Source: Marsupella aquatica
Lineage: Eukaryota > Plantae > Marchantiophyta
Direction of reading: 5' to 3'
DNA length: 64,000 bases
NCBI GenBank assembly: GCA_973895155.1
Contig: OZ316892.1
Coordinates: forward strand, 15,864,861-15,928,860
In this document: piece after piece, positions 1-64,000 of the stretch
Layout: each line of letters opens with the position of its first letter
Numbering within the stretch: the stretch's first letter is position 1
The notes under the pieces: generated by a model
Seen by the model: the letters and a program-made list of their open reading frames with translations, nothing else
Told to the model about the DNA's origin: nothing
The model's database searches: none
Position numbers and translations under genes: made by a program

Positions 1-631
1 GCTTTCCAACGCACCCAAGAAGTCCCCAATGGACTTCTCATTGTGAAGCTTTTATCGTTTCTGTTTGGCATTTTCCCTTAGTGTTGCGACCATTGCGGCT
101 CCGCATGTCTGGGCATGCCACCAACTGGCAACGCCCATAACTTCCTAGTTAGGCGTCTGCAAGCAGAGTGCCTTAGCCCGTTGTGATCGGGCCAACCTAG
201 TGCTCATGCCTAGGCCCTTAGATCTCATCGCCGCTTGGGGCCCCCGATCGGCCAAACCCAGATCGGGCCATAACTCACGCCCCAAACGTCCATTGCCCAT
301 GGAATCAACTCCATTGGCCTTGGGCCCAAGAGGGGCTCTCACTCAAGCCCTCAGAACTCAAAGTCCATCTAGGGGTCCAGATGGTCGACCTTGAGCCCGA
401 CCCTTTTTCCCTTGACCTGGCCAGCCCCCATCTAGTCTAAGTAAGTTCTTAGTGCGTGTCACCAGCTTGGCGCCTTGCCTTCGCCAGTGCCACGTCTCAT
501 TGCCCACAAGTCTCCCCATGCTAAGTCCTCCCCAGATGGCCTATCCGGGCGTGGACCACAAGGGAGCTCGGCGTTGGAGTCAGCGACGACGGAGCTAAGT
601 GTTAAGGTAGTCGAGTTTTGTGACTAAAGAC

Positions 632-1470
632 AATTATGGTTGTCTTAGAGGCAATATTTGGATAAGGTACTTGCCAAGTTTGGGATAGAGAATGCAAAAG
701 CTGTTGGTTCTCCATTGGCTTCTCATTTTAAACTCTCAAAGAATGATTACCCTTCTACTTAGAGTAATGGACTGACAATGAAATAGGTTTCCTATGATAG
801 TGTTGTGGGTAGTTTGATGTATGCAATGACATGCACTAGACCTTACATTGCCCACGTTATTAGCATTTTGAGCAGATTTATGGCAAACCCTAGTAAACTT
901 CATTGGGAAGCAATGAAGTGGGTATTGGGGTATTTGAAAGGTACTTTAGATTGTGGGATTCTATTTGACGATAAAACAAACTCTACATTAGAGTTAGAAG
1001 GATTTGTAGATTCAGATTGTGCTGGTAACTTGGATAATAGGAAGTCTACTAGAGGCTATGTGTTTATGTTGGGTGGAGGTTGTATAAGTTGAAAGTCGGC
1101 AACTCAATCGTGTGTTGCATTGTCTACTATTGAGGCTGAGTACATGACTGCCTGCGAAGCAACCAAAGAGCTGATCTAGCTACGGAGGTTGGTGAGTGAT
1201 TTAGGTATTTTATCGGAAAGACTGGGGCTATTGTGTAGCAGTCAAAGTGCTTTGCATCTGGCTAAGAACCCTATGTTCCATGCTAGGATAGTGCACATTG
1301 ATATTCGTTATCACTTCATCCGTGAGGTGATTAAGACAAAGCAAATATTCCTGGAGAAGGTGGCTTCAGAGGAGAATGCGACATACATGCTTACTAAAGT
1401 TTTACCTACCAATAATTTCAGTCATTGTGTGGATATTATTAATGTTACGGTCAAACCAGAGATTATGTAG
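632..1470 (+). pseudogene. Ty1/Copia pol remnant (RT C-terminus + RNase H), 5'-truncated, with stops
   Basis: Motifs GSLMYAMTCTRP, GFVDSDCAG..DNRKSTRGY, ALSTIEAEY, KNPMFHAR..HIDIRYHFIRE. Confidence 0.93.
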
Positions 1471-1537
1471 ATATGTTACTTAGTTACATATTGTATATCA
1501 CCTAACTTATTGTGTGAACTAGAGTCAAGGTGAAGAT

Positions 1538-1830
1538 TGTTAGGAATTGACTCGAGTTCCCGACTTTAGTTAGTTTAGCCTTACTAGGGTTAATTGACCC
1601 TTGGTTAATCTAGGATAAGATCCACTTATTTAAGCCCACACATCTTAGTTCCCTTTGGGGGTATAGGTTGGAGGGAGAGCATTATCTCCCTCATTCGTCA
1701 CATGTTCTTTCTCATGAGTTATGGATTCTTTAGGAGTTTCTCCATGATCGTGGTGTCTTGTCGGTGTAGTGTGATTGAGTGCTCTCATGTTCCGCATTGT
1801 TGTCTAGTCTGGTCTGATGATTCTCCTACA
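1538..1830 (+). mobile_element. Probable Copia 3' LTR (~293 bp)
   Basis: Purine-rich PPT-like CAAGGTGAAGAT immediately before TGTTAGG at 1538; near-inverted end CCTACA at 1825-1830. Confidence 0.6.
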
Positions 1831-3851
1831 TAGAACTCTTGCTTCAAGAACACCAAGCATATTTGGCCTCTAGATGCTGAATCTAAACTACCATACCATC
1901 CTAGTGGGCATGCATAGGGCATGGTGGTGGGTGATGATAGCCATGCACTCCTGCATAACACATGTTATATGTACTAGAAAATTTCAGAGGAAAATTTACA
2001 TGTGGGGATAAAAGTGAGGCCAACACTTCTCTATGGCCCTAAACAATGAGGAGTTGGCACATGCAACAAGTGGCCCAAAGCAATTTATTCTTGCTCTAAG
2101 GTGGTGCAAAAAAATGATTTCAATTTTCAAGAAAAAAATTATTATTATTATTTGTGAAATGAATGATTAATTTTTTCTCAACATGAGTTTTTATACCAGG
2201 AAACATTACATGGCAAAGTATTTTATTTTTTGGGATTCACACATTTTAAATACCTTTAAATTATTCTTTTGTTCAAAGTGATAAAAGTTTTTTATTACCA
2301 ATTTGGGGAAGGATGTTTGAGGTTGGAGCAACTCTCATACTAGTTGATGGTTATGGTCAAAGGTTTGCACACAGGCTTTAGTCAGCCGTAATAATAAAGG
2401 TTTGTAGAGAGGATTTTAGTCGTTGTAGCCTAAAGGAAGAAATAGGTGGTCAGATCCTAAGTTAAAAGCTAGTAGCATGAATATTTGTTGGTAGTGAATA
2501 TCATCATTATCATTATCAATAAGAGTAACTGATTTTGGGGACAAGGAGGAATCATCATCTCCTCCGGTTATAGCATCCTTTTGAAGGAGGTCCTATTGCC
2601 ATTGCTTCGTCAGTTTTTAAATGGAGAAAAATCAATTCAACAATTGAACCCTGAACAGAAAGGTCTGCAGCTTGAGTAAAAGAATAAGTGCAAATTCATT
2701 TACATTTTCAAGAATGATGAATATTGGGAAAACAACTACAGTAGGTGACAACCAATTAATTGGCACCTAGGCGATTTGTTTGCTAATCCTACTGTCTGGT
2801 ATGATAAACAAATCGATTTGGCAGCAAAACGTGAAAATATTACATTTGTCAGACCATACGAATCCTGTAGATGGGTTGACATAAGATACCAGCGTTATCC
2901 TCTCCAACATATGATAAGACTTGACAATACAACTCGCTTAGTTTCACACCTCAAATCTCACAGTATTCTCCGCAACCACGTTGCACGTTACAATCATTTG
3001 AAAGAGATTAATCTCAAAGTGAATACAAATTGTTAAATGCTGGTAAGCTCCTTCCAATCCCGATCCACGCGAGGTATACTTGAAGTTCTTTCAAGTCCCA
3101 CTCAATCTTTCTTGCTTCTATGTACAAGTGCAGACTAAGTAAATGAATCCTATACAAATGTACCGCATACAGAGACCACACAAACAATTCAATTTACGCA
3201 CCTTATCTACTTGACAAGAAGTCCTACTCTAGGACTTGCATATCTGGAAGCACTGAAGCCTCATTTTGTCGCTCTCCTTCTATACAGTGTTGTGCCGAAC
3301 TCCGATGACAGGTAAGGAACAACTCGATAGGAACAAAACTTTTGAGTCTGTAAAGTAGAAAGCTCAATTACAAGACGCAAAAAGGCGCCTAAAGCTGTAA
3401 CCGATCTCTGTACTTCCATTTCTGCATCAATTTCTGCAACAAAAAAAGCGTCACTTCATACTGATACGTTGGCTCGCAAACGATGAACTACTAATTGTAG
3501 TGCCCCGCCACGTTTGGCACCTAATTACGGCTGTGGAGGAAGCCAGTATTCAAGCATACAAGAGATTCTTCATTGACTACATACAAGCCTGAATTGATCC
3601 ACATGTGAAGCGAGGTCTCTAAGTAGATTCCAATCAGACTATTTTCATCCAGAAGTGATACAAACACATGCATTGAGCAATGCACTCTAAATGAACAAAG
3701 TATCCGCAGGTCTGATTGTAACATCAGAGTGGAGAAGCTAGCCACTGCAAGCGTTTGGATTGAAAGTTAAGTACCTCCCCTCGTCGACGTTTTCGATCAA
3801 CAGCCTCAGGAGCGCCTTGCCTGAAGTTAATCCAGTAGGCTCACAGTTGTC

Positions 3852-6800
3852 CTACTTTGCTTCTCTGAGAGTTTCGTGCATAGCGTCCTCCTCATCCTGT
3901 ATATCATCAAATGTTAGAAGATACAAGTTCTGGCATCAGCGATGTCATGACGGCATCTTGTGTTGATTGCAGTGATTCTGATACCTACACATGGGCATTT
4001 CCTTATGGAGTGAGTCCAACCTATCACTGCCATCCTCATCAGGAGATTCGGATAGCCTATTTCCTTCAGACAACTTCCGGAGACACGTAGCGTACTTGGA
4101 ACCCCCAATAAGTTGCATTTCAAAGAGGTGCCCCAAAATTTGAACGTTTTTGGCAATCATTCTTATTGAGACAAAAAAACAGAAAGTACATGTGATATGC
4201 AACTGACGATGTTCGGCTTCAAGTTGCTCACTATGAAACTAAATTCCGTTTATTCTGCTGGAGATATTTGATTTCATATGAGATGTCACAAAGTCAGGTG
4301 GCTAATCTGAAATTCAAGTAGGAAAAACGAAAACCTTTTGATTATGGACACGCAATACCTTTCACAAAGCTCTTTATTCCAACATCCACCAGAATCGTAA
4401 AATTGATAGCCAATCAAGATATCTGGAAAGGAGAGATCCTAAACCTGAAGAATCTGGATGATATCTTCTCATGTTTTCAATATACAGCAAAACTTTCGAG
4501 TCTTGTTCTAGTCACCCTTTCCCTTCTATATTTTCCTTAATTGTCAATCTGACACCCTAACTTCTTGAGCGACAACGGCAGGTGTCTAAGTGGATATGGG
4601 ACCCACCACAAGCGCCTGAAATTCATTTTCTTCATCGATGGCATCTAGAACAATCTCATCATCCAGTAATTCCTGTTGCCAGAAAACTCCAAGTTAATGA
4701 TAGCCACAAAGGTCCAACCATCTGCTCCGAATTGTTACTACGACCTTCATACAAAATAATGCGAAGTAGAAAGACGTGTCATAAAGACCCCTTGGCACAT
4801 CCTCAGGAAACTAGAATTCCACGAGATAGCTTACATCATCAGCAATCTTCAACTGGCCAGTTGCTTCATCCTGCACATTATTGAACACAACAACAATAGA
4901 TGCAAGACTTAGCGAAGTTTCATTTCTCGCGGGCACCTTCTGATGGAATTACAGAGACACGTATTTTTTTCTCCCGAAAGTTGCTGAAGTCTACGAAGAT
5001 CCCCTACGCGAGATAGACAAAGGCAGTTGGACATCAAATGGACAATAAATTCCCTTTTTTTGCTGTTTTCCCTCCCGCCCGAAAAAAGTGATTTGCATTT
5101 TCAACCAGATTTACTGCAATCAGCTTGAGGCTTGTACGCTCACTTTGTGGACAACAAACATGACAGGATCAAATGGAGTGTAAACCATATAATCAGAATT
5201 TCCCTGCGAGACAGATTCGCCAGCGACTGTCAGCTTTTCCCTAAACTTTTAGCAGGACAGTGTGCAAAAGAAAAACCATGGCTAGTTTGAAAGGAAAACA
5301 CATTGAGACATCAGCTAAGGTACACCAAATGCTCCCTACTCCACACGTCAAATCCACAAAATAGGTAACATAACAAATTAACCTCCAAGTCAGACTTTTA
5401 AAACTCGTACACGAGATTTAGATTGATTGAAGTCGGGGAAATCATACCACTTGAAAATTTGCAACCTCCACACCTTCCGTTAGTGAACCCCCTAAACCCA
5501 CGCCATATTCTGCAAGGCAAAATAGCTATTATCTAGGGGTTCCCCACTTTAAACAGCAAATATTTTTCCTCAATTGTAGCTAGACATCTTCAGTGCACCG
5601 GCGAATATGACAGACACCCACCCTAACGGCTTTCATCGAAGAGAAACTTGGACACAGACTATCAAGTAGCTCAAGATCAATTAAGCACTTTCTGCTTTAG
5701 CCACACATGGGACCTAACGGACAATCGATGTAGTCATTCAGTGACGAAATCTCGTTCTTACTTCTGATAATCGGTTAGAGTGCAACTTTACAGATTTGAA
5801 CAACGTTCACAAATCAGCTTACACAGATGACAACAGAGAAGTCTAAGAAACCTGAAAGGTAGAGCTAATCACAGAGGATTATACCAGCTTTGAAATCTAA
5901 GACGTGCTCCTCTGTGTAGCAGAATCCTCCGCGGGCAGTGAGACAAAACCTGAAGATAATAAAGAAACCAATTTTCATATGCCAACCCGATGTCTCACAA
6001 AGGGGCTTGGGGATACATGTTAGCCAGCATCGGTAGACTTAATGTGTCCATCGTATGATCGACTGCCAAGAGAATTAGGAAATTGTAAGTCTTCATAGAA
6101 CAAATCAAGTTTTCAGTCTATAAAATAGGACTCACCCACTAACAATCAGATGTAGGCGCCTCTTGGCAAGGGCATAGATCGCACTCGGCAGAATTTCTTC
6201 CAGTTCCTCATCACTCAACTGTACATCCAAATTGTGTGGACAGACAATGAGCCTCAGGTGTTTATTTATTATAAACGTGCACGCAAGTGAAACCTGGACA
6301 AGACCCGGATCAAAACAGCAGATGGAGAGTCTCACCTCTGTCAAGCCCTCTTTTTCTTCATCAATCTTTAAAATCTGTAGGGGCCTGCATACGGAACGAA
6401 ATCCAGCCCCTCAATCGGAGAACTGCGAAACCTTATCTATTAACTAAAAGAGCAGTTTCACGATGTATGAAGTCAGACTGAAAAATAATCACCCACTACA
6501 GCCTCATCAATTCAAAACTACCGTTTCACTTGATCAGCTTGATGGAATTCAATGCAAGAGCTCTGACTTGAGATTGAGACGATAAGACCCGAACTAACAA
6601 GTTTCCAACTGGTCTGAAGCAAGTGGGAAGCTTTGCGAGAACGATATTCCAAAGTGGTAGCAAGTGTTGTGTAGATTCTCATCGCACATGCAAAATTTTC
6701 TAAATTCATGGGATTTCCCATCTGCTGTAAAACCTACCCTTGAGAAAATGCTGCACTTACATATCAAGGGGGAGCAACAGAAGACAGTCTCGGCCATCTG

Positions 6801-8073
6801 AACTTTGGAACGCACGCCGGATCATGCATTCTAGGGGTCTCTGACTTGAGGGGTCTCCCTGCAAAGATCCACGCCGAGTACAGCCACTATTCTAATGATT
6901 ATTTATATACTGAGCTATCAACTCGAACAAGACCCTGTAACAGAATGAACGAATAACAGAAGCAGCAAGAAAGAAATAGAAAATCGATATCTTCTACATC
7001 TTCTCATTACCGATAAGCTTCAGCACATTCATGTCATGTGCTGTTAAGTAATTAGATTCTACTGACTTTGGAGATATAGTTCGATAACACACGCATTGAA
7101 ACAGCTGCCATTCAAAAGACCTACGACAACCACAAGCTTTTTCTCTCATGAAAACCTTTTACATTTTACTAATTACTGCTAGAACTTGCTAAACCTTACT
7201 GTGAGTCAAGAAGCAACTCTGAAATCTCCAAATTGTGAGATGACCTAGGTTAAGTCTAGAAGAGAGGAGACTCTAGCCCAATCCTCTGCTACAATTGGTT
7301 CAGAGAATCCAATCAACTACTAGATAAGCCTGGAAGGTTCTTAGATGCATCTCCGGTATCTCATAGTGATGTGATTAAACATACTGACATTGGTTACCTC
7401 AATAAGTCAGGTACCAAATAACCTTACAAAACACTTGCATGTCTCCACTTGGCCTAAACTTTTCATGAGTTTTTTCTTTATTGTCAACGAGGGAATTTGT
7501 ATTTCCTTACTCGAAGCACAGGGTGCTCCGACCTAAATTACACTCCAGGACTTGGAATGCAACCAATTCCTGGGCAGAGTGAAGCCGACAGAACTAAATG
7601 GATGACCATCGGTGAGTAAAGGAAGGGCTTACAATGGTGACAACACGATTAGCAGCAGGCGCGACGAGAACAACTCCACCCTCTTCGTCGATGATGAATC
7701 CAGCCGGCGGTTTGGGGCCCGGAACAGCATAGCTGCTTTTCCTCTCCATTTCCATCTTCGTGGAAATAGACTCTTTCTTGCTAACCTGGGCACCTCCTCC
7801 TTTTCCCCCACTTTGGTACCCAGTTCTGGATTTCTCTGCCACGGAGCCCTCTTGTCTACCACTACCACTACCACTACCACTACCCACATCCCGCTCGCTC
7901 GTGCTTGTGGGCTGCTGCTGACTTTTCTTCGATGCTGCTCGCAAACACAGATTCATGTATAGCTGACTTGTTGTGGGTCTGGCGGACGAAGTCGACAAGG
8001 TCACTCCGCTACCACTAGCCCCACCGAGAAAAAGTGCGCCCAGCGGCTGCTGAAGAATGCGTGGGGTTGCCAT
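3852..8073 (-). CDS. Intact 10-exon gene for a conserved, probably plastid-targeted protein (DUF3727-like), 334 aa; exons 7633-8073, 6761-6858, 6336-6384, 6136-6218, 5885-5949, 5448-5509, 5144-5203, 4835-4870, 4607-4672, 3852-3896
   Basis: All introns are GT-AG and the exons sum to 1005 nt in one frame. The spliced product reads ..DPSSQRPLECMIRRAF..LLPLDMPLQILK..LSDEELEEILPSAIYALAK..GFCLTARGGFCY..YMVYTPFDP..DAIDEENEFQALV..; the S/G-rich N-terminus resembles a transit peptide. Family name is from recall. Confidence 0.88.
7857..7884. repeat. (ACCACT)n hexamer repeat coding GSGSGS in exon 1
   Basis: Directly visible. Confidence 0.85.
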
Positions 8074-8450
8074 GGCAGGCTGGATTCTGGATGAGTCGCT
8101 AGCACTATGCCTTCTTCCTCCGTGTCGAACTTTGCAAGCCCGGCAAGTAAGTCTCGGTTTGCTTATGTTTCAGCTTGTTTCTGTCTGTGCACCTTGCCTG
8201 ATTTGTTTCAAACTCCAAAGGGAGACGCAGATTGATTGCTGGACAGCAGACGACAGCGAACACCGAACGTTCTTGGTCATTTTGTTGTGTGTTCTTTCAG
8301 AGTTTGGAAGGGGCCATAGCTGATGACCAGGCCTGCGCTGAGGGGGAAATGCGCACCCTGAGGAAACGTCCTACTGGTACGTTTATTGCATGGCTGAGAA
8401 CGGGGTCCGGAGCTTTGCCTCGCGAATGCAAACGCAGAAAGAAAGGCGAT

Positions 8451-8560
8451 TGTTTTGGGTGTTCCGAAGCACAAGCGAATGACTCGGATATGCGATTCAT
8501 CGGAGAAAATATTTCTTCGGTTTTTTGGGGTGTTCCGAAGCACAAAAGAATGACTCGGAT
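8451..8560. repeat. Imperfect ~71-bp-period direct repeat upstream of the gene
   Basis: GGGTGTTCCGAAGCACAA..GAATGACTCGGAT occurs twice. Confidence 0.75.
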
Positions 8561-9462
8561 TTGCAATTCATCTGAGACATTATTTCTGTGCCTAAGCGCC
8601 ACCTGGCATGTATTGGAGAAGAATCACTGGGATTTTTGCCATTCATGATAGAAATTATTTATGTGCCTAAGAGCCAAGTTGCAAGTGTGCATACCTTTGT
8701 TTTCGAACCTTTACTCAATTGAACTCATTCAAACATGGAATGAGAATTTTATGCCTCAACCTACTGGTCTAGCATTCTGCATATGTAGTGGAGAACCAAG
8801 GGCAACCCTTGGAAACAATCTGGCCGTTGAGTTTTAGTTTTCCAATAAATTATTGAGCAAAGACTTTGCTCTTATGTGTATGTGAATCACAAGTAGCATT
8901 GACATGTGCAAACATGCACCCTCATGGCACCAATAAATGAGTTATCCAAACAATTAATGAACAAAGATGACATTCACAACGACAAGCTCATAATCATCCA
9001 ATTCACATGTAGTAAACATGAGTTCATCTCAGTTCAGGCTACGTCCACCGGAACACAAGAACTTTACTGCACTCTAGGCCCATTGGCCATACCGAGTCTT
9101 TGTAATACAAGTTTTTCTTATTTCTCAACTGGTTCCGTAACAATGAGCCTAAGTTCCTCATATCCAAGGCAAACAACGTTTGGGATATAGTGTGCAACAT
9201 GACTAACCTAACCAAGTCCGCGACTAAGGTTAGCATTGACTAAGATTGCAATCATAAATCTAGACCTAACAAGAATCACCTCCATAATGGAGAACATTTG
9301 CCAATATGGCAATTTTAGTATGCCCTAAGCATAGCCTCTACCTAGGGCCAACTTGTCCTTGCACACAACCTTTGCCTCTATATTATTTGTTGAGGGTGGT
9401 CAAACTCATATGAGGGAGACCAAAGTTGTCCGGTCGCGGGATTGGGTGCAATGAGAGACATT

Positions 9463-9900
9463 CACTAGTACATTTCTGGCCTTTATCCAATACCATCTCC
9501 ATCGGATCCCTTCAGGAAAGTCGTACAAGAAATTTTGCACATCCAGTGTAACTCGCTTTGCAATTTTTCATTCTCCATGTATCGAACACAAACCATCGGA
9601 CAACCTTTGGACTTTGCGTTTCTCTAAGCATTGGTTGTTGCCTTGCAAAACCCTTCAGACATTTTATATCCGATGCAATGAAAATCAGATATCAACCAGC
9701 TCAGCACTGATACAAATTTTGGGTCTGATGTATTCTTTATCGGAATTTCCGTTATAGTCTGCATTGAAATGTGCATTATTTATTGTATCATAAAGTCCAA
9801 TGGTCTTCATATCAGACCTTGGATTTCTCTCGGCTTGCGGGAAGAGGTGTTTGATGGGTTTAGTATTGGAATTTGTAAAGGATTCACTATCGGATATATG
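9463..9900 (+). mobile_element. CACTA left terminus with ATCGGA/TCCGAT subterminal motifs
   Basis: CACTAGTACATTTCTGG at 9463, followed by many ATCGGA/TCCGAT variants in both orientations. Confidence 0.6.
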
Positions 9901-11799
9901 TCCTCATACAGATAGCATGCATGGGATAATTAAAGGACTTTCCAATGGAGAGAGCATTGCACTAGCTAGTAGACATTATGATTCTTTTAGGATAGAATAG
10001 TGGGCCACATGGGATTTGTATTTGAGGGTTTAAGGGTAGATTTAGGGTGAAATTGGCCAAGTTGGGTTCAATTATGATCGATGCTAAATAATATTAAGCT
10101 TAAAATATCATGTTCAAAAAGGGAAACACCCCGCTATGCATGTACAATATGTAGTAGCCTAAGTAGTAGACTATACTATATGGTACCTGCTAGTATTAAT
10201 AAAAACTACCACGCACTACATATATACCTCATGCCACTAAGCTCTAAAAAGGTGTGTTGCTTCCCTTCTTTTTCTTTGGGCAAGAATGAGGGGTTGGTAC
10301 AGGTCAGGGAACACGAGAGCCCTCCTCTCTCTGGCTCCCCACAACTGTGGCAACCACCTGCTCACAAGTGGGTTGGCCTGATGCTTGCCTAAACTATGAC
10401 CCACTAGATGCATCGCTAGGATGTTGAGGCCCAGCAGATGTCTCTAAACCCCTTGACATTGCAGAGTGGAAGGAGTCATCTCCCCCTCCGGTGTCATGGG
10501 AATAGTAAGCTTTCAAGAACACGCTGGGTGTCTGGCTGCATGTGCTAATTATGTTATTTACCACTTGTGAGAGACCTCGTGCTTAGAATTGATTCCCTTG
10601 AGAGCCTTGTCCCCTCTCGGCCATTTTTCAAGTTTCTTGGGTTCCCCTGTATCTCTTGCGGTTTTCTCTAGATAAACTGGGTGGGAAGGGCGTACCCTTT
10701 TTTGCAAGGACTCCTAAGCACTTTTGGTATCAAGAGCTATGTGTGAACTACTCCATATATTGGCAATTAAACCAGAGTAGTCAATGCCAGACCCCACTCC
10801 ACAAATCTCTCATTCAAGTGATAATTTTCTCTATGTATTTTTTTGAACTCTCGGCTATGATCTCTCATCTATTACACTATTATAAAAATACTCACATCCT
10901 CATTTATGCATCTATAGAGTATTAATGGATCCGACAATACGATAATTACAGTGTATCTTTCTTTCCCAAACTTCTATGTAAGAACTTGTCTACCTTCCTC
11001 TTTACCATCAACTTGATGCTCATCGTAGAATGCAAATTCAAAAATAATGGAATCTCATTCAAATCAATATTGACATTCATATTTCCTATATGCTTTTTAT
11101 CTAAGAGAGGTTCAGCGGCAGAGCCGTTCCTATTTGATCACAGGTTTGTAGACATTATATCTATGGCATTGGCGGCATAGCTGACCTTCTCAGATTCAAA
11201 GCTCCATCTTCAAGATACTCGAGTGATGACAATGCCTTCCATGACATTATTTTTTAAACATTAAAAAATTACCTTGTTATTTAGAAAAACACACATTTTC
11301 ACAATACTTAATATCCTTCAGATAATTATAAAATCTATGTTTGAGTATTTTTATATAGGCTTCATTAGTTACATTTTTTTTGTTCAAAGATTTAATGATT
11401 CACAAAAATGAGAACCAAGATAGTTAATGCGATGAAGTATGCACTTTATTGAGAGCACTATTCCTAGAAATAGAAATTACTTGTATATGTCTATTTGGCA
11501 ACATGATAGAAATAACAGAACACTATTTTTCTAGAATTGAGGAAATGTAAGCTTCTCCATTTCTCCTACTATAAGTAAGATTGACAATGAAATTCATAAG
11601 CTCAACTAATCTAATCGCTAGGCTTCTCCTCACTAGACTTCTGCTCCATTTCAGCTACATGCTCACCAGCATGCTCACTTAAGTAGGTCAATTGTAATGG
11701 CCACTCTGCACGCCAAAATATGTGTTTGTAAAAATGAGTCGGCACAACTACACGGACTTCTGCAAATTCCGTAACAGGACTAACTTTCAATATTCTCTT

Positions 11800-14758
11800 C
11801 ACTTGGCAGGAAAAATAACATCTGAAGTCTCTTCACATGAATTACATAGATCACTATCAACACCACAAACATAACTTTGTATAACATCATCCCTCATCCT
11901 TTTTGACTTTCTGCTCCGCTCTAAGTTATTATTGACATTCTGCACACAAAGATCAACCCCAATCTTGGTAGCTTGTCTTATCTTTGCAAAAGCTATGCTC
12001 TTGTGACCCTTCATCATGCCACTTTTGAGCACATATCTATTCAGTCCTAAATAGACCTGATTCAGCACAGGTTGAAAGGGAGTATCATCAATTGATAGCT
12101 TTTGTTGTTCTCTAATTACAAGCTGCATTATATATAAATTCTGAGCATATATCAATGAAATGAATGAAACAAGAGAAGTAGTCGAGGAAGTAGTAGGTTC
12201 AAGATGTACCAACCACACAACCTGATTACACAATGTTGTTCCTGAAAAAATTGACCAGAGTAATCACATCATCCGGATTTAACAGGAACACAGATGGATA
12301 TAGAGGGTAAAATTGACAGTTGATATCACGCAGTCTAAGTCAATGATTTGAGGATCACACACATTGTAGTAGAATTTGTGCCTACCAACCCCAATAGGAG
12401 TGAACCAATTGAAAACAACTTGACATGCTGCTTCAGAACCAGGCTTATCAAGTAAATCCAAGGCTTCTCTAGATCTGGCAACACTATTTCCATACTTCCG
12501 ATGGATGCTTTGCACTCTGCCAGTCCACCAAACATATTTTGGCCCAGTAATAGAACATGCTTTAACTGGTTGACCTCTTGGCCTCTTTGGATTGCTGATA
12601 GGATCTTTTGATTTCCCTGCTCGCTTTTTCCCCTTTGCTGTTGTTTGCACAACACTTGTGCTGTAGGTAGTCCTAACCTGTAGTGTTTCATCAAGAAAAA
12701 ACACACCGCAGTCACCACCGACTGTCATGAACATAGTTGGAACACCTTCCTGATGGTTGGGTTTATCAACTAAATTGTTGAAGTATACACTCTCCTTCAC
12801 CCAAGTCAAACGGTCCTTACTCAGATGTGGGTTCCCAATCAATTGGCTAACTAAAGTACTCTTGTAGATCTGTCGGTCCTTAAAAGTAACAGTTGGTTTA
12901 ACATCTACTATTGGCGCACCATACAACAAGTTTGAGTGCATTATGTTTAGTGTGGCCTCAAGTTCAAAGTGTGGCCTCTATATCAGGGTCTACCATTCTC
13001 TCTATGGAAACTTTGGCTTTAGCAGATGAGGCAGGTGCCTCTCTATCTAGGTTTTGCAAAACCGGTCCATCTAATATGGAGACTTCCTCCTGTGAGATTG
13101 GAGCAGATGCAGCTGCTGCAGATTGACCTACAGCAGGATGGGGCCCTACTTTGCCATCCAAAGTATCCTGGACATCTACTAGTGAATCCAAATTGATATC
13201 ACACCAACCACCATACTTCACCCCTTTGGCCTCCACCTTCCAAGGAGATTTCCACTAGGTGATGTCCCTGGAAGAGGTTCAGGATTCATTTGCAACTCAG
13301 TTGCTATAGTTTGTGCCAACTTTAACCCTTCTTGCAAATAAGTGACAACCTCTGCATCATTCTCAATCCTTGTATAGTCTGTTTGGTCTGCCTCACGTTC
13401 AGCACCATCCCCCATAGGGTGAAGTTTCATCCAAATGTTACAATGCTTCTTATGGCTCTTCCCCGCACCCATCATTCCCTTGGCCACATCCATTGCGGCC
13501 AATCTGTTAAGATTAGTAGCACACTCCACTAATTCTGCCACATCATAGCTCCGCTCATTACCACACATACTTTTGAAAAGAATTGCTCACAAGCATCGAA
13601 TCCCGTTGAAAACAAAGGCACTGGCAAATGCCTAAAATTGTCCCTAAATTGAATTATGAGAAGGACTACAAAGTGAACAGACATTTGAATGTCTAGAAAT
13701 GTTTGCATGGGAATGCAATTTTGAGTAAAACTAATAGGCTGTGTGTGGCACCCACTGCATGGTTACCAAAGCACCACAGGCGCCACAGCTTGAAGAAAAA
13801 ACCCACTTTTGCACTGAGTAAAATCCTCTCTCGCAATGTGAATTTGGTGTTCATGAATATGTCTAAATAATCTGCACATATTCAAAGATACACCTCAGTT
13901 CCATGTGAGAGCTCCACCCTTACATCCTGCCACAAACGCAACTCTCTTAAGGTGTCAATGACCTTACGGTTACAGAATCTCTGTGCACTAGTCTAGTTTT
14001 GCCTTTCATTCTGGCTTACATCCTCACAGTTCAAGCCATGATCTTCGGGATCATACAAGTCAGACAGATGTGACTATAGTTAGCCACTGCTGCCCTAATT
14101 TCAAAATCTGCGCAGTAGAATCAAGGGGATTCACAAGCTTCTTGCCGTTGTGAATATAATCTTGATCATGTAGCCCATAGGCATGGATCAATACACTATC
14201 GCTGGTCATTGAGTGGGTCAGTTGCCAACCTTCCCATCTCAGGCCAGCCCGTGGCCTTGCCTCCCCTCTGCCTGTGTAATCCTCCAACATAAGCTTTCTC
14301 CTTTGTGCATCCCCATCACTTGCATGGCCTAATATAGGCCCCACACTTTCCAGGCAATGAGTAGTCCACAATGAATTTAGGGAATTCCACTGACTCCTAA
14401 CCCAAGGAGCTTTAAACTTATCACAAGTGGGAATTGCCATTGCACATAATCGAGGAAACCCTTCACAAAGAGGGTTCACCACTACACACCTTGCTTGGTG
14501 CCCTACCACGGAATTATCAAAAGCATCAATAATATTGCTGAACCCAAGTTCTCCTTCGCCCACAAAATCTCCCCATCAACTTCACAGATATGGTCGTTTT
14601 CCCGTCCACAAAACCCAAGGAGGGTATCATGTTTTGCAAGCCATTTGCAAACACATGGCAGATGAGCCAAGTGTAAGGCCGTGATGTCTATGTAACTCTT
14701 TAGCATAGACATGAAAGTGAGTCCAAGATGCAGTTTCACAAGTCATGGCACTAGTAGT
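11800..14758 (-). pseudogene. P-element-like (THAP9-type) DDE transposase, degenerate, 5' end lost
   Basis: GHASDGD..RRK, HDQDYIHNGKKLVNPL (DxxH motif), TGFDACEQFFSK; stops and frameshifts present. Confidence 0.68.
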
Positions 14759-14826
14759 AAAGTCAAAGTCAAAGTCAAATTCTAAGCTCCACGACGACCC
14801 AATGAGTCAAGGGAGCTGTGGCAAAA
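14759..14826 (-). mobile_element. Short non-LTR element 3' end with (TTTGAC)n tail (family B), head-to-head with the LINE
   Basis: Same sequence at 33272, 37252, 37432 and 39147; AGCTCC/GGAGCT stem. Confidence 0.75.
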
Positions 14827-14834
14827 GTTTAGTT

Positions 14835-16436
14835 TTGTTTGTGGACTTCTCCAAGGCCCTTGACAAAGTTTCCCGATCCAAGCTTTGGGATAGGATGGTG
14901 GAGTTGGAAGTGCCTGAAGAGCTCAGGTTGGCTGTTTCTAAATTGTACCAAGAAGTGCGCATCAAACTTTCAAAGGAAACCTCTGAAGAAATCTGGAGCA
15001 CTCTTGGGGTGATCCAAGGTTGTCCTCTCTCACCAACTCTCTTTGGCATCTTCATTGATCAGCTACACAACATTTTGGAGGAGCATGGTGGAGTTGGCAG
15101 TCAATTGGGTAGGTTTGTCCTCCAACTTCTTATATTTGCAGATGATGTGGTCCTACTTGCTCATGCTCAAGAAGCTTTGCAAAGACATCTCAATGCCTTG
15201 GAGGAGTTTTGTCAAGCAACAGGGATGGTAGTCAACCTCAAGAAGACCAAGTGTTTGGGCATTGGCACACGACAAAATCCAGAGCTCTACTTCCAAGGGA
15301 ATCTGGTGGAATTTGTGAGGACCTACAAATACCTTGGGGTGGAGTTCTCTCAAAACTTGAGTTGGGCCTCATGTGTAAAATCTAGGGCTGCCAATGGGTA
15401 CAGAGCTTTTTATGCATTCATGAACAAATGCAAAAGAGCTGGTCTACACACTTGGAGGTTAAGGAAACATCTCTTTGGAGCTTTGGTGAAACCAGTCATT
15501 CTTTATGGAGCACCAATTTGGGGAGCAGGTGTGTCTAAATCTGGGTGGCAACAGATTGAGGGGCTGCAAAAGCTATTTCTTGAGATGGAGCTTGGGATCA
15601 AGTCACAAACCCCATATGCACTTACACTTGCAGAGGCAGGCTTGTTTCCTTTGGAGGTGGAGGCACTCTTCCACACACTCAAATACATCATGCGTGTAAG
15701 AGAGTTGGAGGAAAACAGATTTCCTTTTCATGCCTTGCGCTCATCTTCAGCTAAAGGGTGGTATGCAGATGTGTGCAGGTGGGCCCATGCTTGGGATTTT
15801 CCTGAACATGAATGGCCAACACACCCAACCAAGCTAAGAGCAAAACTTGAGCAAAAGGCTTTGCACAAACTTTGGCATGAACCTAGCCCACGGCAGCAAT
15901 ACTACATGAGAGATGTGAACCCCATGAAGAAATATTGAGAACAAGAATACTTATCTAGCACTATCTCAGTACAACTTAGACAACTTATTGCTCAGTATAG
16001 ACTAAGCTCACACCACCTTGAAGTAGAACAAGGGAGATGGAAGGATATTGACAGGAAAAAGAGGGTTTGTCAACTATGTGATAGCTCTAGTATAGAGAAT
16101 GAATATCATGTATTCATTGCTTGCAAATTTTATGAGGGGGTTAGGATGGCATCTCAAATCTTGGTGAAAGATTTGTATGCATTGTTTCGTCTGCCCCCTC
16201 AGCAACTTGGAAGATATATCTTTGCGGTGGATAGGGAAAGGAGAATAGGTTTGGAAAATCTTTCAGGGCTCTCTAGGTCCATAGTTTCTTTGAGGACATA
16301 GTTGTCCTCTTCTGAGCAATCTCTTTTGGTTGCTCTTTTCTTTGATTGCATTGTACTTTACTTTTTGTGGCAGCTCCTTTGACTTTCATGGTCCCGAAGC
16401 TTATAATACATTACCATTACCATTACCATTACCATT
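14835..16436 (+). mobile_element. RTEX-like LINE copy A1, 5'-truncated (RT to tail)
   Basis: FVDFSKA, GVIQGCPLSP, FADD, YKYLG; C-terminal RLSSHHLEVEQGRW..CxxC..HxxxxC lies beyond a TGA at 15936; (TTACCA)n tail. Confidence 0.92.
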
Positions 16437-16849
16437 GAACTTGGAACGTGAGGGGTGGAGTGTTTGGGGTTTTACGTAGGGTTTTCCTTTTAGTGTTGCC
16501 CACTTTTTGCGACCATTACGGAGTGAACTTCCCGTGCATTATGTGCTTGTTTTTGCTCTCGAGGAGCAGTGTTCAGGCAGTTGCGATGTTCTAACCTTGC
16601 GCTTGCAGTCTATTTGTATACCTGTGTGATGCCTAGACAGGAATCACTCGGCCAGTTAAGTGGGTAAAGCAGGAAGGCACCCTAGGAACACCTTAGTATA
16701 GGGACAAAACAAGGAAAATATAAACCATTAGGGGCAACCATGGAACCCGGGCCGAGGCCGGAGGTAAGGACGCTGAGGGTGAAAACTCGATTAGGGTTAG
16801 GGCGCGTTAAGCGTCGGCGGCTAGGAAGGATCAACGGGAAGAAGGACCG

Positions 16850-19800
16850 GCAGAGGAGAGGGGTAAGGAGCGCTTGCAGGAGATGGTGGCTCATTTGCGA
16901 GCACGAACTAGGCAGACGACTACGGGAGGCCAACTACTGTCAGCTGCTTAAGCAAGCACTCGGGGAGAGAGTAGATACCGACGATCGACCTAAGGAGGGT
17001 ATGAGCAACGTCAATCAAGCGGCACATTTCTGGGGATGCCTGTTCGAACGGCAACTGAGTACATCAAGACTTACGAGGACGAGGAATCAGAAAGGGCAGC
17101 TCGAGAACGGCAAGAGCTCGCTCGATTGTGGGAGCTGTAGAAGACGGCTTTCTTAGGAGGCGAACTCATCAAGGACGAGTTCCTGTGGACGCCTACTTCC
17201 AATCAACTCGACGATCTTCTGTTTTGCAAAGACAGCGTCGTCGGCATCCGAGAGGCCATCAAGAACTGCAACGACATACACTGGGAATTAAAGGGTAGCA
17301 CGGAAAGGTGGACCCAGGCAACGGTGCTAGGAGAAACCTCCACGGCAGCAGAGATGAAGAGGAAGGGAGCCGTCAACGATGAAGCCACCCCGGCAAAAAG
17401 AACGAGGTCGGCGGCACCAAAGAAGCCAGCCGAGCAGCAGAGCAGGAGGCAGGGAGAAGCCGAAGAGGAGGAGGTCGATCCCATCAAGGCCATTCCAACC
17501 AGGGATGACACCTGGAAGGGCTGGGCGGCAACCCTACCGGTGGAGGTGCAACTACATTTTGCACGGGAGGAGGATGCATGCTTCACGGCCATGCAGACCA
17601 AGAAGTACCAAGGCTTCATGGCCGGATCCGGCTTAGAGGCCTTTGTAAGATTACCATGGCTGAAGCCGGAGGTACCGGAGTCAGACCTATTAGAATTCGT
17701 GGGGTCATGGGAACCCGAGACCAATTGCACGAGGATATATGGGAAGGATTTCTATCTTACTCCCAAGGTAATTGCCGAAGTGTTTGGCTTGCCGATAGGC
17801 AATAAGACCAAAGTTGATACCAGGAAGACCTTGCCTGACAAGGAGTTCCGGTCGTTCCCCGGGCTATCAACGAAGAATGGCTTCTTCCGGAACACCTGCA
17901 CCAACCCGCACATAGGAGAGATGATCGACTTCTTGCGGGTGACCATGCATTGTAACTTGCCGAGGGCAGAGATCGGCAAGGCACAGGTCTATCTGGCAGA
18001 AAGGCCAGACCCAAGTCGGGACTACAACGGGTACCTTCTCAACCAATTGAAGAAGATCTTAAAGGAGGAGCAGCAGGTAATCGGCATGGGGAGCGTGTCG
18101 CGGCTTGGCTATCACATGCCGCTATTGTGCCGGTATGCCAGAGGTCAGACTTTTGCCCCGGTACTTCCCCTGCAGGTAAGGGCACCCGAGGAAGCTCCAA
18201 CGCCGAGGCCGTTGGCTGAGAAGCCTCAACCACCTGTTAGCCCTACGATCAAGCAGGTGTTTAGGCCCAGGAAGGAGGACTTGCCGATGCAGCAACCAGG
18301 CATGCAGAGTTTGCTGAAACTACTGGAGAAAGAAAAGAAATCAGCATCGGCAACAACAACGGCAACGGCAACAATGCAGGACACTACTACAGAGGTAGGC
18401 CTACACCGGCTCACAAGAGAAAACCCCTTTGCTGGAGACAAGGAGAGAATTAGGCCTGAATCCAAGCCAGGTGTTCGAATGTATGTGGGAATCTCAAGCT
18501 CCGAATCTGAGGCAGAATTGCCTGAAGCTCCTACCGACGAAGAGGAGAGGGAGAAGCCGGACGGCCAAGAAGTAGAGGAGGCAGTGGAGGACTGCAGCCA
18601 TGATAATTCTGGCTATGGGTCGGACCATCACGTCCCAGGAGTAAGGACTTGTGGCCGGTTTGTCCCCACACTTCCAAGGGTAGTGCAAGGGGACCCCAAC
18701 CAGCAGAGTAGCCCTGAGTCTCCCCCACCAGATGTTGCTCCCCCGAGCTTCGACGGCATAAAACAGACGGTGCAGGAATTTCAGGAGCGAATCAAGCAGG
18801 AAGAGGAGGCAGCCCTGGCTAGGGAAAAGGATTTACCAGGAGGAGATTGGCCGGAGGACATCAGGCGGCTAGCCAAAAAAGGAAGCAAACCTCTAGCCAC
18901 GATTGAAGAGATCCGCAAGACGGCTTGGGAGCAGAGGCCGCGATGGGCGATGCCGATCACTTCTACTTACTCCACCTACGCTAAGAATAGAGCCATGGAG
19001 TATGGTGAGATGTGTGGGGAACTTGCGCTCGGCATCTTTGGAGAGGAGTTGGAGGTAGGACCCTTTTTCCATAGGGAGCAGTTGGAGAAGCACCAATTAG
19101 AAGAAGCGGTGGCTTTAGAGAGAAGCAAGAAGGACGAGGTCATTCGGCGGCTTAGGAGGATGGAAGCCGAGATTGAAGATCTAAGGGCGGCCAAGAAAGC
19201 CCAAGATGAACTGCGGATTAAACGACATGAGCTGAACATCATGCAGGGGCAGTTGGACACCGCGCAGACTGATAATCAGAATATCAAGGATAAACTGACT
19301 CAGACGCAGGGAGAGTTGGCCGACACGATCAAAGAGAGGGAGAAGTGGAAGCAAGAGCTGAAGAATACAGAGGAGGCCCACATAACAGCCAACAGCCGGG
19401 CCATGGCGGAGACCCAAAGAAAGGAATGGGCGTTGAAGGGGGAGCTCGAGAAAATCCGCGGAGCCCTTGAGCAGAAGGAGGCCAAGTTAGGGAAATCCTA
19501 TCAAGGGATTATGGCGCTGCAGCAGGAGCTTGCGTCCCTGACGGCCAGCTTCAAGGCCGACCTAAGGGAGAAGGACGAGATGCTCGAACAGACTTACGCC
19601 AAGATGAACCAGATGGAGTCTGTCATCATTGCAGAGCTCGACAAGGAGCTAAGAGCAACCCAGGAGGAGAGGACTACCTTGAAACAAGAACGGGAGGAAG
19701 CCCAGAAGGAACTAGAGCAGGCACGCAAGGACCTGGATGAGACCCAGGAGGAGTTGGAGGAAATCACGAGGAAGATGGAGAACCTCCAGCGGCGGGCCGA

Positions 19801-20373
19801 CAACCAAACGGAGCGGCTGAAGAAACAAGCCGCAGTATTTAAGTGCTTGTCTTCATCAGGCCAACTCCAATTGGGGCAACCAAGTTACCAGGAGTGGTCC
19901 TGGCCGAAGAAAAAGCCGCGCCAACTGCACCAGTGCCGGAAGTAAGTGGGAAGGGGAAGGGACCAGCTGCCGAACCAAAAAAGAAGAAAAAGCGGAAACC
20001 TTCAGGGTCAAGGAGTAATCCGACTCCACAAGCCGTGGTGACCAAGGAGGTAGAACCAGCACCATCCTCCGGCATGAATACAGCAATAGATCCCGCTATC
20101 ATCACAGGTGGGGGTGGTGCGGCCCAAGCCGAACTACTCAGTAATGAGACCGGTATTCCAGATCCGCCTCTTGAGCAGGCCGGGGAGACCGTAGCCGAGG
20201 CTGAGGCCGTAACCGATTCCCGAGCCGATGCCGACGCTGATGGTGGACCCAGTCAGGCCGATGGAGAGTTGACTCAGTCAAGGGCAGGTAATCTGTCAGA
20301 GAATGAGCCTACGGCAGTGGCTGAGGAGGAAGCGTTGGGGGCGTCCATTAAGGATCCACCACCGGTGTTGTGA
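16850..20373 (+). pseudogene. Large coiled-coil retrotransposon accessory-type ORF (~1100 aa), disrupted by a stop and frameshifts
   Basis: The 873-aa ORF extends upstream in frame past a TAG (~17138) and continues in a second frame at 19843-20373; globular N-part, acidic linker, long heptad region; no introns. Confidence 0.55.
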
Positions 20374-20675
20374 CGGTGCAAGGGCGCCGTTCCTTTTAGG
20401 GAGGGCGGACGTGGAGGGAGGAGGCGTGAGTGGGCAGGGCGGGCGCTGATCTCCAAGTTTAGGATTAGGATCAGGACCAGGAGCGGCCCTGACACTTAGC
20501 TTAGTGGGATTGCGGTCCCACTGGTAGGAGCAACACTTGTGCTCCTGCCTTGCTATACATAGGTAGATTCGGGCAAGTAGATTACTGTTAAGTAGATTAG
20601 GCTTACGATGCAAAGAATGGCGGATCCACTACCAGGATAAGTACCTGGGCAGCGGGGAGCTCAGGGCCTCTTCTT

Positions 20676-21422
20676 TACATCATGCGTGTAAGAGAGTTGG
20701 AGGAAAACAGATTTCCTTTTCATGCCTTGCGCTCATCTTCAGCTAAAGGGTGGTATGCAGATGTGTGCAGGTGGGCCCATGCTTGGGATTTTCCTGAACA
20801 TGAATGGCCAACACACCCAACCAAGCTAAGAGCAAAACTTGAGCAAAAGGCTTTGCACAAACTTTGGCATGAACCTAGCCCACGGCAGCAATACTACATG
20901 AGAGATGTGAACCCCATGAAGAAATATTGAGAACAAGAATACTTATCTAGCACTATCTCAGTACAACTTAGACAACTTATTGCTCAGTATAGACTAAGCT
21001 CACACCACCTTGAAGTAGAACAAGGGAGATGGAAGGATATTGACAGGAAAAAGAGGGTTTGTCAACTATGTGATAGCTCTAGTATAGAGAATGAATATCA
21101 TGTATTCATTGCTTGCAAGTTTTATGAGGGGGTTAGGATGGCATCTCAAATCTTGGTGAAAGATTTGTATGCATTGTTTGGTCTGCCCCCTCAGCAACTT
21201 GGAAGATATATCTTTGCGGTGGATAGGGAAAGGAGAATAGGTTTGGAAAATCTTTCAGGGCTCTCTAGGTCCATAGTTTCTTTGAGGACATAGTTGTCCT
21301 CTTCTGAGCAATCTCTTTTGGTTGCTCTTTTCTTTGATTGCATTGTACTTTACTTTTTGTGGCAGCTCCTTTGACTTTCATGGTCCCGGAGCTTATAATA
21401 CATTACCATTACCATTACCATT
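20676..21422 (+). mobile_element. RTEX-like LINE copy A2, 3' fragment of ~750 bp
   Basis: Near-identical to 15684-16430; (TTACCA)n tail. Confidence 0.93.
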
Positions 21423-22329
21423 TAGCAAGTTTTTAGTTTGCACCAGCCGGGCTGGGATCAAGTAGTACGAGAAGCTCTCGGTTAGTCATACAGTGACCCT
21501 TGTGTATATTCATGTTTCCTCATGCCTAAGAGCTGAATAGAGTTGGCCTCACGGCTTAGTTCGCAGAACTTGTGTATGAGATGTACTGTTTGTATGGCAA
21601 GTGCATGGTATGACTCAGTCAGAATGAGTCATTTTGCTATTTGTGTGTCGCATTAACTTGTGTGAAGAGTGCCCACATCAACCAGAAGGAAGGAAAGTAA
21701 GCAGGGGAGTGAGAGTTGGATGTGTCAAGCTGAGAGAGGTCTTAGCGGCTTAACCAAGCCTATTGGGGATCATTCCGACAGCGGAATCCAAACATACCTA
21801 ACAAGACGGAGGGGAAGACAGGGGAAGGCCTAGATTAGGCCGGCTACGTATCTCATGACCCGATGAAGGATCTGTCCAGTATATGTGTGTAAAATGTTAA
21901 TAGTAGTAGTAGAAGGTTAGCAGCGTCCCATGCCGCTAAGCCGCAGAAACGGCCTCGCCAAGCGCGAAACCTGCGGGAATCGGCTTGAGCTGGGGGGTTT
22001 CTTGGGTTTAGGGAGCCATGGGACGCACCACAACCTGCATTCCTGCTCGATCTCCTTTAGGGACATTTAGGTTTTGGCTGGTAGGGCAAAGAAGGTTGTG
22101 ACTGCTGCAACCTTTGTGAGGAGCTTGTCGGAGTTTGAGGAGTCGGAGGTTGGGGTTTCTTCAAGGTTTTGGGTGACAATCTCGATCACAGTTGTGGTAT
22201 GGACCCTTTTGCTGCACCCATAACGAGCATCGGGAGGCCGTGAGGCTCATTGGGAGGTCCTTCAGTTGTCAAGCTGTCGTTGAGCTGGTGAAGTTGCATG
22301 CGGGTTGCATCTGTTCTGCAGGCACAGTG

Positions 22330-22470
22330 TGGGAATCCATATTTTCATAGTGCTCTTGCAAACTGGGAGTCGAGAGTTTGGAGTCGGGAGCTGAGAAGGG
22401 AATTGTTAGGCTTCAATTACTCTATGGTTTTCTCCAGCTCCATGGTACAGTTTCAATGTTAATGCTTTGT
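22330..22470. repeat. Dispersed repeats of unidentified TE origin
   Basis: 22330-22395 resembles 23800-23872; 22397-22472 resembles 32739-32815. Confidence 0.6.
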
Positions 22471-23943
22471 CCTTGTGCTGGTCTAGGTAGCACGAGCTTC
22501 TACCTATTGTGCCCTCTTGCTGTAAGCGTATCGAGCTGCCTACTGAGTGATTCATACAGCTGCTTACGCATGATCGATAGATTGGACGAATGCCTAGCGC
22601 TGTCCAGCAGGAGAAAACTCTTTTTGGTCATGATCAGGCATTGGAATATAACTAAGTGTGGCAGAGCAACACGGGGAGCTGTAGAGTAGCAGACAAGATG
22701 CAACTACAGAGGAGGCATTGGGAAGGATGCAACGGTGCGGTGAAGGAACAGGGACCGTGGACCCTAACTTGTTTGTTGCCTTGGGAGGATCTGGAGAGCC
22801 CGAGGCGACATGCTTCATTGAGCCTGAGCTTGCAAGCGGCGCTCTAAAACGGCCCCTGGCATTGCAAAGACAGTCTGGCCACAGTGGAGTTGTGGTTGCT
22901 GCTCATCGATTGGAAGTTCTTGGTGTATGAGCTCCATCTTCAAGTTGTACGCGCAACTTTCAGGTGACCTTGTTCAGCGCTTATTCATACACTCCATTGT
23001 TTGAGCTAGACTTTCAAATACCATTTCTCCTTCATAGCTACGATGACCATTGCATTGCCTTACTCTTTCATTGCAGTAGCACAACATTGCATGTCCATCA
23101 GGGGTTTTTCTTTAAGGAATCACGGAATGACTGGATCTAAAAAGCTTTTAGTCTCAACTCAGAACAAGGTTAAACCATCTTTGCAACGGTGTCGCTGGCC
23201 CTTAGATGCAGAATGCTCCGTTGTAATATTGCCTCCAACTTTCCTAGTGTCGTCTAGGCAATTAGATTGCTTTTGAGAAAACTGCCCTTCTTAAAAGTGA
23301 GCAATACTATTAAACCCTGATAGGGGGGGAGCTGGGTGGAGCTACGAGTACTGAGGGAGCTGGGTGTGAGGGTTGGTTACGATGGCCGTGGACCTGCCGT
23401 GGGCTATGGTAGAAACAAATGTGCAGAACCGAGCTCCTGCTGTGCACTTGAACCGGCATCTTGCAACAGCTCATTCACTGAAGCTTTCAGTGGGGAAGTT
23501 CTGCAATACCAAAGTTGAGAGCGGAGGTCACTGTGGATTGACGTTCAGGGCCAGGTCAAGCAAGGAGGTTGGAGTTGAAGCCGCCTATGCTTGGCCTATT
23601 CTATTTTCTCTGCCTGCTGCTTTGCGCTTCTGGCCATGCTGCCTCTTCTACCAGTGCATGAGTCATCTGGAGGAATTGTGTATCATTTCTTCTCAGGAGG
23701 CACAAAATGAGCTTTGTACCATGGTTTCCCAAATTTCTAGCTTGTTGGGTCCATCTAGTTGCACCATACATGTAGTTGTGCCATACAGCTTTTGCATAAT
23801 GTGGGAATCCATATTTTCACAGTGCTTGCTCTTGCAAACTGGGAGCCAAGAGTTTGGAGCCGGGAGCTGAGAGTAAGACTTGTGACTGATTTTGGGCTTT
23901 GTGATGCAAGTTTCCTACTTGCAAATGAAGATTGGGGACCACT

Positions 23944-26900
23944 CACTAGTAGAAACCGGGGGGTATTTAGACCCCATTAAACGACTATTCAGTACCGTAT
24001 AGGACTTGGAAATGACTGGGTAGGACTCCAGTCCTTTATAGAACTATGAGTTGTATATTTTGTTACTATAATCAACTGAGTCCTTTATAGAACTGGTTTA
24101 TAAGTCATTTTATAGACTGGATTTTTAGTCTATTGTAGTCTTTGTGTGGGTAGCTTTGGTGAGTCTTTTTCAGTCTTTTATGGGCTGCGATGGTGAGTCA
24201 TTGGGAACGACTCAAAAGGTTATGGAGGGTAGTCTTTAAGTATACTTTGTGGGTTTATAAAACGACTAAAGTAGACACTTTGTGGGGTATGTATAAGTCT
24301 TTCATGTCAACTGGAAATGAGTGATGAAGACCCCACTATACTACTTGGAATAAACTCACTCTTGTGCACAAATAACACATTCCATTCATGTTTTATTGTG
24401 TACTTGGAATGAACTCACTCTATAAGCTCACCATTCACCATGTTAACATTAGAACCTCACACAAATTTTCAAAAATCTTCTATACCATGTACACTAATAT
24501 GAATTCACAGATTCAAACATCATAGACTACAAAGAAGGTCACAAAACATTCGTCTATACCATACACACTAATACTGAAATGATACAAAACAGATTCAAGT
24601 ATCATAGACAATCACCATAGAGCCATAGTTTGACATCAATCACTTGTTTCATACATACAGAATTCAGAAATATGAATATCACACACAACAGCTCCTTCAT
24701 CCTCTTTACCAAATGGAAAAATTGGTACAGATATTTCTTGGATCTTTCCAAGGCAATGTCAAAATATTACACAATTCACATGATTCTATCTACACTTGCA
24801 TTCAGTCACTACAGACTAACACACTCTGATGGCCAGAGCACAAGAGATCCTACTGCATCTGTAATTATTTCTTGAGGTGGATCATCGTCTCTATTCGGAA
24901 ATGGCAAATTACAATCAGATACAATCACTGTAGTCAACAACACTACTACATGGTCATCCGGGACCACTTTGTCATGGAATTTAGCATGATCCGGTCGCAA
25001 AATGTTTGTACCCACACATACCTGCGAGTCATCCTCCCATGATAGAAGATTATGGACTGGCTCTGCTGTGGCTATCACCTCCACCTTACCCTGGCTGTTT
25101 TTCTTGGCTTTCCTGGGTGGCTTATACATGACATTATTCATACCTTGGTTGCGAGTCATGACTTTGGCACGAGTGTTTTGTGCTGGTGATCGAGAATTGG
25201 CTACACTCTTCTTCAAAGAATCTGCATCCATATTTGACACTTCCGATTGTGTAGCAGGATTTCCCTGCAACATCATCTCAGTATCTGCCAACATAGTACT
25301 TGCTTCAATTGAAGCATCTGTAATCTTACTTGCATCCAATGTTGCTCCCAAGTTTCGACGTCGTTTCACCCTGCTCCCACTTGGTTGAGTCTGTCAACTC
25401 TGCATCAACTACAATTCAGTGCATTGTCCAACATAAGTGAATCACTCATCACATGTGCGCCATGTACATGTCACCAACCACAAAGTTGTCACTATCTCTT
25501 TACCATTATGAACAGCCTTCTTCCCCTTCTTTGCCATTGCCATATCCTCCATGTCTGCTTCTGTTGATCAATAAACACACCACAATATTCAAGTTCAATC
25601 TATTAACCACTGAATTGTTTCTCAACAATGGTAGGAGAGGAATTTAAAGCATCAGCTTACCTGATACCTCCTTGGCTATGGTCACTGAGGCACTGGGCAC
25701 ATCTTTTTCATTGCTCTTTGAATCACCGGATACATCAATCATGATGTCACTTCAGATCCCAATTGATCCAACCAGTTCTTACAGAAAAGATTACCTCCAA
25801 CCGACTTAAGCTTCACAAAACTCCATGCACTTTTCAATGTAATGTATTGGATCATAGCAGGTTACCTGTCTCAGCAACCTTTTTGCCATTCTGCTTACTG
25901 ATTACAAGGTCCTTCTCTGCCTCCACTCTTCCTGCATTCAAACCATTCACTCAATTCATGAAAAATTACTTCTATCATTTGAACATAGGACACAATGAAC
26001 AGTGGGCCGGTGTCATTTCCATACCTGTGTCAGATTTGCCAATTCCCTTTTTTGTTAACAAGGGCACACTTTGTACAATGTTGCCCTCATTGTTTGGTTG
26101 GGAACCACCCAATTTTTCAATCACAAGCTTGAAATTAGATTCCACTGATGCAAGAAGGTTCACTACAGATGCCTCCACAATATCCAAACGATCAGCCAAT
26201 TTACTTTCCACTCGAGGGAGTCCACACTCTAATGACTTCAACTGTTCACACATCTCTGTGAGAGTTGTAACAGTTTCCTGTCATAACATAGCTTACATAT
26301 CTCAGATAATTGTCCCCACGAACTGGTTGCTTACTTCCTATTACAATTCTTTCTGATGCTCAAGGCCAAATAGTCAACATACAGAATTACAACATAATCA
26401 CCTGTTTGGAAGTCACACTTGTCACCTCACTCCTTTGTTTCATGAACTCCTCCCTCACTTCTTGTGCTGATGGTTCTTCACCTGTCAATTTCTTTTGCAG
26501 TCCACATCAACATACATATGAATGAAACCAAGTGTTGATTGTCAATGAAAATGTAATAATGGTAGCAAGATGATAAGTTTGAGGCTTACTATCAGGCATG
26601 TCACTGCCTTACCAATTGTTCTTTCACTGGAGCATAACTTCCTCTCCCAACCTGTGACAGGTGTTTCACTTTGCCTCGAGCATTTGACATCAGTTCACTC
26701 TTGCTCTGCCCAGCCTCCGACATGAACCCTTTGATTAACTGTGTCCATTGATTCAATTCCAATGATGGGGGTGGTGGCATTCTCCTGTTAGAACCATTGT
26801 CTATCCACATCCTTTTCAACCTATGCCTCTCTTGTTTCAAAATCCTCATTGCATAATCTGATATGCAATCTTCAACTGGGCCCTTACCATCATTACCAAC

Positions 26901-28892
26901 ATACTCCCACCGTTCAAGAATGTCCTTGCAGAGAGCAGCCCAATCAACTTTGTTCTGACTCCTAAACTCTGTAATGCTCAAATCTAACCAACGCAATACT
27001 TCTCCTCTTAGGTCATAATGCCAACGTTTCTTACCATCACATGTGGGAGTTATCCAACCATCGGAATTCACTTCTACTTTACCAAATTTGTTACTATCTC
27101 CTGCCTTGGTACTCCCTGAAGCGCTACTAGGTGTCCCTCCACGGCCTGGTGTCCCCCCACGGCCTGGGGTCCCTCCACGGCCTGATCTCCCCCCACGGCC
27201 TGGATTGCATTGTCCAAACCTCCCTGGAGTCCCTGCACATTTACAGGATCCATTAGGTAAGTATGAATCATAAATCCTGCTGCCAAATATACACTGGACT
27301 TCAGAGCAATTCTGCAATGACCAAGTTACCTCTCCCTTGGCGCATAGATGGTTCTGGACCACCTGTCCTATTGCTTTGTCTTGATGAATTAGGGCCATTT
27401 CTCCCGCCTGTGAATGATTGCCTCCTATCTGAACGTGGATGGCCTTTGTTGTTTTCGTGATTGTCCCAATCAGAGTCTGCATACCAATAGGTACATGCCA
27501 CACTCATGGACCTGTAAGATAAACTCTTTGCCCTAGCTACACATCAAATAAGTCCAGATTGAGCTAAATCTCTACTACCATCACAAAATCACTAGCACAA
27601 GGCACTTACTTGTCCAATCATCCTCCTCACCTTTCCATTGCCCTCTGTACCCGTCTCTACCACGCTCTGGGTGTTCATATTCATCCCATCCATCTTCTGC
27701 TCCATCATAGTCATCATCATAATTATCAAGCGTCCCTTGCCAATAACTCTGGCTCCTTCTAGGGTATGGATTATGTGATTTCTCTCTAGCTGCCCACCTA
27801 CCTGGGACTTGATGAGGGCCCTGTGCATCCTGCACAGGTGTATTTTTCTGTGAGCCCCTTGCATCTGGGTCTCCATCCATATCCAATCTTTCCTCTTCAC
27901 CCCACTCTCCAAGCCCATGTCTGTCTCAATGTCATCACCCTCTTCCCCCATAGTTTCTGCACAGCACCCACAACCAAACAGGGAGAATCAGCACACTAAA
28001 TTCAAAGTATCAATCAATTTCATGCATATCCAACTATCCTAAACATCATTCCAGGCAGCAATTCCCATTCTATGACTCTGTGCAGGTAGTCATCCTCAAC
28101 CTCATACTTGCCAATCGCCAGTTGTTGCCTATTGCACATCATCAACCTCATCATATTCCATCTCCCCAGGTTCATCATATGTCTCTCTCAATGTTAAGGG
28201 GATGTAGTCAGTCCCTGCCCGAGTTGGAAGTACAGTCTCGTGACTAGGATGCTCGAATGCAGCATGGTCATCCAAACTGAACTCTACTTTACTTCCATCC
28301 ATCCGCTTGTTCTGTGCTTAGCTATGGCATACCACTCTCCAGCCATGTGACTCCTCCACATCTGCAAAGAAAGCCTGTTCAACTTGGCTAGGGAAAACAA
28401 AAGTCTCAGACCATTCTGGTACTCTGGACCTAAAATTGGCCAACAAGAACCCATCATGATCACGCTTCATGGTGGCCCTTGGTCTCTGCCACTCTGATTT
28501 CACCCATGATCCCTTCATCAATATCACTGGGACACTTGTGTTACCATAATTCAACACCCAAATGTCGGTCAACTCCCCCACGTAACCCATCTTCATCCAC
28601 CCCCTCTGTTCTTCAGAGGTTCTCTGCTCAAACACAGAAATCAAACTACAATCATATGCTACACAATGGTCACCCTGCTCATCCCTCACTCGATAATGAT
28701 TTCCATAAGCTCTCATCCGTTTGTAGGTCAGAATAGACTATCGTGGTGGCACAGATAGAAGATACAAACCCTTCTCCATATCTGGGTGATGTCTACTATG
28801 CTCTCGAATTGTCACCCGAATCCACTGCTCAAACTGTGGGAAGGGATCCTGCTGCCCAAAGTGTGCAGCTTTTTGCATATCATATTCCCTAC
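23944..28892 (-). mobile_element. CACTA/EnSpm transposon, one end plus degenerate TnpD C-terminus and TnpA-like exons
   Basis: TIR CACTAGTAGAAA at 23944 with GACT/AGTC-rich subterminal region; DUF4216-like ORF 28318-28716 (YGNHYRV..YVGELTDIW..FVFPSQVEQAFF..GWRVV); TnpA-like ORFs 26601-27503 and 24809-25369. Confidence 0.85.
27130..27203. repeat. 18-bp tandem repeat (~4 units) coding GRGGTP
   Basis: CCACGGCCTGGTGTCCCC units; only about 2 units in the paralogue near 34195. Confidence 0.85.
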
Positions 28893-31800
28893 AATGGTAA
28901 TGGTAATGGTAATGTATTATAAGCTCCGGGACCATGAAAGTCAAAGGAGTTGCCACAAAAAGTAAAGTACAATGCAATCAAAGAAAAGAGCAACCAAAAG
29001 AGATTGCTCATAAGAGGACAACTATGTCCTCAAAGAAACTATGGACCTAGAGAGCCCTGAAAGATTTTCCAAACCTATTCTCCTTTCCCTATCCACCGCA
29101 AAGATATATCTTCCAAGTTGCTGAGGGGGCAGACCAAACAATGCATACAAATCTTTCACCAAGATTTGAGATGCCATCCTAACCCCCTCATAAAATTTGC
29201 AAGCAATGAATACATGATATTCATTCTCTATACTAGAGCTATCACATAGTTGACAAACCCTCTTTTTCCTGTCAATATCCTTCCATCTCCCTTGTTCTAC
29301 TTCAAGGTGGTGTGAGCTTAGTCTATACTGAGCAATAAGTTGTCTAAGTTGTACTGAGATAGTGCTAGATAAGTATTCTTGTTCTCAATATTTCTTCATG
29401 GGGTTCACATCTCTCATGTAGTATTGCTGCCATGGGCTAGGTTCATGCCAAAGTTTGTGCAAAGCCTTTTGCTCAAGTTTTGCTCTTAGCTTGGTTGGGT
29501 GTGTTGGCCATTCATGTTCAGGAAAATCCCAAGCATGGGCCCACCTGCACACATCTGCATACCACCCTTTAGCTGAAGATGAGCGCAAGGCATGAAAAGG
29601 AAATCTGTTTTCCTCCAACTCTCTTACACGCATGATGTATTTGAGTGTGTGGAAGAGTGCCTCCACCTCCAAAGGAAACAAGCCTGCCTCTGCAAGTGTA
29701 AGTGCATATGGGGTTTGTGACTTGATCCCAAGCTCCATCTCAAGAAATAGCTTTTGCAGCCCCTCAATCTGTTGCCACCCAGATTTAGACACACCTGCTC
29801 CCCAAATTGGTGCTCCATAAAGAATGACTGGTTTCACCAAAGCTCCAAAGAGATGTTTCCTTAACCTCCAAGTGTGTAGACCAGCTCTTTTGCATTTGTT
29901 CATGAATGCATAAAAAGCTCTGTACCCATTGGCAGCCCTAGATTTTACACATGAGGCCCAACTCAAGTTTTGAGAGAACTCCACCCCAAGGTATTTGTAG
30001 GTCCTCACAAATTCCACCAGATTCCCTTGGAAGTAGAGCTCTGGATTTTGTCGTGTGCCAATGCCCAAACACTTGGTCTTCTTGAGGTTGACTACCATCC
30101 CTGTTGCTTGACAAAACTCCTCCAAGGCATTGAGATGTCTTTGCAAAGCTTCTTGAGCATGAGCAAGTAGGACCACATCATCTGCAAATATAAGAAGTTG
30201 GAGGACAAACCTACCCAATTGACTGCCAACTCCACCATGCTCCTCCAAAATGTTGTGTAGCTGATCAATGAAGATGCCAAAGAGAGTTGGTGAGAGAGGA
30301 CAACCTTGGATCACCCCAAGAGTGCTCCAGATTTCTTCAGAGGTTTCCTTTGAAAGTTTGATGCGCACTTCTTGGTACAATTTAGAAACAGCCAACCTGA
30401 GCTCTTCAGGCACTTCCAACTCCACCATCCTATCCCAAAGCTTGGATCGGGAAACTTTGTCAAAGGCCTTGGAGAAGTCCACAAACAAGCAAAATAATGG
30501 TTTATGTGGAGATTTGGCCTTTTCACACAACACCCTCAAGCAGAGAATGTGATCCATAGTGATGAATTCTCTCCTAAAACCTGCTTGTGAAGGTGCCCTT
30601 TTCATCTCACTCTCCAACCAAGAGCTTAATCTGGCTTCAAGTAGTCCTCCCAAAACTTTAGCAAAAGTATTGCCTACCATGATGGTTCTGTAGTTGTGCA
30701 CATCGTCCTTGTTGCCTGCCTTGAAGATAGGCACCACTCTTCTGGTCATCCAAGCTTTAGGTAAACCCAAAGCCATTGCTTGATTCAGCTCATGCACCAA
30801 GTTTGTTAGTAAAGAGGGTCCTCCCCACAAAAGAAGCTCCAAGTTCAAGCCCAACAGATCTTTAGCTTTCCCATGTTGCATGTGGGAAAGATGCACCTTC
30901 ACCTCCCTCTCTGTAAACTGAATGGTGTTGGACAAATTCCATATGTGATTGTTTTGCAGCCTGTGCAAAGGTTTTGAGCTTCTCCTCAATCTCCCCTACA
31001 GCCTCATGTATCACTGATTTCTCTGGGCACATACTCTTCTCCATGTCTCCAAAACACGATGCAAGCAATGAGAGTTGCTTACCATTCTCCTGAGTTTGAG
31101 ATCGAAGATCACTAATCAACCTCTTTTGCTTGACATTCTCATTCTTTAGCTCCGTCACCTCCTTGCTGAGTGTGGTAATCTCAATTGCGGAGTTTTCAGC
31201 CACAACTAAGATTTTCTCAAGCAAAGCCTTGAGATGGGCAATCTCCTCCGTTGCCATCACAAAGCTTTGCTAGTGATACACTCTTGCTGTTTGCAACACT
31301 CTGCCAAAATCTGAGCTCAAGCCGCAGCCGATTGCCCTTCCAACTCGAAGTGAAATTTTGCCCCAAGCTCAGAATCCCGAAACTGGACACGTAGCAGATC
31401 GTGCATGCTAAAGTGCATACCAAACGATGTCGGTTGCAGCTCTAACTTTGCCAGTGATATATTCTCGCTGTTTCCAATGCTCTGGCAAAGTCTGAGCTTA
31501 AACCGCAACCAATTTCCCTTCCAACTTGAAGTGAAATTTCGCCCCAAGCTCAAAATTGCGAAACTGGAGACGTAACAGATCGTGCATGCTAAAGTGCATA
31601 TCAAACGATGTCGGTTGCAGCTCTAATTTTGCCAGTGATACATTCTTGCTGTTTCCAATGCTCTGGCAAAATCTGAGCTCAAACCGCAGCCGATTGCCCT
31701 TCCAACTCGAAGTGAAATTTCGCCCCGACCTCAGAATCGCGAAACTGGAGACGTAACAGATCGCGCATGCTAAAGTGCATACCAAACGATGTCGGTTGCA

Positions 31801-32108
31801 GCTCTAACTTTGCCAGTGATACATTCTCGCTGTTTCCAATGCTCTGGCAAAGTCTGAGCTTAAACCGCAGCCGATTGCCCTTCCAACTCGAAGTGAAATT
31901 TCGCCCCAAGCTTAGAATTGCGAAACTGGAGACGTAACAGATCGCGCATGCTAAAGTGCATACCAAACGATGTCGGTTGCAGCTCTAACTTTGCCAATGA
32001 TAAATTCTTGCTGTTTCCAATGCTCTGGCAAAGTCTGAGCTTAAACCGCAGCCGATTGCCCTTCCAACTCGAAGTGAAATTTCGCCCCGAGCTCAGAATC
32101 GCGAAACT
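28893..32108 (-). mobile_element. RTEX-like LINE copy A3: 5' monomer array, spliced 5' UTR, internal 1751-bp deletion, intact tail
   Basis: Aligns to copy A5; ORF1 is joined to mid-ORF2 at 30928/30929; (TGGTAA)n at 28893. Confidence 0.93.
31264..32108 (-). repeat. 181-bp tandem monomer array (~4.7 units), LINE 5' UTR
   Basis: Period of 181 visible directly and in the repeated ORF offsets 31317/31498/31679. Confidence 0.95.
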
Positions 32109-33271
32109 AGCAAGTGCTTAGCAGGTAACTACTATCTCAAGAAGACAAAGGCCAGTTATATCTTCGATCTCAGGTATTTTGGAACTTCCAGAGTGGAGAT
32201 GGCACAATTTGATGAGTTCTAGACTGACTCTATCTATTTCCGACCCATCCTTGCTGTGATGCTACTTCAAGGAGATGTGGAGGTGGAGGATCTCATAGTC
32301 TTTTCTAGTCTTCAACAAAACCGGTGCAATGGGTGCGAGTCGTTTTAAGTATGGAAAAAGGACTTAGTGGGCATAGTCCTATAAGGTATGGTCTAAATTG
32401 CCCTGGTTTCTACATTGCAGCGTGCAACCTTGGAGCTATCCGCGCAGCTCAGTATTTGGTGCTGCATTGCAACACCCACCAGTGAGGTCGAGACTGCCAC
32501 TATTTGCATTGTGGCTGATTTGCTTGGTTAACAACTGGCTCTTCACATTTGCAGTCAACAATCTCTGTTGCGCTCTCTCCTATTTTGCTTCTGCTTCATT
32601 TTGCCCATTGAGGTATTGTTTGGATTGTTGGTGAGTTTGAGGCCCCCTCTATAGTTTGTAGACCTGTTGTCAGAATGTTTTCATTCCTTGCTGATCAGAG
32701 AATCAGGTTTCTTGCTCATTTGCTATGGAGGTTTCCAAAGGGTATTGTTATGCTTCAATTACTCTGTGTTTTTTTCCAGCTTCATGGTATAGCTTCAATG
32801 TTAATGCTTTGTCCCGTGTGCGATGGCGTCTTCAATCGTCTATTTTCTTCTTTGTAGAAGCTTGCTTTGTTGACAGTTACTTGTTTGTTTCAGCTTTCAA
32901 ACACTCTCCATCAATCTTCTTGTCTTTCCCATCTTCTTCCTGCTGTCAAAGCTTTCACAGACAAAATAAGAGATTTTTCTTGGCATCTATGAGTGTGAAT
33001 TTAGGGGAATTTGTGTGGCTCTACAAAGATTTGAAAGTTGACGCCAGGTCAATCTTGAGTTCTGTTTATTGAAAGAATGTGACAATGTAAGGCTCTTTCT
33101 GAATTTGGGTATCAGTTTAGTTGATCGTACTCTCTCCCCTACGAAAGAGTATCGGCTTGGGCTTGGTTTCCTCTGATCGGTCTTAGCCTGCTGCAAACAA
33201 GCAGGCAGGCCATAGTAAGTATGCATTCTGTATCTTTCTCTATTGATGGGAGCTTGTGCATAGTGGGAGTT

Positions 33272-33373
33272 GTCAAAGTCAAAGTCAAATTCTAAGCTCC
33301 ACGACGACCCAATGAGTCAAGGGAGCTGTGGCAAAAAAGCCAAATACAAAGCAAAGAAATGAGTCAAATGCTC
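33272..33373 (-). mobile_element. Family B short element, 3' end
   Basis: (GTCAAA)3 followed by sequence shared with 37432-37532. Confidence 0.75.
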
Positions 33374-33625
33374 CAACCAAGTGTAGAGTTGACTCTTTCT
33401 GAAGATATAAGCATTTTGTGTTAGACCAGGCAACTTGGGAGTTGCTAAGTGTCACCTGCATCTGAGGGGCTACACCGGGGCCATCAGTGGAGGTTCACTT
33501 GCACAACACAACACGACATGACTTTTCTCTCTACTGCAACCTACAAGGTGAGACTTTCGCTCTTTTTGGATGAAAAAATAGGATCCAAATATGATTTATA
33601 TACATGTCCGTGGAGAACATGGTCT

Positions 33626-36600
33626 TCACATAATCCATACCCTAGAAGGAGCCAGAGTTATTGGCAAGGGACGCCTGATGATTATGATGATCACTACGAT
33701 GGAGCAGAAGATGGATGGGATGAATATGAACACCCAGAGCGTGGTAGAGATGGGTACAGAGGGCAATGGAAAGGTGAGGAGGATGATTGGACAAGTAAGT
33801 GCCTTGTGCTAGTGATTTTGTGATGGTATTGTAGCTCAATATGGACTTATCTGATATCTAGCTAGGGCAAACAATTTATCTTACAGGTCCATAAGTGTGG
33901 CATGTACCTGTTGGTATGCAGACTCTGATTGGGACAATCACGAAAACAACAAAGGCCATCCACGTTCAGATAGGAGGCAATCATTCACAGGCGGGAGAAA
34001 TGGCCCTAATTCATCTAGACAAGGCAATTGGACAGGTGGTCCAGAACCATCTATGCGCCAAGGGAGAGGTAACTTGGTCATTGCAGAATTGCTCTGAAGT
34101 CCAGTGTATATTTGGCAGCAAAATTTATGCTTCATACTTACCAAATGGATCCCGTAAATGTGCAGGGACTCCAGGGAGGTTTGGACAATGCAATCCAGGC
34201 TATGGGGGGACACCAGGCTGTGGAGGGACACCTAGTAGCGCTTTAGGGAGTACCTTGGCAGGAGAAAGTAACAAATTTGGTAAAGTAGAAGTGAATTCCA
34301 ATGGTTGGATAACTCCCACATGTGATGGTAAGAACCGTTGGCATTATGACCTAAGAGGAGAAGTATTGTGTTGGTTAGATTTGAGCATTACAGAGTTTAG
34401 GAGTCAGAACAAAGCTGATTGGGCCGCTATCTGCAAGGACATTCTTGAACGGTGGGACTATGTTGATAATGATGGTAAGGGCCCAGTTGAAGATGCATAT
34501 CAGATTATGCAATGAGAATTTTGAAACAAGAGAGGCATAGGTTGAAAAGGATGTGAATAGACAATGGTTCTAACAGGAGAATGCCAGCACCCCCATCATT
34601 AGAATTGGATCAATGGACACGGTTAATCAAAGGGTTCATGTCGGAGGCTGGGCAGAGCAAGAGTGAACTGATGTCAAATGCTCAAGGCAAAGTGAAACAC
34701 CTTTCACAGGCTAGGAGAGGAAGTTATGCTCTAGTGAAAGAACAATTGGTAAGGCAGTGACATGTCTAATAGTAAGCCTCAAACTTATCATCTTGCTACC
34801 ATTATTACATTCATTGACAATCAACACTTGGTTGGTTTCATTCATATGTATGTTGATGTGGCATGCAGAAGAAATTGACAGGTGAAGAACCATCAGCACA
34901 AGAAGTAAGAGAGGAGTTCGTGAATCAAAAGAATGAGGTGACAAGTGTGACTTCCAAACAGGTGATTATGTTGTAATTTTGTATGTTCATAGACTATTTG
35001 GCCTTGAGCATCAGAAAGAAATGTAGTAGGAAGTAAGCAACCAATTCTTGCGGACGATTATCTGAAATATGTAAGCTATGTTATGATAGGGAATTGTTAC
35101 AACTCTCACAGAGATGTGTGAACGGTTGAAGTCTAATGAGTGTGGACTCCCTCGAGTGAAAAGTAAATTGGGTGATTGTTTGGATATTGTGAAGGCATCT
35201 GTAGCAAACCTTCTTGCATCAGTGGAATCTAATTTCAAGCTTGTGATTGAAAAATTGGGTGGTTCCCAGCCAAACAATGAGGGCAACCTTGTACAAAGTG
35301 TGCCCTTGTTAACAAAAAAGGGAATTGGCAAATCTGACACAGGTATGGAAATGACACCGGCCCATTGTTCATTGACCCTATGTTGAAATGTTAGAAGTAG
35401 GTTTTCGTGAATGGACTGAATGGTTTGAACGCAGGAACAGTGGAGGCATTGAAGGCGCCTGTTTCTTGTAAGCAGAATGGCAAGAAGGTCTCTGAGACTG
35501 GTAACCTGCTATGATTCAATAGTTTACATTTGAAAAGTGCATGGAGTTTTGTGAAGCTTAAGTTGTGAAAGGTAAACTTTTCTATAAGAACTGGTTGGAT
35601 GAACAAAATCTGAAATGACATCATGATTGATGTATTAGGTGATTCAAAGACAAATAATCAGAAAGATGGGCCCAGTGCCTCAATGACCATGGCCAAGGAG
35701 GTATCAAGTAAACTTATGCTTTAAATTCCTCTATATGAATGTTGTGAGACAATTCATTAGTTAATAGATTCAACCTGAATATTGTGGTGTGTGTTTACTG
35801 ATCAGCAAAAGCACTCCTGGAGGATGTGGCAATGGCAAAGAAGGGGAAGAAGGCTGTTCATAATGGTAAGGTGATAGTGACAACTTTGTGGTTGGTGACA
35901 TGTACATTTAGTACATGTGATTAGTGATTGACTTATGTTGGACAATGCACTGAATTGTAGTTGATGTAGAGTTGACAGACTCTCAACCAAGTGGGAGCAG
36001 GGTGGAGTGACGTCAAAACTTGGGAACAACATTGGATGCAAGTAAGATTGTAGATGCTTCTATTGAAGCAAGTACAATGTTGGCAGATACTGAGATGATG
36101 TCAAAGGGACATCCTGCTACACAATCGGAAGTGTCAAATATGGATGCAGATTCTTTGAAGAAGAGTGTCCCCAATTCTCGATCACCAGCACAAAACACTC
36201 ATGCCAAAGTGATGACTCGCAACCAAGGTATGAACAATGTCATGTATAAGTCACCCAGAAAAGCCAAGAAAAACAACGTAAGGTGGAGGTATCAAGCCAC
36301 AGTAGAGCCAATCCATAATCTCCTATCATGGGAGGATGACTCACAGGTATATGTGGGTACAGGCATTTTACGACCGGATCATGCTAAATTTCATGGCAAA
36401 GTGGTCCTGGATGACCATGTAGTAGTGTTGTTGATTACAGTCATTGTATTTGATTGTAATTTGTCATTTCCGAATAGAGCAGATGATCCACCTCAGGAAA
36501 TAATTGCAGATGCAATAGGATCTCTTGTGCTCTGGCCATCAGAGTGTGTTTGTCTCTCGGAATGACTGATTGCAAATGTAAATAGAATTATGTGAATTGT

Positions 36601-37250
36601 GTTACATTTTGACATTGCCTTGGAAAGATCCAAGAAATACATGTATCAATTTTGAATTTGGTAAAGAGGATGAAAGAATCGTTGTCATTATGTGTGACAT
36701 GTATATTTCTGAATTTTGTGTGTATGTATGAAACAAGTGATTGATGTCAAACTATGGCTCTATGGTGATTGTCTGGATACTTGAATCTATTTTGTATCAT
36801 TTCAGATTAGTGTGTATGATATAGAACAATTATTTATGACCTATCGTGCTGGTCTATGATGTTTGAATCTATCCTTTCATATTAGTGTACATGGTAGAGA
36901 AGAAGGCTTTTTGAAACTCTATGTGTTCTAATGTTAACATGGTGAATGGTGAGTTTATAGAGTGAGTATACACAAAAGAACATGAATGAAATGTGTTATT
37001 TGTGCACAAGAATGAGGTAATATAGCGGGGTCTTCATCACTCATTTCCAGTTGACATGAAAGACTTATACATACCCCACAAAGTATCTCTTTTAGTCTTT
37101 TTATAAACCCACAAAGTATACTTAAAGACTACCAACCACAACCTTTGTAGTCCTTCCCAACGAATAACCACCACAGCCCATAAAAGACTGAAAATGACTC
37201 GCCAAAGAAACCCATACAAAGACTACAATAGACTGGAAATCCAGTCTATT
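33626..37250 (+). mobile_element. Second, diverged copy of the CACTA internal region, inverted relative to 24110-27779
   Basis: Homologous ORFs 33895-34515, 35114-35386, 36020-36565; many substitutions; TIR lost. Confidence 0.9.
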
Positions 37251-37251
37251 A

Positions 37252-37550
37252 AAAGTCAAAGTCAAAGTCAAAGTCAAATTCTAAGCTCCACGACAACCCA
37301 ATGAGTCAAGGGAGCTGTGGCAAAAAAGCCAAATACAAAGCAAAGAAATGATTCAAATGCTCATGTGAGGATCTCTACATCCTCACTAATAACAAACTAA
37401 GGACCTTAAGAGTCACTAATGTGTAATGCTATCAAAGTCAAAGTCAAATTCTAAGCTCCACGACGACCCAATGAGTCAAGGGAGCTGTGGCAAAAAAGCC
37501 AAATACAAAGCAAAGAAATGAGTCAAATGCTCATGTGAGGATCTCTACAT
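37252..37550 (-). mobile_element. Two tandem family B 3' ends (37252-37431 and 37432-37550)
   Basis: Each unit begins with (GTCAAA)n on the plus strand; they have different 5' truncation points. Confidence 0.8.
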
Positions 37551-39138
37551 GGTAATGGTAATGTATTATAAGCTCCGGGACCATGAAAGTCAAAGGAGCT
37601 GCCACAAAAAGTAAAGTACAATGCAATCAAAGAAAAGAGCAACCAAAAGAGATTGCTCAGAAGAGGACAACTATGTCCTCAAAGAAACTATGGACCTAGA
37701 GAGCCCTATGGACCTAGAGAGCCCTGAAAGATTTTCCAAACCTATATCCACCGCAAAGATATATCTTCCAAGTTGCTGAGGGGGCAGACCAAACAATGCA
37801 TACAAATCTTTCACCAAGATTTGAGATGCCATCCTAACCCCCTCATAAAACTTGCAAGCAATGAATACATGATATTCATTCTCTATACTAGAGCTATCAC
37901 ATAGTTGACAAACCCTCTTTTTCCTGTCAATATCCTTCCATCTCCCTTGTTCTACTTCAAGGTGGTGTGAGCTTAGTCTATACTGAGCAATAAGTTGTCT
38001 AAGTTGTATTGAGATAGTGCTAGATAAGTATTCTTGTTCTTGATATTTCTTCATGGGGTTCACATCTCTCATGTAGTATTGCTGCCGTGGGCTAGGTTCA
38101 TGCCAAAGTTTGTGCAAAGCCTTTTGCTCAAGTTTTGCTCTTAGCTTGGTTGGGTGTGTTGGCCATTCATGTTCAGGAAAATCCCAAGCATGGGCCCACC
38201 TGCACACATCTGCATACCACCCTTTAGCTGAAGATGAGCGCAAGGCATGAAAAGGAAATCTGTTTTCCTCCAACTCTCTTACACGCATGATGTATTTGAG
38301 TGTGTGGAAGAGTGCCTCCACCTCCAAAGGGAACAAGCCTGCCTCTGCAAGTGTAAGTGCATATGGGGTTTGTGACTTGATCCCAAGCTCCATCTCAAGA
38401 AATAGATAGCCCCTCAATCTGTTGCCACCCAGATTTAGACACACCTGCTCCCCAAATTGGTGTTCCATAAAGAATGACTGGTTTCACCAAAGCTCCAAAG
38501 AGATGTTTCCTTAACCTCCAAGTATGTAGACCAGCTCTTTTGCATTTGTTCATGAATGCATAAAAAGCTCTGTACCCATTGGCAGCCCTAGATTTTACAC
38601 ATGAGGCCCAACTCAAGTTTTGAGAGAACTCCACCCCAAGGTATTTGTAGGTCCTCACAAATTCCACCAGATTCCCTTGGAAGTAGAGCTCTGGATTTTG
38701 TCGTGTGCCAATGCCCAAACACTTGGTCTTCTTGAGGTTGACTACCATCCCTGTTGCTTGACAAAACTCCTCCAAGGCATTGAGATGTCTTTGCAAAGCT
38801 TCTTGAGCATGAGCAAGTAGGACCACATCATCTGCAAATATAAGAAGTTGGAGGACAAACCTACCCAATTGACTGCCAACTCCACCATGCTCCTCCAAAA
38901 TGTTGTGTAGCTGATCAATGAAGATGCCAAAGAGAGTTGGTGAGAGAGGACAACCTTGGATCACCCCAAGAGTGCTCCAGATTTCTTCAGAGGTTTCCTT
39001 TGAAAGTTTGATGCGCACTTCTTGGTACAATTTAGAAACAGCCAACCTGAGCTCTTCAGGCACTTCCAACTCCACCATCCTATCCCAAAGCTTGGATCGG
39101 GAAACTTTGTCAAAGGCCTTGGAGAAGTCCACAAACAA
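37549..39138 (-). mobile_element. RTEX-like LINE copy A4, 5'-truncated at the same point as A1
   Basis: RT motifs; frameshift near 38405; CAA instead of TGA at 38040-38042; 18-bp duplication near 37690. Confidence 0.92.
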
Positions 39139-39146
39139 AACTAAAC

Positions 39147-39214
39147 TTTTGCCACAGCTCCCTTGACTCATTGGGTCGTTGTGGAGCTTAGAATTTGACT
39201 TTGACTTTGACTTT
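39147..39214 (+). mobile_element. Family B 3' end, head-to-head with A4
   Basis: Reverse complement of 14759-14826. Confidence 0.75.
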
Positions 39215-40944
39215 ACTACTAGTGCCATGACTTGTGAAACTGCATCTTGGACTCACTTTCATGTCTATGCTAAAGAGTTACATAGACATCATGGCCTTAC
39301 ACTTGGCTCATCTGCCATGTGTTTGCAAATGGCTTGCAAAACATGATACCCTCCTTGGGTTTTGTGGACGGGAAAACGACCATATCTGTGAAGTTGATGG
39401 GGAGATTTTGTGGGCGAAGGAGAACTTGGGTTCAGCAATATTATTGATGCTTTTGATAATTCCGTGGTAGGGCACCAAGCAAGGTGTGTAGTGGTGAACC
39501 CTCTTTGTGAAGGGTTTCCTCGATTATGTGCAATGGCAATTCCCACTTGTGATAAGTTTAAAGCTCCTTGGGTTAGGAGTCAATGGAATTCCCTAAATTC
39601 ATTGTGGACTACTCATTGCCTGGAAAGTGTGGGGCCTATATTAGGCCATGCAAGTGATGGGGATGCACAAAGGAGAAAGCTTATGTTGGAGGATTACACA
39701 GGCAGAGGGGAGGCAAGGCCACGGGCTGGCCTGAGATGGGAAGGTTGGCAACTGACCCACTCAATGACCAGCGATAGTGTATTGATCCATGCCTATGGGC
39801 TACATGATCAAGATTATATTCACAACGGCAAGAAGCTTGTGAATCCCCTTGATTCTACTGCGCAGATTTTGAAATTAGGGCAGCAGTGGCTAACTATAGT
39901 CACATCTGTCTGACTTGTATGATCCCGAAGATCATGGCTTGAACTGTGAGGATGTAAGCCAGAATGAAAGGCAAAACTAGACTAGTGCACAGAGATTCTG
40001 TAACCGTAAGGTCATTGACACCTTAAGAGAGTCGCGTTTGTGGCAGGATGTAAGGGTGGAGCTCTCACATGGAACTGAGGTGTATCTTTGAATATGTGCA
40101 GATTATTTAGACATATTCATGAACACCAAATTCACATTGCGAGAGAGGATTTTACTCAGTGCAAAAGTGGGTTTTTTCTTCAAGCTGTGGCGCCTGTGGT
40201 GCTTTGGTAACCATGCAGTGGGTGCCACACACAGCCTATTAGTTTTACTCAAAATTGCATTCCCATGCAAACATTTCTAGACATTCAAATGTCTGTTCAC
40301 TTTGTAGCCCTTCTCATAATTCAATTTAGGGACAATTTTAGGCATTTGCCAGTGCCTTTGTTTTCAACGGGATTCGATGCTTGTGAGCAATTCTTTTCAA
40401 AAGTATGCGTGGTAATGAGCGGAGCTATGATGTGGCAGAATTAGTGGAGTGTGCTACTAATCTTAACAGATTGGCCGCAATGGATGTGGCCAAGGGAATG
40501 ATGGGTGCGGGGAAGAGCCATAAGAAGCATTGTAACATTTGGATGAAACTTCACCCTATGGGGGATGGTGCTGAACGTGAGGCAGACCAAACAGACTATA
40601 CAAGGATTGAGAATGATGCAGAGGTTGTCACTTATTTGCAAGAAGGGTTAAAGTTGGCACAAACTATAGCAACTGAGTTGCAAATGAATCCTGAACCTCT
40701 TCCAGGGACATCACCTAGTGGAAATCTCCTTGGAAGGTGGAGGCCAAAGGGGTGAAGTATGGTGGTTGGTGTGATATCAATTTGGATTCACTAGTAGATG
40801 TCCAGGATACTTTGGATGGCAAAGTAGGGCCCCATCCTGCTGTAGGTCAATCTGCAGCAGCTGCATCTGCTCCAATCTCACAGGAGGAAGTCTCCATATT
40901 AGATGGACCGGTTTTGCAAAACCTAGATAGAGAGGCACCTGCCT
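39215..40944 (+). pseudogene. Duplicate of the P-like transposase fragment
   Basis: Near-identical reverse complement of 13029-14758. Confidence 0.85.
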
Positions 40945-41723
40945 TGTGAGATAAGGATGTTTATGAAGGAAGGGTTAACTAGCCATAAATTTTTGAATTT
41001 TTAAGTTTAAGATCTCAAATGAGGCTAAAGAGGGACCTGAAGACTACTATGAAGTGTTATGAGACTTTCAAGCCCATCTGAGGTCAACCCGGATTGATAT
41101 TAGAGAAGGAGGATCGACCCGAAACTTTTTGTTATAAACCTGGAATGAGATATAAAGCTTATACCGAGACTCTACTCAACAACAGCTGTCCATTGCCAAA
41201 GTTTTTAAAACCATAAGTCAAACACAGGCACGACCACAGCAGAATCCGGATATAAGGAAGGAGAGTCGATCCGGCCTCTCACACCTCTCAAAGCCGAACT
41301 TAGTAGGTTTTGAGTTCCCGAGCGCATTAGGCTGTTAAAGTAGTAGAGTGAGGAGGCTCTAACCTTTTGGTAGAGGATCTTGGGTCCGGATTATAAGACC
41401 AATCTTGAATTTCTTGATGAGAGCCTGGATATGAGGGTACTGACTGATTCGTTGTGAGGGGAATGCCTACTCCGCCGCTGGGAGTGAAGGCAGGAAGTTT
41501 GAGATTATGATCGTGCATACATCGGTGATGAGAACGAAGGCCAGGTCGATCCGGACATCAACATTGCAGGCCCGTTTGAGTCTATCTTTGCCCCACGTTC
41601 GATGCACCTGAATTTTGATTGACGGGATCTTGATCAACGTTTCCAGAAGCTCTTGTCAGTTGATCAGAAATGCCGTAGCCAGGTCGACCCGGACATTTCT
41701 ACCATTGGTCGACACCGAAGAGG

Positions 41724-43541
41724 TTGACCATTCTGAAGTCACAGCATTGTAGAGCTCGCCGACGAGGAGGCAGGCCATTTATTGGGAATCCATTTTCTGC
41801 TTCGATAAGTCCTATGGAGCAAGGGACGGATCCAGCCGGAATGTCCACTTCTCGCGTCTCTAAGGGGCATTCAACCTCAACATCACCTGCACCTACTCTG
41901 GTTAAAGCCCCTGTGAGACGATCGAAGAGAAAGGAGGTCCCTATTGCCATGAAAATTCTGAGGCCAGCTATCCCGGACAGTGAAGCTGAGAAGGTCAAAC
42001 TGAGGGAGTCTTTTCTCAGGATGGGCTGTGAGTCTCTGATGGAGCTACCTTGGAGTTATCAGAGCGAAGATATGATCAGAGAGATCCGATCTAAGGAGTA
42101 TCCGGCTGAGTTTAAGGATACCTCCAGAGGCCGACCTGAGCGATGGACTCAGATGATGATTGCAGGAGCTTTTGTATTGGAAGATGAAGGAGAAGGTCCA
42201 GTGGGGAGAGCTGTCAACCTAATCCTTCCTTACTTCAAAGGAGCCATCAACAGTAAGGACGGGTTCAATGTTTCTAAATGTTTGGATCCTGATCTGAGAC
42301 GAGTCTTCAGCTTTCTGCTACCCCTGCTATACCCTGAGAAGCCAAGAAGAGTTACTGTTGGAGTTGGCTCTACCATTGTTGCTGCTTACAAGGGAGAAAG
42401 AAAAGTCAACTGGGCTAAGCTTATCTTTGATTTGATAAGGAAGTTGGTACAGAACCTATCCAACAAGAGTCCTACTCCCCTCTCCTGCTACCTGGTATAT
42501 CTATATAGCTTTGAAGGAGTTTTGTTCAGAGAGGAGAAGAAATTACTATTGGCCAAGTACAACTTCATCAAGTATGGAGAGACAGATCCAGATATCACCC
42601 AGGCCACCTCTGATGACAGTGAGGATGAGGAACCAGCAGAGACAAATCCTTGAAAGACCCGGTCTGCTGCCCGGAACCTCGACCTGGACTTTTCCGACCC
42701 GGCTGAATGTCCGGATGCACCCGGCCATGCCTCCCAAGACACCCTAGCTGATTTCCAGATAATCTCAGACACGTTCCAGAAGGTGAAGAGGAAGACCACT
42801 GTGATGGAGAAGGTCATCACTGACATTTCGCAGAAGCTAGGAGTGAAACCAGGGCAGATTCTTGAGAAGATCTCCACCATGAGTGATGCCACAGATAAGA
42901 CGAAGTTGGAGAAGGAGAATGAGTTCCTCAAGAAGAAGGTATCTGAACTCAAACAGCAGTTGGAAAGGAGTAAGAAGAAGAATGAGCTTGAGCATACTCT
43001 CCAACTCAGTATCACTCAATCTTTGGATCTGATTGAGCCTTTGACTAAGATAGCTTCTCTGGATCTTCTTAAGGCCCAAATTTATGATGAGTATTTGGCC
43101 AAGAACACCACACCCATCCTTTTCTCCAAGATTAACCATTTAGTGGTAGATGTGAGTACCAAGGTGGATGATGCACTTACAGGCCTCTCAAAGACCTGTG
43201 AAGCCTTAAGGGAGATGAGTGACTTGACTACAGAGGAGCTATTAGCTGATACTGAGATTCCTCCCTTTACTACTAGATCTTTCTCTCCTAGTCTTCATGA
43301 AGGAGTCTATTCCACTGGCCCCTCATCACCCCTCAACCCTCCTGGTTTCCCCACTCCCAGTACACACTTCCACTCCCATTCTTACACCTATTCTCATGAC
43401 CCAAGTGCCCATCAAGAGAACATGGATATTGACCCGTCCATCCCTTTTACCACTGGCCAGCAGGGAGTTTACCTTCGGCCAGAACCCCTTGCTATGGCTA
43501 ACCCCGAGGAGGTTCCTTCCCAAAAGCTAGGACCAGAATAG
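41724..43541 (+). pseudogene. Gypsy-associated accessory ORF (~600 aa) split by one in-frame TGA at 42651
   Basis: RGRPERWT..KDGF..CLDPDLRRVFSFLLPLLYPEKPRRVTV..KVNWA; homologous to 54834-56550; the two ORFs are in the same frame. Confidence 0.65.
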
Positions 43542-43699
43542 AGTTATATTTAGAGAGTTAGAGCCACATTAGTTTAGACTTAGAAATAGCTATATAGACT
43601 AGTATATGAGTAAGTAGACTCCAGTATTTTGTTGATGTATCCATTGTAGTCTCTACTCTATTTTTGACTAGGATAGTTTACTTTTATTTACATACTTCT

Positions 43700-44563
43700 T
43701 TAGACTTGGGTTTTGAAGAGGCATGTCTTTTCATAATCTCCACTTTTAGTACAAAAGGAGAAGAACCCAAAGTCAACAAGGAGAGAGAAAACATACATTT
43801 TTTGATTTCCTCATTGCCTTTGAAGGAATCTATGTCTTTCTTCCTTTCTTTTACCATGGTTGAGTAAAAGGAAGAAGTTTAGCAACCCTTGAGTTGTTGT
43901 GAATGTTCAATGAATGCTAGAGTGTGCCTATAATGATATTGGAAGATCAATGAGATTTGTGACCAATACATTTGGAAGATTCACCAAAGAGGAAATTGAC
44001 ATTTGCACAAAACTCAACCAAGCAATCTTAAGGATTGTAGGAGAAGTAAGTCAATTCGAGTATCCTAGTACCGTCCTCAACAGGACCAAAAAAGTGTCCC
44101 GGGTTGATTTACGTTCATATATTCTAAATTCAAGAGATGGAGAAGAGTTGCTACGAGAAATCAAAGAGCATAGAAAATGTTGATTTCTAAATCTTAAATT
44201 AGGCCATAATCCTTATTGAAGGAGTGGTGATGGCCAGAAATTCAATTCCCTTGCACTTTGAAAACTCCTATCTACTCTCTCTCTAGTTTCAATCTTTGTT
44301 AATTCTAGTCTTTATTATTGCACTGTGAATCCTAAGGATTACCCACTTGAGTTTGTGGTTAAACACTTATGTTAAGGAGATCATTAGAAATCTCTCCAAC
44401 CTAAGAATGTTGGTGTAAACTTCTCAAATTGTGTTAATTAGGTCTTTTCGATCTTATCCACTCCTAACCGGAACGAAATCGAGTTGTTAAGGAATAAATA
44501 GTCATTTATCTCTTTATCACCTTGCTACATACTACACTCTTTTTGGCGCCGCTGCCGGGGATC
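43700..44563 (+). mobile_element. Gypsy LTR-like region ending at a primer binding site
   Basis: TGGCGCCGCTGCCGGGGA at ~44544-44561 (Athila/Tat-type PBS); motif GAAGAGGCATGTCTTTTC shared with ~52356; LTR start not defined. Confidence 0.6.
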
Positions 44564-44959
44564 GAACTGAGATCGGGAGACCTGCCGCGATAGTGGATGT
44601 CAAAAGGAGATCAACAAAAACAAGTCAAGAAGTAACGGCAAAAAGGTACTTGATTAAGGAAAAGAGGCTGGAATCTCCTAAGTTATGGTCAGGAGAAGTC
44701 GACCTCAAAAGAGGGAGAGAGCCCAAATCAAGTCAAGAGAGAACCAAACCCAAAATATCAAAGATGCTACTACACATTCAAGAGCAACAATTGTGAGAAG
44801 AAGTGGAGGAAGTTACTTTTGGGGAGGAGAATTGATTAAAGTTGATTCATGGGACACGAATGTTTTTCTTGATTGTTTGTTGATTTTTAGAAGATTTGTA
44901 AATGGTAGATTCGAATTGGTGGAAGCCACTTATGATAGAAAATTTGACAAGGATTGCAT

Positions 44960-47581
44960 TCTGTTTTCCTCCAACTCTCTTACACGCATGATGTATTTGA
45001 GTGTGTGGAAGAGTGCCTCCACCTCCAAAGGAAACAAGCCTGCCTCTGCAAGTGTAAGTGCATATGGGGTTTGTGACTTGATCCCAAGCTCCATCTCAAG
45101 AAATAGCTTTTGCAGCCCCTCAATCTGTTGCCACCCAGATTTAGACACACCTGCTCCCCAAATTGGTGTTCCATAAAGAATGACTAGTTTCACCAAAGCT
45201 CCAAAGAGATGTTTCCTTAACCTCCAAGTGTGTAGACCAGCTCTTTTGCATTTGTTCATGAATGCATAAAGAGCTCTGTACCCATTGGCAGCCCTAGATT
45301 TTACACATGAGGCCCAACTCAAGTTTTGAGAGAACTCCACCCCAAGGTATTTGTAGGTCCTCACAAATTCCACCAGATTCCCTTGGAAGTAGAGCTCTGG
45401 ATTTTGTCGTGTGTCGATGCCCAAACACTTGGTCTTCTTGAGGTTGACTACCATCCCTGTTGCTTGACAAAACTCCTCCAAGGCATTGAGATGCCTTTGC
45501 AAAGCTTCTTGAGCATGAGCAAGTAGGACCACATCATCTGCAAATATAAGAAGTTGGAGGACAAACCTACCCAATTGACTGCCAACTCCACCATGCTCCT
45601 CCAAAATGTTGTGTAGCTGATCAATGAAGATGCCAAAGAGAGTTGGTGAGAGAGGACAACCTTGGATCACCCCAAGAGTGCTCCAGATTTCTTCAGAGGT
45701 TTCCTTTGAAAGTTTGATGCGCACTTCTTGGTACAATTTAGAAACAGCCAACCTGAGCTCTTCAGGCACTTCCAACTCCACCATCCTATCCCAAAGCTTG
45801 GATCGGGAAACTTTGTCAAAGGCCTTGGAGAAGTCCACAAACAAGCAAAATAATGGTTTATGTGAAGATTTGGCCTTTTCACACAACACCCTCAAGCAGA
45901 GAATGTGATCCATAGTGCTGAATTCTCTCCTAAAACCTGCTTGTGAAGGTGCCCTTTTCATCTCACTCTCCAACCAAGAGCTTAATCTGGCTTCAAGTAG
46001 TCCTCCCAAAACTTTAGCAAAAGTATTGCCTACCATGATGGTTCTGTAGTTGTGCACATCGTCCTTGTTGCCTGCCTTGAAAATAGGCACCACTCTTCTG
46101 GTCATCCAAGCTTTAGGTAAACCTAAAGCCATTGCTTGATTCAGCTCATGCACCAAGTTTGTTAGTAAAGAGGGTCCTCCCCACAAAAGAAGCTCCAAGT
46201 TCAGGCCCAACAGATCTTTAGCTTTCCCATGTTGCATGTGGGAAAGATGCACCTTCACCTCCCTCTCTGTAAACTGAATGGTGTCCCCAAGGGGCAAAGG
46301 CATGCCACTAGCATCTGGAAAGAAATACAAGGATGTGACATAGGTTACCAGGTCCTGGTGATCCAAGGGGGGAGTAGTCTTGCCTGATTGCATTCTCTCC
46401 CAAAAACGTTTTGGATGTTTGATGAACTCCTCACATAGTGATTGTTGATGACTCTTCAAGAAGCACCTCTTCTTGTGTTTGATGAAGTTCTTGTACATAG
46501 TGAATGCCAAAAGTCTCTTTTCCCCTAAATGTGATCTTGCTTGCATCCTTGCTCTAGCACAATCCTCGTCAAACCAAGCCTTCATGTTTTGCTTTCTAGG
46601 GGGTTTGGTGGAGAAAGTAGAGGCTGCTGCTTGTGCTATGACTTCTGAGAGCTCAATTTGATCATCCAGGGTATGGAGAAGATGTTCAAAGTTGGCTTTG
46701 AAGATGACTTCTCTATCAGGGTCTAGAAACAGAGGTTTGGGTACTGGCTTTCTATGCACTTTGTTTGGGATTGTGGTCAGGTCAAGATGGAACAACAAAG
46801 GCAAGTGTGAAGACTCTGGTTGTTGATCAAGTATTTGAAAGTCAACCACTCTAGTGGCAGAGGTAGGTGAGGCAAGAAGGTAATCAATGGTACTACATTC
46901 TTGTTTAGATCTAAAAGTGTAACCAGATGATTGGGGAAATCTCTCAAGCCCATTCAATATTCTTAGATTACAAGAAGCTCCCAAATGCAAAAAGTGACGT
47001 GTCATGTCATTTGTTCTGGTGTCAAGAGCCTCTCTCACCCAAGGTATCTCTTCACTACATGATGACCAAGGTAAAGTTCCTAAGTCCTCACTTTCAGTAA
47101 ATTGTTCATTAGATACCCTGGCATTAAAGTCCCCCACTATCCATGTCTCCCCTAGTGGTGATATATCATGAATGACTTGGATTAACCTATGAAATGGATA
47201 ATGTGCATCAGCAATTCCCATCTTATAGACATTCATATTAAGGGGAGCAAAGTAGGTGACAATCAGAAATGATGGAGTACCTCTGGTATGAAGTCTCACC
47301 ACCATGAACTGCTTGCTGGGATCTTCATGTTCAATAGAGGTGATGTGTTGAAGTTGATTCTTGGTGTAGACAGCAATGCCTCCAAACCCTCTTCCCCGTG
47401 TGGTCTTCTTCTCATTGAAGATGGATTGTATGCAAGTAAAGCCTTTAATGCTAGGTAGAGCATTTCCCTCATATTCCCAAGTCTCCGTGAAAAGCAAGAT
47501 GTCAAAATTCTCAAACAAAGGTTCCCCTCCAATTGCTGTTTCTATGGAAAGTCCTGAAACATTCCATGCCATGACTCTCAA
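44960..47581 (-). CDS. LINE ORF2 (AP endonuclease + reverse transcriptase), 3'-truncated
   Basis: WNVSGL, ETW, GGIAVY, VGDFNAR, TIDY, SSHLP; QAGFR, FVDFSKAFD, QGCPLSP, FADD. Confidence 0.92.
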
Positions 47582-47593
47582 GGTCCCGATCCA

Positions 47594-48364
47594 TCATTTA
47601 GAAACAACTCTCTTCTTATTGGTAACAACAGCTTGTCCATTGCGCAAGTAGGCTACCAATCCTTGGTCTTTGGCTACCCTCACCTTCTCAAGCTCAATTT
47701 TCCTTGCTTGGACTTGTGTGGGAGTCAGATCATCATCCAACCAAATCCTTAGCCCTTTAAGCATGCTCCTGTTAGCCATCACTCTAGCTTTCTCGGATTC
47801 AACTGCAAACTTCACCAAGATTGGACGTGGAAGGTCCCCCTTCTTTTGCCCAATCCTATATGCTTGCAAAATGATAGGGTCATGCACTTTCATCTGAGAT
47901 TGGAAGAATGAAATTGCTACCTTCTTGGTGTCTTCCTTCTCCTCCTCAACAAGGCCTGATATTTTGCAGTTGCCGACTCTTGCATGCTGGTTCTTGTGTT
48001 CTTCCTCTAGTGCTCTCCTCTCCTCCTCCTTGGCTTGGACAAATTCCATATGTGATTGTTTTGCAGCCTATGCAAAGGTTTTGAGCTTCTCCTCAATCTC
48101 CCCTACAGCCTCATGTATCACTGATTTCTCTGGGCACATACTCTTCTCCATGTCTCCAAAACACGATGCAAGCAATGAGAGTTGCTTACCATTCTCCTGA
48201 GTTTGAGATCGAAGATCACTAATCAACCTCTTTTGCTTGACATTCTCATTCTTTAGCTCCGTCACCTCCTTGTTGAGTGTGGTAATCTCAATTGCGAAGT
48301 TTTCAGCCACAACTAAGATTTTCTCAAGCAAAGCCTTGAGATGGGCAATCTCCTCCGTTGCCAT
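47594..48364 (-). pseudogene. LINE ORF1 (coiled coil + RRM-like, ~256 aa) with an internal TAG at 48068
   Basis: ISGL.E, RIG..PRPILVKF, IWLDDDLT; the codon is CAG in copy A3. Confidence 0.85.
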
Positions 48365-48371
48365 CACAAAG

Positions 48372-48449
48372 CTGAAACTGTTGTTAGAATGTACTCTTAG
48401 ACGACAAATAGAAATTGGGAGCAGTAGAGGATGTCAGTTGCAGCTCTAC
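48372..48449 (-). other. 78-nt spliceosomal intron in the LINE 5' UTR
   Basis: AAAG|GTAGAG...TTCTAAC...TTTCAG|CTTTGTGATG; exactly absent at 31264/31265 in A3. Confidence 0.88.
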
Positions 48450-49201
48450 CTTTGCCAGTGATACACTCTCGCTGTTTGCAACACTCTACCCAAATCTGAG
48501 CTCAAACCGCAGCCGATTGCCCTTCCAACTCGAAGTGAAATTTTGCCCCAAACTCAGAATCCCGAAACTGGAGACGTAGCAGATCGCACATGCTAAAGTG
48601 CATACCAAACGATGTCGGTTGCAGCTCTAACTTTGCCAGTGATACATTCTCGCTGTTTCCAATGCTCTGGCAAAGTCTGAGCTTAAACCGCAGCCAATTT
48701 CCCTTCCAACTCGAAGTGAAATTTCGCCCCAAGCTCATAATTGTGAAACTGGATACGTAACAGATCGTGCATGCTAAAGTGCATATCAAGCGATGTCGGT
48801 TGCAGCTCTAACTTTGCCAGTGATACATTCTTGCTGTTTCCAATGCTCTGGCAAAATCTGAGCTCAAACCACAGCCGATTGCCCTTCTAACTCGAAGTGA
48901 AATTTCGTCCCGAGCTCAGAATCGCGAAACTGGAGACGTAGCAGATCGTGCATGCTAAAGTGCATACCAAACGATGTCGGTTGCAGCTCTAACTTTGCCA
49001 GTGATACATTCTTGCTGTTTCCAATGCTCTGGCAAAATCTGAGCTCAAACCGCAGCCGATTGCCCTTCTAACTCGAAGTGAAATTTCGCCCCGAGCTCAG
49101 AATCGCGAAACTGGAGACGTAGCAGATCGCGCATGCTAAAGTGGATACCAAACGATGTCGGTTGCAGCTCTAACTTTGCCAGTGATACATTCTTGCTGTT
49201 T
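48430..49201 (-). repeat. 181-bp tandem monomer array (~4.3 units)
   Basis: Same unit as 31264-32108. Confidence 0.95.
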
Positions 49202-49238
49202 GCTCTAATGTGAATCCCTTGGCTACCAACCGAGCCTT

Positions 49239-50450
49239 CACTAGTACAAAAATGACCCCTAAACCAAAAATGACCCCCAAAATGTTGCATTTTTTACCGG
49301 TGGTCCGATTTTAGTCCAATCGCACTTTCCAATGCTCAAACAGTCAGGTAAGCGTGATCGGACCAAGATCAAAAAAGTCCAATTCTTTTGGTATTGGAAA
49401 TCAGGTTTCAATTCAAAAACGATGGCAAAACCATGTCCAATTTTATTAGTATGGCATCATGTGGTCCGAGCACTTCGGAATTGATATGCAATGTGCAATG
49501 TCGTAAATTGCAAAAGCTAGAATCCGATGACCACGGAAAGTGTGGAGCCGATACTTTTTCTCAATCTAGTGGTGGGCTAATAAGTGTGTGTGCAGATTTG
49601 AACTCTATTGGTTGGCTAGGTTGTGTGTGCAGTCACCCATCCCAAGTGCTATTCCTCCAACATGGAGCTTAACTATGTGGTTCTTTACTAGTGCATTGTA
49701 CATGGAAGCTTGACAATTTTGGTGTTTGATAGACTCTTTGGGACTTTTATACACTTCTAAATTTGTTAAGAGGGCCACACTTTGGACCTCGTTTCCAATC
49801 CTAACTAACATGGATCACTAAGTCCGTTTAACTCACAATTGGACCCCGATCCCATTCTAGTTGCATTGCAAATCACACATCCAATTTAATAACGATTGGA
49901 CATGCTTCTCCAATCCTTGAGCGCTTGAAAAACTTTATCTATTATTTACGTCACAAGCACAAGTTCTCGTTTCCAATTTAATCACTCATCAAAATTTCCA
50001 ATTAAATCCGCATTGAAACATCCGATCTTCATAGAATTGCAACCAGCAATTCCAGCTCCATCGGAAAAATGGGCTTGAGCTTTTCTTTGGAAAGACGTTT
50101 ATGATTCATTTAGAATTGAAACAAAATTGGACCATGTGGTCCAATGTTGACTGGCATGGGCAGTGGATCGATTGTGTCCACAATTGGATACGGTGTCCGT
50201 TTGAAGTTTGAATGAAATGGTGTTTGTCCAATTCAAGTAGAATGGCAAAGTTTGATTTGTGTTACATTGGAAAGTGCAGTTGGTGATCCAATTGGAATAG
50301 AATGACAACTCTTGGCATAGTCGGGATGCAAGAATCAGACTAGGCTGTCGTGACATATAGAGTTGGTAGCATAAGATATCGAGACATGTATCATATGCAT
50401 CCAAGTAACCCAACAAAATAGAAAACCAGAAAGATGATACATGGTTGTCC
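49239..50450 (+). mobile_element. CACTA left terminus with TCCGAT/ATCGGA subterminal motifs
   Basis: CACTAGTACAAAAATG at 49239. Confidence 0.6.
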
Positions 50451-50527
50451 ATTAACACCAAGATGAAGAAATGTTGGGGCATGAAAGTGAACCCATGTAT
50501 CCCCCCCAGACCTGAGCATGGAAATGG

Positions 50528-51349
50528 TCAACGGGCTGAGGATGAGCTTGGTGAAGGAGAACAAGAAGGACAAAACAATAGCCCTTCCGGAACTTGTGGA
50601 AGCTCAGGTCGCAAACAAAAGAGATGGTAACCACCGTTGCAATGGTCACACAACAACATCTGGTCAACATCATCAATCTTGTGACACACCTTAGAGGGAT
50701 AATCCACCAGAGGAATCCAAGTAGAAGTCACAATGGTAGGGTCCAAGTTAGGCAAATGACAAGGGGCACAATCTTAGCATGATCTTTGAGGGTACGACCA
50801 TCTGCTCCCTGTAACTCCAACACACCTGAAGGATAGATGCACTGAACCTTGAGAATAATGCGACTGGTTGAGGTATCCAATGTGTCACTAGGCTGGCGCT
50901 AAAGGTAAACAAAATCACCCACATCAAACTGCCTCACCTTGGGCTTGAAGCTCCCTCCCCGTGTGTGCGCATATCTGAGTGTGTCACGATGTTGGGCAAT
51001 GGCTAGGTTGTCCATAGCCATAGGCATGACTCTACGGAACAAGGCAGCCCTCTCTGATATGATAGTAGACCAGGTTTCTGTTGAGTCCAAGTCCTCCACC
51101 TGACGCATTTGAAAAGCAATAGAAGATGGAAGAGATGCCGACCAAAAAGTAGAAAATAAGGAGAGAAGTTGGACAAGGAGGCATGGTTGGACATGCGGTA
51201 CTCCATGGCAATGTAAGGCAGTGCCAAGTCCCAATCTTTCTTGTTCTTGGTGAGGCATATTTTTCGCAATCCTTGTTTGCAGGTATGTACCATCCGCTCA
51301 GCTAGACCATCCGCTTGAGGATGATCCCTTGAAGTTCTACGATGATCAA
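50528..51349 (-). pseudogene. Gypsy integrase C-terminal half with PHD finger
   Basis: IDHRRTSRDHPQADGLAERMV, SPYFLLFGR, FDVGDFVYL, then MLLCDHCNGGYHLFCL..VPEGLLFCPSC. Confidence 0.88.
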
Positions 51350-53175
51350 TGAAGAAGACAAAGGCCAGTTATATCTTCGACCTCGGGTGTTTTGGAACTT
51401 CCAGAGTGGATATGGCACAATTTGATGAGTTCTGGACTGACTCTCTCTACTTCCGACCTATTCTTGCTGTGATCCTACTTTAGGGTGATGTAGAGGTAGA
51501 GGACCCAGATTTAGTTTTAGCATATTTGGGGAATTTTGCAGCCTATGCCCTAGATTTTGTGGTTTCTTTTCTCACTGGGCAGAGCAAGAAACCTACTACT
51601 CTGCAACACGACTACATTCCTTGAGAGCCCAAGGTTACACTTGTTTCAACTAGCTCATTTGCTGAGAAACAACGGATCTGGAACAATGTCACCTCTCAGA
51701 CTCTGGCCAGCTTCAACCGGTATTTCAGAGATGTCAAATGGAGGCTTCACCCTTTCTATTCCAGGATGCTGAACTCTGATGAATTCCTATACCATTATCC
51801 CCAAGTATATGCTGCTACTTGTAATAACTATGATGTGATTGGGATGTATAGAGAAGCTCTTCGAATAGACATATGTTATCTCAGGAAGAAAATGCCTCTG
51901 ATGTATCCTGAAAGACAACTGAGATGCCTACCCTACTCCCGAGGATCCCCACGCCAGGCTGAGCTGATCGAAGTTACCCAGAATCGTACTGTTACCCTTG
52001 TGGAGTTACTCGAACCAGATGACATCCGACAGCAAGCTTGAAGAGTAGTCTTAAGTGATTTAGTTAGTTTTAAGAGTAGTACATCTTTTCTTATTTTTCT
52101 AAATGTGTTATAGAGCTTTAAAAGCTATGAGACTTCTTCAGTAGGTAGTCTGTACCTAGGAAAACCTGCTGGCAAAATTTTAGAGTTTTCCTAACCAGGA
52201 GTAGAAAGTTAAAAATAGTTGAATTTGCTAAGTTTTTAAGTGAACCACTTATACGCTTTTACGCTTTTATGCTTTTAAGGGTTTACGGGTTCATACTTAG
52301 CCACTTTTCCGGCTTTTCACTTACTGAATCACCATTTTAACTTTTTGAGAGGTATGAAGAGGCATGTCTTTTCAACCCTATGACCTCTTATTCTGTAGAT
52401 TTTTACTATAAGACCCTTCCACCACTAGTGTAGTTTATGGTTAAGTTATGCATTTTTGCCTCTTCTTTGTGTTAAACTAGTTGATCATGAATCTATGAGT
52501 TCAAGATCAGGTTTAACATTTGGAGAGACTTGCCTCCTTCTTGTGTTTCTACCTATGATTATAAACACAGGAAGTAAAATTTCTTTAGTGCGAATCTTTT
52601 GAGTTGTAATGACAGATTCCTTGTTGGTGACTCATTGCAATCTCTTGAGTTCTTAGAGTTAACTCATTGAGTTTAAGTCTTATTGAAATTGATAAATTTT
52701 CTTTCATGTTACTTAGTACCATCTAAATGTTGAAGTAGTCACTCTTTTAGATCTTGTCTGAGTACCACTTAGAAAGAAAAGACAAGACGTGTTGATGGCA
52801 CTTTAAAAGAGTACTCTAGTAAGCATATTAGATCTGAAAAGCAATATGAATTTGAATCCTCAAGTCTTTTCATTTTGACTTATGTCTAAGGAGCAACCTT
52901 GGTCAATTCCAGACTCCCTTATCATACTTTAAGATATTTTTGGTGTATTTTGTTAATCATTCTCTTTTCATTAATTTATGGTTATACAATGTTGAGTTAT
53001 CATTGAAAACTACTCACCGCTGTGGAGCGATCTTCAAAATACCTTAGTAAAATAATCAATCCTGATTACTATATGTTAGAGAGAGTCTTTTAACTCTCAT
53101 TTGCGTTTTTATGTATCAAATCATCCCCATCTTGTTCTTTACGGGAACGAATACCGAGTTTGAAGACCTATAAGT
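51350..53175 (+). mobile_element. C-terminal part of an accessory ORF (to 52041) plus a Gypsy 3'/LTR-like region
   Basis: Frame KKTKASYIFDL..MLNSDEF.. with two stops; paralogous piece at 32138-32295; motif shared with ~43715. Confidence 0.55.
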
Positions 53176-53189
53176 GTGTTTTTGGTTCT

Positions 53190-54833
53190 TCATGGCAAAC
53201 TACAGATGCCATTTAGACTAAAGAATGCACCCGTCTTCTTTCAATGGGTGATGGATCAAGTACTAGAAGGTGTTGATTTACTCAAATGCTACATTGATGA
53301 TGTGTTAGTTCATAGCAAGGGTTTTGAGCAACACTTATTACATCTTGAAGAGTTGTTCAGGAGGCTGAGAAATGTTAATATGAAGATCCATCCCAAGAAG
53401 TGTGAGTTTGCTGTTACCTCAGTGGTTTACCTTGGGCATCGAATCATTCCAAATGGCACTATGGCTCATTGGGCTAAAGTGGTCTCTATTCTTGAGATGC
53501 CCAAGCCTACTGATACTCACACTTTGCGAAGCTTCATTGGTCTATGTAATTACTACAGAATTTTCATCTAGGACTTTAGCATCATTGCTCACCCATTGTA
53601 CATGTTGCTTAAGAAGGATGTTACCTGGAAATGGACTGAAGACACTCAGGTGGCATTTGAAACTTTGAAGGGAAAGTTATCAACTTACCCTGTTCTCAGA
53701 AGGCCTGATTTCAGCAAAACATTCATTTTGCATATAGATTGGAGTGCTCTAGGTATTGGTGCCATTCTGGGTCAATCTGATGGGGACGGGCGGGAGTATG
53801 TCATTGCTTATGCGTCTAGGAGCAATACCAAGGCTGAGAGCAACTACTCCTCTTATGAAAGCGAATGCTTGGCTGTTGTGTGGGCTGTCATACATTTCAG
53901 ACCCTACCTGTATGGCACTAAGTTCATGCTCTTTACCGATCACCAGCCACTGAAGTGGTTGATGACCAATGATAAGCTTACCGGCAAGCTAGCTCATTGG
54001 GCCCTCATTTTGCAAGAATATGAGTTTGAAGTTATTCATAGACCTGGAATTACTCACCAGAATGCTGACACCATGTCTCGCAGTCCTTTGATCACTTCAA
54101 CAATTTTTTTAGATGCACGACAAGATTTTGATCATGCTAGTCCTAGCTCTACACTTGGGGCCTCTGCCTATCTTGCCTTGCTTTGTTGCAACGTTGTTGA
54201 CCAACCAATTGTGGACATCTGGGAGGATTTGGACACTCTGAATTTCTTGCAGCATAGGCAGTACCCACCAGGCATGACCACTACTCAAAGGGATCAGATA
54301 CAACAATGGTCTAAGCGTTACATGTGGAAGGGAGATCACCTAGTCCGCTGTTTGCCACAAGGGGAGAGAGTGGTTCCACCAATTGCTGATAGGGCTGGCT
54401 TGGTCAGAAAAGTACATTCTGAACTTGGGCATTTTGGAATCAAGCGTACTTATAGTTTGATGGTTCCTCACTACCATTGGAAGGGGATGCATACTCAGAT
54501 TTGGGATATCATAGCTAGGTGTGAACAGACAGAGTAAGAACCTCATTCTCCTCTCGACAACCTATACTTCATCCACTCCCTATTCAGGGATTGTTTTACC
54601 GCTGGTCTTGTGATTTAGCTAGAGAATTACCTTTGACATCCAGGGGTAACCTCTATATAATGATCATGATTGAACACTTTTCTAAGTGGATTGAATTGGT
54701 TGCCTTGCCTGATAAGAGTTCACATAGCACTAGCCAAGCTTTTCTCCAGCAAGTGCTTAGCAGGTTTGGGGCTTGTGCAAAGTGCCTCACTGACCAGGGT
54801 TCTGAATTCAGAGGAGAATTTCAGGACCTACTT
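53190..54833 (+). pseudogene. Gypsy pol fragment: RT, RNase H, integrase N-half
   Basis: MPFRLKNAP, YIDDVL, DWS..GIGAIL, IAYASR, FTDHQPL, HSELGHFG, LTDQGSEF. Confidence 0.93.
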
Positions 54834-56550
54834 CCAACCGGTGGTCTGTTGGCCTGCATAATCTTACAGGTCTCCACATACCTGTGCACTTGGGACTCTA
54901 GGTGTCTCGGGTATCTACTCTCGATGGTGGCATTCCGGGGTGTTTGAGTAGATGAGGTGACAACTGCTACTAAGTTTGGATTGGATCTTAAGGCAATATC
55001 AACATCTTCAAATCCCTGCCTTGGGGATGACTCAAGAGAATTATCATAAGATCTATAAGTTTCACCATCTAAGGGTGGATCAGAGTCTTTAGGTAGATCT
55101 TCTCTGACGTAAGGGTGCTTATACTGTGACCGAGTGTAGGTGGGTCCTTCTGTGGGTACGTAGTTGGAATTTGGACTGTAAGGTCGTGAATCTGGGCTAA
55201 GAGTGGGACTAGCAGTTGGACATTGTTGGATCAAGTTGCTGACCACGAATGCTATCTGTCGAGGTTCACACTGAAGTATTTCCAGCAAGTCATCCACAAT
55301 GGCTACACAGCTGGTACTACCTGCTACCGGAACAAGTTCACTTGTTTCTAGGGAAGGGGGCTGTACAGGGGCAGGAGTACAGATCACGAACTCCATTGGT
55401 GCTGGTTCTCTTGGGGGAGAGGTCATTCTGACAAGACTTAGCTGATCATGAAATGGTGATCTCAAACTAACAACCTCCATTCTCAAATTACTAACAGCAT
55501 CATATAGTCCATCATCACTGCAACTGAGGAGAGATGTCAACTTATCAATAAGCTGTTGATTCGACTTTGTCTTCAAAGGAGTGGACCTGGTGGTCACATG
55601 AGGAATAGCATCAGTTGGTGTAGCAACATTGTCTTGTTGATGAATGCTCCTTACTCCTTCAGCTTCTAGTGAATCTGCACCTATGGTCCGACTGGGAGAA
55701 TGCTCATCACTCATTGGATGGTAATCAACTTCCCTGCTATGCATAGGAGAATGTGTAGGGACTTCTAATGAAGTATCCTCCATGGGAACATCAGCATTCT
55801 CCTCAACGTTCTGATCATTCGAATCCAATGGGGTGACATGTACAATGTCTTCCATGGGAATTTCTTCTTCAATACCCAGGTCAATCAGGAGTAACCCTCT
55901 CTCCATTCTCTCTTCAAAATGTAAACAATCATGGGTATAGTAGAGCTGAGACAAATAACTCTGCAAGCAAGTGGGTCTTCCTGCCTCCAGACACTTCAAT
56001 TGATCTTTCATAACATTAAAAATAAGGCCCAATTCACCTGGATAGCTCCACTGTGAGCAGCTACAATAGTATTTACCAGGGCTACAGGACAGAGGGTTGG
56101 CTTCTTTGGGTGAAGAATCGGCATTAAGAATTCTAAGAGAACTCTCAATTCAGGATAAGCACATTGTGTCAAATTCCAACCATTCTTGGTATTTCAAATT
56201 CCTTAGAAGTAAGGCGTGGATAAATCTTTCTTCTTAGAAAACAATACCTCTCCCTCTGATGAGCAGCCAAAGGCATAAGCAATCTGCTCAACTGTCCACA
56301 AACTCGGACGAGCTCGAATGGTCTGTCGAAATTCAATGGGGATAAGCGACCCCTTCACAAAGTCTTGTAAATAAGTATCGAGTTCCACATTCTAGGGGAT
56401 CTCCAGTAGACGCTTTAGTCCTAGCTGTTGTAAAGATGCCTGTAAATTAGCGCAGCTATCGGGCACCTGTGGAATTCGTGTTACTATATCCCCCGTGGAA
56501 TTGCTAGAGCTTCAACGCGGTACTGCTTGTCAACACCCAAGTCTGCCATA
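54834..56550 (-). pseudogene. Gypsy-associated accessory ORF, N-terminal part
   Basis: IRARPSLWT..LEFLMPILHPKKP..NTIVAA, homologous to 41724-42653. Confidence 0.62.
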
Positions 56551-56764
56551 GCTCAAATTCTACTCTGTGTGCTACGCGAAGATTTTTCTGGGTCAACTGA
56601 GGTGAGAGGTAAGGTGGAAGGATAGTTAGGAGTGAGCGCCCAGGTCCTGCATCGCCTCTCCTTCAAGGTGCGCTCCCCATCCCGTTGCGAAGTCCCGTTG
56701 GAGTTAGCCGTAGCACGTCACGATCACAGGTCTCATCGCAAACACTCAAGTCATAAGGAGTGAA

Positions 56765-56892
56765 CCCATATACCCGTAAAACTCTTAAACGTGTATACCC
56801 CTAAACTCGTAAACGTGTATACGCATAAACACATATACCCGTAAACCCATAAAGTTGTAAACCCGTCAACGCGTAATGTAGTTTACCCGTAA
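56765..56892. repeat. Degenerate short tandem repeat (TATACCCGTAAAC-like)
   Basis: About 8 variants visible. Confidence 0.7.
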
Positions 56893-57074
56893 CTTAGGCA
56901 GAGTTTAATTGGAGTGCAGTTTACTCTATAGTTATCAGCAAGTATAGTTTGAATACTTCGAAAATTTAAAAAAATTATGTTTTCTTCATGCCTTTGGAAT
57001 TATTGACTACTTACAGCATCACCAGCCATTCCCACAATCGATTGCTCCCATAAAAAGCTGTCTTCTTACGGTCC

Positions 57075-57216
57075 TCAGCCCGAATAATGATCTCCCTCGT
57101 CATTGGTTGCGAAGGTTGCCAGATATTGTTCCATCCAATCATCCACATCTTGACTACCATCTCCCCGGGCATCTCCCCTGAATCTAGTGTACTTGATTCG
57201 GAAGGAGGGAGGCATC
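57075..57216 (-). pseudogene. Retrotransposon gag N-terminal fragment
   Basis: KYTRFRGD..QDVDDWMEQY. Confidence 0.55.
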
Positions 57217-58454
57217 TTGACTGGAATTACAAGGATATGAGTGATCTGAACTAGTACAGCAGCTACAGTCGGTGCAGGTCTGGTCCACTTCACCAAAGCG
57301 TCCCTCAGTGAAGCTCTCCCTTCCTCCTCGTGATCTGCAACAGTCTGTTCATCCATCTTCCCAAGCAAAGATATTGCTATGGAAGAGCTTAGGGTGGGAC
57401 CACAAGCGGAAGATGGATGAACAGACCCCACCTCTATCTTCCAAGAGGCTGGAGAGCTTTCTCCATTTCAAAACAACAAACTACAACGACAAAACAACAA
57501 GACCTAACTCTCCACAAGGGCCCCCTCCTCATGAGAATGCCAAATTTACTAAAGTTCTTTACACAAGGTGACCAGGGAAAACTTGTAAGAAATCACCCTA
57601 CTAAAAGCTCACTGGAACAAACCATGTTGTTGGGGTCACATCAGCTCCTTCTACCATCAATTGGTTTGCAAGATGAAACTAGGGGTTGAGCCATTGGTCC
57701 CGACTGCAACCTGGGCAATCTCAAGTACCCAAGTTTCAGTAGCTTTTGGCCACATCAATACTTTTTGTCACCTCCCAGCTCTGAAGTTCAGATTGTGACT
57801 CCTGGGGGTGTTTACTACCTTTGGCCAACAGAACAGCCAAATCAGGACAGCAAAACACACATGGCAAGAAGGTTGCACTTCCAGATTTATTAAAGTACTC
57901 CAAACACAACCACCAGGGAAAATTTGTAATTGCTTTGCCAAAAGCCCACAGCTAGAGACACCAAAGCACCATAAGGAATCTCCAATACGCTATCAAGATA
58001 TACTGCCTGAACCAGGGAAAACTTGAAATCACAACACAATATTCTCTCCTCATTGAATCTCCAGAAAATCAACCAGATTGGGTACAAGGTAACATTTAGA
58101 TACTCGATCTCTCTAAAGCTCAGTTTTCATGTAACATCATAAATTCTCCTGGTACAAATGGAACCTCTGTCCAGGGTCCTTATCCTCATTTCTCTACAAC
58201 TATTCATTCTGGGATCAGATGCTTGTTGATCTTAGTTTCCACTCCATGTGGGTAAGTTTTCACTTAAGCAACAAGGCATCTGTCCTCAACACAAGAACTA
58301 TAATTCTTAAATACTCTTCAACCACTCCAATCCACTCCAATCCAAACTTCACCATGGGTTGAGTGCTTCCCTCTCTTACTAGCTCTTAATCAAGCTTCTA
58401 ATCTCCATTCAAACTCTGGTCCACTAATTCAAATCATATAATCAAATTTTGCAC

Positions 58455-59170
58455 AGAAAAACTAGAAGTTGTAAACCTCCTTCCGGAATCTGATTTTTCT
58501 CTCACCAACCAGACCTTGGTTGGTGCTCATACTTTGTCAAAAGGTGCGCCTACTTCCTTTCTACCTCCACACCAAATTTGAGCCAATTTGGTTGAGCAAA
58601 TGTTGCTCTAGAAAATATTTACCATTGTTGATTTTCTCTATCATTCGTTTTCCGCGAATTTCAACTTCAGCAACTTGCGATTGGAACTCCTAACTCCATT
58701 TTGACCTTCCCTTTCAACCTACTACCTTCTATCTCATGTACTTCACAATCACAACTAATCACCGTCACCATCTTCCCACCAATCAATTGATTACAACAAC
58801 ATTTGTTTGCTTGAAGATGTGGACTCAGATTTGCAGCAAAAGCTAGAAAGCTGTAGACCCCCTTCAGCATCTGATTTTTCTCTCACTAACCAGACCTCGG
58901 TTGATGCTCATATTTTTCCAAGAAGGTGCGCCTACTTCCCTTCTACCTTCACACCAAATTTCAGCCAATTAGGTCAAGCAAATGTGGCTCCAAAAAATAT
59001 TTGGTGTCGCTGAGTTTTCTTACAATTCGTTTTCCGCAAATTTCAACTTCGACGACTTGTAATTTGACATTATTTCTCCAATTCGACTTGTCTTTCCAAG
59101 CCACAACTACTTCACTTTGTTGTCTACAATTGATGACCACCTAATTCACCGTATCTCATCAATCAATTGT
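58455..59170. repeat. Diverged ~380-bp tandem duplication
   Basis: ATCTGATTTTTCTCTCAC.AACCAGACCT.GGTTG.TGCTCATA at ~58488 and ~58869. Confidence 0.8.
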
Positions 59171-59199
59171 TGATAGAGTCTTCACTCCTACCTAATTCC

Positions 59200-59905
59200 A
59201 TGCCTCAATCAGGCTGATCACCGACTAGGGCCTAAAGCTTTGAGTTTTTAGGTGGAAAGTGTTGAAAAAGTAATCTTGGCCGTCTAAAGTCGGGAGTTGA
59301 CGTCCTTGACGTCCTAAACGTCTTCCGGTCGGGACGTCCAAGTCCACAAAACCTTCAAAGTATCTCCCAAAACTATTTTTAACTCTTTAACCTGATCTCC
59401 AAAAGTGCTAAAAGTTTTTCATCTCATTCTACTACGTATAATCTCCACTCTGCCAGATTTTCATACTTTTTGGACTAATCTAAGTCTACCAATAAATACT
59501 TAAAGATACCAATTTAGTATAAAGTTGCAAAAACAGAAAATTATTTTTAAGTGTCAAAAAACCAAAGTGTTAATATGCAAAACAAAAATGACCCTAACTT
59601 CCTAACGACATGTTCGTTTTGCCTGACATTTTTTTTGGGTAAATTTCTCTATGTAAAATCTATCTAATCATCAAAAATTTAGAATTTTCATGACCTACAA
59701 AGATTTGATTAAAATATTGCAAAATGCTATTTTACCTTAAAACTTTCACTATTAACTTCTCACTCAATCTTCTAGGTTCAAATTTGACCAAGGCCTAAAA
59801 CCTTCAACTACACTGAAATTACACACAAAGAGGTAACTATAAATCTTAATAAGCTCAAAAATTAACTAACAACCTCGTGTGACACATTTAAGGGGGCGCA
59901 CATCA
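59200..59905 (-). mobile_element. Probable 5' part of a Gypsy LTR
   Basis: Minus strand begins TGATGTGCGCCCCC at 59905; other end not found. Confidence 0.4.
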
Positions 59906-59999
59906 GTAGTGGTGTTGTGTACTTTTCATGAGGGACATGGGAATCTTCAACTTTGCCTTGTGGAATGTTTGTGGTCTCTATGACCCTGATAAGAACATG

Positions 60000-60280
60000 G
60001 TCCTTAAATGAGTTTCTTCTATTCGCCCTCCCCTTGATGCTCTTGCCCTACAGGAAATGAAAGCTAACTCCTTTCAAGTGGATAATGCTCTCCACACTAT
60101 CATCCCCTCTTACCAACATTATTACTCTGCCCCAGCGGCGGGCAGTGGTGGTGCTGCCATTTTGGCTGGGGCATGGGAATGAACCTTCCAAGTTCTACTT
60201 TGCAATGGTGAAATCCAAATGCTCACGTGAGAATATATAATTTCTTATCACCAAGGATGGTTCTGAGATCTAGGAGGAGA
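60000..60280 (+). pseudogene. Degraded L1-type ORF2 fragment
   Basis: WLGHGNEPSKFYFAMVKSK. Confidence 0.55.
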
Positions 60281-60779
60281 AATTGGTAATACACACACTA
60301 CTTTGGAAGAAGTGCAAATGGTTCAAGATGAATCTTGTGGGCCACAATTGTACGTGTGAAGATGATGCGTGCAAATTTACTCGATTGAAGACAATTGCAA
60401 ATAGTGTTATCAACTAAAATTGGAAGTATTCAGATCCCTTTGCATTCCCACATCACTTTGAGCAATGTTTTTACCTACCTTATCTGGATGACTCAAATTA
60501 ATTCATTGTGATGGGCCATATATTCCTTGATCACAGTCCATAGTCTAGGAAAGACCCAACGTAGTTGTAGTAGTGGAAGATGATGACACCCCCTCCACCA
60601 CTTAGCTAGTAAGTAGTAAGTATAGCTAGCCCCCTACCATATTTGTGTTTATTTGATCAATATTATATATTTCTTGACATTACATTTGTTTCTTAGTGTC
60701 TACTCTTGCATAAAACATATTCCTCAAAGTATACCTAATAGTTCTTTTAATCCCACTCAACTAAGAACTTCTAGAAATA

Positions 60780-61354
60780 CAATGTCCAATGGTCTATCCC
60801 ATAGAACCGACATTGGATATGCATCTCACCTCAATAGGCTCAAAGCAGAAAATTTCCAATATCCAACGTAACGGACAATCAACAATCCTCAACATCCGTT
60901 ATCCCCAAGATCAGACCCCTTGTACAATGTTGTCCCAAAGAGGGGTCTGATATCTCAAGCTTTGGACCATTTCCGATGCCTACACTAACGCAAACCAATT
61001 CCATAGGCTTCTATAACGCAAACCAATGTCCCTTGTAACCAATATTGGACCCGGGATCGAAACATGTCTGATGTTCTTTGTGACGCACAACATATCCGAT
61101 GATACAAACATCGGACCCATGTTACTAATTTTCCGCTTGAGTTTGCGATTTGTTTTGGTTCAGAATGTTTCCAAAGCAATTTTTATGGGATATGTGTTGC
61201 AACGTGGAAACCATTGGTATAACAATATCCAATAAATATAGACATCAAAATGTACAAAGATGTTTGTATTGGACACCATCTGATTCTCTCGGCTTTGGAC
61301 ACGTCAAAATAGCCACATTTTGAGTATCAGAAACACACCAAAATTGTACTAGTG
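60780..61354 (+). mobile_element. CACTA right terminus
   Basis: CCAAAATTGTACTAGTG ending at 61354, preceded by TCCGAT/ATCGGA/ATTGGA motifs. Confidence 0.65.
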
Positions 61355-62039
61355 GTTGGATGTGGGCCTAACTCAGGCTAATTTTGCTCATTCATAAATG
61401 AAAAAGAATGACATTGTGGTAGATAGAAATAGTAAAGTATATATTAGAAAAAACTATAATACAAGATTTTGTCTTTTAACTGCGTGGTAGTCATTCAAAT
61501 TTGCAGAATCTAGAGGAACTTAGTTGAGAAGGAAAAAATTAACAAAGAGAAACAAAGCACGGCAAAAAACTGAGGAAGAGGAAGAATCCATTTTGATCCT
61601 TCCGTGTTTGCTCTCCATTATAGTACAGTCCCCAATTCCCTTGGATCACCCCATTGTCCTTGCCAATACATTCCCTGGCTTAATGTCTTTGCCAATACAA
61701 TCCTTGGCAATAGTGTCCGTGCCAGTGGGATCAGTCCTTCTCTATACAATAATGACCCATGCCCCAATGTACATTGGTTCAATCCAAGAGCAAACTCCAT
61801 AAGTGCCAAATTTGGTTTAGTACAAGGCATCCTATTCTTCCTTCTCATTTTACCCAAAGGTTGCATTTTTTCCACCTTTTTGTAAACACAAACATGCCTG
61901 AAATTCTTTAGCTAAATGAGAACTTTATAACTGAAAAACCCTTGATAAGTGCATTTATACTCAAACTAAGAAGGTTGTACACTTATCAGTAAGCACATAA
62001 TCCCATGAGATGATAAGTGCACACCCTTTCTTAGTAGAG

Positions 62040-64000
62040 GAAAAGATGCACTTATGGAGTTGGACACCAAATTTAGGGCAAAGATTTAAATTTTGTGTGC
62101 CATTCCTAAGAAGGAATTTAGATAACTCCTCATGGCTCATATGCGGGGACTGGAACATGATTGAGAGGTGGGACGTTGCGGTTGGATCCAGTGCTCTCAT
62201 ACACGGCATGGAAGCTAGAAAATGGCACAAGTTGGTGGAGCATCTGGACCTTGTTGATAATTACCTTTGCGCTGGGGCACAAATGGGACCCAAGTACACC
62301 CGACAATCTACTCACGCCCACAGGCTTGACCAATCCAGACTTGGATCAATCATACAACAGCAATAGCAATGATTGGTGTGAGTTTGTAAGAAGTTGCAAA
62401 CACGATGGGAAGGAAACTCTCTCAGATCACATCTATGTTCTCACCACCTTTGTTCTTAAGCTTAGGGAGCCCACCGGGCCACAGAGAAAGTCAACATACT
62501 TCAAAATGGATGCCTCCTTGATTGATTCCCAGGAAATTGAGCTATTAGTGTGTGCAGCATGGGCTGAGCAAATGACCAAGACAAGGGACCCTTGGGTGAA
62601 TTGGGACCTTGCTTGGGGTGTGGTCAAAAAGCCTACAAGGTGAAACTCGCAAGAGAGAAGATCAAAGGAAGTTTTCACACATAGGGAATTATCTGCAAGA
62701 GCTTCGTATTGCTGCGGGCACAACACAGAGCGGGGACCTCATACAGAAGCTGCAACGAGAAGAAGAGAGGACACAACAACAAGGGCTAGAGGAAGCAAGG
62801 AGATTGAAGATGAGGAGTCGGGCTCGATGGCTACAACTTGGCGAGGCCCCGACCAAGTATTTCTTCAATTAGCTTAGGCCAAACACGCCCGTGAAAGCAT
62901 CAAGACATTGAAGATGTCTAATGGGGAATTGTGCGAGGATGAGGACCTAATCTTATAGGAAATCTCTAAATTTTACACGGGGCTGTATCAAAAAGACAAA
63001 GTTGTGCAAGACCACCTGGAACTGCAAGGGGATGTGCTCGATCTCATTACTGCAAAGGTTAATGGGGAAGACAACACAGCGCTGAGATGTCCACCTAGAG
63101 AGGAGGAAATTGAAAAGGTAATTAGTGAACTTCCTAAAGAAAAAGCTCCAAAAATCAATGGCATCACTGCTGAAGTACTACAAAAAGGGTGGGATTTCAT
63201 GAAACCGGCATGCCTGGCCATGATACATGCTTTCTGGGTGGATGACAAACTCACCTTGAAGGCCACTGCCGATGTCATCAAGCTGATCCCAAGATCAGGA
63301 GGTCACTGAGCTCAGCAATTGGAAGCCGCTGACCATGCTCACACTCACAGAAAAGATCATCGCCAAACTACTTGCCAATCGAATGAAGAAAGTAGTCAGT
63401 AAGTTGGTCGACCCTCAGCAGACAGGATTCCTTGAAGGGCGTGATATCCTTGATAATTTGATGACCCTGGATATGGGTAGAGAAATGGCCAATCGTTCCA
63501 AGCAAGAAATTATTTTCCTTAAACTAGATTTTGCAAAAGCTTACGATAGGGTAGCACATTCTTTTCTTTGGGCCATCATGAAAGCCATGAATGTTGATGA
63601 TAAGGTCATTAGCTTGACTCAGGGTTTGGTGATTGATATGCAATCCAAGGTCCACATTAACAGGCATTTCACCGGACCTATCATGCTTGGCAGGGGAGTA
63701 CGACAGGGATGCCCCCTGTCCTTGATTCTTTTCACTCTGACAACTCAACCCTTGATGCTGCTGCTTAAGAAGTGACTGGATGCAGGACAACTGAAAGGGA
63801 TGGCCCTGCCAGATGGGAGCAAGCTTTGCAACCAGTTATTTGCTAACGATACAGGCCTTTTTCTAACAGCTACTGAAGAAGAGTTCAATACTGCATGCGA
63901 CACTATTCTTTTGTACGAGAAGATCTCTGGGGCCATGTTGAACATTCATAAATCCCGGATTGTTCCCCTATACCTTGTAGGGGAAGTTTATCCGGACTGG
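62040..64000 (+). pseudogene. L1-clade LINE ORF2 (APE + RT), frameshifted, runs off the window
   Basis: WLICGDWNM, LSDH, RARWLQLGEAPTKYFF, QTGFLEGRDILDN, KLDFAKAYDRV, GVRQGCPLS. Confidence 0.9.

What the first reader, a model, noticed from the sequence alone, without database searches (positions are those of the whole stretch)
48364..48449. A LINE with its own 5'-UTR intron, present here in both unspliced and spliced form
Seen: A5 has AAAG|GTAGAG..TTCTAAC..TTTCAG|CTTTGTGATG, a 78-nt intron ending 7 nt before the ORF1 ATG. A3 reads AAAG|CTTTGTGATG at 31264/31265, lacking exactly the intron. The donor lies in the last monomer, where AAAGTTAGAG has become AAAGGTAGAG. Known: retroposition removes introns, and spliced integrants exist for human L1. 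Inference: the family makes two RNAs, perhaps spliced for translation and unspliced as the template, which is unusual for a plant LINE.
Basis: partly seen in the sequence, partly recalled or inferred. Interest (0 to 1): 0.85.

Follow-up and report, generated by a model that had tools for sequence, protein, structure and literature searches.

The report
Plant LINE with partly spliced leader
A jumping gene (LINE) from what is likely a liverwort carries a 78-base piece with intron borders just before its first gene, and about a quarter of its copies in related samples lack exactly that piece, likely because spliced RNA was copied back into the genome, roughly ten times as often as is known for human LINE-1.

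Summary
Observation confirmed. Copy A5 holds a 78-nt GT..AG stretch (48449-48372, minus strand) ending 7 nt before the ORF1 ATG; copy A3 lacks exactly it. The donor is a T>G variant found only in the last 181-bp monomer (8 of 8 upstream monomers have T), so A3 is the derived form. The loss is not a one-off: the same joint stands in 3 of 4 deep public runs (likely DNA, two organism labels, two studies) at 23-26% of the depth, against about 2% for human SpIREs. Three non-canonical deletions in this family are each single-locus. A random deletion gives GT..AG 0.5% of the time. Best reading: a weak spliceosomal 5'-UTR intron, partly spliced, with both RNAs used as templates. No RNA was available, and whether the intron-less copies arose repeatedly or from one spliced source is open. 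Known kind (SpIREs, Penelope's 75-bp intron); new here are the host, the frequency and the intact promoter repeats.

The parts
48372..48449 (-). 78-nt intron-like stretch, GT..AG; first 20 nt are the end of the last monomer, last 58 nt are unique in the window; 59% A+T, no ATG; branch-like A at 48384 (CTAAC) and 48397 (CTAAG)
48430..49201 (-). A5 5' array of 181-bp monomers (4.3 copies); likely internal promoter (inferred, untested); donor G only in the last monomer 48430-48610
47594..48364 (-). A5 ORF1, 256 codons, coiled coil plus RRM/CTD-like part; premature stop at 48068-48070 that A3 and the laid runs do not share
44960..47572 (-). A5 ORF2 (APE endonuclease + reverse transcriptase), broken off at 44960; in frame with ORF1 behind one stop
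28893..32108 (-). Copy A3: 4.7 monomers, no intron, 5' part of ORF1, internal deletion, 3' part of ORF2, (CATTAC)n tail
31264..31265 (-). Exact exon-exon-like junction in A3
30927..30928 (-). Second junction in A3: about 1,750 nt (A5 46285-48034) missing, 1-nt microhomology, ends not GT-AG or GC-AG
14835..16430 (+). A1, 5'-truncated copy of the same LINE (no information on the intron)
20676..21422 (+). A2, 5'-truncated copy
37549..39138 (-). A4, 5'-truncated copy, part of an inverted duplicate of the A1 region

Best explanation
This young LINE family has a 78-nt GT..AG stretch between its last promoter-like repeat and ORF1 that is missing, base for base, from about a quarter of its 5'-intact copies, most likely because it is a weak spliceosomal intron that the host removes from a minority of transcripts, after which both RNA forms would be reverse-transcribed into new sites. 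Shown: the two DNA forms, the direction (loss), the many-copy status. Inferred: transcription from the monomers, splicing, and that intron-less copies arise again and again from intron-bearing sources, as human SpIREs do. Unlike SpIREs, the splice leaves the upstream monomers and ORF1 intact, so the spliced copies need not be dead.
For: Exact GT..AG ends with AAG| and TTTCAG| context; 0.5% chance for GT..AG alone. Donor only in the last monomer, 8 of 8 others have T; the monomer continues into the intron, so A3 is a loss. Joint 48371->48450 in X1, X2, X4 at depth 170.5, 336.4, 1001.8 beside intron-holding contigs at 495.4, 962.3, 3395.3 = 25.6, 25.9, 22.8%; the two branches add up to the shared ORF1 contig (666 vs 626 in X1, 1299 vs 1267 in X2). 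These runs lack A5's private letters (48070, 48488, 48491, 48552 all read as in A3), so they are likely not the window's source. The 136-nt intron contig is the length expected of a simple bubble with 30-nt flanks shared by both forms, and X1 shows no listed ORF-region variant near 25%, so no marker ties the intron-less copies together. The three non-canonical deletions seen (A3's 1.75 kb; 141 nt at depth 33.7 in X2; 250 nt at 16.2 in X3) each occur once. No predicted stem joins the ends (pair probability 0.0). Precedent: SpIREs (PMC5860796), Penelope intron (PMC2377424).
Against: No RNA evidence at all. The family is so homogeneous (A3 vs A5: 3 differences in 337 nt of ORF1, 11 in 1,325 of ORF2) that one spliced source could have made all intron-less copies without leaving markers; tables were cut (38 variant rows not shown) and X1 has three short uncovered gaps. 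The joint is absent from X3 (57% read) and from 4 of 4 shallow runs. The donor is weak at +4 to +6 and the best branch motif is close to the acceptor (consensus recalled). There is a 2-nt AG microhomology, and A3 shows that this family also suffers splice-independent deletions. The kind of runs X1-X4 is not on record (DNA inferred). Relative L001 shows no homologous intron.
Confidence: 0.55

Rival explanations
1. Splicing happened once or a few times, and a spliced copy, which keeps its monomers and both ORFs, became an active source that made the other intron-less copies (an intron-less subfamily).
For: The splice removes only 20 nt of the last monomer and leaves four monomers and ORF1 intact. 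The share is nearly the same in all three runs (23-26%), as a shared ancestral subfamily would give. A1, A2 and A3 share a premature ORF2 stop that A4 lacks, so A3 belongs to a marked sub-lineage. A3's fourth monomer differs in type from A5's.
Against: No linked variant within 30 nt of the joint or in X1's ORF1/ORF2 contigs among the rows shown. An equally fit intron-less source could never regain the intron and should replace the intron-bearing form, yet that form holds about 75%.
Confidence: 0.3
2. The 78 nt were lost by a reverse-transcriptase jump or DNA repair at the 2-nt AG microhomology, the ends look like an intron by chance, and the deleted copy was then amplified.
For: AG stands at both ends (both = 2). 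A3 has a second, non-canonical deletion with 1-nt microhomology, and two more such deletions stand in X2 and X3.
Against: Only 403 of 29,161 microhomology deletions (1.4%) are GT..AG and 11 match the fuller pattern. The deletion starts at the single AG|GT of the leader. No hairpin joins the ends; fold z-scores -0.73 to 0.66. It also needs a second event (amplification).
Confidence: 0.07
3. One reading: the element needs two RNAs, a spliced one for translation and an unspliced one as template, and the intron is kept by selection (as proposed for Penelope).
For: The intron ends 7 nt before the ATG, like many host 5'-UTR introns (recalled). Only the last monomer has a donor, which avoids splicing out monomers. 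In Penelope an intron-less construct makes RNA but no protein (PMC2377424, passages). The intron-bearing form persists at about 75%.
Against: A quarter of templates were spliced. No ATG in the intron and no upstream ORF crossing it. With cis-preference as in L1 (PMC5860796 section 17) the translated RNA is the template, so the unspliced RNA must be translatable. No evidence that the intron is old: the other runs hold near-identical copies and L001 lacks it.
Confidence: 0.08

Closest known systems
SpIREs of human LINE-1, intra-5'UTR class (Larson et al. 2018, PMC5860796; abstract, section 7 and first part of section 17 read)
   Same: LINE copies lacking an exact GT-AG piece of the 5' UTR, ORF1 start intact, beside a majority of unspliced copies.
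   Different: Share 23-26% here against 131 of 6,609 (about 2%). Intron 78 nt against several hundred. The human splice removes promoter elements and makes dead ends; here the upstream monomers stay. Non-mammalian, liverwort-like host; splicing shown by RT-PCR there, not here.
Penelope of Drosophila virilis, 75-bp 5'-UTR intron (Schostak et al. 2008, PMC2377424, passages) and Chlamys-3_cRei of Chlamydomonas (Craig et al. 2021, PMC8557442, passages)
   Same: Short intron in the leader, overlapping the promoter region, kept through retrotransposition; spliced and unspliced RNAs both exist.
   Different: Penelope-like elements use a GIY-YIG endonuclease and terminal repeats; this element has APE + RT and a microsatellite tail. 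Penelope's genomic copies keep the intron; here a quarter have lost it.
LINE/RTE-X of Marchantia (bioRxiv 10.1101/827881, three passages)
   Same: Liverwort LINEs that cluster; nearest named relatives of ORF2 are Calypogeia fissa (64%) and Riccia sorocarpa (up to 52%) proteins with clustered locus tags.
   Different: No labelled RTE-X sequence was on hand, so clade membership is not shown; the passages read say nothing of introns.
Zebrafish LINE with functional splice sites (Tamura et al. 2007; seen only as a title in reference lists)
   Same: A non-mammalian LINE with working splice sites.
   Different: Text not held; details not compared.

Membership tests
APE-type LINE (non-LTR retrotransposon) | ORF2 with APE endonuclease followed by reverse transcriptase | tested here: met
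   Pfam Exo_endo_phos E 5.8e-10 and RVT_1 E 3.6e-31
APE-type LINE (non-LTR retrotransposon) | Common 3' end with simple-repeat tail and variable 5' truncation | tested here: met
   4 of 5 copies end in (CATTAC)n, A5 has lost its 3' end; different 5' ends
APE-type LINE (non-LTR retrotransposon) | ORF1 of coiled coil + RRM + CTD type | tested here: inconclusive
   Model of a relative (pLDDT 76.7) has that layout; human L1 ORF1p ranks 1-4 in Foldseek but E only 0.038-0.13; no Pfam family
APE-type LINE (non-LTR retrotransposon) | Target-site duplication | tested here: inconclusive
   No shared flank word above 5 nt for A3; A5 lacks its 3' end
SpIRE (spliced integrated retrotransposed element) | Copy lacks a piece bounded exactly by GT and AG of the full element | tested here: met
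SpIRE (spliced integrated retrotransposed element) | Several genomic copies with the same junction | tested here: met
   Joint at 23-26% of depth in 3 of 4 deep runs plus A3; roughly 10 copies in X2 if its 33.7-depth contig is single-locus
SpIRE (spliced integrated retrotransposed element) | Same splice shown in RNA | not testable with these tools
   No RNA holder listed
SpIRE (spliced integrated retrotransposed element) | Independent origins across the family tree; spliced copies are dead ends | tested here: inconclusive
   No linked marker seen but no genome held; monomers and ORF1 survive the splice
U2 spliceosomal intron | GT donor, YAG acceptor, branch motif, U/A-rich body | tested here: met
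   AAG|GTAGAG, TTTCAG|C, CTAAC (-13) and CTAAG (-26), 59% A+T against 52% in the upstream exon; consensus recalled, no host-trained model
RTE-X (RTEX) clade | RT phylogeny with labelled RTE-X references | not testable with these tools
   No labelled reference held; the C-terminal R-L-S-S-H-H...Cys/His motif fits RTE-X from recall only
Penelope-like element | GIY-YIG endonuclease and pseudo-LTRs | tested here: not met
   APE + RT, two ORFs, tandem monomers instead; the likeness is functional only
Introner or other inserted element | The intron is an insertion into an intron-less ancestor | tested here: not met
   Its first 20 nt are the regular end of every monomer, so the short form is a loss

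The most novel reading that the evidence does not exclude
A true LINE that depends on its own leader intron: splicing (or the intron DNA) is needed for expression, so the many spliced copies, though they keep promoter repeats and reading frames, are dead ends, and the family lives in a steady balance in which a quarter of its offspring lose the intron. It would be the LINE counterpart of Penelope and a natural test of how a retroelement keeps an intron.
Probability: 0.2. Interest if true: 0.72.

Novelty: new variant of a known kind. Interest (0 to 1): 0.47.

Why it matters
Retrotransposition erases introns, so a LINE that keeps one in most copies while losing it in a quarter poses a clear question: is the intron new and on its way out, or needed? 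Here the two forms differ only by the intron and keep promoter repeats and ORF1, which makes a clean pair for testing intron-dependent expression in a liverwort-type host, and a genomic read-out of germ-line splicing efficiency. It extends SpIRE-type elements to a plant LINE at about ten times the human frequency. If it is only a young cryptic splice site, it is a tidy example of a known process.

Tried and rejected
No own genome is held, so copies could not be counted or put on a tree. No RNA holder listed; this says nothing on expression. Shallow runs X5-X8 (1, 7, 3 and 1 contigs laid, depth 2-69) hold near-identical pieces: intron-side sequence in X5 and X6, joint in 0 of 4; too thin to test conservation. 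DNA and protein scans for relatives with a leader: 0 in metagenome contigs by pattern, 1 locus by ORF1 (L001), 0 in prokaryote and viral contigs; the 15-mer scan gave 120 hits, none a relative (longest alignment 44 nt at 77%). L001's 278-nt leader shares only a 23-nt and an 11-nt patch and no clear intron. Hairpin-jump idea: by eye the intron ends and the exon ends are complementary, but folding gives them pair probability 0.0 and no significant z-score; rejected. Donor hidden in a local hairpin: partly paired in the model, z not significant; a lead only. uORF removal as the purpose: rejected. Insertion (introner) reading: rejected. VIA-align search matched only coiled coils. Protein atlas did not answer. 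Print searches for an intron-bearing or spliced plant LINE: searches gave 0 papers; searches listed none on it (listings only; passages of PMC12477816, PMC3880073, PMC5753468, PMC12026185 were not relevant). Subscription journals and Repbase entries are not covered, and three papers asked for were not held; no supplements were read.

Full report
The element. The window holds five copies (A1-A5) of one LINE within 36 kb. A5 (minus strand, 49201-44960) has 4.3 tandem monomers of 181 bp, a 256-codon ORF1 and an ORF2 with APE endonuclease and reverse transcriptase, broken off at 44960. A3 (32108-28893) has 4.7 monomers and the (CATTAC)n tail shared with A1, A2 and A4. The nearest named relatives are liverwort proteins: Calypogeia fissa at 77% and 70% for the ORF1 C-terminal half and 64% for ORF2, Riccia sorocarpa up to 52%. 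The host is therefore likely a liverwort (inference). The clade is probably RTE-X by a recalled C-terminal motif; this was not tested. A model of a relative's ORF1 shows coiled coil, RRM-like and CTD-like parts, with human L1 ORF1p as top but weak match (E 0.038).

The observation. It is as described. The 78 nt from 48449 to 48372 start GT, end TTTCAG and stop 7 nt before the ORF1 ATG; A3 joins AAAG to CTTTGTG ATG at 31265/31264. The first 20 nt of the piece are the normal end of a monomer, so A3 is a loss and the piece is no insertion. All 8 upstream monomers have T where A5's last monomer has the donor G, and this is the only AG|GT in the 837-nt leader. Of 430,260 possible 60-200-nt deletions in A5, 2,188 (0.5%) are GT..AG; of 29,161 with 2 nt or more of microhomology, 403 (1.4%); 11 match the fuller splice pattern, which I chose after seeing the site. 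Weak points: donor positions +4 to +6 are off the recalled consensus, and the best branch motif lies only 13 nt from the end, a second at 26.

One deletion or many copies? No genome is held, so I used public runs. Of 12 listed runs none is on record as RNA; I laid 8. In the four deep runs (two organism labels, two studies) the exact joint 48371->48450 stands in X1, X2 and X4, not in X3, of which 57% was read. Its depth against the intron-holding contig is 170.5/495.4, 336.4/962.3 and 1001.8/3395.3, that is 25.6, 25.9 and 22.8% intron-less. The two branches add up to the shared ORF1 contig in X1 (666 vs 626) and X2 (1299 vs 1267), so the shares are sound there; X4's intron contig is only a part. 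If the 33.7-depth deletion contig in X2 is a single locus, this is roughly 10 intron-less and 29 intron-bearing copies (one contig, rough). The run kind is not on record; flat depth, contigs that run into unique flanks and GATC-type loose ends point to DNA (inference). The runs lack A5's private letters and A3's large deletion, so they are likely other samples than the window's source. The four shallow runs show intron-side sequence in two and the joint in none; they are too thin to count. By contrast, the three non-canonical deletions seen in this family (A3's 1.75 kb, 141 nt in X2, 250 nt in X3) each appear once, at low depth.

How it most likely works. Shown: two DNA forms, loss as the direction, many intron-less copies. 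Inferred: transcription starts in the monomers (both long copies begin four or more monomers upstream); the host spliceosome removes the 78 nt from a minority of RNAs; both RNAs are reverse-transcribed. I give repeated splicing 0.55, one spliced copy that became a source 0.30, splice-independent deletion 0.07 and a needed two-RNA scheme 0.08; so splicing as the origin stands at about 0.9. For repeated origin: the 136-nt intron contig is the length of a simple bubble with shared 30-nt flanks, and X1's listed ORF-region differences are all fixed against A5, none near 25% (one of X1's 19 variant places was not shown and three short gaps are uncovered). Against: the family is very young (3 differences in 337 nt of ORF1, 11 in 1,325 nt of ORF2 between A3 and A5), so a clade could lack markers; A1, A2 and A3 share an ORF2 stop, a sign of sub-lineages; and the splice leaves promoter repeats and ORF1 intact. 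A hairpin-skipping model has no support from folding.

Spliced RNA evidently served as template; the intron has no ATG, and all upstream ORFs end before it, the last at 48502. What remains open is a ratchet: an intron lost from a quarter of offspring and never regained should vanish unless it is young or useful. A single T>G change in the last monomer fits 'young'; a donor only in the last monomer fits either. I could not date it: other runs hold near-identical copies and the one relative with a leader, L001, has a different 5' region.

Comparison. It works like the intra-5'UTR SpIREs of human L1, which are 131 of 6,609 full-length copies (about 2%) and lose promoter elements (PMC5860796; abstract, section 7, first part of section 17). 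Here the share is ten times higher and the monomers stay. The closest model for a needed intron is Penelope's 75-bp leader intron, whose removal abolishes protein but not RNA (PMC2377424, passages), echoed in Chlamys-3_cRei (PMC8557442, passages); the element is no Penelope-like element. A zebrafish LINE with working splice sites is known to me only from a title. My searches of open literature found no report for a plant LINE, which does not cover subscription journals or Repbase. Earlier notes of this scan list like cases in a fungus and in mammals (unchecked), and none for this family; this lowers the surprise.

Verdict. Real feature, very likely splicing-derived, a new variant of a known kind: interest 0.47; 0.72 if the intron proves to be needed (probability 0.2).

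Noticed in passing
window 47572-47596 (-) and L001:1008-1050: ORF2 is in frame with ORF1 behind a single TGA; the seven codons before ORF2's first ATG read WIGTLRV here and WVGTLRI in relative L001 and include the start of the endonuclease's first motif. Readthrough or an unusual re-start is possible.
   Followed up: partly
window 29385-29387 (-) and the same site in A1, A2, A4: Three separate insertions (A1, A2, A3) share a premature ORF2 stop about 120 codons before the end, ahead of the Cys/His motif; A4 has a sense codon although it is a duplicate of A1's locus. Suggests a defective local source plus gene conversion.
   Followed up: partly
window 13029-16423 vs 40944-37549; 24108-27778 vs 37253-33626: Two inverted duplications (98.5% and 89.5%); the first includes the A1/A4 insertion, with 6 differences in 1,806 nt of flank.
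   Followed up: partly
window 37200-37550 and just upstream of 14835 / 39138: 3' ends of a second LINE-like family with a (GACTTT)n tail and a similar terminal motif, in tandem behind A4 and in opposite orientation at the 5' junction of A1/A4.
   Followed up: no
window 14835-49201: Five copies in 36 kb among other transposon remains; Riccia relatives carry clustered locus tags and Marchantia RTE-X gather at centromeres. The 181-bp monomer is of nucleosome-repeat size; a centromere link is a guess.
   Followed up: no
runs X2 and X4, laid at 47467-47800: Contigs about 88-90% alike point to a sister subfamily in organism B; whether it has the intron is unknown.
   Followed up: no
window 48430-49201 and 31265-32108 (-): Each monomer holds short upstream ORFs (29-33 codons and a 6-codon one); A5's last monomer lacks the ATG of the 6-codon ORF next to the donor.
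   Followed up: partly
window 62161-63775 (+), 53572-54537 (+): Remains of another LINE (endonuclease/RT) and of an LTR-element RNase H/integrase region, named from the translations by eye.
   Followed up: no
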